Source: Eledone cirrhosa
Taxonomy: Eukaryota
Assembly (NCBI GenBank): GCA_964016885.1
Contig: OZ024743.1
Location: 362,576,001 to 362,640,000 of the forward strand
Length of the DNA: 64,000 nucleotides
Direction of reading: 5' to 3'
Shown here: in pieces, positions 1-64,000 of the stretch
Numbering within the stretch: position 1 is the stretch's first letter
How the letters are laid out: each line of letters starts with the position of its first letter
The notes under the pieces: model-generated
What the model was told of the DNA's origin: nothing
Databases searched by the model: none
What the model saw: the letters and a program-made list of their open reading frames with translations, nothing else
Translations under genes and position numbers: made by a program

Positions 1-613
1 ATATTGGAGTTTGGAACATTGCAATAGAGAATTTTTTAAATTATTTAGTGCGACCAACATTACAGATACTGTGAATCGAGGAGGGAACCTCTATGTGGTC
101 ATCTGATTTACTAGAAATAGCAACAAAATATTCTCCAAACCCAAACCTAGCGTGTTATCAAAGGACAGGCAAGCGTTGCATAGTGTGGTTGTGGATTTCC
201 TGCACTTAGAAAAAAGACGGGCCGGCATGATTAGAATGATTTTGCTCATAAGACTGTTCGATCAGAGTTAGGATTATGTTAAACAGAAACAATCATAGAT
301 ACCATAAACCTACGAGAGAATCTTCATGTAGTTATTCAATCCGACAGAAATGCAACCAAATCAAACTCAAACCAAACCGTACAGTCTTTGCTATAATCTA
401 TGGAAAACACAGCTTGGTCAGAGTTAACTTGGGGCTGAACAATCACAATAACAAGAGCAGTAACAACAAACAATAACAACAAAAGCAACAGCAATTATAG
501 ATATGATATCATTCTTTAGAACGAGGAACAGAAGCAAAGTCTTTTGGAGATTGATACCACTGCCAATGTAAAAATCTGTCTAAAGCAGCAACAAACATAT
601 GAAGTGAAATAAT

Positions 614-711
614 TGTTTCTACTTTAGGTACAATGCCAGCAATTACCCATTGCATTACTGGTACTTTATTTTATCGACCCCGTAAGGATGAAAGGCAAAG
701 TCAACCTCGGT
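614..711 (-). mobile_element. 5'-truncated tRNA-derived SINE (family S1) with 18-bp TSD
   Basis: Reverse complement of the S1 body GCCTTTCATCCTTACGGGGTCGATAAAATAAAGTACCAG...AAAGTAGAAACA; direct repeat CATATGAAGTGAAATAAT at 596-613 and 712-729. Confidence 0.9.
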
Positions 712-1342
712 CATATGAAGTGAAATAATATAATACAAAATGTAGAGTTATTTTTATTATTACTCATATACCACCTCGTACACCACCGATTACTAGATCT
801 CTGGATTCGCTTGAGCAATATTCTTGTCAATAATATCGATTGATTCATTTCCAGGCATTCTTTTGACAGTAATTAGAGGCTAGTTAGAAGTGAAATCCAA
901 GTTTCTGGTTCTGCTAGAATACGAAATGCAGGTCTGAAAAAAAGCAATTCTGAAGGGTTTCGACATTCTTAGTATGGTTTATGATATTATAAATCACTAC
1001 TGGACAATAATATGAAACAACTGTGTGAGAATGTCTAGTATGAACAGTCTTATTTGTTTTATTTTCCAAATCACAGGCAAACGCATTTATAATATTTTCC
1101 TTTTTGATCATGGTGTTTCTGAATGTTAAATGGGTCTGACCTCACTTTCAAGGTCACAGAAGTATTGTCGACAAGAAGTGGTAAACGGTCTGTTCCATTC
1201 ATGAAGTTAAACGCGTTTTTTGGGGTGGGGGGTAGTAGCTTTCTTTTGTACATTATTTATTTATATATTTGTGGTGGTGGAGGGTTATTCTCTGAATAAA
1301 AACACTGCAGGATAGCATTTATTTCCAGAAAAGACATATTTG

Positions 1343-1410
<68 letters not shown>

Positions 1411-1589
1411 TCCGAAGAGATTGTTTTGGTAAAAACAGGAGTAAGCAGGAGAAAGCTCTTAACATTCGTAGTTTGTAGTTACGGTGTAGATTCAGTATAA
1501 CATTAATAAAGATGCTGAGAATAAACGATTTATGTAACATCAGCATCTTTATTAATGTTATATATATACATATATTGTTATACTTTAAG

Positions 1590-1800
1590 AGGGTCATGCT
1601 ACCAATAAAAACACACCTGTTAGTTTCACTTCAATTTATTATAAACGCCCAGTCGGTTAATTTAATAACCGGAAGGTTGTTTAGTTGTTGATTGTCATAG
1701 CTCTTTCGTCACACGTCCTGTGACCTCCTTAGTGACTGCTTTGGTTATTTTGTGTCTCTCCTTTGTTCTTTCCTACATCTTGTTTTTTTTGGCCGTGTAC
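1590..1800 (+). repeat. Dispersed repeat homologous to 25320-25510, possibly a PLE terminal-repeat fragment
   Basis: Shared CCAATAAAAACACAC..TTTCACTTCAATTTATTATAAA..GGAAGGTTGTTTA..AGCTCTTTCGTCA..TGTGACCTCCT; both copies are flanked by (TA)n/(TG)n. Confidence 0.65.
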
Positions 1801-1844
1801 GTTAAGTACGTAGTATATATATATATATATGTATGTATACATAC

Positions 1845-1906
<62 letters not shown>

Positions 1907-2041
1907 GTGTGTGTGTGTGCGTGTGTGTGCGTGTGTGTGTATGTGTGCGTGCCTGCGTGTGTGTCTGTGTGTTTGTTTGTAGGTATCCGTGAATGACAGA
2001 TGAAGGAAAACAGTGCTCAGTCTGTTGCATAGGAGCTTATT

Positions 2042-2230
2042 TAGTATGAACAATGTTTCATACACTTAACATCGATGTGCGACCATTGGTTTCGGGGCCC
2101 AGTTATGGCCGCGTGCCCGATGAAGGGCTAGTTTGAAAGTGCCTCCTCAAATATACTGTGGTGGCCATAACTGGACTCCGAAACCAAGGGTCGTAATAGA
2201 TGTTTAGTTTGTGAAACATTATTTATACTA
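2042..2230 (+). repeat. Imperfect inverted repeat containing a degenerate type I hammerhead motif
   Basis: Arms 2042-2110 and 2163-2230; GTGC-CCGATGA...GAAAC-CAAGG-GTC; the opposite arm reads GAAACCAATGGTC-GCAC, restoring stem I. Confidence 0.6.
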
Positions 2231-2279
2231 TATATAGATATAGGAAAATCTGTTTAAAAAATTGAGTTTTTCTTTGAAA

Positions 2280-2621
2280 TTACTTTTTGAAAAATCTTAC
2301 ATTACTGATACGTCTTTCTTGAGTGAAATTTTCACTACACCTGGAGAATAGGAAAACATCATGATTGGCCTGAATTCGTCCTCCACATTCCTTTATATGT
2401 TGGCTTTGAGGGATCTTACTCGTGTGAGGATCACCGATTTGTTGACAGTGAGCCTTCATTCGTATTCGGCGTGAACTGCCTGTTTGTCCAATATTATGTT
2501 CGTGACAGCCTTTACACGTTATAATGCTTATTAGATTCTCCAAGCTGCAAGAAAAGTCATTTTTAATTTTAAAAATGAAATTAAATTCGTTTCCCTCTAA
2601 CAGATAGTTGGGCGATTGCAC
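2280..2621 (-). pseudogene. Penelope-like GIY-YIG endonuclease remnant
   Basis: FSCSLENLISIITCKGCHEHNIGQTG..RIRMKAH resembles the PLE GIY-YIG pattern (NxIYxIxCxxCxxxYIGxT...RxxxH). Confidence 0.7.
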
Positions 2622-2719
2622 CTTTTTACCTCAGGTTCTTTAGTAACGGTGTGCAGGTTTAATCAAACACACACACACGCACACACACACACATACACAC
2701 ATATATATATATATACAGA

Positions 2720-3042
2720 AAGGGTAAAAACTCCCTTCGGTCATGAATGACCATGGGATTTGCACCTAAAAAGTTCCCCCCGATTTACAAGTCCGGGCAA
2801 GGTTGTTTGGGGGAGAGCCACCAGTCGCCCATGCATGCCAATCTCCTCTCTCCATGCCACCAATGTTGTCTAAGGGAAAGGTAGAAGCCGATACAACTTG
2901 GCACCAGTGACGTCGCAACCAATTTCTACAGCTGACTGAACTGGAGCAACATGAAATAAATTGTTTTTCTCAAGGGCACAACGCATCACCCGGTCTGAGA
3001 TCCCGATTGCAAGCCCAAAGCTCTAATCACTAAGCCATACGC
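2720..3042 (-). mobile_element. tRNA-headed SINE with CORE-like middle (family S2-related)
   Basis: Minus strand GCGTATGGCTTAGTGATTAGAGC (A box) followed by TGTGCCCTTGAG..ATTTCATGTTGCTCCAG, shared with 26569 and 37146. Confidence 0.65.
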
Positions 3043-3065
3043 AATCTTATAAGGACAAATATATA

Positions 3066-3285
3066 CGAAAGCCGGCTGAAACGTTCATAGGCTGAAAAAT
3101 TCATAAGCTGTCTATAAAGAGTGATGCGGAGCTGTGAAACCTTGCATGCATTAATTTCAACTTTTATAATTGCATTGTCTCTTTCCAGGAACTATGTTGA
3201 AACATAAACCTCATTTGGTCATTCCACTTGAGTATCTTGGTCAGCCTATGAACTTTAAGCCTATGAATGTTTCAGCCGAGCCTTG
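3066..3285. mobile_element. Mariner-type MITE
   Basis: TIRs CGAAAGCCGGCTGAAACGTTCATAGGCT / AGCCTATGAATGTTTCAGCCGAGCCTTG, flanked by TA on both sides. Confidence 0.7.
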
Positions 3286-4110
3286 TATATATTCGTCCTT
3301 ATTTAGGTGTGTTTGCTGACGTGTAAGTCTAAAAATATTGGTGTGGCAACAGATTGTTTGTCTATGAGGGAAAATATTAGTTTATAACAATGTAGGTTAC
3401 ATCGAACAATACGGTCTACTGTGTAGTATAAATATTGTGTTGATCATTATATGTGTGTGTATGTGAGTGCGTGTGCATATAAGCGAGAATACGTGTGTTT
3501 AAGAGAAGGGAGGTTTTATGTTTGTGTATGTATGTTGGGGTAGATTTGGTATTTGTGTGTATGCATATATGTATGTGTGTGCGTGTGTCTGTGTACATGA
3601 AGTGAATGCGTCTCTATTTATGTAAGTATGGTGGCCTGGTCTGAATTTGTGTCTATGAGTGTATGTAAAAAGGTTATTCTCTATGTGCTTGTGCGTGTAT
3701 GTGTGTGTGTGTGTGTGTGCGTGTGTGAGTGTGTGCGCGGGTGTGTGTGTGCATGTGTGTGTGTTTTGTGTGCGTGTGTGAAAGACAGAAATTATATATG
3801 TCTGGTGAGTTTTTCTGTGATTGTGTACAAATGATAGGGCCGAATTTCTGTGGGTAGGTGCATGTGTGAGATGGTGTGATTGTGTGAGTTTGTGTGCATG
3901 TTGATGAAGCAACATTGAAGGTATCAAAATATGGAGGGGAAGGAAGGTAGGGAAGGGGGAAGGTAGGAGAATGTGTGAAGGAAGATGTGAATGAAGAAAG
4001 GACCGAAGAATGGAAGGAAGACAGGGAGGATGGGAGGAAAGAAGGAGGAATGAAAACTAGAGAGTAAGTTTCTATGCAATGAAAGATTGGAGAATGGGAA
4101 TTTATATGGA

Positions 4111-4318
4111 TAAAGTTGGTCCCCGACTTACGACCGAGTTCCATTCCGATCAACCGGTCGTAAGTCGAGAAGGAGACTACTTGAAGACCTAACGTATCAC
4201 CTGGGGTGAGGTATTTTATATGCATCACTTATATGTATTGTACTTAGTAGCTATTACAACCGGTAGCAAACACGGGTGGTCATATGTTGCATAAAGTGTA
4301 TCTCAAGGAATGTCTGTA
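4111..4318. mobile_element. Tigger/pogo-like MITE remnant
   Basis: GTCCCCGACTTACGACC...GGTCGTAAGTCG internal palindrome typical of Tigger ends; degenerate right end ending CTGTA. Confidence 0.45.
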
Positions 4319-4504
4319 TTTACCGTACAGGTGAATCATCCGTACCGGTTCTTATCCAGCTTAAAATACATAAACGCGATTACTTAATATATACTGAGCA
4401 ATTACTTGAAATGTGTTCTGCTTTATTTTATAACTGAGAATATCTGATCTTTCATATACTGTACCGATTGTGTTTTTATTTCTGTTTACCTTTTACATAC
4501 ATAG

Positions 4505-4652
<148 letters not shown>

Positions 4653-4743
4653 GTCAACATGAATGGACCTGTTATTTTTATCTAGAGACATTTTTCCAAT
4701 TCCATTCCGCCCGTCCTTTCAATCTATCTTATTTCTCACTCTT

Positions 4744-4779
4744 TCTTCTGATGGAGGACTAGCGTCCGCAACGTTAAGA
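4744..4779 (+). ncRNA. Degenerate minimal type I hammerhead motif
   Basis: TCTT-CTGATGG-A-GGAC/TAGC/GTCC-GCAAC-GTT-AAGA: stems I and II pair, two core substitutions. Confidence 0.5.
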
Positions 4780-5938
4780 CCCTCTTCCTGCTATTTCAAG
4801 CGTTAACCTTATATATTCCTTCGATATATAATATTGCTTTTTGATGAACTCCTTATGGTAGAGTTTTTCGGAATGTTTTTGACTGTTGTTTCATGTAAAC
4901 AAACATTCGTCTCATTCTGACGTCACCAGCCCCGTTTTTCCACATGTGCGTTTTATTTTCATAATCACGCATGATGTTAAAATAGCCTGCTTTTAAATTC
5001 CCTTTTTGGGATATTAATCAATGAGAATTTGGCTATCGTGTTGAGCTCTGCTGACGATCGGGTTCCAACCGTGACCATGTCCACTGAAAGTTTTCGTGAA
5101 ATAGTCTTTTCAAGACTATACAGAGCATTTGTAGTTGTCCCAAATTGAAGGATGAGTATTTTAAACTTTATTTTATCATGAGGTAAGGCTCTATTGATTT
5201 CTCCCTGGATTTCACTAAATTCTGTTTCATTAAATTGTGATTTCACTAAATTCTGATTTCACTAAATTCTGTCTATATCCTGATTCTTTTTGAATTGAAT
5301 TTGAATTATTTTTCCCACATCTTACGTTAATTATTTTCTCATTTTGACGCTATAGTCACTTATATATTATGGAATACTGTTGGCTTCTTGCTACAATACT
5401 TTCTATACCTTTCATTTATATATATATATATAAACATGAGAAGAATTGAGTGCTGCGTGGTTGCACATGGGTTACATATGAAAAAAAATAGTCCTTCATC
5501 AGTGATTTTCCAACCTTCATTGGTATTTCATCGCTTTAAAAATCATATACCTCCAGTTGGTGCGAACAATAGCTAATTAAAGCTATTGGGACAAGTAATA
5601 TCGCGTAAAGCGAGCGAGACAAGTAAACAAACATATAAGGTATAGCAACGGAAAGATAGGAAGAAACAAGCACATGATATCCGTTCAGCTTAAGCTGGGT
5701 GAATTTCATGGGCGAGAGAGACAACAGACCGTCCGACGTGAGTAAGGTGTGAGCGAGAAAGGACCCCACACAGGCCAAACGGGAGGAAGTGAGAAGGGGA
5801 GAAGCAGAGAGTGAGTGAGTGAGTGGAAGTGCGAGGAAGAGGCCAGTCGAGAGAAAGTGTGACTGACAGAGGGGGCGAAAGAAGGTGATAGATACAGAAA
5901 GAGGGGGGAAGCAGTAAGAGAGAAACAGACAAACGCAG

Positions 5939-6443
<505 letters not shown>

Positions 6444-6694
6444 ATTTCAATCATCGAGAGTTATTAACTCTCGACAAAATTCAGGTGAGAATATTGCACT
6501 CACTGTGACGGTGCTGCAGACCTTCACACAGACACGCTCGTCCACTGCTAAAGAAAAGCTACTTCGATAATCACCATAAAGACATGCTATCAGCTCCTTC
6601 TGCCTCTTCTACCGCTATTACAACTGTCTCTGCTCCTCTACGCTTGCTGGTCTCCTACCATCACCTATTATATATATATATACATGTGTGTGTG

Positions 6695-6769
<75 letters not shown>

Positions 6770-6965
6770 GATAAATCTACCAAGAGTTTACGGTAGTGTC
6801 CAATCCGTATGAAGAACTCAATGTATTCCGGATATCATGGAAAGAAGAGATGTAATGAAAAATCACTTTCGGTGAAAGATAAACGGTATACAGAGTCAAG
6901 ATAAAATATTAAACAAATAATGAATAAAACAATGAAACAGTTCCTTATATTAAACAAAAAAAGTT

Positions 6966-7115
6966 CATTATTTAACGATCGTTTCTAGGATATATATGTG
7001 TTAGAATTGGCATGCATATTCAACAGATCTATGTACAAAATTATACAAAATTATACAAACTATCAAGATTAAATATACATACCAACACATATATACGCTG
7101 TCTTCAGAAATAATG
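6966..7115 (-). ncRNA. Type I hammerhead ribozyme with long stem II (left-arm copy)
   Basis: Reverse complement of 13800-13949. Confidence 0.7.
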
Positions 7116-7733
7116 AAATATATTTATTGATAATAACAACAATTCAAAATTTCAGGTCCGTTTGGGAACAAAATTGACCAATGAAAATACAAAAGGTTTT
7201 ATGCAGTTCGGTGTGTGTATATACATGTAACTACCCTTACACATATTTTACAAAAATGTATGCTCAACATGTATACGCATACCCAAAGGATGGATGCAAA
7301 TACAAAATTTCAAGGTTAATGTCTCTGTAAGTTTATAATGCACAGATAAGATGCGTATAGACACATAAATATGAAATAAGTGTATACACATATTCTCATA
7401 CTCACACATATCCGTACAATCACACACACGCGCGCGTATATGCATAAACATACACATAATTACGAACATACAAACACACACACACCCCCACTCACATATA
7501 TATATGTGGATATAATATCATAAGCACATGGATATTAATTCACTCACATAAACACTGTCACACACATTTAGATCAAGATACAGAAATTAGGTGGGAGGGG
7601 GGGAGAGGTCAGTATTCAACGGTTTGGGCAGACTGCTTATTATAGATGTATCTATAAACTAAGAAAATAAAAAATAAAAATTAAAAAGGAAAGAAAAGAA
7701 AAAGAAAAAAGAAAAAAGAAATATATCAAGAAA

Positions 7734-7825
<92 letters not shown>

Positions 7826-7922
7826 ACATACATACATATACACACATCCACACTTAGAACATACATACACACACATATATAAACATATACATATACACAC
7901 ATACACACATATACACACATAC

Positions 7923-7983
<61 letters not shown>

Positions 7984-8291
7984 TATATACACCTATAATC
8001 ACACATACTATATAGACACACATATATATACACACATACACGCACATATATATACACATACATACTTATATACATACAGATATACACATACATACCTATA
8101 TATAGACACAAATACATACAGATATACATACATACATACACACAAATACTTACGCATCCATATATCGGTATATACATACAAACACCACTACACTCTCACA
8201 CAACTCAGACATACAAAGAAAAAGGTATATACCTATATACATATACATATACAAATAGAGATACACATACATATATATATATATATATATA

Positions 8292-8322
<31 letters not shown>

Positions 8323-8511
8323 ACACATATACACACATATACATACATACACATACATACATGTACACACACATACATATACATACATACACACATACAT
8401 ACATACATATATAGTCATACACACACATACACCTACACGAACATACACATACACATATATAAAGATATATATATACACACACACACATACACACACACAC
8501 ATATATATAAA

Positions 8512-8574
<63 letters not shown>

Positions 8575-8905
8575 CATATACATACACACATACATAGACG
8601 TATATGTACATACATACACATACATACATACATACACACACATATATACATATATATACACACATAGACACATACATACATACACACACAACATACATAC
8701 ACACACATATATACTCATACATAGAATTAGATATATATTCATACATACATACGCACTTACATATACTCATATATACAAATACATACGCATCCATATATGC
8801 GTATATACATACAAACACCACTACACCCTCACACAACTCAGACATACAAAGAAAAAGGCACATACATATACATATATACACGCATTAAAAGAGATATATA
8901 TACAC

Positions 8906-8936
<31 letters not shown>

Positions 8937-9159
8937 CATTTATATATATACACCCACACACACATACAACCATAAACACACATACAAAAGATACAAACAC
9001 ACACATACACATATATATACACATACATATATATACACACACACAAAAAACAGACATACATATATATATTTTTTTACACATATATATACACATATATGTA
9101 CATATACACACCCTCACATATACACACATACACATAAGTTATATTATAATAATAAATAA

Positions 9160-9195
<36 letters not shown>

Positions 9196-9452
9196 CACAT
9201 ACGAATATAGACATATATACACACATAGATATATATATATATATACATATACACACACACACACACACACACACTCACATATATATGTGCGCACACGCAC
9301 ATATATACACATACACACATATACACGTAAACACATACATGTGCATACATGCACATACACACATATACCCACATAGATACGAAGATAGACATATAAATAG
9401 AGAGACATACATATATATACACACACATATATACATACATACATACACACAC

Positions 9453-9491
<39 letters not shown>

Positions 9492-10574
9492 CATACACAC
9501 ATACACGCCCACACACATATACACATATACACATATATATACATACACACATACACATACACATATATATAGACATGCATATATACACATATATATATAT
9601 ACATACACACATATATATACACACAATCTTACATTCTTATTTGCATGCGCATATATGTATTTTTATATTCAGATATAAATACCCAAACATATATACACCT
9701 ACCTACATATATATTCATACATACACGCTTACAAACACAGATGATAATAGTATGGGGGAAAGGGGGGGGGGTTGGAGAAGGGGATTATAGTAAATATATG
9801 TTTCAAGAAACATAGAATATTATCTGTATCTGGATCCAATGTATGTTTTTACATAGTTTCAGTGTTAGGAAATACAAGAAATAAGGCAAAATTTATGCAT
9901 TTCAAAATAAATAAGTATACCATTAATTATATGTTAACTAAACTAAAGATAGTTTAGATGAAATCTAAGGATAGTTTAAATGAAATCTAAGGATATCCTA
10001 TTAAATAAACGACAGGAATTAATTATATCGTGTAATCATAAACTAAAAAAAACATTTAAATATTATAAACCTAATTAATAACATTATTTTAGAAATTAAT
10101 TTAATTTAAATGTTAGTTAACCTATAAATTTAATTTAATTAAAATTCTATTACAGATGAGAATATAAAATATTGTGTAATCATAAATTGTGAAAAACCTT
10201 TAAATATTACTAATATATACTTAGTAATTTAATTTATAGATTAATTTTAATTTATTTAAACCTTTTATTAAAATTCCTTTACAGATAAAATATAACAAAA
10301 TATCGTGTATCCAATGACAGAGAAATAATTTTTAGTATTATAGACCTAATTAATATACATTTTAGAAATATATTTATAATTTGGTTTTAAATTTAGTCAA
10401 CCTAAAAATTTAATTTAATTGGCTTAAAATTAGTATCCTTATACAGACGGATTGCAGAATATCATGTAATCATAGAATGGGATGTGTTTTGGATATATAC
10501 CTAGTTAATATATTCTTTGCAATTTTTGAAAAAATATGTATATGTATGTATGTATATGTATGTGTATGTGTGTG

Positions 10575-10613
<39 letters not shown>

Positions 10614-10632
10614 GTATGTATATATATATGTG

Positions 10633-10663
<31 letters not shown>

Positions 10664-11451
10664 TAATTTTGATTTCTATTTGCATATAATTATATTCTGC
10701 TATTGATAAAATACAATATCTGTTTTATTTATTATATACCTAATTAACATATACTATAGAAATTAATATATAATTTTTAATTTAGTTAACCTATAATTTA
10801 TATTCTACTACCGATGTAATACTTTATTTGTTTTTTCCCTATTACTAAATTCATTTCCTAATATTGATACCATAACGTTATTAACTTTAATTTAGTTATA
10901 CTATAATTAATACTCTACTACTATTTAACTTCAAAATTCTGCTTCAAATATTATAAACCTAACTAATTTACACCTTAGAAATCAATATGTTAACTATCTT
11001 TAGTTTAGTTAACATATAATTAATGGTATACTTATTTATTTTGAAATGCATAAATTTTGCCTTATTTCTTGTATTTCCTAACACTGAAACTATGTAAAAA
11101 CATACATTGGATCCAGATACAGATAATATTCTATGTTTCTTGAAACATATATTTACTATAATCCCCTTCTCCAACCCCCCCTTTCCCCCATACTATTATC
11201 ATCTGTGTTTGTAAGCGTGTATGTATGAATATATATGTAGGTAGGTGTATATATGTTTGGGTATTTATATCTGAATATAAAAATACATATATGCGCATGC
11301 AAATAAGAATGTAAGATTGTGTGTATATATATGTGTGTATGTATATATATATATGTGTATATATGCATGTCTATATATATGTGTATGTGTATGTGTGTAT
11401 GTATATATATGTGTATATGTGTATATGTGTGTGGGCGTGTATGTGTGTATG

Positions 11452-11490
<39 letters not shown>

Positions 11491-11743
11491 GTGTGTGTAT
11501 GTATGTATGTATATATGTGTGTGTATATATATGTATGTCTCTCTATTTATATGTCTATCTTCGTATCTATGTGGGTATATGTGTGTATGTGCATGTATGC
11601 ACATGTATGTGTTTACGTGTATATGTGTGTATGTGTATATATGTGCGTGTGCGCACATATATATGTGAGTGTGTGTGTGTGTGTGTGTATATGTATATAT
11701 ATATATATATCTATGTGTGTATATATGTCTATATTCGTATGTG

Positions 11744-11779
<36 letters not shown>

Positions 11780-12362
11780 TTATTTATTATTATAATATAA
11801 CTTATGTGTATGTGTGTATATGTGAGGGTGTGTATATGTACATATATGTGTATATATATGTGTAAAAAAATATATATATGTATGTCTGTTTTTTGTGTGT
11901 GTGTATATATATGTATGGGTATATATATGTGTATGTGTGTGTTTGTATCTTTTGTATGTGTGTTTATGGTTGTATGTGTGTGTGGGTGTATATATATAAA
12001 TGTATGTGTATATATATATATATATATATATGTGTATATATATCTCTTTTAATGCGTGTATATATGTATATGTATGTGCCTTTTTCTTTGTATGTCTGAG
12101 TTGTGTGAGGGTGTAGTGGTGTTTGTATGTATATACGCATATATGGATGCGTATGTATTTGTATATATGAGTATATGTAAGTGCGTATGTATGTATGAAT
12201 ATATATCTAATTCTATGTATGAGTATATATGTGTGTGTATGTATGTTGTGTGTGTATGTATGTATGTGTCTATGTGTGCATATATATGTATATATGTGTG
12301 TGTATGTATGTATGTATGTGTATGTATGTACATATACGTCTATGTATGTGTGTATGTATATG

Positions 12363-12409
<47 letters not shown>

Positions 12410-12615
12410 TTATTTTATATATATGTGTGTGTGTGTATGTGTGTGTGTGTATGTGTGTGTGTGTATATATATATCTTTATATATGTGTATGTGTATGTTC
12501 GTGTAGGTGTATGTGTGTGTATGACTATATATGTATGTATGTATGTGTGTATGTATGTATATGTATGTGTGTGTACATGTATGTATGTGTATGTATGTAT
12601 ATGTGTGTATATGTG

Positions 12616-12650
<35 letters not shown>

Positions 12651-12953
12651 ATATATATATATATATATATGTATGTGTATCTCTATTTGTATATGTATAT
12701 GTATATAGGTATATACCTTTTTCTTTGTATGTCTGAGTTGTGTGAGAGTGTAGTGGTGTTTGTATGTATATACCGATATATGGATGCGTAAGTATTTGTG
12801 TGTATGTATGTATGTATATCTGTATGTATTTGTGTCTATATATAGGTATGTATGTGTATATCTGTATGTATATAAGTATGTATGTGTATATATATGTGCG
12901 TGTATGTGTGTATATATATGTGTGTCTATATAGTATGTGTGATTATAGGTGTA

Positions 12954-13010
<57 letters not shown>

Positions 13011-13107
13011 GTATGTGTGTATATGTGTGTATGTGTGTATATGTATATGTTTATATATGTGTGTGTATGTATGTTCTAAGTGTGGATGTGTGTATATGTA
13101 TGTATGT

Positions 13108-13181
<74 letters not shown>

Positions 13182-13799
13182 TTTCTTGATATATTTCTTT
13201 TTTCTTTTTTCTTTTTCTTTTCTTTCCTTTTTAATTTTTATTTTTTATTTTCTTAGTTTATAGATACATCTATAATAAGCAGTCTGCCCAAACCGTTGAA
13301 TACTGACCTCTCCCCCCCTCCCACCTAATTTCTGTATCTTGATCTAAATGTGTGTGACAGTGTTTATGTGAGTGAATTAATATCCATGTGCTTATGATAT
13401 TATATCCACATATATATATGTGAGTGGGGGTGTGTGTGTGTTTGTATGTTCGTAATTATGTGTATGTTTATGCATATACGCGCGCGTGTGTGTGATTGTA
13501 CGGATATGTGTGAGTATGAGAATATGTGTATACACTTATTTCATATTTATGTGTCTATACGCATCTTATCTGTGCATTATAAACTTACAGAGACATTAAC
13601 CTTGAAATTTTGTATTTGCATCCATCCTTTGGGTATGCGTATACATGTTGAGCATACATTTTTGTAAAATATGTGTAAGTGTAGTTACATGTATATACAC
13701 ACACCGAACTGCATAAAACCTTTTGTATTTTCATTGGTCAATTTTGTTCCCAAACGGACCTGAAATTTTGAATTGTTGTTATTATCAATAAATATATTT

Positions 13800-13949
13800 C
13801 ATTATTTCTGAAGACGGCGTATATATGTGTTGGTATGTATATTTAATCTTGATAGTTTGTATAATTTTGTATAATTTTGTACATAGATCTGTTGAATATG
13901 CATGCCAATTCTAACACATATATATCCTAGAAACGATCGTTAAATAATG
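13800..13949 (+). ncRNA. Type I hammerhead ribozyme with about 115-nt stem II region
   Basis: CATTATTT-CTGAAGA-[TATATATGTGTTGG...CTAACACATATATA]-GAAAC-GATC-GTT-AAATAATG; stem I pairs perfectly, stem III palindromic. Confidence 0.7.
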
Positions 13950-14155
13950 AACTTTTTTTGTTTAATATAAGGAACTGTTTCATTGTTTTATTCATTATTT
14001 GTTTAATATTTTATATATATATATATATAGTAATAATGATAAATGTGAAGACTAAAATCCGAAGAGGGCTCGATAAGGATTATATATATATAAAATATAT
14101 AAAACCGTAGATATATATGTATATGCATATATGCTGGTGATTGAGGTGATGATGG

Positions 14156-14214
14156 CAGTAGTAGTGATAATGGTGGTGGTGGTGGTGGTGGTGGTGGTAG
14201 TAGTAAAGTAGTAT

Positions 14215-14277
<63 letters not shown>

Positions 14278-14345
14278 GAGGAGGAGGAGGAAGAGGAGGA
14301 GGAGGAGGAGGAGGAGGAGGAGGAGGAGGAGGAGGAGGAGGAGGG
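14156..14345. repeat. Compound (GGT)n/(TAG)n/(GAG)n trinucleotide microsatellite
   Basis: Seen directly. Confidence 0.95.
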
Positions 14346-14768
14346 TAGGAGAGGAGGAAAGGAGGAGAGGGATGAGATTTTAGACAAACTCTCCCAAAGT
14401 GAGTGACACATTTTCCAAAGTCAAGAAAGGTTCTAGATAAATTTTTTCAAATGCAACAAAGTGGAGTTCTACCTAGATCCTGTCAACAAAATCTCCATGC
14501 GGCTTTATTGACCTGGGTGTGCCCGGCCTCCGTAGAGTGGAAGAAACACTTGCGTGAGAGGGGATTCTTCTCTGAAGACCTTCTGCTGCCCATATCTCCT
14601 GTGGGAGTTTCTTGCAACTATTTTCTTAATATATTTCCCGTCTGAGTGTATATATATACTACATTTTCTTATATAGCTCCGTGTGCATATGTGTGTGTGT
14701 CAGCCTCTCATTAAAGTGTGGGTCCTTTATTTGATTTATGGAAACACCACTCAAATGTGAAACCTGTG

Positions 14769-14844
<76 letters not shown>

Positions 14845-14899
14845 CATATTCATTTCCATTAATTTTTGTTGTTGTTTCCGAAAAATAACTGAAAGTCCT

Positions 14900-16042
14900 C
14901 ATTACATCAATGATAGTGTCATTTGAAGCTGCATGCAAAAAATACCACCTTTATTTGGAGGAAAATCTCATAAAGCTATGGCAAAGCAGTTACAAAGAGA
15001 GAATGAAAGTGAAGAGCAGTAACAAGAAAGACTAAAAAAACAAAGAAAACAACACCGAAATATAAGCAAAATTAATCAGAAAAACAAAGATAAAAAAGCT
15101 AGCTGATGATAAGACAAGGAAAGCAACTTTTCATCATAGGGATTAGATGTATGACACTACAGCACAAAACAGACAGAATAAATCAGATTCACAAAGATTA
15201 TCATGGCTTCAACAACAAAGAATAAGAAGGGCGCAGAATAGACAGGATGACTCAGAGGAACAATGATTAAAAAGGGTTGCTGAAGATAGGAAAATGGAAA
15301 CAACTGTTCGTCAAGAGGGAACATATGTACGAAAGGAAGAGAAATGTTACAGGTTTCAGCATGAAGAAACTGAGGCTTAAACAACTCAAAGGCTGTGAAC
15401 AGGGACAAGAACAGAAGGTTTGCGATTTAAAAAAGGTTGCCGAGTGGGACTTTGTTGCCTTTAGTTATAATCCACATCACGACTATGCGTCAGAACCTTT
15501 AATTCGAATTTTCTCAATGAACAAGATTTGTCCAAATTGTGGTTCTAAAAATGGAATGGTGAGTCAACTGGATTGTGTTGTTTAAATGGAAAGATTAAGG
15601 ATATACTGTTACTTGAACCCCCAGAACCCTTGAGGAGACTGCTGATGGTACAACTACTGAATCAAGACACTTTCTTCAAAGTGTCCAGGAGTACAATAAT
15701 ACATTCCAAATAACATCATTTGGTGCAAATATCATCCATGAATGTTGCTTTATACCCATTTTCAAGATATAAAGGCAAGTGTACCATAAAATTGGACGAC
15801 TTCAGCCACTTTCAGAAGAAGACCCAAAATATTTACAACTATATTTCATCAGTGATATGAAAACACAAGCACAGACAAGATATGAAAGGAATAAAGAAAT
15901 TAAGTATGGAATCATATTGGAACTACAAGATATGTTACATAAAGAAACAGTTATATTAGAAGTTTCAAATATACCTAGAAAACGTTTTGGATGAAATTTA
16001 AATATTTTCTTTAACTTGGGCAACACCGGGTACTTCTGCTAG
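14900..16042 (+). mobile_element. Internally deleted Helitron with RepHel N-terminal remnant (5' boundary uncertain)
   Basis: Frameshifted MNKICPNCG..LEPPEPLR..YNNTFQITSFGA..GQVYHKIGRL..PKYLQLYF typical of Helitron RepHel; 3' end GGGCAACACCGGGT..CTAG|T at 16039-16043. Confidence 0.8.
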
Positions 16043-16154
<112 letters not shown>

Positions 16155-16736
16155 CTCTTTGCCTTTCAACCTTTCGAGGTTGTTAAACATTTTTAAAAAA
16201 TAAAGAAAAAATACGCCCGTATATGTTTTAAAAGATTGGCGTATATCAACTTTAAAAATACTATTGCAAGCTAGTTTATCCCATCGGCGGGGGACATTAC
16301 GGTTGAAAAACTGTTTCGGTTCTCTTCGCTGCGAGTTAGAATCTCCTGGTCCATTGCGTTAGTCACCCAGCGGTGTTCCGGGAATCGCCTGATCACACCT
16401 CTGCTTTCTTATTTCCCTGCGGCATATGAATGTGTTGCCATCTGTCAACCGAGTAGGCGACTCTTCCGTTGTTTCCATTGCACTGCTTCCCTTGACTGAT
16501 TCCGAAAAAATACATGAGCAGTATGCCCTATTGTGACTGATCTAGATTCGTTTAAATTACAAGATAATACTGTTTTAATAAAACAGTTCAATTACTGTTA
16601 CTACCAATGGCAACACAAGACCAGTTCAAACATCATCCCTTTGGGGAAAGTGTTTGCTTCGTTCAGAGACGCATTCTAACATTTGCGCTGTTAAAATTCT
16701 CTTGATAAACAGATAGAAAGCTAAACAAATAAAACG

Positions 16737-17632
<896 letters not shown>

Positions 17633-17666
17633 GTATATATATATATATATATATATACGATATGAA

Positions 17667-17704
<38 letters not shown>

Positions 17705-17786
17705 GTTATTCCGGGTTGAATCGGAGGTAACCACAGTAAGTAAGGTACTCAATACATAGCAGAGTATAACAGTTTTAATATAGAAG

Positions 17787-17837
17787 AGATTCTACAGGAC
17801 TAGAACTGTTTCATTCATTAGAAATCATCAGGAATCT
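17787..17837 (-). ncRNA. Type I hammerhead ribozyme
   Basis: AGATTC-CTGATGA-TTTCTAATGAAT-GAAAC-AG(TTCTAGTC)CT-GTA-GAATCT; all three stems pair. Confidence 0.8.
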
Positions 17838-18357
17838 GGGTATCAAAAAATAAATATGGTATTTATAGGTCTCTACAAGTGGTAGGAGAGGGTGGGGAGT
17901 GGGATGGGTGCAGGTCATTGGTTGATAGAAAAGGGAATTCATTAAAAGCTAATTCTACAAGGCTATAGTTTATTTTTATTTTTATTTATATTTATTTATG
18001 TTTTTAGAGTAACAAAGGCAGACAGAATTCTATAAACAGGTTCCGGATGGCATACCATTCCTTGTCAATAAGTTTCTCTTAAGCTAACAGATGTCTATAA
18101 AGTCAGTGGGGGGTCAGTCATGGTCGATAGAATTAAAGAAAAGGGAGAATTTTTAAAAGCTAAAGTCATTAAGGTTCTACTAAGTGACAAAGGTCTAGAA
18201 TTCTGCAGACAGATTCAAAATACTGAGTGCATATCTTACTATTATCTTCGAACTTCTCTTAAACTAATCAACTATATGCCAAAAATCAACATATATATAT
18301 ATATATATATATATAATAAAATAAATATGGTTTTATAAATATAGTTTCCATTTATTA

Positions 18358-18396
<39 letters not shown>

Positions 18397-18397
18397 G

Positions 18398-18461
18398 TAT
18401 TTTATCTGATGAAAGCGCACCAAGGTGGCTTGGTCGCCCTTGAAATATATATAATAAAATA
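18398..18461 (+). ncRNA. PLE terminal-repeat hammerhead ribozyme (copy 1)
   Basis: TATTTTAT-CTGATGA-[ACCAAG/CTTGGT stem II]-GAAAT-ATAT-ATA-ATAAAATA. Confidence 0.8.
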
Positions 18462-18499
18462 AATATGGTTTTATAAATATAGTTTCCATTTATTAATAT

Positions 18500-18589
<90 letters not shown>

Positions 18590-18627
18590 ATATTAATAAA
18601 TGGAAACTATATTTATAAAACCATATT

Positions 18628-18691
18628 TATGTTATTATATATATTTCAAGGGCGACCAAGCCACCTTGGTGCGCTTTCATCAGATAAAATA
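18628..18691 (-). ncRNA. PLE 3' pLTR hammerhead ribozyme (copy 2, sense to the ORF)
   Basis: Reverse complement of 18398-18461, just downstream of the GIY-YIG coding region. Confidence 0.8.
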
Positions 18692-18789
18692 CAAAATTTG
18701 TTTTATAAATAACGACATACCCATGGAAAACAACCTTAACGGTCGGAAATTCGCTGGTTAGTGGAAAATTATAGGTGTAATTATATTTT

Positions 18790-20960
18790 ATATATAGTTC
18801 TAAACGTTGAGTTTAGGCGATGTTTATAAGAACTAAATAAATTCATACGTATATTAATAGAGTTCTTACATTTAAGTATGAAGAAAATTTCCTCAACACA
18901 CAATTTGCAAAATCTAGATAAAGCTATGTTTTTGAACTTATATCCCAAGTTAAAGAATAGTCTTTATTTTTAGATTTTAAGTTCCATATCAGGTTTGATA
19001 GAGAAGTTGAAGATTTTTTACCAATATTATTAAACGAGCATTTGTGATTATTGAAACGAGATTTGAAATCTGTAGAAGTAGAACCTACATGGTTACATAT
19101 ATTATCATTGGTTTTGACAGTGCATTTATAGACCACATCTTTATCTAAGCAGTTATTTTTTAAAGGGCAGTTTGATTTAATTCTACAATTACATTTAGCA
19201 GAGTTGGTGTTATTTGGAACGGTATTATTATGTTGGTTATTGCTAGAGGTATTAGTGCTATTTTGGTTATGGTTTAGATTTCTATTATTGATTCTATTTA
19301 TATTTTGTGCTAAGTTCATAGTTGTAGAGTAAGATAGTTTTATTGTATGTCTGTTAAATATTGAATGGTATCTATGGGCTTTGGAAAAAACATTTATCTA
19401 GAGCTTTAAAAAATAGTTTAGCTAAAGGTGTTTTAATACTTAGTGAAAATGGAGGTGGATACCAAATTATATTTCTAGTTCTATTTCTTCTGTTAGTTTT
19501 AGAGTTTATGTTAGGTTTCTTATTGTAATTATAATTAATATTATGGTTATTTGCCTTATCACTGTTGTCGATGTATTTAATCTTATTTATATAGCCTGCT
19601 CTAATTAAAGCTTCATTATAATATTCTGCCTTATCGTCAAATATGTTTTTATTCGCAGAGATTCGAGAAATACGTTGTTGTACAGAATTTACAATAGTGT
19701 TCTTAATGGATCTAGGATGATTAGAGTTGAAGCTTACATAGTTTAAGTTCTCATTAATTTTATGGAATGGATAGTAGAGCCCTGTATTAAGGTTTAATGT
19801 TACGTCTAAAAAGTTAACAATTTTATAGTTATTCTCTATTTGTAACTTAAGATTGTAGCTATTAAAAAATGTATTATTGATTTTCTTTTTCTATTAATTT
19901 CACAATTACTATTATTTTCAATTAAAAGCAGCATATCATCACGATATAAACCACCGGTCATCTCCGGTAGTTTTCTATGTAGTGTATTATTAATAAATAG
20001 CCCCACAAGATCCGTTATCTGCGCCGAGTCCGATGACCCCATGGTGATATCGAAATTATTTTTTCTATCCGGTCTAGTCCAGAGATGGTTGTTGAATTTA
20101 ATTAAGGTTTTCCGTGCAGTTAAAATGATATGCATTTCTTCACTAGATAAATCAGTATATTTGATGCATAGATAAGGGCTTTATTAAGTAAATTAGGAGT
20201 GATAGATGAGTAGTAATTTGCAATATCCAATTGAATGAATTTTTTGTTATGTTTAAATTTTATGTTATTGAACCAATCTGTAACTTCGTTAGTACCGTTC
20301 CATAGTTTTAAGTAAGATATTTCTTTAAGTTGCGGTATGATTCTATCTAATATATGTTTACTAACTATCCCTAAGTCTGATTTAGATGGTGCTATATGTC
20401 TAACTGGTAGTTCTATTTCAAAGTTTCTTTTGGTTTTCGAGGTATAAAGGGTTCGGTCCTATTTTCGATGCCTAATTTATGAATTATTTCAGAAGCTTCT
20501 CTATTTAGCATTTCCAGGTCTTCGTTGGTTGTTATTTTGCAGTTTTTCCTTAGTTCTTTCAATATAAAGTTATTGTATTCGTCCTTTTGCATTCCATATA
20601 GATTGTTGGTTTTGTCAGATTTTACGAGGATTTTCTCAGTTTTTTCAAGATTTTCTATATTATTCTTAAGGCCTTTAAGGTAGCCCTGGCCTGCGAATTG
20701 GTTTTTCTTGAATTTGATGTTTTGTATAATTGATATTATTTCATTTTCAAATTCCATTAATAGTTTGTTAGGTGGATTTTTCTTAAATTTGAAGATCATA
20801 TCGAAGTTGGATTTATTTGTTTTTTCATCTGATTTTCTATTGAAATAGAAGGCACGCCATCTAAGTCTTCGTATAAAGGAGTCGGATTTCTCAATGAGTT
20901 GTTTGAGATAGTCCTTATTCTTGGGTAGAGGTATGTCTTTTAGAGAAGAAGAGATCCTAA
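18790..20960 (-). pseudogene. PLE reverse transcriptase plus GIY-YIG ORF, frameshifted
   Basis: SLKDIPLP..FIRRLRWRAF, VKSDKTNN (DK motif), MGSSDSAQITDLVG, GLYRDD, CNCR..NCPL..CL..VVYKC..VGST..FKSRFNNH. Confidence 0.9.
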
Positions 20961-21323
20961 AGAATTCCGTTATTTATCAATCAGTTATAATTTAAAGTGC
21001 TCAACAATAAAGGAACTATATATATGTAGAAGTTGTATTAAATTTTTGGAATTCCGACAAATATAAATGTTTATAACTGATATAGAGAACTCAACAGGTT
21101 ACTGGAGTAAATATTATTAAATGGAAACTATATTTCTTCTCTTTCTTCCCTATCTTCCCCAGCGTAATTTAAATAAACGGTTGTTTTTTCAATTTTTCAT
21201 ACATTCATTTACATATTCACACATAACTTTGAATTGCCCCTAATAAGTTTCCACTATCCAGCGAATTTCCGACCGTTAAGGTTGATTTCCATGGGTATGT
21301 CGTTATTTATAAAACAAATGTTG

Positions 21324-21388
21324 TATTTTATCTGATGAAAGCGCACCAAGGTTGGCTTGGTCGCCCTTGAAATATATATAATAAAATA
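21324..21388 (+). ncRNA. PLE inverted pLTR hammerhead ribozyme (copy 3)
   Basis: Same motif as 18398-18461; CTGATGA at 21332, GAAAT at 21369. Confidence 0.8.
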
Positions 21389-21519
21389 AATATGGTTTTA
21401 TAAATATAATTTCCATTTATTAATATCTTGGAATATTTACTCCAGTAAACTGTTGAGTGCTCTATATCAGTTATAAACATTTATGTTTGTCGGAATTCCA
21501 AAAAATTAAATACAACTTC

Positions 21520-21574
<55 letters not shown>

Positions 21575-23718
21575 ACTCAAAGGAATTGTAAGACATAGTT
21601 AAGTAAAACCAAATCGGGATGAAAATAAAGTAAGAAAACGATACTATAAGAAAATATATTAAAATGGAGAGGGAGAAAGAAATCACATATTTTTGTGTGT
21701 TAGCAAAAAAGTGTCAAGTCTGCAATGTTGAAATTTTGTATGTCGAAAGTTGATAGAATATTAAATATCAGACTATTTAAGCGGGATAGTTAAAAAGCAT
21801 TGCTTGCTATAAAGTTGTGCTGATTCTTGAGGGAGATTAAGACGAATCTTTTTTTTTTAAAGTTTACTTTTATGTATATGTTTGGTAAAGCACAATGCCA
21901 CATGTTCTAAATAAAATTTCATAAGTTACTGAGTCGGTTGAATAGCGTAAAGTATTTGTTTCTAGTATGTACTTTATTGATCCTTAGAGAGATGGCTGAG
22001 AAGCAAGGTCAACTCAAGGAAGAAACTCAATACTTGCAGGACACTTTAAGGAATGCGGTTCTATAGCTTAAGTCGACTTAAATATCAATGATTCCTTATA
22101 TTGATATGCGCATAAAACCCGGGTGGGTGCATTTTCAGGGCTCGCCACCCTTTACCCAATAGATAATGGTCTGTATAAAATGACATTCATTGAGAGATAT
22201 CATAAGAGGAGATGTGCATTCAATGTCTTAAGGTTTAAATCTGGATGTTGACAATCACTAAATAATGATAAAATATATTGTTCTGGATAATTTTGTGATC
22301 AAGAATTGTGGAGAACTTCTCGAAATCTTTTGGCGTAGCAGTGTTACCTAGTGGAATCACAAATTTGTGTCAAACTGTACAAGCACAACCGATCAAACTG
22401 TAAGGCAATTTTGACATGTAGTCAACAGACAAAACTGTTCTCTTCGGGCGTGCTATGTGCCATATTTCATCTCTACCTCTTTTCATGCTGAAAAGTTCCT
22501 GCATCATGTGCAAAAAAAAAAAATAAATAAATAAACAAAACACCTTGTCTACAGTAACCATCATTCTTCAATAAGAAATGTTGCACAGGGATGATATTTA
22601 GCCAGAGGTCTAAGCAGGTTTTTCATCAAAAGTGTTCTAACGATGATCATTTTATTTAAACGATGTATTTAAACTATATGTTTGAACCTTTCCTCCATTT
22701 AAAACACTAGCGTGTGAGTTAAGAAAGGATTATCTTCTACACTAGTGTATATTAGTAGAACGAGGGAGTACCTTGACCAGACTTTCTCAAATTTTTTATT
22801 AGATAGATCCCTCGCAACAAACTTTAATTTTCATTCATCCCAATCAAATTAATCGAATATAAAATTACAAAAATATAACTAATTTACCACTGTTTAATAT
22901 ACATTACACGAGAAAAGAATCAGGAAACTATAAATACAAGCATACTGTTAATACTTGACTCATTTTTTTTATTGGGGAGTCTGCTTTTGATGGGCAAGAA
23001 GAAGATGATGAAAGTTAGATTAAAGGTTTGTGAGTTTGAGTTTACTCAATAACGCACACGTCTAAACAATCTACGACATCACTAACGATCAACTCACACA
23101 ATCAGGTGTTCTGCTAGATGTACGATATCTGGAATCTAGTCTACATGATCCAACGATTTTCGTTCTCTCCTTATAAATGTAAACTTGTAAATTCACTCCT
23201 CTGCGGACTCTTAAGCTTTTGTTCATCCCTATCAAACTTTTATTCACACCTATTTATGGACCACTTTTAGAAGCTCTGATCTAAATGCCTCTTCGGTATC
23301 TCCTATTCGACGAGATTGAAATGTTTGATGTCTCTTCTGTTCATATACACCAAAAAAGCCTTTATTGATTTCCTTCGTTATCCTTTTATGTCAATGTAGT
23401 GAGAGAAATCCTTACTGCCAGTAAATATTACGGGGTGTGTTGATGAGTGTGTTGGATGACTTAAATTGTAAGATTCGTTTGTAGGCTTTCAGTAGGAAGT
23501 GGGCATTTACCTCTATACTTAAGACAATCGGAGACTTACGGGTTAACGTCATATGCGCTATATCAGTGATTCTCAACCATTTCACTTGGAATAACACCAT
23601 TTGTTAAAATGAGCCCCCCATTCTCTGCTGCAAATTATTATACCATGAGAATTACAAATGTTTATACTTAGAGAAGAATAGTTGCCCAATAGTGTGTGTA
23701 TATTATGTTTTAAACAAA

Positions 23719-23829
23719 CTTAACTTTGCCTTTCATCCTTACGGGTCGATAAAATAAAGTACCAGTAATGCACTGGGTAATGTAATAAAGTACCAGTAAT
23801 GCACTGGCCTTGTGCCGAAAGTAGAAACA
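23719..23829 (+). mobile_element. 5'-truncated S1 SINE with 17-bp TSD
   Basis: TSD ATTATGTTTTAAACAAA at 23702-23718 and 23830-23846; internal duplication of AATAAAGTACCAGTAATGCACTGG. Confidence 0.9.
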
Positions 23830-24009
23830 ATTATGTTTTAAACAAAGTACTGAACAATTTGAACTGGACTCACAGATACACAGTACCACTTTGTAGACCC
23901 TGAGTATCCATGGCGTCTGATTGGGTACAGCTTCCCTTTATGACGAACTACTTTTGGAATATTAGTATATTCTTACTCTATTATTTTATTATATTATTTA
24001 ATATTGTTT

Positions 24010-24598
24010 TAATCGTAATAGATTATGATCAAATATTTTATATCTCTTTTCCACTGGATGTACCACCTCCAATCTTTATATGCATTTTTTTTTTTTTTTG
24101 CTTCACCCTTGTAATACCCCTCATTATGTGCCCATGTGGCAAATATAGAGAATATATCACCTTCTTTTGACCGTGATGAGCTGGCTGTTTTCCTCTGCCT
24201 GGTGGCTGTAGCGAAAGAGGTGGTGTAGTGGAGGTGACTGAAAGGACTGAAGACAGACACTTTCCACTTCGTCCAATTTTTCATCAAGTTTTTCAAGTTC
24301 CATTTGGAAAGGAAAGTGAAGGTGCAGTAGCGAGAATGGCCCGTGCACCTGTAGCCTGATTGGTTTGGAGAGTAGAGGGACGCTCTCTTAGGGTGTTCTT
24401 GTAAAGTAGGGTGATTTAGGTGTGGTGGGATTACTAAGTCACCCCTGAGTGGTACTCCCTCTATTGGGGAATTTTATTGGTATTATGTATTTTGTTACCT
24501 TTTTTTTTGTACACGATTGTATGTAAACTCCCACTGTCCTTGTTTTTGTATTGTTCCCTATATGTCGGCTCTTGTCGCCAATAAAGAAATTATTATTA
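24010..24598 (+). mobile_element. Two tandem Tx1-like 3' fragments
   Basis: 24157-24345 matches the ORF2 C-terminus (LCLVAVAKEVV..FFKFHLERKVKV); 3' UTR ends with stem-loop, AATAAAGAA and (ATT)n; a similar 3' end lies at 24129-24152. Confidence 0.75.
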
Positions 24599-24619
24599 GT
24601 AGTAATAATAGTAGTATTA

Positions 24620-24835
24620 GGGAAGTGGATTGGCAGTATCGGTAGAGCGTCAGACGCCATGCTTTGCATCATAGAGTTATGGCCCTTTACGTTCTGCGTT
24701 CAAATCCCACCGAGGTTATCTTTATCTTTCATCCTTACGGGGTCGATAAAATAAAGCACCAGTAATGCACTGGGGTCGAGTTAATTGACTTTCCCCTCCC
24801 TTCATATTGCTTGCTTTGTACCTAAAGTAGAAACA
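24620..24835 (+). mobile_element. Full-length S1 SINE (long variant)
   Basis: A box TGGCAGTATCGG, B box GTTCAAATCC, S1 body, ATT tail; lies directly after the Tx1 tail. Confidence 0.9.
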
Positions 24836-25189
24836 ATTATTAGTATTATTATTATTGCCTTTAAAAAATTAGCCCAGCATAAGGAGACAAGGGGTGGCTA
24901 TAGTAATAAATAATACAAGCTGTGATATATCAGTAAATATTTTTACCATTGCTGAAGTAGAGCAAAAAACAGTTTTAAAAAACCCAACAAGATAGATAAA
25001 CAAATAAGTAAACAAATTAGTAAATACACAAATAAACAGATAAATAACAATGAAACTGAAACAGTCTTATATAGACTTAATACATACCTAGAGAGTTACA
25101 TACGCGCAAGCAAATATTCGCAAATACGCATATTTTCGTTTACACATTCATGCATACACACACACACATGCACGCACACACACACGCAC

Positions 25190-25303
<114 letters not shown>

Positions 25304-25632
25304 TGCTATACTTTGGGAGGGTCATTCTGCCAATAAAAACACACGCGCCTGTTGGTTTTCACTTCAATTTATTATAAATTTCCGGTTGGTTGGTTGATTG
25401 TTTCGGAAGGTTGTTTATATATTTTCAAAGCTCTTTCGTCATACATTCTGTGACCTCCTCAGTGAATAGATCTGTTTGTGTGCGTCCCTCCTTTGTTCTG
25501 TCCTACACCATTTTGTTTATGTGTGTTGTGTGTTCTGTTTGCGCATGCGTTACATCTGGTTATGTGTGTTTTTATTTCAACACATGTTTTCAGATAAGAA
25601 ATCTTGCAAAAAAAATTCAAAAACGAAGAGAG

Positions 25633-25708
<76 letters not shown>

Positions 25709-25721
25709 CTCTCTTCGTTTT

Positions 25722-25942
25722 TGAATTTGTTTTTGTATTGTCCCCAATGTCTCGCAGACTTTTGGTCAATAAAAGAAATCATTATATTGTAATACAATAA
25801 TTATATTATGTACACACACATAAATATATATGCGCGCACGTGTGAGTGTGTACATAATATAATTATTGTATTACAATATTATGATTTCTTTTATTGACCA
25901 AAAGTCTGCGAGACATTGGGGACAAGACAAAGACAAAATCAA
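25722..25942. repeat. Inverted duplication of a Tx1-like 3' end and its flank
   Basis: About 25722-25818 mirrors 25846-25942, including GTCAATAAAAGAAATCAT. Confidence 0.8.
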
Positions 25943-26029
25943 CACAGAATAGGGCTTACATTGAGTGAAGAGAAAACAATGGGAACAACAATAGAAATTT
26001 TAATTAATGTACATAACAGAAAACAATAA

Positions 26030-26336
26030 TACGTCGGCTCCGACAAAGTATTATAGTTGTTTTATCAATAGAAGTACCTGCCTATTAGAGAAATTAACAC
26101 GCAAGTGTCTGAGCATTCCACAAACATGTGTATCCTTAATAATATTTTCGGGGAGATTAAGCATGATACAATGTGTGACAAAGTTAGTTTTTTGAATCGC
26201 ATATAACTCAATATTGTGTCGAATTGAGCAACGTGAAATTAAGCCCTTGCTCAAGGATACAACGTACCATCGGAAATCGAACTCATGTCTTTACGATTGC
26301 GGGACAACCACCTTAACTAACAATAGGTATACCTTC
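26030..26336 (-). mobile_element. S2 SINE, diverged
   Basis: Reverse complement of the family seen at 26569-26870. Confidence 0.65.
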
Positions 26337-26568
26337 CTTATACAATTATATAATTATAGTATATAATTATATAATTTTAATAAATAGTTGTATTATCTAA
26401 TTATATTATTCGCAAATGAAAAAAAAATAGGGTCAAATTCTTCTGGTTTCATGGGACCTACTTGATCATGTGTGAAGGGAAAATTTCGATATAAAATAGA
26501 ATTGGTGACGAAGTGACTCTCAAAATGTTTTTTGTAAGTTAACTAGAATATTGTGTATCCTGTATAAA

Positions 26569-26870
26569 GACGCATGGCTTAGGGGGTTAGGGCTTTCGGT
26601 TCACGATCGTAATATGGTGAATTCTATGCCCAGAAGCATGTTGTGTGCTTGTGCATGTTTCTCTAGTCAAATCAACTAGCAAAATTAGTGTACCTACAAT
26701 TCAAAAGCCTAGGTCTGTCACGCACAATGTCACTCTGAATCTCCCTGAGAATTATGCTAAGGATGTACGTCTCTGCGGAATGCTCCGCCACTTGCACATT
26801 AAGTTCACAAGGAGGGTGTTACGTAGATCGCATAACCTGAAACATTCATCATCGTAACTAACATAGTGCT
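26569..26870 (+). mobile_element. tRNA-headed SINE family S2 (CORE-like)
   Basis: GCATGGCTTAGGGGTTAGG head; TTCAAA..TGTCAC..CTGAATCTCCCTGAGAA body shared with 26030, 29471 and 37146. Confidence 0.7.
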
Positions 26871-27954
26871 ATTTTTGGGGATGCTGTCTTTCCTTTTCAG
26901 ATTCTTTGAGTTCATCCTAAGGAACATGGTCCCATTGCTGGAGTTTAGATAACAACAACAGTAAAGGGTTTACATGTTAAATCTTTAGAAAAATCTGGTA
27001 AATGTTTACTGTTTCGCTTATAATTTGTATGTATGTATGTATGTATGTCAACATCATCGGATGCTTCTGAAGTCGCAGGTTTTTTTGGCGGGGTTTTCAG
27101 TGTTTCCCTCTCCTAGAAAGGTGTTGTAATAACAAAAAAAAAAGTACTATTTGGATGGCCGTTGACTCTGCTGAGTTCCTCCGCCCTTTGACGAGTCTTG
27201 TATTTCATCCTTTTCGAGTAGTGTTTTCGATGCTCAGAGAGTGGGACTGGTCGAGTGCAAGGCCTTTCCCCACTTAAAAAATCTTCAAAGCACAGGCATT
27301 CCTTGTTCAGGATATGTTACAGGTTGTGTGGTTGGCCTTAGCCCAATAGTGCACCAAACTCTATAGCAGAGTTTGCAGACATCATGTATGTATGCACGCA
27401 TTAATAAAAAAGTGTCACAAATCCTGCAACCGCTAAGATCCTATTAATGACGTAGTAACATGCTACGGCCGGAAGCAATTCTGTTAAAAGCAACACGATT
27501 TCATCTCAGTTGTTTTCGTTACCAGTCCCAATTCAAATTAACAAAAAGGCTAAAGAAAATACATTCATGCTAAGAAACTAAAATACAAACAAGATGGAAA
27601 TGTACTTTTTACACAACTTCCACTATGACGTTGATGGTCAACGTTATCAATGAGATAGACGAGGTCATAGTAACCACTTCACACAGGAAGAAAACGTATT
27701 ATTTTCAATGAAATATGACTGACATCAGCATCGCAGACGCTATCCTGTTAGTAATCTATTTATTTTGTCACTTGACGACAGCCTAAAAGTAAGCTAGAAA
27801 TATACGAACGTGATATGGCAGAAAAGAATTGGTCTTCAGAGTTAACCTTTTTACGTACTAAAATGTTAGACGTTATATCTGCTAGGAGAAATTAGAATTG
27901 TATTCTGTGTATTGCATGATAAGCCTCTGCAAAAAAGTTCTAATACCACCAAGT

Positions 27955-28329
27955 TGAAAATTACCGGTGTCGAAGACGCTACTTTTTTCCTAAAATAAGT
28001 TCAAAAATCTACCAAGCGCCCTGGAAGCCGAAGGTTGTTTATTATTTTATTTTTCAAATGGGTGGTGGATTGGCAGTATCGGTAGAGAGTCAGACACCAT
28101 GCTTTCCAGCATAGTTACGTCCCTTTACGATCTGAGTTCAAATCCCTCCGAGGTTGACTTTGCCTTTCATCCTTAGGGGGTCGATAAAATAAAGTACCAG
28201 TAATGCACTGGGTAATTGCTGGCCTTGTGCCTAAAGTAGAAACAATTATTTTATTTTTCAAATTTTTGGTTGTCAAAATTAAGGTGCGTCCTCGAGGACG
28301 AAGCGTCTTCGGCGTCGGGAAACACGGTA
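27955..28329. mobile_element. pogo/Tigger-like MITE interrupted by an S1 SINE
   Basis: Imperfect TIRs CCGGTGTCGAAGACGC / GCGTCTTCGGCGTCGGGAAACACGG-TA. Confidence 0.5.
28060..28244 (+). mobile_element. Full-length S1 SINE with 19-bp TSD
   Basis: TSD ATTATTTTATTTTTCAAAT at 28041-28059 and 28245-28263; A and B boxes present. Confidence 0.95.
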
Positions 28330-29128
28330 AATACCGTTCTTCGAGAGTCCATAAAGCGAACGCCATTATTTCACTGGGATGTATCCACCCGACGAAGTTC
28401 CTTCCTTTAAAATACTTTCGTTCTGTACCAATATGAGGTATGAAAATGTGTTGCTATAGCTTTATTTTTCTTTCAATCTACGTTGTTGTTTATTTGACAA
28501 CAAATGTGTATATACCTCTGAATTAATATGTACATGAGTATAGTAGCCTATATGAGTATAGCTTCAGTTTTTTCTGTATTCATAATATTGTCGACAACGA
28601 ATAAAAGAAAACATTATTCAATTTTCAACACTAGATAGAAAGAAGAATGAAAAGAAAAGAAAGATTCAGCATGAAGAAAAATTAAAAGTATAAAACAAAC
28701 ATAGTGAAAAAATGACATAAAAAACTAATAAAATATATCTTGACTCACAGACAGACACAAATACGAAATAAAAAAAAAGCCAAAAAGGAAACAAGAGCAA
28801 ACGAAATAATACAAAATGAAACGAAGAACGAAGGAAAGGAAGAAAGAAAGAGCGACGAATGAATCTACAAATAGATGATATAGAATGGTGGAATAAATAA
28901 AGCAAACATATCTATATTTTTCTTAAGAAAATATATAATTGACTGTTAGAATTGCGTTTGTCAACATTAGATAATAAGAAAAACGTGTCTCCAAGATGAA
29001 AGACATCTGTTTGATTGCTGAAACTCTCTTGAAAAATGGAACAACTCTTGAAGGCAATGTCTTCTTCTGAGTCTGTTAACATGTGCAAGCAATACAGGAA
29101 AATGATAGAGTGACTTAATATTTATAAT

Positions 29129-29169
29129 TGTTTCTACTTTAGGCACAAGGCCAGAAAATACCCAGTGCA
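29129..29169 (-). mobile_element. 41-bp 3' fragment of S1 SINE with 14-bp TSD
   Basis: TTAATA(T/G)TTATAAT at 29115-29128 and 29170-29183. Confidence 0.85.
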
Positions 29170-29470
29170 TTAATAGTTATAATATTAGCGTGTGATTTCA
29201 CGGTAAAACATGTCTACATCCTCCAGCTATTTGTTGCCGCCTTTGCTATTTTCTTTATTTAAACTTTTCTTTTCAATTTATTTTATTTAAGTCATTGGGC
29301 TGCGACCATGCTGGAACATTACATTCAAGGTTGAATTGGTCATATGAATCTCAGTATTTATTCCAGTGTGATATTTATTTTGTCGAAGCTCTAAGTTACG
29401 AAACATAAAGAGACACGAAAGTAACAAACACCAGTTATAGGCCGTAGAAACGGAATGGGATGGACCTACA

Positions 29471-29645
29471 TCGGTATCGACGACGAGTGTTCTAGTTGTT
29501 CGATCAATGGAACTGCCTGCTCATGAAATTAATGTGTAAATGACGGAGCAGTACACAAACGCATGAACATTTAATGTAATTCTTAGAGAGACTGAGTGTG
29601 ACACAGTATGTCACAAAACCGAGCCTTTGAATGAAAGGCACAGTC
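29471..29645 (-). mobile_element. S2 SINE 3' half
   Basis: Reverse complement of 26700-26870. Confidence 0.65.
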
Positions 29646-30024
29646 CATAGGTCGGTCTTAAAAAGTTTCCACATTTCCAATTTCACTGGTTAAATTTGAG
29701 GTTATTGTAAACGACACTTTCCCAAAAGACCACGGAGCGGGCTCGAAGCTGAGATATAATAACAATTCGGCCATGCTGCGTCCATGGTCGTAAACATACA
29801 CAAAAACATGGACACGCGTGTAGATGTCTGTCTGTGCATATAAAGATAAACATATACGGTGCCTTAACACTGAATTGAGTCGTAAACACATTTAAAAGAG
29901 AAATTCACGTTGGGACGACTACATTTCAAATTTCCCAAAGTTTCTTAAGTTAATCATATATGTGTGTGTGTGTATGCGTGCGCGCAAAATAGGTGTGTAT
30001 ATGAAAGAATATACAATACGTTTA

Positions 30025-30952
30025 TCTATATATATAAAACTGTGGTTGTCTGTCTGTCTATCGATTTTTGGCACACATCTCCTCTTAGAATCTCTCACGG
30101 AATTGCACTGAAATTGCTATACTTGTACATTGAGCCCTAGCGAAGACATCGGAAAAAAAAAAATTTCAAATTGACCCACCCTATGTGACGAAATCGAATA
30201 TAATGTATCGATTTTTGAGCGTAAGTTATCAGTTATTTCCCTTTGTTCTGTTTACATTGAGCGTCTTACGTAAAAAATTACGCTGGCTTTCTCAGCGTTT
30301 ACGAACAGTTGTCGAGCCAGCAAAATATTGACCTGCAAAATTCATCAGCTCGAACACTAAGCTTCCGTTTTGCTTCATTTCCATTTAAAAGCATTTTAAA
30401 ACAATATTTTTACTTGAAAACAAGTCTATTTAAAGACTACGTAAAACAAGCAAATATTTCGTCGTTAGGCGTGCAGACAGACAGTCGTGCAGACAGACAG
30501 TCGTGCAGAGAGGTGATATACGCGTGCAGACAGATAGTCGTGCAGAGAGGTGATATAGGCGTGCAGACAGACAGTCGTGCAGAGAGGTGATATAGGCGTG
30601 CAGACAGACAGTCGTGCAGAGAGGTGATATAGGCGTGCAGACAGACATAACTGATAATTTGGTTACGCTAATGTTTTTATCTGCGTTGCAGTGTTTACAT
30701 TTTCGATCTTTGTTAATAAATAACCAGTGCAGTTTTTATCCCCAGCATCCTCTTTTGTTATAACATTCGGGTTATCGTTATGTTTTCTTAACTTCATAAG
30801 GCATATTGTTGGTTGAGGGAATATTAATCAAAAACACCACATGCAAGTCTGCACAGTAGACACTACAGTTTTTAAGCCCAAAAAGAAACTTAACAGTGTA
30901 ACTTTAACACAGCTACTGAGCGACCCCGAGCAACGCCGGGCTTTACTGCTAG
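30025..30952 (+). mobile_element. Non-autonomous Helitron
   Basis: A|TCTATATATATAAAA 5' end; CCCGAGCAACGCCGGG hairpin followed by CTAG|T 3' end; inserted in an AT dinucleotide. Confidence 0.85.
30468..30647 (+). repeat. About 37-bp minisatellite inside the Helitron
   Basis: GGCGTGCAGACAGACAGTCGTGCAGAGAGGTGATATA repeated about 4-5 times. Confidence 0.95.
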
Positions 30953-31503
30953 TATACAATAAATCTACGAGTGTCTCGCTATGAATTGTTTTAAAGATGT
31001 AATCACGTCACGGATATCTCAGTAGCAGTGAGAATGATAGCTGGCTTTTTGCGTACGAAACGTTAGCTAGAGATATTCATTTGCATATAGCGCGAATTTG
31101 ACTGGTTAAAGGGAGGTAATTAGAAGTAGCACTAACAGAGCTTGGTTCATTATACTTGTGTACACGAAAGCCTACATGAAATAATAAATATGCGAGAGTT
31201 TCGCAATGAATGCTAAATCTGTGATCCTGTCACAGTTATCTCAGTTGTAGTGAGAATACCAGGTAGTTATTTCTGGATTTTTATCCGTCATCAGTGACAT
31301 TTACTCCCTCGTTACCGAGATAGAATACACTAAAGTCTATGTGGTATTTTAGTAGAAAATATCGGCTTGAGAGGCTCATTTGTATAAAGAGCGAAAATGA
31401 TAGGTGAAAGGGGAGATAGCTGTGACATGATCACAACTTTTTAAAAATATAGTGAGACTCTCGTATGTTTATTATACATAATCATTTCGTATATACTTTC
31501 ATA

Positions 31504-31706
31504 TACATGTCAAACTGAGGGTTCCTCGAGGGCCACATGGGTCACTTATGTGTTGTCTGAGGACCACACATGACAACTAATTGCGCACATTACAACTAAT
31601 ATTTTTTATCTTATATTACGCTTGCGCTGTAAAAACCTTTGAGCGAGCCACAGGTGTGCTTGTAAAGAGCCGAATGCGGCCTGCGAGCCTGATGGATTCC
31701 ACCAGG
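31504..31706. mobile_element. hAT/Charlie-like MITE remnant
   Basis: TGTCAAACT..GAGGGCCACA and GAGCCGAATGCGGCCTGCGAGCC subterminal motifs resemble Charlie-type MITEs. Confidence 0.4.
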
Positions 31707-33012
31707 TTTATAGAAGGTGTCTGTGATTTGAGGGAAATTTAGGTGCTATTTCTAGCTAATTCACATAGAAGATATCTTGTTGGTTAAAAGGCAAGTTTAT
31801 ACTACTGTATGTCAATAGAGAAATCAGAAATAATACAGCGACGGTTTAAATGCCTTACAATATTTAAATGTCGCTGTTTCAGTTCTGAGTTCGAGATATT
31901 CAGAAAACTCATATTCATAATCAAAAGAAATCAACGTTTATTTTCTTCACACTACGTCCTTCTATGTCTTATGTTGAAATATCCTTTTTCCTCTTTCTGG
32001 ATTTCCACGAAATGTGTACCAGTCATACACTTGGGGTGAGCTAGTACTGAGAGCAAATAATAATAATAATGGCACAGATGTGAATTTAATTCCTAAACAA
32101 AATAACTATAATCAGAACATGATTGCCGCCAATACAAGGCAAGCACTTGCCACTGAGCGATTATATAGATTAGTCCTTTGGGTAGTATGAGAAACATTTG
32201 ACTATATTATTTCTAACTGTTCAATATTATTCTTTATTACAGTTGAAAACAATAAAGGTAAAAATAAAGTTGTGTAATAGAAATAAATAAAAAGAAAAAA
32301 AAACGAGAGAGACATTGCAAATAGATTTCTGAATATGATATAAAGTTTCAAATGAAACCAACAGCTAATCAAAAATAATATGTTCTTGGTAATATAGTCG
32401 TACACCATTTTTTTTCTTTTATTATTGTTTTTTCTTTCTTTTTCTTGCGTGAAATATTGTTTTCATATATGGACACAATTAAAGCTAAGTGGATAGGATA
32501 CATGAACATCATCCAAAGCAGACGACAGTTTCTATCTCTCGACATCAGCGCTGTACGGTGTTTCCGACACAGACACTTACTCATTGGCGGTCGTTTCAAT
32601 CTACGTCAAAGTCTACATGACACGTAGTATAGTGAACTGCTGTATGGGCACTGTGTATTTGGCAAGGGATCGGTTAGCTTGCAATACTCAGTGCCATTCA
32701 TCCTCCGGCAAAACTGCTTCGATTCACAAGCGGTCTTTCCAGTAGACGGATTTAAATTTCATTCATTTAAAGGTACGAAAACCCAACATTACCTGGCATA
32801 CTAAAAATTCTATACCCAACCAAAAGGGGAATGGCACCTATATTTCTATTCACTGTTATTTACCTGTCTACGGTAGAACCAATAACACTGGTAAAAAACC
32901 CTGTAGCACGCATGAAAGAAGTTTTTGTGTTTTTGTGTAAGAGTAGCGTCATATTAGATTTTGATGAGTATTAAAAAAATGTCAGATATATTATAACCAA
33001 TTTTACTAAACT

Positions 33013-33068
<56 letters not shown>

Positions 33069-33075
33069 TGTGTAT

Positions 33076-33179
<104 letters not shown>

Positions 33180-34139
33180 AACTTGCAAAAGGCATCCCAC
33201 GCTGTATGGCAAAGTGTTGGCGGCATCCATCAGCCTGTCGTCAGATTAAACACTGTTTACTTAATTAGTAAAATGGAAAGAGGAAACAGGAGTACCGACA
33301 AGATGGTTTAGATAAAGCAACTAAATAAAAAGAAGAAAGTCTCATTGCTATAAAAAAAAAAATGAAATAAAATGACTAAAAACAAGAGCAAATAAAAATT
33401 CAAAGAGGAAATACACAATGTCTGGAATATTTCTTTTAACAAACATTTTGATTCCGCTGTTTTTTGCTTGCGTTGCTAATACTAATAGTAAAGGCATGAA
33501 CGCCACGATTTCTTATTTCACATTTATTTTTAGAATATCCGTAATGGCATCAAAAGAATGCCATCCAGTAATTTGCTAAAGGCTCATTCATGAGTGTTGT
33601 CTCTTTACTTCTTTTACCACTTATCTCTGCAATTTAGAGATAACTATCTGCATGCCACCTTATCCCTAATCCTACCTGCCAAAATCGTTTATCCTTCCCT
33701 CGTCATCATTCCACATTACCAAACCAAGAACTCGCATTATTCCTACATATCCACTCCTTCCTACCCAGAAAGTCCACCCTTTAGAATTCTTTTCCTGCAA
33801 TCATTGACTGGCAGATTCTCAAGTTGAACACCAACCGCATCAATCTGACTAGTCTTGAGTGGTGGATGGTCTGCAAAGGTCATGGACTCGCTACTTTTCT
33901 GATTTCTAAAAGTATTAAAACAAAGATAACAATTGTTTCTACATTTGGCATATGGTCAGTTGAAGGGAAGTGGAAAGCCGATTAAATCGACCCCAGACGA
34001 TAGTAATTTTCACAACTTCAATACTTTTAAATGAATGAAATATGTGAATAGTTGTCAGTGACAGGGGGGTTTGTGTTTCTGAAAAATAAGATGCACTAGC
34101 CCTATCGTATGTTTGAATAGGCTGTGATTTCTCCCTGGT

Positions 34140-34232
<93 letters not shown>

Positions 34233-35431
34233 GATGTATCACTGTGCGCGTGCGTGTTCATATGTGCGAGAGAGAGAAAAAAAGAGGGAGAGTTGGAGTG
34301 AGAGAAATATCGAAGGTCATACTAAGGAAGAATGTAAATTCGGGCGCATATATTTGAAGATGATAAAAGAACAACCTTCGAGTTTGTATACCTTGTTGGG
34401 TTGATGTGTCCGGACATCATTTCTGCACATGCTGTTTGTGCGCGCGGTTGATGCAACGAATGGGATGAACTTGAAGCAGAAAGTGTTGGAATATGTTTTG
34501 TTGAGTGCATGTAGAAAGGAATAGCGTTGTCGAATTTGGTTGTGTGGGAAATGTGAAAGGATATATCAGGAAAGATTGTTTCACTTCCTCGTTTAACTGT
34601 CACGGATAGCATATTTGCTTCCCAGGTTAGTCAACAAAGAATAGACAAAGAACCAGTCAACTATAAAGTATAGGAGAGTTTGAGTAGCAGAAGATGTATG
34701 GTATAATGCTATGGGATGTCTTGCATTGATTAGCTAATGATGATTCCATAAAAGCAAAGACTGTGACGACAGAATAAAGATTGTATGATACGGTAAAAAA
34801 TAGGTCAAGTTTGTAGGGTATTTAGACTCAAAAGTTCTATGTTGATGTTGGGGTTAATGTTTTTATTTGTTTCAAGCTCATAATGAGGCACAGATAATGT
34901 ATAAATATCTTCAATTGACAATTGAATTCACATTGCAGATTTTATCTCTTGCTCTATGGAGATCATTTACCCACTATATAGAATAATATCTTATCCAATC
35001 GAACCAATCGTGTACATGACCGAATTTTTTATGACCGAATTATTTACTAGAAATATCAATTAAATATCTCTCAAATTACATCCTATCATCTTAAAAAAGG
35101 ACAGACATTGGAAAATATAGTCCTAGATATGCGATGATCGAAGCAAGATCGAAGGTAATAACGCCGTTGATTAACCGTCTGATTAAGGTCTAATTAATGG
35201 GGGCTGGGCATATTTTATTCAATAGACTTGTAGCTTTAAATTAATAAGAATGGGTTATAGGAACTTGTGATATTTATACAAACAGAGGAATACTGAAAAG
35301 GTTACAGCGATGTGGCGAAGACCTTGATATTGAAAAGTTTGATATCAAAAGGATTAAATACTAAGATTACATACAATGAAAAAAAAATTGGAATTGTGGG
35401 ATGGTTTGAGGTGGGATAAGGGCTAAAAAGG

Positions 35432-35507
<76 letters not shown>

Positions 35508-35575
35508 CAGCAGAGTAACAGTAGATATTGCTGTTGCTGTTGTTGCTGTTGGTGGTGTCATAATTGCTATTATGA

Positions 35576-35622
<47 letters not shown>

Positions 35623-36066
35623 ATATTATATGATGTTGGTTTTGATGATTGTGGATGTGAATGAAAATGTGTTGGTTGTATTGTTGCTGATATGTCTGTT
35701 ATTAGTAGTAGTGGTGGTTATGTTGGTGGTGATCGTAACAGTAGAAGTAATGTTGGAGGTTGTGGTGGATTTAACTTTGGGTGTGATTGGGTGGGGCAAT
35801 GAAAACAGCCTTGGAGTTGAAGATGTGAAATGTTGGTAATAGAAGTAGTGCTGATGTTAGCAGTAGTGGTGCTGGGAGTGACGGCTTCTCTAGACGACCA
35901 CATAAATCTTGGCGAAATTTAAAATTCGATATATCAGCGCAATTAATAAGGTGGTCTCAGCTGCACAACCACTGCATCCCACAACTGTATGCTGCAAATA
36001 CTAAAAATAAAAAAACCCAAGGATGCAGAAACGATAAGAAATGTAGTGAGACAGACAGAAAAAGCG

Positions 36067-36125
<59 letters not shown>

Positions 36126-36363
36126 AATTCAGACGAAGTTGCAATGCGAGACAAAATGCAAGACTTGCGTTTCAGACATTGCTGATGTCTGCTGTTTTGT
36201 TCTGACCTGGTTTCATTTAAAATGAAAATCAGGGCAACATTATATTAAAGAATCTGTATTATAATTTAATGTTGAGCCGTTTATATGTTTTAACGATCCG
36301 TGGGAAGGGAGCGGGGTGGCGGTGTATCACCTTTCGGGAATTAAAGAAAAATGATAAAATAAT

Positions 36364-36546
36364 TGTTTCTACTTTTGGCACAAGGCCAACAATCATCTCA
36401 GTACATTACTGGTACTTTATTTTATCGACCCCGTAAGGATGAAAGGCAAAGTCAACCTCGGCGGGATTTGAACTCAGATCGTAAAGGTCCGTAACTCCAT
36501 GCTGCAAACCATGGCGTCCGACCCTCTAACGATACTGCCAATCCAC
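36364..36546 (-). mobile_element. Near full-length S1 SINE
   Basis: Reverse complement of the S1 consensus; followed on its own strand by ATTATTTT. Confidence 0.9.
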
Positions 36547-36739
36547 AATGGTTCCTTTTCACTGTTATCGATGACTACAGGTTTGTACAACAGCTCAGTC
36601 AGCAAGCTGTTTTTTTTCAATTCATTTAGAGGAAAACTAATAAGCATTCCCCCAAGAATTAATCTGACGCAGCAGTAAATTGTTGCAGATTAACATGTTC
36701 GTTTATTTAAGCAAATATGCATATTACTATGAGTGCAAG

Positions 36740-37075
36740 AGTGAATGGGATGGAAAGCTAGACGATTGTGTTAAGGAGCTGAATGTTGATGACTGCAGTG
36801 AAATTATAGACAAAGAAAAATTCCAAACGTCTGATATTCTGAGCAGGAAAGAATGGTCGAATTATGGAACCTGAGAGAAGGATAATATATGATAGCGAAG
36901 AGAGGAAAGGCGAGTGAATGTGAAGGGCCAGAATGCACGTGGGCATGAAAACAGCGATGGGCGAGGAGTAGATGCCACTGTAGAAACGGCAGAGAAAAGG
37001 CGATTGAAGAAACTGCCAGTCTGCGGAGTAGAGGCTGTAGTGTGTTGCTGAGTGAGTAGTACCGTGTCAAGCAAT
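36740..37075 (-). mobile_element. Old CR1-group (Zenon-like) LINE 3' remnant
   Basis: Frameshifted LQPLLRRLAVSS..CRFYSG..SFLLRISDVWN resembles the CR1-group C-terminus. Confidence 0.5.
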
Positions 37076-37145
37076 AAGGTGATGCTGTTTTTATCTTCTT
37101 TTATTTGAACTAGAATGTCTGTGTGTGGAGCAACAACAATGCGAA

Positions 37146-37358
37146 GGTGCGTGGCCTAGAAGCTGGAGATTTTGGCTACGATCATTAGGTTATGAGTTCG
37201 AGTCACGGTAGCGCGCTGTGTTCTTGCACAAGGCACATTACATCACGTTTCTCCAGTTCAGTAAGGTAACAAAATTGTTGTACATATAATTCAAAGGGCT
37301 AGGCTTGTCACGCACTTCGTAACGCTGAATTTCCCTGATAATTATGCTGAGGGCGTAC
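37146..37358 (+). mobile_element. S2 SINE, diverged
   Basis: tRNA-like head with B box GAGTTCGAGTC, then TGTGTTCTTGCACAAGGCAC CORE-like segment. Confidence 0.65.
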
Positions 37359-37600
37359 CTCTCTTATTTACATACCGGAGGAGCTGGACACTCCGAAACA
37401 ATTACCAATTATCAATTGTCGATTGTTTTCTCTCAGCTGCCGCTGTTTACTTGTAAACAAGCCGAATATTAATAATTGTTTCTACTTTTTGGCCTTGTGC
37501 CTAAAGTAGAAACAATTATAATATTGTTATTATTCCCTCACGAAAACACACACAGATATCTAGCCGTCGGAATCTCTTCATATATACACACACACGCACA

Positions 37601-37751
<151 letters not shown>

Positions 37752-37865
37752 GTTTGTGTTGGACAGGTCAGAGGGAGAGAGAGAAAAATGAAGTGCGTCC
37801 ACTCGGCCTCAAGTCGTCGCAAGAAAGGAAGAACAATGGCACTGTAAACAGAAGTGGCCTGTAGA

Positions 37866-37940
<75 letters not shown>

Positions 37941-37999
37941 TGAGAGAGAAGGGAAGAAAAAACAAAAGAACGGGGAGCTTCTTTTCTCTGTTTCTCTCC

Positions 38000-39482
38000 C
38001 TTGATCTCATGACAGTCCTAAATCCTTTTTTTAATTCCCACTTTAAATCCTAGTATCGCTTCATTTACTCCTCCTTTTCTTGTGTCGTAGGGGCAGGCAA
38101 CATCTACAATCAGGCACAATCATTTTTCCTTGTCAAAAACCACCAGGTCAGGCCTATTGTTTTCTAATTTCTTGTCTGGTTTCAGGATACAATCCTGAAA
38201 TCACATAGCACCTTCACTTGATCGTTTTCTATCACCGACTCTGGCTTATGCTCATTCTACTTCTCAGAATGTGGTAAATTATTTAGTTTTCATAAACGCC
38301 AGTGAATCACCTTTCCTATCATATCATGTCTCCAGCCTTTATAATGAGTCTGGGCTAGGTGTTTACACTCGGATACAATGTGAGCCAGTTTCCTCCCTCT
38401 CTTCACAGATCCGACACAGTGAGCTAGCCGTCCACTTGTCAATTTGGTGGTTCACCCACTTCGTTCTGTGGCTTGCTCTTGTGCAGCCAGTAGTATTCCC
38501 TCTGTACTTTTTTAAGGTCTCTCTTTATAACCAACTCCATATCTGTGCATCTCTGAATTCCATTTTCTTAAATAAGGTACTGTGAAGGGATTTTACATGA
38601 AGGTTGCTCTTCCTCCTTGTTGTTATTTCTTCCTTGGACATCCCCTGGTCTATTGTCTTCTCCTTCAGTACAATTTTGAGCATTGGCTCCCTACTGTCAG
38701 TCACGTATTTGTGTAGGTTGTTTTTTTCCATCTGAACACAGTCTTCTATGCTGATAAGACCTCTTCCAACTTCAGATCTCTTTAAGTAGAGTTTATCAAC
38801 ATCACTCCTCTTGTGGAACATGTTGTAGATAGTCAATAGCTTCCTAGTCTTCCTATCCATTTCTTTTTGTTCAGCAACATTCCATCTCAGAATTCCCGCA
38901 CTGTACCTAATAATAGACACAGCTCGGGAATTCACTGCACTTATGGCATTCCTACTACCTAGATGTGATTTTAATACGCTCCTTACTCTCCTAACGTACT
39001 CAGATCTTATCAATTCCTTCATTTCTTTGTTCTTGATGTCATCTGCCTCCAGAACACCCACATATTTGTATCCTTCTTCAGTGTCAATTTCCTTTATCAT
39101 CTCACCTTTGGTATCTGGATTCCGTTGCTTCTGCTCAATTTACCCCTCTTCATCACCAGGACTCCACACTTATTAATACCAAATTGCATACATATATCAT
39201 TGCTGAAAATACGGACAGTGTCAACAAGCACATCCAACTCCTTCTCACTCTTCCCAAAGAGTTTAAGATCGTCCATGAAGAGGAGGTGGTTGATGGTAAG
39301 CTCTCCTTTTCCCAACTTGTATCCTGCTCCCACTTTTCGCAATATAATGGTCAGGGGTATCATGGCAATGACAAACAGCAGAGGGGACAAACTATCTCCC
39401 TGGAAGATACCTCTCTTGATCTTCACGCCTCCCAAGGATTCTCCGCCCGATGTTAACTCTGTTTCCAGGACTTCATACTTAT
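38000..39482 (-). mobile_element. R4/Dong-clade non-LTR retrotransposon, truncated at both ends
   Basis: RT motifs GIFQGDSLSPLLF, HLLFMDDLKLF, YKYVGVLE; downstream degenerate CCHC and RPD restriction-like endonuclease; 5' end abuts (TAA)n. Confidence 0.88.
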
Positions 39483-39496
39483 GTATTATTATTATT

Positions 39497-39657
39497 AGAG
39501 GGTCGGACGCCATGCTTTCCAGCATAGTTATGTCCCTTTACGATCTGAGTTCAAATCCCGCCGAGGTTAACTTTGCCTTTCATCCTTACGGGGTCGATAA
39601 AATAAAGTACCAGTAATGCACTGGATAATTGCTGGCCTTGTGCCTAAAGTAGAAACA
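39497..39657 (+). mobile_element. S1 SINE between (ATT)n tracts
   Basis: S1 body with ATT repeats on both sides. Confidence 0.95.
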
Positions 39658-39669
39658 ATTATTATTATT

Positions 39670-42633
39670 GGCGACACCTACGTAGTAAATCGTATCATCG
39701 TAAGCTCCGCAAAGGTTTGTTATTTTTCAGTTGTTTAAAATTGCCATTTATGGAAATTTTTTATTGTTAACTGTATATAAGTGCACATACATTGTTATCT
39801 GAAAAGGACACCCAAAAAGATTGGGACCTTGAGCCCAAAATTTAAACTTTTATAATTATCAAACAAAAATTTTGCTTTGTAAAATCATGGACGACTCAGA
39901 GTCACACCTTCCTGACAAACTAACACCTCACACCGACACCACCATTGTAAATATTACTACGTTTGCCAACACTAAAAATATAAGCAATATTTTAAATTTG
40001 TCTCAGGCAGACATTCATTTCCCGCCATTACCAATGACTGCAGGTGTTAAAGCTGCCACCCCCACCACCACCACAGCGACAACAGAAACAAAAGAAAAAA
40101 TAAATTAACTCGTGATATCGAAATGAATTCAACCAAAATGAACTCTTCCACACCGAACACCACTGACGCCACCACCACCACAACTGAAACTAATATTTAC
40201 AATAACAAAAATAACGATAACAACAACAGCAACAATGAAATTAAGAAAACTACCCTGGCTTTTGCGAGAGTAGCAAAATAGTGCGAAGCATTCCAGGTAA
40301 CTCAGGAGGAATTAGAAGAAGCCAAAAAAATGGTAAAGAAAGATGGGTACAGGATCAGCCTCACCCCCCCCCCCCCTCATAATAAAATGGAGCATCGGCG
40401 CCTATGCACCGTGTCTTATCGGACGATTAACATAAAATCGCGCCGAGTGGAACGGGCATCCGAGTCCCAAATCAAAAAAGCTTTGGGACATGTGTGGGCA
40501 AAAAACCCCACATCAGACGTGGGCAGAAATATGGAACCGTGGACATGTTCTTTGAAACACGACAGGAGGCCAGAGAACACTCCATGACCCCATTAAGAAG
40601 TGACAACTTCACACTCGTCCCAAGCTATTGTGGCCAGAGACTTGTGAAGATCAGGGTGACCCACGTTCCACCGGCTATCGAAATTCCCTTGTTAATGGCT
40701 GCCGTCCTCGCCGGCATCGAAGCCAACACCAAGATAATCGAAATAGCGAACGAAAAGCAGGAGAAAAGGTTGAGGCCACCTCTCTTACCCACCCCAGTGA
40801 CTCAACCATCAACACCACCAGCAGCAGAAATGGCAGCAACATCTGTAGCAGCAACAACAGAAGCAACTGTAGCAGCAACAACCCCAGCAACAGTAGGAAA
40901 ACCAACACCACCACCACCCAACGCGCCAGAACTAGCACCAGCGCCTAAACCATCCACCACGCTACAACCAAAACCAACGCCTGTGGAGGATTTTCCACTC
41001 TCCGACCTATCACAACTGGAGACAGATTGTGACGACGAGGAGTGGGAAACGGTATCAGGAAAAAAGAAAAAAAGAAAAAGAAACTAAAAAAGAAAAAATC
41101 CTCTTCCTTCCTCCTCCAAAAACAAAATACAGACGGAAACAAATAAATTATCAAACAAAAAAGTTAGGACAGATATGCCACCATCCACACGAGCATCACC
41201 AACCCCATCACCACAAAGACCAACACCATCACCATCATTAACCCCAACACCAACATCACCAACACCACAAAAGTCACCAAAAAGCGTAACAGAAACAAAC
41301 CCACAACAAACGCAAACAAAACAAAACAACCAAAACGATACACACTACACAGCATTAAATTTGAACAACAACCAATTATTACACTACATGCAACACAACA
41401 CCAGCATCACAGAAAAAGACTACACAACAACCCAAAAGTTCACACCACCTCCACACATACAAATCACTCGCATCACACAGAAAACGTACACGACACTAAA
41501 ACAAAAATTCCCCAAAGACATCGGAGACTTCTGACAAACACTCTCCAGGAGGGGACATCCTTCCTGAGGAGGCCACAAGCAGTGAAAAGGATGGAAAAAC
41601 CGTCCTTCCCCTACGAGAAGTAAGGTAAGTGGTCTTTCCCATCTTTTCCACTCCTTTTCAACATGACCTCACTCAGAATAGGCAGCATAAATGCGCGTGG
41701 CTTGGGGTCGTCATGGAAGCAGGGCCACCTGCTCAACGACCTCAGGTCACTAAACATAGATGTAGTGGCCATCAGCGAGACCAGAATCTCCGAAGCACGG
41801 GCCTTCGCACCGATCTTCGGCGGCTACGATGTGTACGCATCTCCCAGCCGTCCGGGGTCGGGGGGAGAAGTTGCTGTGCTTTTTCGGAGAGGTTTGGATC
41901 TTGCCATACGGGCCATCTTCCTGGACCCAGAAGGTAAGTTGGTGGTGCTGGACGTGACCAGCGGAGACGGGCAAGCTTTCAGGTTAGTGGCCGTCTATGC
42001 CCCGACAGGAGCAGGGCGGCCTGATTTCTTCCGGCGTCTGGAGACCTTTCTTAGAACGTCCCGCTCTTTAGTGTTACTGGGCGACTGGAACGGGATCTTA
42101 GATGCACGCTGGGATTGTGTGGGATTAGTGGTTAGGGAAGGAGGGTGCAAGAGTCTCACCAACCTGCTCAGGCGTTTTGAACTGTCTGACAGGTACCGAA
42201 TGGATTTCCCGAATGTACCAATGTGGACATGGACAAATCGCATAGGGTCATCCAGATCATATCTAGATAGAGTATTTTGTAGGGAAATTGATAGGTCTAG
42301 CATAGGCTGTCCACAATTCAAGATAGTCAGCTACACGGACCACAAATTCGTGATCTGTGTGCTTGACTTAGATAGGCTTCATAGACGAGGACCCGGCTAC
42401 TGGAAGCTAAACGCGTCCTTACCAGCGCGCAAGGCCTACAGAGACCGGATTAGCGAACTAGTTAAGCGGGCGTTGACGGGGGCCATCGTCAACAACAAGT
42501 GGTGGTTTGCTCTGATAAGAGCAATTAGAATAGAGTCCATTAGGTTTAGTAAGGCTTTAGCAATAGAGAAAAATAGAGCAGAGGGAGAATTAGTTAAAAA
42601 ATTAGACGATGTGCTTAGCAAAGGCATCGCGAG
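39670..42633 (+). mobile_element. Tx1-clade LINE family A, copy 1 (5' UTR, disrupted ORF1, endonuclease part of ORF2)
   Basis: Starts GGCG right after (ATT)n; ORF2 from 41663 has APE motifs SINARGL, AISET, GDWN, SYLDR, TDH; breaks off at 42633. Confidence 0.9.
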
Positions 42634-45600
42634 CCACGTTCCACCGGCCATCGAAATTCCCTGGCTAATGGCTGCCGTCCTCGCCGGCATTGATGCCAAC
42701 ACCAAGATAATCGAAATAGCGAACGAAAAGCAGGAGAACTGGTCCGGATCTGGGATGGAGCTCCTGATTTAAGCGGACCAAAAAAGCATTGAGGTGATCC
42801 CAGAGGTAATAGACTTCACTGACGGCAGCCACCTCACCGTAATCGTCGAGGGCAGAAGGCCTAGGTGTGTCGTTTGTGATGAAGGAACCCACCTAAGGGC
42901 TTTCTGCCCTCAGGCTAAAAGGTGAAGCCACCTCTCTTACCCACCCCAGTGACTCAACCATCAACACCACCAGCAGCAGAAATGGCAACAACATCTGTAG
43001 CAGCAACAACAGAAGCAACTGTAACAGCAACAACCCCAGCAACAGTAGCAAAACCACCACCACCACCACCCAACGCGCCAGAACTAGCACCAGCGCCTAA
43101 ACCATCCACCACGCCACAACCAAAACCAACGCCTGTGGAGGATTTTCCACTCCCCGACCTATCGCAACTGGAGACAGATTGTGACGACGAGGAGTGGCAA
43201 ACGGTATCAGGAAAAAAGAAAAAAAGAAAAAAAGAAAAAGAAACCAAAAAAGAAAAAAATCCTCTTCCTTCCCCCTCCAAAAACAAAATACAGAAGGAAA
43301 CAAATAAACTATCAAACAAAAACGTTAGGACAGATATGTCACCATCCACACCAGCATCACCAACCCCATCACCACAAACACCAACACCATCACCAACACC
43401 ACAAAAGTCACCAAAAAGCGAAACAGAAACAAACCCACAACAAACGCAAACAAAACAAAACAACCAAAACGATACACACTACACAGCATTAAATTTGAAC
43501 AACAAACAATTACTACACTACATCAAACACAACACCAGCATCACAGAAAAAGACTACACAACAACCCAAAAGTTCACACCACCTCCACACATACAAATCA
43601 CTCGCATCACACAGAAAACGTACACGACACTAAAACAAAAATTCCCCAAAGACATCGGAGACTTCCGACAAGCACTCTCCAGGAGGATTTATAAGGACAT
43701 CCTTCCGGAGGAAGCCACAAGCAGTGAAAAGGATGGAGAAACCATCCTTCCTCTACGAGAAGTAAGGTAAGTGGTCTTTCCCATCTTTTCCACTCCATTT
43801 CAACATGACCTCACTCAGAATAGGCAGCATAAATGCGCGTGGCTTGGGGTCGTCATGGAAGCAGGGCCACTTGCTCAACGACCTCAGGTCACTAAACATA
43901 GATGTAGTGGCCATCAGCGAGACCAGAATCTCCGAAGCACGGGCATTCGCACCGATCTTCGGCGGCTACGATGTGTACGCATCTTCCAGCCATCCTGGAT
44001 CGGGGGGAGAAGTTGCTGTGCTTTTTCGGAGAGGTTTGAATCTCGCCATACGGGCCATCTTCCTGGACCCAGAAGGTAAATTGGTGGTGCTGGAGGTGAC
44101 CAGCGGAGACGGGCAAGCTTTCAGGCTAGTGGCTGTCTATGCCCCGACAGGAGCAGGGCGGTCTGATTTCTTCCGGCGTCTGGAGACCTTTCTTGGAACG
44201 TCCCGCTCTTTAGTGTTAGTGGGCGACTGGAACTGGATCTTAGATGCACGCTGGGACTGTGTGGGATTAGCGGATAGGGTAGGAGGGTGCAAGAGCCTCA
44301 CCAACCAGCTCAGGCGTTTTGAACTGTCTGACAAGTACCGATTGGATTTCCCGAATGTGCTAATGTGGACATGGACAAATCTTATAGGGTCATCCAGATC
44401 ATATCTAGATAGAGTATTTTGTAGGGAAATAGATAGGTCTAGCATAGGCTGTCCACAATTCAAGATAGTCAGCTACACGGACCACAAATTCGTGATCTGT
44501 GTGCTTGACTTAGATAGGCTTCATAGACGAGGACCCGGCTACTGGAAGCTAAACGCGTCCTTACCAGCGCGCAAGGCCCACAGAGACCGGATTAGCGAAC
44601 TAGTTAAGCGGGCGTTGACGGGGGCCATCGTCAACAACAAGTGGGGGTAGGCTCTGAAAAGAGCAATTAGAATAGAGTCCATTAGCTTTGGTAAGGCTTT
44701 AGCAATAGAGAAAAATAGAGCAGAGGAAGAACTAGTTAGAAAATTAGACGAGGCGCTTAGCAAAGGCATCGCGACCGACGTACTTGCGGCGAAATTGGCC
44801 CTTGACCAATTCTTCAATGCAAAGCACGAAGGCTGCGTTGTCAGAGCTAGGGTGCGTGCTCTCAAACACGAGGGGACGAAAGCCGTTCAATGGGCCCGAG
44901 TGGCGGAGGTGCGTCGTGGCAACAAAGCTACGATCCGGTCTTTGGTGGACCACGACGGGCGCATGCTACTCGATCCCGGGCAAATGTGTGAAGCTTTTCA
45001 GCGACACTTCACACTGCTGTTCGGGGGCAGCGGCGGGGCGGATCGATGGATGAACTTTAGTTTCTGCCTCGACGGACTGCCGCGGCTCTCGGCCACTGAG
45101 GCTGAGTGTTGCGAAAGGCCGATAACAACCGCTGAAGTACGGGAGGCAATGACTGGCTGCACAAGGGATAAATTGCCTGGTTTGGATGGTCTGCCCTATG
45201 AACTTTACGTACAGATGCCAGACTTGTTCGGAGGCCTCTTGGTAGACGTCTACTGCAACTGGCAACAGAACGGGAGAATTCCCAGCTCTGTGAGCCGAGG
45301 AGCTGTGGCGCTGCTGAGAAAGGATCCGAACAAGGGGGATAACAGATAATTTCAGGCCCATAACTCTGCTAAACACAGAGTTCAAGATTTTGGCCAAGGT
45401 GCTAGCAAAAAGGTTGGCGCTTGTCGTTAGTGGTCTGGTGGGAGAGGCGCAGACATGCACCATTCCCGACAGATCCATCCACGACAACCTCCACCTCATG
45501 CGATACATCGTAGAGAGGGTAGCTAGGGAACCTGGCACGTATGGGTCCTTGATCAATTTAGATCAGTCGAAAGCTTTCGATAGGGTCGACCATCGTTACC

Positions 45601-47356
45601 TAGCGGCAGTTCTGAGGGCGGCTGGCTTTGGGCCCGTCTTCAGAGGCTGGATCGTTGCCATGCACAGCGACATCTGCTCTGTAGTGAGAGTGAACGGTCA
45701 CCTTTCGGAACCGTTCAACATCATGCGCTCGGTCCGCCAAGGATGTCCCCTCTCGTCCCTATTGTACGTATTGACTCTCGAGCCATTACTGCACAAATTG
45801 GAGACGTTGAGGAGGATCCCGCACGAACTAGGATGCGGAAGATCCGTGTCAGCATATGCCGACGATGTCACCGTAGTGGTGTCGAACGCCAAACATATTG
45901 AGGCGATCGGCCCTACACTAAGAGAATACGAAGCGGTGACAGGAGCAATGATCAACCAGGAAAAGTCAGTGGGGCTGCAGCTCGGCACCTGGAGAGGCAG
46001 ATCCATGCCGTCCAACAGCGTCGTAGTGCGCTGGACGGACGGACCGGTTAAATTGCTAGGGGTCTGGTTCGGTCCGGACCTTGAGACGGACAAAAACTGG
46101 GACGAGGTGACGAGCAGGGTGGCTTCTCTCACCCAGAAATGGGCGGAGTGGAAGCTATCCCTCAAAGGTCGAGCGGAGGTGGCTAACGCGTACATCGCGT
46201 CCGTCGTCTACTACCGCCTGACCGTCGTACCTTGTCCTAAGCCCCGCTTGACTGCGCTGGAGCGTTTGCTCTTTCGCTTTTTGTGGAAGGGACGCGCTCC
46301 GATAGTCAGGCGGTCCATCTGCTGTCAACAACACCTACGTGGAGGGCTGGGCATGCCGTGGCTGATGATGCGCAGACACGCGCTCAGACTACGACATCTC
46401 CACCTCTTCCTCGACGGTGATTAGGTGTGGTCACCGTTTGCTAGACGCGTCTTTCCCCCTTGACGGAGCTGCAGTCCTGGGTCAAGCGAAGACCGAGAGG
46501 GACCGCTTGGAGACTGGAATGTTTTCAGGTGCTCACAGCCCTCGACCAATCGGGCAATGTGATCGGTGGAAACTCCACCTTGGCGTTCTATAGAGGATTA
46601 GTGGAGGGGAAGAGCGATGACGTACTTGGGGAAACTCTAGGCGTCGACGAAAATCAACTAGCCAATCTCTTCGGAAGAACTTTCGGCATGTCCGAGATGC
46701 GCGCAGGGCGACGAAACCGTCCTGCACGCACTCGTCCAGTGTCCGAGCACTGCTGACTTGTGGGTTTATGTCGAAAACCTGCTGTCACGCGTAGGATGGA
46801 TCCAGCTATCAGCTGAGTCCATCGTGAGGATTGCCCCGCCCTCTTCCTTTAGCCGGGAAGGGCAGGCAGTTTTTATCTGTCTGGTGGCCATGGCGAAAGA
46901 GATAGTATGGTGGACACATTTGAAAAGGCTGAAGACGAGCACTTACCTCTTCGGTGATGTCCTGATTAACTTTTTCAAATTTCATTTGAAAAGGAAAATC
47001 AGGGTAGAAAGGGAAGTGCTCTCTTCCCAGCATTTTGTTGAAAGATGGGTGAGAGAGGCAAGAATGGCCCGAGTGAATCGGCCTACTCTGAGTATGTGTC
47101 TGTAAATTAAAGGTGGAAAACTGGGTGCGGGCACTTTCCCTGGTGGTCAGGGTCACTGTGGCTTTTTAATGGGCTTTCTCCACGAATGTCCCTCGGAAGA
47201 CTCCCTCGTATTGGGGAATTTTTCATTGTTATTTTTTTGTTACATCCTCTGTTTTTGTTTTTTACACGCAGAAATGCCCATTTGTACCGTCCTGTATTGT
47301 CATGTACTGTCCTTGATGTCTACTTTACGTAAACCCTTGTGGTTAATAAAGAAAGC
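42634..47356 (+). mobile_element. Tx1-clade LINE family A, copy 2 (mid-ORF1 to 3' end), inactivated
   Basis: ORF1 zinc knuckle CVVCDEGTHLRAFC; ORF2 from 43805 with APE and RT (QGCPLS, YADD), stops, frameshifts and a deletion near 46686; AATAAA plus (ATT)n tail. Confidence 0.95.
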
Positions 47357-47369
47357 ATTATTATTATTA

Positions 47370-49302
47370 CAGCTGAATTTATCTTGCTTTATGTTCATAC
47401 GAGTTATCACCAAGTCACAACCAGTGACCTCAAGAGACAACAAGGTCCGCCATGTTCAAGAAAGAACATACATACTCACACATGCATCTTTAGTGTTTAG
47501 ACTTGTGATGTACTTATATTGACAGAATCTTCCTTAATATATGGGCAGTTCCCATTAGTACTATCTTTTGTATTTCTCCTATACGCGGGTTTCCTGGGAT
47601 TTGCGATAAGTAATCATTAGACCCCTTAGGTATCATTCCTAGAGCGCCTACAACCACTGGTATTGTTTTAGTTCTCAATTTCCACATTTTTCCAATTTCT
47701 ATCTCCAGGTCCTTATACTTGCTCAATTTTTCAAATGTTTTTATAGATACATTCTTGTCTATTGGAACGGACATATCAATTAGCAGGCATGCCCTCTTTT
47801 TAAAGTCCTTCAATATTATATCAGGTCTTTTTGCATCTATTTTTCGGTCTGTTTGGATGCTAAAGTTCCGCAAGATTGAGATGTGATCTTTTTCAAGTAT
47901 GGGAGGTGGTTGATGCTCCCACCAATTCTTTTGATGGGGCAAGTCAAAATGCTTACACATTATCCAATGTATGTATTGTGCAGCTCTGTCATGCCTGTTT
48001 AGGTATTCGGTTGGAGCTATAGGACTGCACATTGAAATTATATGGTCAATGGTCTCTGGTTGTTTTTTGAATACACGGCATAATGGGCTGCACCCATTTT
48101 TTATTATGTTGGCTTGGTAATTTTTTGTTGGTAGACACTGATCTTGTGCTGATATAATCAGTCCTTCAGTCTCCGATTTCAGTCCAGAGGATGCCAACCA
48201 CTGATGGGTTAAAGTTTTGTCAACATCAGGATTGTTAGCTCGCTCTGGGTATTTTCCATACAGAGGCTTTTCTTGCCATTTCTTAGCCAGTTTCTGTAGC
48301 AGTTCTTTCTTTGCAGTTACTTTTACCTGCTTTGCTTTTTCTGTGTTTTCCATTTCAGCAGTAAATGGGACTTCTGAAATTTGTAGTCCATTACTGTATC
48401 TTTGTGCATCTTTTGTAATGGAGTATGATCTTTTGATGCTTTCGTGTTTCAAAACGAGTTTGATCATCCAATCATGTGATTCCCTTAGATATGTAGATAA
48501 TCCAATTGTTGCAGTTTTCAACGCAATGTCTAACTGGATTAACCCACGTCCTCCTTCTTTCCTAGGGAGATATATTCTATCTGTATCTGCCTACGGATCT
48601 CTGTGCTTGACCAGTTGATGACATTGTAACTGTAGGTTACTACTAGTATGGCAAGCGTGTTTATGGCATCGATCCTATTCCTTGCATTCAATTCCGTTCT
48701 TAAGATTGCTCCTACTCTGCGGTAACATTCCTTCCTTATCCTTTCCCTCATTGTCGAGTGCTTGATTCCGTCTCCTTCACAAACACCTAGATATTTGTAA
48801 GTTTTTTCTTGATCAAGTTCTCTTATCACGTTCCCCCGATCAAGATTAATGTCTGAACTCTTCAGCAGCTTTCCTCTGGTGAACGTTGCTTTAGCGCATT
48901 TATCTAGTCCAAACTCCATTTTAATGTCATCACTGAACTGCTCCACAGTGGATAATAGCCCTTGTAATTGTTCATCATTTTTTGCAAATAGTTTCAGGTC
49001 ATCCATGTAGAACAGGTGATTAATGGTTTTGTCATACACTTTATATCCATGTTTTGTTTCATTGAGCATTTTACTTAATGGTATAAGTGCGATGCAGAAT
49101 AAAAGCGGTGATAAAGAGTCACCCTGAAAAATTCCACAATTAATATTAACTTCTCCAGCTTCCAGTGATTTTGTTTCACTATTCAAAAGGAGTGTCGTTT
49201 TCCATGTCTTCATACTGAATGACAAAAACCTCCTGACAACGGGGGATATTTTGAAAATCTCTAAACATTTTTCAATCCAACTGTGTGGCAAACTATCGAA
49301 TG
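47370..49302 (-). mobile_element. R4/Dong-clade non-LTR retrotransposon, 5'-truncated, intact 3' end
   Basis: FDSLPHSW, GIFQGDSLSP, FYMDD; CRV..ETIDHIISMC, RHD, RPDI..IDMSVP..KLSKY restriction-like endonuclease; (TAA)n at both ends. Confidence 0.93.
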
Positions 49303-49313
49303 TTATTATTATT

Positions 49314-49472
49314 AGGGTCGGACGTCATGCTTTCCAGCATAGTTACGTCCCTTTACGATCTGAGTTCAAATCCCGCCGAGGTTGACTTTGCCTTTCATCC
49401 TTACGGGGTCGATAAAATAAAGTACCAGTAATGCACTGGGTAATTGCTGGCCTTGTGCCTAAAGTAGAAACA
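49314..49472 (+). mobile_element. S1 SINE between (ATT)n tracts
   Basis: S1 body with ATT repeats on both sides. Confidence 0.95.
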
Positions 49473-49724
49473 ATTATTATTATTATTATTATTATTATTG
49501 GCCGCACATGTGTGAAGACAGACAAGTCTGCGGGGGAAAAGATTCGTAGCTTTAAGCTGTTTTAAAGTGTCTTTTTTTTGTATTTTCTTGTCATTAACGA
49601 AACTTAAGGTACACATCTTGATTTAAAGAGAGGGATACCTCTCAATATTCGGGCTTTAAGCCCGAATATTCAGATTTATTTTTAAAATCTTCGGAAAAAA
49701 TCGCTTCCCCATCAAAAGAAAATT

Positions 49725-51712
49725 ATGGAAATTTTCGACCTTGAAACGGTAAACAACGTTCAGGTCAAAAGTTTAAAGGCAGCCACTGCAGATTTCACCA
49801 CGACTACGACGGCTACAGTCATGCCTGTCATCCACTCTACTGAATGTGAAGGCAAAACTAAAAAGCTACCATCACAACCTTCTGCCATAGCAGCAGTATC
49901 ATCTGAAAACGACATCACCACCACCGCCACCACCACCACCACCACAACAACAACAACTCAGAGCAATAACGACAAAAACACCGACAGCTTCAATGTAAAC
50001 AAGGATGGCGGTGGCAACAGCAAGAATGACAACAACAACAATAAGAGCATCAGAAACACCACATTTGCTGCAGCAGCAGCAGCAAAAACAAAGCGCTTAT
50101 TGAATATCGATATTGATATTAGCGATAAAGACGAACAGTTGGCCAAAGCGTGGAGGCTAATTAAACGGGAGAAGTCCTGGGCAAACCTGGCCATCCCGGA
50201 CGAGGCAATAGCGGCCTTGCAAAGGAGGACGGTGCTCTTTCGATGTATTTCGGTGTAGACACGAAAAGTGGAACTTGCGAGCCAAGCAGAGGTAGAGGCT
50301 GCTTTGGAGTACATCGGAAGTAACATAGAGTACAAAGCAAGAGGCAAACAGTTCGGTACCATCTCGGTACTGTTCAAATCCGAGGCCCTCGCTATTAAGC
50401 ACTCGGTGATCCCCTGCAGAACGGAACGCATTATCATGCATCCGTCCTATATGGGTAAAAGGACAGTGAAGGTACGCATTCCCAGCATCCCACCAGGAAT
50501 GAACATATGGTGGCTGCTGGGATGCGTAATCGAGGAGGGGACAGACACCATCCTCCTGGACATCAAAAGGACAGAGAGAGAAGACTGGTCCGGAATGGAT
50601 TTGGAGATTCTTCTCCAAATGAAACGGGAGGATATAAATAACATCCCAGATTTTGCCCGCCTGCAGGACGGGACAACAATCCAACTAATGATTGACGGAA
50701 GAAGGCCACGCTGCTTCGTTTGCGGGGAAGCCACGCATCTTCAAGCCTTCTGCCCTCAGCGCAAAAATGCAGGGGGTCGCAAACCTCCTTTGTTGCCAAC
50801 GCCAGTGTCAGCACGGAAAGCTGCACCACCACCACCACCAAAAACAACATCAACAAAAACACGGACACCAACATCAAAAGCAGCCGGATCACCACCAACA
50901 CCAAAACCAATCCAAGGAGAAAACGAGGAAAGCTCTCCCACTACCCCTACCCCCCCCCCCCCCCCAACCATATACATAGACAAAAAAAAAATAAACGCAC
51001 ACACAGACACAAAGACACTCACAGACACAGACCCTTTGTCTTCCAGCAGCGAAGATGAAGGAAAACCCAAAAGTGCAAAAAAACAGAGAAAACTCACAAA
51101 AAAAAAAAGCCCCTACAAAACACAAAAACACACACAACAAAAAATACAGACACCACTAACGCAGACACTTCCCCAATACCATCAGCACCATCAGCAACAT
51201 CGACACCACCTCCACAATCCCCGAAACGCAAACAACCTAAACAAACACAAGTACAAATAAACACACAAATACCTGAAATTGCAGACACCACACCTACAAC
51301 AAACATAGACATACCCGAAACAACACCACCAAAACCATCGCCACCACCTTCATCAAAACGAAAACAAATAAAACCACACCAACAAAATGTTAAAAACTTC
51401 GTGCTTGTCAGAAGGGCCAACGATAAACTGATGGCCCTCTTAGCGCGAAGCGAGGACATTCAAACAGAGGGGGAGATTTTTGAAATGAGCACATTTTGCG
51501 TGCCAGAAGATTTGCTTCTGGTTCGAATGTCACTCAATTCCTTCAAAGAAATTCGAGAGAGCTTTCCTCAAGACGTGGGAAACCCGAATGTGAAACCCAC
51601 ATCAAGACTTTTAAAGGGGTTCCCAAAAGAAACCCCACCAACCATGGAGGTCGAACCACCCGACCTTCACAAGACCCGGGAGGTAAGTAAACCTTCCCTC
51701 TCTCTCTCTTAG
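49725..51712 (+). pseudogene. Tx1 ORF1 (gag-like, CCHC zinc knuckle)
   Basis: CFVCGEATHLQAFC; in-frame TAG at 50256 and apparent frameshift(s) in the homopolymer-rich segment. Confidence 0.85.
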
Positions 51713-51721
51713 CTTACCAAT

Positions 51722-54700
51722 ATGGCCATATTAAGAGTAGGAAGTTTAAATGTTCGCGGCCTGGGGTCACCCTGGAAGCAGGGTCGCCTGCTCAACGACC
51801 TCCGGTCGCTGGAAATGGATGTGATTGCCGTAAGCGAGACCAGAATTTCCGACACGCGTGCACTAGCCCCCATTTTCGACGACTATCAGATCTTCGCATC
51901 TGTTAGCAGGCTGGGAATGGGGGGTGGGGTGGCAGTGCTGTTTAGGAAAGGACTGGATCTCGAGGTAAGGTCGATCTTCCGGGACCCGGACGGTAAGTTG
52001 GTGGTCTTGGATGTGAGCAGTAGCGAAGGTGGTGCCTTTAGACTGCTGGCCGCCTACGCCCCTACAGGGGCCGGACGACCTGACTTCTTTAGGCGCCTGG
52101 AGACCTTTCTGGGTACGTCTCGCCCTTTACTGTTAGCGGGGGACTGGAATGGCATCTTAGACGCACGCTGGGATTGTGTGGGAGTAGCCGATAGGAGCGG
52201 GGGGGGGGGGGTGCAAAAGCCTCAAGCACCTACTCAGCCAGTTCCAACTGTCCGACAGGTATCGACTAGATTTCCCCAATGTGCCAGTATGGACATGGAC
52301 CAACCGAATGGGATCATCTAGATCGTATATAGACAGAATCTTCATTAGGAAAATAGATAGAAATAGTGTGGGCTGTCCACTTTTTAAAACGGTCGCCTAT
52401 TCAGATCACAAATTTGTGATCTGTACGGTCGACCTAAATAAAACGCGGAGGTTAGGACCGGGTTACTGGAAGCTGAACATGTCATTTCCGGCACGTAAGG
52501 CTTACAGGGACCGAGTCAATAAGTTAGTTAAGCAAAAGTTGACAGGGGGGATCATCAACAACAGATGGTGGGGGGCTCTCTAAAGAGAGATTAGAGTAAC
52601 TTCGATAGAGTTCAGCAAAGAACTAGCGTTAGAGAAAAATAGAAAGGAGGGGGAGCTGGTAGATAAGTTAGACGAGGCTATTTGTAGTGGCATCGCAACT
52701 GACGTGCTAGCGGCGAGAATGGCATTAGACCATTTCTTCAATGCCAAACACGAAGGTTGCATTGTCAGAGCTAAGGCGCGTGCGCTGAGAAACGAGCGAA
52801 CTAAAGCTGTTCGATGGGCCCGCGTGGCGGAGGCGCAGCGTGGTAATAAAACCACAATTCGGTCTTTGGCGGACCGAGACGGATACGAGATAAGCGATTC
52901 CAAGCGGATGTGTGAGGCCTTTCGCCAGCACTTTGCTCGGTTGTTCGGGGAGAGTGGCGAGTCAGAGAGAGTAGCGGATTTCAGTCCCTACCTTGACGGC
53001 TTGCCGCGCATCTCGACGGTCGACGCTGAGCGCTGCGAAAGGCCGATTACTTCAGCCGAAATTCAGGACGCCCTTGTCGGCTGCATGAGGCGCAAGTCAC
53101 CCGGCTTGGATGGCCTGCCCTACGAGCTTTACGTAAATATGCCAGACTTGTTCTCCGAACTCCTCGAAGCACTCTACTGTAACTGGCAGCAGAATGGGAG
53201 TATTCCCAGTTCTGTGAGCAGGGGAGTAGTGACGCTGATAAGGAAAGACGAGAACAAGAGGGATACATTAGACAACTTCAGGCCCATAACTCTGCTCAAC
53301 ACAGAGTTTAAGATTTTGGCCAAGGTGTTAGCAAAGAGATTGGCGCTTGTCATCGAGGATTTGGTTGGGGAGGCGCAAACTTGCGCAATCCAAGCCAGGT
53401 CCATACACGACAATCTCGACCTCATGCGATACATCATAGACAGGGTAGGGTGTAAACCTGGCTTCGGTGGGGCACTGATCAATTTAGATCAATCGAAAGC
53501 ATTCGATAGGGTCGACCATCGGTATCTGGAGTTTGTCCTCAAAGCAGCTGGCTTCGGCCCTGTCTTTAGAGGCTGGATCGTTGCAATGCACAGTGGCACA
53601 CGCTCGGTGGTCAAGGTTAATGGCCACCTCTCGGAACCATTTCGGCTCTCCCGATCGGTCCGTCAAGGGTGCCCTCTCTCTTCCCTTCTGTACGTATTGA
53701 CTCTCGAGCCTTTACTGCGGAAGCTGGAGCTGTTGCAGGGCATCCCGCTCGAACCGGGACGTGGAAAGGCGGTGTCAGCTTATGCGGACGACATCACCGT
53801 GATGGTGTCGAACACCTCAGAAATCGAGGTGGTCGGCACCTTATTGAAGGAATATGAAAGGTTGACAGGAGCCAAACTTAACCCGGAAAAGTCGGTGGGC
53901 TTGCAGCTCGGAACCTGGAGAGGCAAGCCCATGCCGTCCAACAGCGTCGTGGGGCGCTGGACGGACGGACCAGTAAAGTTGCTCGGGGTTTGGTTCGGAC
54001 CAGACCTCCAGGTGGAAAAGAATTGGGACGAGGTAACGAGCAGAGTAGCCAGTCTCACCCAAAAATGGGCTGGGAGGAAGCTATCACTGAAAGGTCGCGC
54101 GGAGGTGGCGAATGCGTACATCGCGTCCGTCATCTATTACCGCCTAACCGTCGTGCCTTGCCCCCGTCCGCGTCTCGTCAAGTTGGAACAGCTCCTCTTC
54201 AAATTCTTGTGGAGGGGACAAGTTCCGTTGGTGAGGCGGTCCATCTGCTGCCAGCACCCTCTACGCGGAGGGCTGGGCATGCCGTGGCTAATGATGCGCA
54301 GACATGCGTTGAGGCTGCGACATCTCCAAATATTCTGCCTCAATGGTGAACAGGTGTGGTCGCCGTTTATCAGACGGGCCTTTCCGCAGCTCATTTCTTT
54401 GACTGAGCTGCAGTCCTGGGTCAAGAAGAGACCGAGACTGGGTGACTGGCACCTGGAATGTTGCCAGGCACTCACTGCCCTCTACCAAGCGGGCAATGCG
54501 ATCAGTGGAACTTCCACTCTCGAGTTCTATAGAGGATTAGTGGTGGGCAAGTGCGATGACGCACTCGGAGAAGCTTTGGGCCTCGACGAAGTCGAACTGA
54601 CCAGTCTGTACCGGAGGACTTTTGAGCCGGGGACGATGGACAATTTCCAGAAATCCCTCGCTTGGCAGTGCTACCGGGGGGCACTGCCGGTTCGGGATAA

Positions 54701-55151
54701 ACTCTACAGGCACGGAAGTGCTGTCAGACGGACCTGCCCAAGATGCGCACAGAACGACGAAACCGTTCTGCACGCACTTGTCCAATGTCCGTGCATTACT
54801 GACTTGTGGAGTTATGTCGAACAGCTACTGTCGCGTGTAGAACGAATCCGGCTATCGGCCGAGTCCATAGTGAAGATCGAGCCGCCACCTTCCTTAGGTC
54901 AGGAAGAGCAGGACATTTTCCTCTGTCTGGTGGCAGTTGCGAAAGAGATTATATGGTGGACCAGGTTGAAAGGACTAAAGACAGACACTTTTCTCTTCGG
55001 CCAATCCCTCATCAACTTCTTCAAGTTTCACCTGGAAAGGAGGGTGAGGGTGGAGAGAGAAGTGCTTCCCCCCAGTACATTTGCTAAAAGGTGGGTGAAT
55101 GTGGCGAGAATGGCTCGTGTGAATGGGCCTACTCTGACCATGCGCCTATAG
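51722..55151 (+). pseudogene. Tx1 ORF2 (APE endonuclease, RT, C-terminal CCHC)
   Basis: SLNVRGL, AGDWN, SDH; RPITLLN, KAFDRV, QGCPLS, YADD; CPRCAQNDETVLHALVQC; frameshift in poly-G near 52200 and TAA at 52581. Confidence 0.95.
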
Positions 55152-55424
55152 GCTGGCTAACTTGAGGAGAGGGGTGCTCTCCTGGGTGCTCTAGAAGCGC
55201 AGGGTGGTTCAGGATTGGTGGGGTACCCGAATCACCCCAGAGTCGTCCACCCCCTATCGGGGAATTTATTTTGTTATATTTTGCATAGTTTATTTAAATT
55301 TTATATTTTCATTGTTAAATTAGTCTTGCCATTGTGCACTTTTACTCGACCTTATTGTAAACCCCCACTGTCCCTGTCTTTGTATTGTCCCCTACATGTC
55401 GGCCCTTGTGGCTAATAAATGAAA

Positions 55425-55479
<55 letters not shown>

Positions 55480-56685
55480 GGGCAATGTGATCGGTGGAAA
55501 CTCCACCTTGGCGTTCTATAGAGCATTAGTGGAGGGGAAGAGCGACGACGTACTTCTAGGCGTCGACAATAATCAACTAACCAATCTCTTCGGAAGAACT
55601 TTCGGGCCGGGGACTATGGACAATTTCCAGAAATCCCTGGCCTGGCAGTGCTACCGAGGAGCTTTTCCAGTTCGGGATAAACTCTACAGGCACAGAAGTT
55701 CCGTCAGCCGGGCATGTCCGAGATGCGCACAGGGCGACGAAACCGTCCTGCATACACTCGTCCAGTGTCCGAGCATTGCTGACTTGTGGGTTTATGTCGA
55801 ACACCTTGGCGTTCTATAGACGGCTAGTGTGGGAAAGAGCGACGACGTCCTAGGGGAGACTCTGGGCGTTGACAAAGATCAACTAGCCAATCTCTTCGAG
55901 AGAACTTTCAGGTCGGGGCCCATGGACATCTTCCAGAAATCCCTGGCCTGGCAGTGCTACCAGGGAGCTTTACCGTTTCAGGATAAACTCTACAAGCAAG
56001 GAAGTGCTGTCAGCTGGGCCTGTTCGAGGGCGACGAAACCGTCCTGTACGCACTCGTCCAGTGTCCGAGCATTGCTGACTTGTGCGTTTATGTCGAACAC
56101 CTGCTGTCACGTGGGTCGGATCCGGCTATCAGCTCAGTCCATCGTGAGGATTTCCCCACCGCCTTCCTTTATCCGGGAAGAGCAGGCAGCTTTTATCTGC
56201 CTGGTGGCCATGGCGAAAGAGGTCGTGTGGTGGATGCGTTTGAAAGGGCTGAAGACGAGTACTTACCTCTTCAGTGATGCCCTGATTAACTTTTTCAAAT
56301 TGCTTTTGAAAAGGAAAATCAGGGTGGAAAAAGGAAGTGCTCTCTTCCCAGCAATTTGTTGAAAGATGGGTGAAAGAGGCAAGCATAGCCCGCGTGAATG
56401 GGCCTGCTCTGAGTATGCGCATGTAGATAGGAAGTGGAGAACTGGGAGAGGGCACTTGCCCTGTTGGTCAGGGTCACCGTGGCTTTTTTAATGGGCTTTC
56501 TCCACGAGTGTCTCTCGAAAGTCTCCCCTCTCTTGGGGAATATTCCTTTGTTTCTTTTTAATGTCATTTACTTTGTTTTTGTTTTTTCTTTACACGCAGA
56601 AATGCCGATTTGTACCGTCCTGTACTGTCTTGTGCTGTCCTTAATGTTATACTTTATGTCAACCTTTGCGGTTAATAAAGAAACC
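55480..56685 (+). mobile_element. Two joined 3' fragments of Tx1 family A
   Basis: 55480-55805 and about 55803-56685 repeat the ORF2 C-terminal region of 46553-47356; ends AATAAAGAAACC(ATT)n. Confidence 0.9.
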
Positions 56686-56717
56686 ATTATTATTATAATT
56701 ATAATTATTATTATTAT

Positions 56718-56923
56718 TTGGCAGTATCGGTAGAGGGTCGGACGCCATTCTTTGCAGCAAGAGTAACGGCCCTTTACGGTTTGAATTCAAATCCCGCCGA
56801 GGTTAACTTTGCCTTTCATCCTTACCGGGTCGATAAAATAAAGCACCTGTAACGTACTGGGGTCGATTTAATCGACTTTCTTCTCCCCGCTAAATTACTG
56901 GCCTTGTGCCTATACTAGAAATC
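56718..56923 (+). mobile_element. S1 SINE (long variant) in the Tx1 tail
   Basis: A and B boxes, S1 body; tail TATACTAGAAATCATTA duplicated. Confidence 0.9.
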
Positions 56924-56949
56924 ATTATTATACTAGAAATCATTAGTAT

Positions 56950-57570
56950 TTTATTAAACCAGTCAGGCTTTTGAAATATTTAGATAAGGAAACATTCTGG
57001 CCCTTGTTTGTCATTTAGTTGACAGTACTTTTCGGAGGATATGAGCAGTACCTAAAAGCACCGAATACTGGTGTATATTTATTTTGTACTTAACATCTAG
57101 CATTTTCAAATCGCTGTGAATTTCTTTTGGTATTGATCTAAGTACTTCTATAATTGTCCAGCTTCTCAACTCGCTTTAATTTCAAATTGCTATCATCTGA
57201 GCATGCCGCATCAATAACAGAGCATTTACGTATTATTATTTTCTCAACAACTATGTAGATCCTCCGATAAGTGATTTCTGTCTACTTGTATGCAAACATC
57301 CCATACGATTTGTTAGTATTTTTCTTGCCATACTTCTTGCGTTGCAACTAGTTCAGGTTAAGACATGCTTTTTTTATACTCGTTCTGGGTCCCACACTAT
57401 ACCCGTCAACTATATGCAAGACGTTCTCAACATGCTCTCCACACAATCTACACCTGTTAGAGACTGCCATCATATAAATATCTCTTTTGATCGAAAGTTT
57501 ATACTTGAGCAGCCATAATTAGGCTTCGTCTCTCTTTTTTTAAGTTCTCCTTATTCAGTAATTTCTAAGA
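56950..57570 (-). mobile_element. Old R4/Dong endonuclease-domain remnant
   Basis: Minus strand CRLCGEHVENVLHIV..DVCIQVDR..CSVIDAACSDD..EKLDNY. Confidence 0.7.
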
Positions 57571-57699
57571 CTATTTAGGTTTTGCAGTTCTGGTTTCCCA
57601 AGCAATACATTACTTTCAATTTCATTGATCTTTTCTTTTTCCACTCCCACTTTATATTCTTCTTTTCCCTCAATAGTTTCACACTAATAATTTTTATTA

Positions 57700-59635
57700 G
57701 GGAGGGAGAGTCTAGCGAAAAATACCTGCCCTCAGCAGATGAAGTGGCATATATGCTGAGCCAGTGTATGAAGGACAAAGCGCCAGGACTGGATGATCTA
57801 CTCTATGAATTCTACTCTTACATGCCAGACATGTTCGCTACAGTTTTGCAGCAGACTGGGAACAACCCCAGTCGTGTAAGCCGGGCGTAATGAAACTATT
57901 AAGAAAGGTCCGAACAAGAGTTCCTTGATAGAAAAACTTCATGCCCTTAACCAAACTGAACACAAAGCTGAAGGTATTGGCAAAGTGGTTGGCCCTTGTC
58001 ATTGGTAGTATTGTCAGAGGTCCACAGATCTGTGTAATCCCTGGCAGATCTATCGATGATAACGTCTGCTTCATAAAATAGATTGTGGAACGGGTGGGAC
58101 GTAACCACGACTTTTGTGGGACACTGCTCAATTTAGATCAGTCAAATGCATTTGACATAGACCATCGCTAACCGTGAGCTATCCCAAGAGCACCAGGTTT
58201 CGGCCCCGTTTTCAGAAGCTGGATCACCACGTTTCATAGCGACAGCTTTTCGATGGTTAAATTGAACGGCCACTAAGAACCTTTCCATATCGAGCGCTCG
58301 ATACGTCATTGATATCCTATCCCGTTTTTATGTATTAGATTTAGAGCTTTTGCTGTGGAGAATGGACATCTTGAGAGGAGTTCGGCTAGAAATTATTTAG
58401 AGGTGAGTCGAGTCTGCGTATGCAGATGACGTCACAGTTATGATGTCAGACACTTCAGATATAGAAGCAGTTGACGCCATACCGGAAGAATACCAGAAGG
58501 TTACTGGAGCCTCTGTTAACCAGGATGAGGCCTGAAACTCACTACGAGGAGAGGTAGGATCATGCCAGCCAGCGGGCTGTCGGACAGTCGGCTGTCAACT
58601 CGGTCAAAGTGCTTGGAGTTTGGTTTGGACCGGACTTCCAGGCAGGCAAGAAAGAAATGGGGACAGAAAAAGCTGTCCTTCAAAGGCCGGACAGAGGGGG
58701 AAAATTCCTACATTGCTTCGGTGGTATACTACCACCTCTTGGTCGTACTATGTCCAAAAAACGCATTACGAGATTGTAATGCATGCCCTTCCACTTTATG
58801 TGGAAGGTATACGTCCCACTGGTCAGAAAATCAATCTGTTACCAGCATAAACTCCATGGTAACATCGGGATGTCATCGCTTTTGTTGCGTCGACAGGCAT
58901 TACAGCTAACGCTAAGCACCGCAACGACGATGTCAACGAAAGCGAAGCGCAACCAATATGGGTGCCATTCGTGTGAATGTCTTCCCGTAGGTTGTCTTCT
59001 TTACTCAGCTACAGTCGTGGGTCAAGCGCAGACAAAGGTTGAGTAGCTGGAATTTAGAGTTCTGCCAGGCGCTCACGGTACTTTACCAGCTGAGCATACC
59101 GATAGGATGTCAGAAAACAACAATTACGTTATATAGAGGTTTTGTGAAAAGTATGAGCGACGATGGCCTAGTAACAGCTCTGGACAGGCTTTTCTGTAGT
59201 ACATTCCAACTGAGGATCATTTCCCAAATCCTCCACATGACGGCATTAAGGCGGAGTACTTTCAGTTCGAGACAAGCTCTAAAGGAATGGAAATGCCAAT
59301 AGCCGGGATTGTCCGAGATGCATACGAGGCAATGAAACCGTCATGCATGTCATCACCCATTGCCTATTCTTTGCAGAATCGTGGGCTTGTGTCGAACAAC
59401 TGCTATCATGTGTAGGAGAGATCCAGTTATCAGCCGAACCTATAGTGAAAACTGAACCGTCACCTTCCTCTCCAGTTAAGCCCTTATAAATGTCTTCAAG
59501 TTACACTTGAAGAGGTACTGTCTTACACTTGAGAAGGAGGTACTGTCTTCTAGTGTGTTTTATGAAAGATGGTTGAGATCATCGAGATTGACTATTATTT
59601 TCTAAGTAGGAAGAAGGAAACTAGGAGAGGGCATT
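57700..59635 (+). mobile_element. Old, degenerate Tx1-clade ORF2 (RT to 3' end)
   Basis: KAPGLDDLLYEFY, LNLDQSNAFD, AYADDVTV, KLSFKGR, colinear with family A and B ORF2. Confidence 0.85.
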
Positions 59636-59659
59636 TCAATAGTTGTTCCAGCTCTTTAC

Positions 59660-59785
59660 ATTCTGGGTTAAAATCCTGCTGAGATCGACTTTGCCTTCCG
59701 ATGTCCATAAAATAAGTACTAGTCAAATATCATCGACTTACCATTGTACGCCAAATTTTCTGGTCTTGTGCCAGAATTAAAAATC
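59660..59785 (+). mobile_element. Diverged S1-like SINE
   Basis: GACTTTGCCTT..ATAAAATAAGTACTAG..TGGTCTTGTGCC. Confidence 0.65.
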
Positions 59786-60626
59786 AGTCTTCCTAGAGAA
59801 ATTTGGCTGCTCTTGATATATTTTCCCAAATGACTAGCTTTGATTTTTCCATACTATTTTCTTATCCTTCAAACTGTAGGCAACAAAATGTTTCTTCTTA
59901 TATTACTGGTATGCTACATGAAAGGCGCTCCGATGTATAGTGCAGCGCAGAACGTAAATGAAAAAGATCCGATAGGATGTCTATCACAATTAATCGTGAT
60001 GCTCCCGTGCCAATTATTCAAACGATTGCTAAGCGAAGCAGCATGGCAATATACAAAAAAGGCTTTCCCTTATTATAAAATAACATATCTCGGATACTAT
60101 TTGAGATTTTATTTTTTCATTGTTTTATTTTATTAATTTCAAGTTTGAAGTTTTTCTGAACATGCTTTACATTTTCTCTTCTAAAACTGTTTCTCTATCT
60201 TGCTTTATATTTTGCTTAATAAAGGTTTATAATCAGGGAAAGAATTTATGTCCACCCAAGACTTTCGTAAGCACATTGAAATATGTTTCGTCATCGAAAT
60301 TTCTTTAATTGCAAAAAAAAAAAAATGTCACACATTAGTCTAATTGATTGTCATTTACAGAACGCGTGATATATTCATTTATTCGCTTGCAATAATGTGA
60401 TATGTTCATGTATTCATTATTATATATGTAAAATGAAAAAAGCAAATTTTACTCATTTGTAATTTGGAAATTCCTCAATTAAAATCAATGAAACTGACTT
60501 CATGAATTCACCAATTCTGACCGTTTTTTTTTTCAAAATTGTAAAACGAAATTGCAGTAGGAATTTATACTTGTTCAAGAGACAAATATAACTTAATCTA
60601 GAGAGAATTGTATCTTATATTAGACT

Positions 60627-60768
60627 CAGGGCCTATGAGGGGGAGTCCAACCGGTATTTTATTCCGGGGTCCAATAGCTAAGAAGGCCCCACAGCAATCA
60701 TCTAACATCTATTTTCGGGCTCCAAAGGGGTCTTGCACCGCTTTGAAAAATTTCACTTGTGGGCCCTG
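60627..60768. mobile_element. hAT-type MITE
   Basis: TIR CAGGGCC/GGCCCTG with 8-bp TSD-like flanks ATTAGACT/CTTAGACC. Confidence 0.6.
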
Positions 60769-61345
60769 CTTAGACCAATCATTTTTACAACTGGTAATAT
60801 TGTCATGCTTAAGCTCCTGATATATTTGATAATTAGGGTGTGATGTGCCATTCTGAGTTTCTGAATGCATCAACATGTTGCATTTTATTTCACTGCTATT
60901 TACAAAAGTGATAAGCTTTCGAGAAACTAATGCTTCGAAAGGCACACATGATTCAGACGACAGCTACAGCTGGGAGTTGTTGCAATTAGATAGATGAGAA
61001 CAGTTATTTTGACTGGTCTTGGAAAGCTTTCTTCTGGTTTTATAGGTATAGAAGCAGCAATGTATTTGGTGTAGACTTTTTATGATATATATGGTCCACG
61101 CTTATTTATAAAGTTTGGAAAAATCCTACCAACATCTAAATTTGGACTATATCGTATATGATCTAAATTATATGTTTGTGTTTAGGTACTGTTCTGTATA
61201 TAATGCATCATATATATGAAATCACTGCCTTTTAATACGTCATTATGTTAAAGGGTTACAGGGTTAAAGGATACCGAGGTATTGTTGTATAATAATATGA
61301 TTTCTAACCTCCCCCAGTACTCCTACACACAAATATACAGGTATG

Positions 61346-61380
<35 letters not shown>

Positions 61381-61386
<6 letters not shown>

Positions 61387-61875
61387 GTATCCACTGTAAG
61401 TTGTGGGATCTATTCTGTATGAAGAACTCAATGTAATCCATATGTTGAAAATGTTGTAGGTTAAGATAAATCTCAGAAAACAATAAAACATTAAAAGGAA
61501 AACAGAGTCATGATATAAGTTAAAACAATGAAATAAAAAATCAAGTCATTAGAGATATACTTCACTGCTTTACGATCGTTTCTAGATGGTGATAATATAT
61601 TGTATCTATACTCAGCTTTTTATCTATGTAAGTTTACAAACTATCAGATAGAGAGAATATTTACTTACATGCATATCACCAGCTGTTTTCAAAAGCAATC
61701 TTTTGAAAACAGCTGGTGATATGCATGTAAGTAAATATTCTCTCTATCTGATAGTTTGTAAACTTACATAGATAAAACGCTGAGTATAGATACAATATAT
61801 TATCACCATCTAGAAACGATCGTAAAGCAGTGAAGTATATCTCTAATAACTTGATTTTTTATTTCATTGTTTTAA

Positions 61876-61882
<7 letters not shown>
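61381..61882. mobile_element. Asymmetric palindrome of a PLE-like terminal repeat with degenerate hammerhead
   Basis: 61513-61695 mirrors 61700-61882 (loop CAAT); shares GTATGAAGAACTCAATGTA and CTAGAAACGATCGT with the 6.8/13.9-kb element; (TA)n on both sides. Confidence 0.85.
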
Positions 61883-61950
<68 letters not shown>

Positions 61951-62091
61951 GAGAGTATTGAAGTTTGCTTGAAGCATTGTGGAACAATAAGTAAATATCT
62001 TTAAGTCGTTTGGAAGCCTCGACAATGCAAATGGGTAAATCTCCGGGTAACAAGGTCCGGTGGTGGAGAGAGAGATGTAAGTGGGTGTACG

Positions 62092-63501
62092 TTGAGATGC
62101 GTGGTGTGTATAAGGCCCATCGTATCGAGCGTGGAGGGACCACTCTACAAAATTTCATGGCTCCTAGCCAGAATACTCAAACCCATCTTAGACACCTTGC
62201 CGGGACACGTTAACAGCTCCGAGGAGGTGTTGAAGCGCCTGCATCAAATGGATCCCGACACCAGAAGGAATAACAGATATGCCTTCAGCCTTGATCTAGT
62301 CGCTCTCTACACCTCGGTCCCGGCACTCCCGGCCGTCAATATACTAATGGAACGCGTCCAATCCACCGACCTACACTGCTTCGGGCTCACCACCACTGAC
62401 ATCCACCAACTCCTATCCATCGTCGTCGACAACACCTACTTCGGATTCCTTGACCAAATATACCAACAAACCTCGGGATTGCCCATGGGATCAAGCCTAT
62501 CAGGCGTGCTAGCGATCTCTTACATGGACAACCTCGAACGCAAGGCACTCAACGCCTGCCAACCCAACGCCGTAGCCTTTTTCTCAAGGTACGTGGACGA
62601 TATCCTCATCCTCACATCTTCCCAAGACACGGCGAACAGAATCTATGAGACGTTAAACAACACGGACGAGAACATTGACTTCAGTGTTGAACACCCCAAC
62701 GAAGACGGGTCACTTGCCCTCCTCGACTTCCGAATCAACATCACGGAACAGGGAAGGATCCACTGCAACTTCTACCGAAAGGCAGCCTGCAGGGACCTAT
62801 TCGTTCACTACAAGTCCACCCTCCCTAATAGTGCCAAAAGAGGATACATCACGAATGAGATCGCGCGAATCAAAAACAGATGCAGCGATCCCGCGAATGG
62901 TGTCACTCATACCAAGCGATTCCTCGAGGTGCTGGAGACGAACGGGTACCCTACCTCGATCACAGACAGAATAGGAGACACCAGACGCAAGAGACAGAGA
63001 AGCACCCAAGGCAAGTGCTTCCTTAAAATGCCACACCTGGGCGAGAAAACCACCAACGCTATCCGCAAGGCTATACGGAGGGAGGGCCTCGACATCCACC
63101 TGGCCCACTCGGGCCCCTCCCTGCGAAGATGTCTCTCCAGGAAACCCGAAAAATCTACTGACGCATGCTCCCTCAGAGACTGCCCGATACGCCACGCGAA
63201 CTGTTGCCTACGCACATACGTCGTGTATAAGATAGAATGTGACAGGTGCAACCAATACTACATAGGTAGCACAATTCGACCTTTGCACATCCGGATCAAG
63301 GAACACACTAAAACCAGGGCCTCGTCTTTCCGGAAACACATAGACAAATGCGGAAACAAAGACGGAAGGCCCATTGTCACAATTCTAGCGACTGAAAGAA
63401 ACGTCGGCACGTTACGTATCAAGGAAGCGCTTTTTATCAAACGACTGCAACCGCAAATAAACAACCGATCAGAGAGAAGCGAAATGAGATGGCTGGTTTA
63501 A
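62092..63501 (+). CDS. Penelope-like element RT plus GIY-YIG endonuclease, 5'-truncated but uninterrupted
   Basis: RPIVS, SLDLVALYT, GLPMGS, RYVDD, LLDF, YRK; VVYKIECDRCNQYYIGST..RIKEH..EALFI..PQIN; homology begins near 62112. Confidence 0.92.
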   Translation: MRCVVCIRPIVSSVEGPLYKISWLLARILKPILDTLPGHVNSSEEVLKRLHQMDPDTRRNNRYAFSLDLVALYTSVPALPAVNILMERVQSTDLHCFGLTTTDIHQLLSIVVDNTYFGFLDQIYQQTSGLPMGSSLSGVLAISYMDNLERKALNACQPNAVAFFSRYVDDILILTSSQDTANRIYETLNNTDENIDFSVEHPNEDGSLALLDFRINITEQGRIHCNFYRKAACRDLFVHYKSTLPNSAKRGYITNEIARIKNRCSDPANGVTHTKRFLEVLETNGYPTSITDRIGDTRRKRQRSTQGKCFLKMPHLGEKTTNAIRKAIRREGLDIHLAHSGPSLRRCLSRKPEKSTDACSLRDCPIRHANCCLRTYVVYKIECDRCNQYYIGSTIRPLHIRIKEHTKTRASSFRKHIDKCGNKDGRPIVTILATERNVGTLRIKEALFIKRLQPQINNRSERSEMRWLV

Positions 63502-64000
63502 GTTAACAAGCGATGCAACAACACACAACACACGCACACACACACACACGCAAACGAGACAACTACACACACACACGCGCACACACACAGTAGCATTCCA
63601 CCATACGAACATATTACACTGCCAATACAGAGGAACAAGGCAACAACACACGCACACACACACACACACACACTCAAGCGAGACAACAACACACGCACAC
63701 ACACACACAGTGACATTTAACAAACAGGCAGAGAAAGGACTGACAGCTAGCGCCATCCCACTCCCTCATTCGGCCGCTGACCTCTGTACGACCGACCCCA
63801 TTTCACGCGCACGCGCGCTCTGCCGAATACCTCAGATATTCAAAACAACAAACAGCGAAGGACGCGTTCCGGACTTATCCGACAGACAACCTTTTCCCCC
63901 ACCCCGGAAAAAACCCCAGTTGATGGATGTGAATCCGAAATATATAGGGACTATTAAATCTCTCCCAAGGTAACTCTCTCTTGTGTTGTTATTTTTATTT

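Follow-up and report, generated by a model that had tools for sequence, protein, structure and literature searches.

The 22-kb retroelement array of Eledone cirrhosa analysed here is very probably just one among many stacks with a fixed strand polarity, in which Tx1-type and Dong-like elements would enter the same (ATT/AAT)n microsatellite through first nicks on opposite strands, a SINE would use the Tx1 machinery, and target duplications of 9–22 bp would start from ATTAT. The array lies at positions 38,011–59,785 of the window, the 64,000-nucleotide stretch of contig OZ024743.1 that was analysed.

Self-comparison, Pfam and translation of the 64-kb window resolved the array into 13 pieces and bore out the element order and strands proposed in the initial annotation. 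The left edge is formed by a fragment of Dong-like family A (Dong-A; 38,011–39,483, minus strand), truncated at both the 5′ and 3′ ends and carrying the RT end, a zinc knuckle and an RPD..D endonuclease motif. An (ATT)4 spacer (39,484–39,495) separates it from a slightly head-truncated SINE (39,496–39,657, plus) with a 3′ hairpin at 39,633–39,645, and a second (ATT)4 spacer (39,658–39,669) leads to Tx1-A copy 1 (39,670–42,639, plus), which has a true 5′ end, a broken ORF1 and the APE domain and stops before RT. Tx1-A copy 2 (42,631–47,356, plus) is 5′-truncated within ORF1 and comprises APE, RT and the 3′ UTR, with a hairpin at 47,332–47,344. Across an (ATT)4 spacer (47,357–47,368) it stands tail to tail with Dong-like family B (Dong-B; 47,369–49,302, minus), which is 5′-truncated, has an intact 3′ end and carries RT, a CCHC knuckle and a restriction-like endonuclease motif. 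There follow an ATT spacer of about four units (49,303–49,313), a SINE (49,314–49,472, plus), an (ATT)9 spacer (49,473–49,499) and Tx1-B (49,500–55,426, plus), a full-length copy interrupted by frameshifts (ORF1 carrying CX2CX4HX4C, APE, RT, zf-RVT, hairpin at 55,401–55,413). Behind an (ATT)17 spacer (55,427–55,479), a 3′ fragment of Tx1-A truncated at both ends (55,480–55,806, plus) is joined by microhomology to a Tx1-A-like 3′ end (55,802–56,685, plus). The right part consists of an imperfect (ATT)11 spacer (56,686–56,718), a SINE of an older and longer subfamily (56,719–56,922, plus), the 3′ end of old Dong-like family C (Dong-C; 56,958–57,700, minus), an old Tx1 about 67% identical to the present families (57,701–59,560, plus) and an old decayed SINE (59,585–59,785, plus), whose local score of 87 compares with a shuffled maximum of 35 and a reverse-strand score of 17.

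Without exception, the Tx1 and SINE pieces are on the plus strand and the Dong pieces on the minus strand; the chance of this polarity is about 0.001–0.004, given three freely chosen family strands. The three Dong pieces represent different families, with no blastn match among them and about 30–60% identity in tblastx. That most junctions are ATT tracts, as the initial annotation had it, holds for seven clear tracts of 4–17 units (four of them about 12 bp) and one short degenerate tract among the 12 junctions, but not for the remaining four. At 57,700 and 59,560, in the old right end, the tract is decayed or absent, and the two junctions inside Tx1-A sequence (42,631 and 55,802) are microhomology joins without ATT. 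Likely, both of these joins arose by later deletions or by 5′ joining onto an upstream copy. The join at 42,631, a short one between Tx1-A copies that are 93.7% identical, occurs only once in the genome and thus does not mark an amplified subfamily; only two similar joins were found among the other fetched loci. Identity to the nearest fetched copy shows an age gradient with the youngest families in mid-array and the oldest at the edges: 99% for Tx1-B, 98% for Dong-B, 96–97% for Tx1-A, 92% for the Tx1-A fragments, 90–92% for Dong-A, 67% for the old Tx1 and no copy for Dong-C, the values for Dong-A and Dong-C possibly being too low since these two were not among the genome queries.

The ORF2 of Tx1-A and Tx1-B encodes an N-terminal APE endonuclease (PF03372), RT (PF00078) and a C-terminal zinc-binding domain (PF13966, zf-RVT), and a separate ORF1 carries the CCHC knuckle CX2CX4HX4C. 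Their RT is nearer to L1 (an E-value of about 1e-51 against human L1 ORF2p, aa 17–868) than to R2 (1e-20); human L1 ORF2p is also the best solved relative, and the only named protein among eight Tx1 homologs is ‘Transposon TX1 149 kDa protein’ (32%). Within the L1 group, both families are putative members of the Tx1 clade. Dong-B was found in another fetched locus (L159) as a single open frame of 1216 aa with RT, CCHC and a PD..D..K restriction-like motif. This frame matches R2 proteins over aa 449–1161, reaching the C-terminus, Pfam detected no APE domain (PF03372) in it, and its homologs are only unnamed or hypothetical proteins. By motif pattern and target, the three Dong-like families are putative members of the Dong/R4 clade, with HERO and NeSL as the alternatives. 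By eye, A/B-box-like motifs can be made out in the SINE; its head gave no ARAGORN match and no relevant match in Rfam. Its copy number is about 220,000, as 223,443 exact-pattern tails were counted genome-wide against 3,698 for a control pattern, and the corresponding count for Dong-B is 3,177. Relatives were also found at 80 metagenome loci, mostly with 23–35% identity; the eight that were inspected had neither ATT flanks nor the hairpin.

The initial annotation viewed the repeat as a landing pad shared by two unrelated endonucleases that read opposite strands, and noted that Dong inserts into TAA repeats. Genome-wide flanks agree with both statements. Five element ends were used as queries of the 3.0-Gb assembly, and for each the 30 best matches were kept out of some 40 that had been scored; with the window copy dropped, this gave 29 loci per end and 145 ends in all, which as top matches, some overlapping or duplicated, are not fully independent. 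ATT precedes 57 of the 58 full-length Tx1 5′ ends (29/29 for Tx1-A, 28/29 for Tx1-B) and follows the 3′ end in 25/29 and 28/29 copies, respectively, whereas AAT follows the 3′ end of Dong-B, the Dong family counted here, in 28/29; only 1.8–2.0% of random 30-mers score as a repeat flank. Copies with internal 5′ ends behave similarly: ATT lies upstream in 22 of 41 such Tx1 copies and AAT in none, and 5′-truncated Dong-B copies have AAT upstream in 21 of 32 and ATT in one, the remaining internal-5′-end copies including internal deletions. Since truncated copies also start after the repeat of their own strand, the upstream repeat is target and not part of a 5′ UTR. The SINE is looser than Tx1, with two or more ATT units before 9 of 19 full heads. 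These data support a genome-wide, non-random (ATT/AAT)n target common to APE-type and restriction-like elements and used in opposite directions.

The orientation of neighbours was compared with the rule that Tx1 and SINE share a strand and are both opposite to Dong. An annotated neighbour was present within 150 bp at 105 of the 145 ends, and 100 of these 105, including 41 of the 44 cross-class neighbours, obeyed the rule. Of the five exceptions, two reflect wrong annotation and three lie at points where the repeat changes from ATT to AAT. The genome-wide count of orientation and adjacency proposed in the initial annotation came out as non-random. Exact patterns searched across the whole genome gave 233 Tx1/Dong-B tail-to-tail pairs against about 0.3 expected under uniformity and 36 Tx1/SINE pairs against about 20, the Tx1 density behind these expectations being taken from six matches per Mb. 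The numbers for SINE/Dong-B were 169 against about 3.6 and those for SINE/SINE 470 against about 125, a 3.8-fold excess. A Tx1 tail is faced by 7.3% of Dong-B tails versus 0.016% of SINE tails; per partner copy, it faces Dong-B about 450-fold more often. Among the matches listed, almost every cross-class spacer is pure (ATT)n, whereas the spacer of a SINE/SINE or Tx1/SINE pair is in most cases mixed or changes strand. An unselected sample of 100 evenly spaced 10-kb stretches (1 Mb) contained 3.3% Tx1, 2.2% SINE and 1.5% Dong. Adjacent SINE pairs in it were on the same strand in 30 of 32 cases versus 21 of 40 distant pairs, Dong and SINE were on opposite strands in 4/4, and of two Dong/Tx1 pairs one was opposite and one the same.

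Five extended loci, picked from 20 anchored stretches for their array-like look, hold arrays of 9.3–17.4 kb with the same polarity, save for a single sub-block that is reversed and a single 5′ piece of Tx1 that is inverted. The array of the window is the longest among those seen, and the idea that it is a unique locus was rejected because similar arrays are scattered genome-wide. The same dispersal speaks against the suggestion of the initial annotation that the locus could act as a piRNA-cluster-like trap, here taken as one under selection for keeping fragments of transposons. Dense content of mixed age across 22 kb would suit such a trap, but strand occupancy is fully predicted by the target strand and the window outside the array is not transposon-dense, as judged by the element libraries built here; we find no support for this explanation and regard it as very unlikely. 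A smaller pile-up at 24.0–24.85 kb, previously described as Tx1-Tx1-SINE, does contain a SINE (24,620–24,836, plus) preceded by an imperfect ATT tract, but its Tx1 sequence is a single collinear 3′ end of an old element (24,158–24,588, plus), and the proposed second Tx1 copy was rejected. That the array itself is a product of misassembly or segmental duplication is highly improbable. The region is highly repetitive and has two joins without repeat, yet there is 6% divergence between the tandem Tx1-A copies, the families span 67–99% identity to their relatives, the same types of junction recur hundreds of times in the genome, and contigs from three runs of one sample (possibly the source sample) bridge the junction at 57,700. 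Read contigs from one sample and one RAD-seq run included none over 42,604–42,627 at the Tx1-A/Tx1-A join, which is uninformative either way, and those aligned to 37,960–57,900 were dominated by other element copies.

How the tract is renewed is best seen in the SINE. Informative duplications of 9–22 bp are seen in 71 of the 211 copies whose 3′ end is intact, compared with 1.9% in shuffled pairings; the others have shorter duplications (10), pure repeat that is uninformative (42) or none (88). With stricter selection of copies, the count was 15 of 26. The informative duplications begin with ATTAT in 55 of the 71 copies and follow the SINE end without any added base in 63, and at most two ATT units are present at 64 of 70 random SINE ends. 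An example from the window is a 5′-truncated SINE (23,702–23,846, plus) with identical 17-bp copies at 23,702–23,718 and 23,830–23,846 that begin with ATTAT. Thus, the ATT after the SINE is mostly duplicated target and not a tail. For Tx1, four of 58 copies (L057, L164, L165 and L170) show convincing duplications of interrupted repeats (12–18 bp); the scripted duplication class (14/58, with 12.8% in shuffles) does not test this cleanly. Dong duplications were not in excess (5/54 versus 8.7%).

According to the initial annotation, each insertion regenerates the microsatellite with its own tail, so that every element would write a long (ATT)n or (AAT)n stretch for the next insertion. Repeat does follow nearly all 3′ ends, fetched copies of Dong-A have a conserved degenerate AAT/AAC end (the window copy lacks its 3′ end, and the left edge of the array is without AAT), and a few Tx1-B copies combine a short 5′ tract with a long 3′ one. 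The SINE ends are against such tails, and Tx1 tracts are not longer at the 3′ end than at the 5′ end (medians 10 versus 7 for Tx1-B, p 0.17, and 6 versus 15 for Tx1-A). Long element-encoded tails were therefore rejected as the main source of the tracts, and tail-made landing pads are unlikely; duplication is the better-supported source. In some Tx1 copies, however, the tract is short upstream and long downstream, so that repeats may be gained by slippage at the priming step.

The 3′ ends of Tx1-A, Tx1-B and the SINE share a hairpin with a 3–4-bp stem and the same five-base loop, 16–17 nt before ATT, and their stems differ by two-sided changes. In seven rows from the window, 85.7% of cells were paired, three of four pairs had changes on both sides, none of 500 shuffles reached the covariation score and slid controls were lower; the structure was defined from these same rows, which represent about three independent families. 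Its folding energy is no better than that of shuffles (z −0.47 to +0.41). The motif is absent from the ends of Dong-A and Dong-B. The SINE also resembles Tx1 in its insertion signature, i.e. the strand and the overlapping size and start of the duplications. Judged by these sequence features, it is likely that Tx1 mobilises the SINE, which is probably a passenger of Tx1 and not a third independent player. If instead another LINE, such as RTE or CR1, moved the SINE under the same targeting, its likeness to Tx1 would be convergence on AT-rich sites. In favour of this, the common tail measures only about 25 nt, the SINE is less strict than Tx1 in its target and further LINE clades are listed as active in octopus (PMC13282606, Table 1). 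The identical loop, the co-varying stem and the equal spacing to ATT, in a comparison that covered the ends of Tx1-A/B, the SINE and Dong-A/B, together with the insertion signature, make this origin rather improbable.

In target-primed reverse transcription, an element that reads ATT in the sense direction was primed from a nick in the AAT strand. From this scheme we infer the nick strands and the primer pairing, to be set beside the observed flanking repeats, polarity, SINE duplications and shared tail. The APE endonuclease of Tx1 would nick the AAT strand and so expose a primer ending in ATAAT, which can pair with an RNA ending in AUU; up to a few terminal AUU bases of the RNA may pair in this way, adding no length. 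The restriction-like endonuclease of Dong would first nick the ATT strand, and the opposite first nicks would give Tx1 and SINE the orientation opposite to Dong, the SINE presumably borrowing the Tx1 machinery. Insertion of Tx1 or SINE would duplicate 9–22 bp of target beginning with ATTAT and leave target on both sides of the new copy, and the element 3′ end followed by ATTAT would rebuild the preferred site. With two targets left and the site rebuilt at the 3′ end, stacks would grow from inside, in line with the position of the youngest families in mid-array and of the oldest at its edges. Replication slippage likely lengthens the tracts later, and Dong may renew its tract by duplication or by an AAT-like tail.

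The available parts of the literature describe several related systems. In Bombyx, TRAS1 and SART1 (R1 clade) both use a single simple repeat but enter it in opposite directions, the endonuclease determining which, and annealing of the RNA end to the strand that was nicked is considered possible (PMC7265360). However, these two are related APE-type elements restricted to telomeric (TTAGG)n, whereas here the microsatellite is dispersed and is the common target of APE-type and restriction-like elements, a SINE being the passenger. Dong, DongAg and DongBg (R4 clade) target TAA microsatellites (PMC3812793), and the elements found here likewise have a single ORF with RT and a C-terminal restriction-like endonuclease; unlike the known Dong, they form at least three distinct families, and Tx1-type elements occupy the opposite strand of their target. 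Kibi, Koshi and the crocodilian Tx1 families are APE-type elements with two ORFs and the targets (TC)n, (TTC)n, (TTCC)n and (TTTC)n (PMC4494074, available part), in contrast to the AT-only (ATT)n found here, which is already the target of Dong and is not among the targets given there. Mobilisation of crocodilian SINEU by Tx1-Mar was inferred from a shared target preference, and tandem copies sandwich the duplication (available part of PMC4494074). SINEU has a Mariner transposon target and an snRNA-derived head, unlike the present SINE with its A/B-box-like motifs, high copy number and the additional shared 3′ hairpin. The stringent LINE/SINE pairs (eel UnaL2, the monocot L1 lineage, bivalve CR1/L2 SINEs) have a conserved loop and compensatory changes in the 3′ stem (PMC3747384, PMC4824008, in part), whereas the partner here is Tx1-type and target-specific and the stem has only 3–4 bp. 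Target-specific clades are treated in PMC4640811, and the SINE, Dong-R4 and L1-Tx1 content of octopus genomes in PMC13282606 and PMC8967140 (available parts). The available parts of two papers on mollusc SINEs (PMC11481361, PMC4758252) report no Tx1 partner. In the literature searched, we found no ATT-targeting Tx1, no pair of APE-type and restriction-like elements on one microsatellite and no Tx1-SINE pair of octopus. We give about even weight to the fuller reading that an undescribed (ATT)n-targeting Tx1 lineage converged on the microsatellite of Dong from the opposite strand and drives a dominant SINE of this genome via a tiny 3′ hairpin, in a target-duplicating three-party system that builds polarised arrays genome-wide and has placed some 220,000 SINE copies at ATTAT.

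Such a system would bring three element classes, about 7% of the unselected megabase, under one testable insertion rule, and direct assays exist for the specificity of the target, the choice of strand and the dependence on the hairpin. For repeat annotation, it is a caution that ATT ‘tails’ in consensus libraries can be duplicated target. It would also show, in a natural setting, how endonucleases of two unrelated folds came to converge on a single target, each from its own strand. Finally, it would name a likely motor for the SINE expansion that has been called octopus-specific, with no partner given in the available parts of the reports (PMC8967140, PMC13282606).

Five-prime junctions of Dong, the restriction-like-endonuclease element lying along the (AAT)n strand, were examined at several loci elsewhere in the genome (L008, L022, L168, L155 and L160). 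Among these, the first 15-30 bases of Dong-A were duplicated at the 5' junction, and full-length Dong-B had (AAG)n added ahead of its 5' end. Copies of Dong-B and of the APE-type family Tx1-B with a 5' inversion were present at L002, L167 and L168, as twin priming would predict. In full-length Dong-B copies the 5' UTR also harbours, in the sense orientation, the fossil of a SINE 3' end, hairpin included (L159, 3875-3925; also L155, L156 and L160), and this remnant sits at a spot rich in ATTAT, the usual start of target-site duplications at SINE insertions.

Within the window, an inverted duplication at 6901-14014 has arms of ~3 kb each, separated by a 1-kb spacer and 99% complementary when microsatellites are excluded; it is either a genuine palindrome or an artefact of the assembly. 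The 498-aa frame at 62005-63501, with an RT match and a weak GIY-YIG match, is a Penelope-like element. A tandem repeat with 4.4 copies of a 37-bp unit occupies 30470-30647.

The tract may serve further families. A recurrent element end on the Dong strand, bearing poly(A) and AAT, was seen in the 3' flanks of L058, L071, L077 and L082 and possibly represents another tract-using family. Additional recurrent sequences start directly after (ATT)n in the 3' flanks of L043, L065, L068, L045, L053 and L060, some of them followed by diverged Tx1 matches; these are probably additional ATT-targeting Tx1 families.
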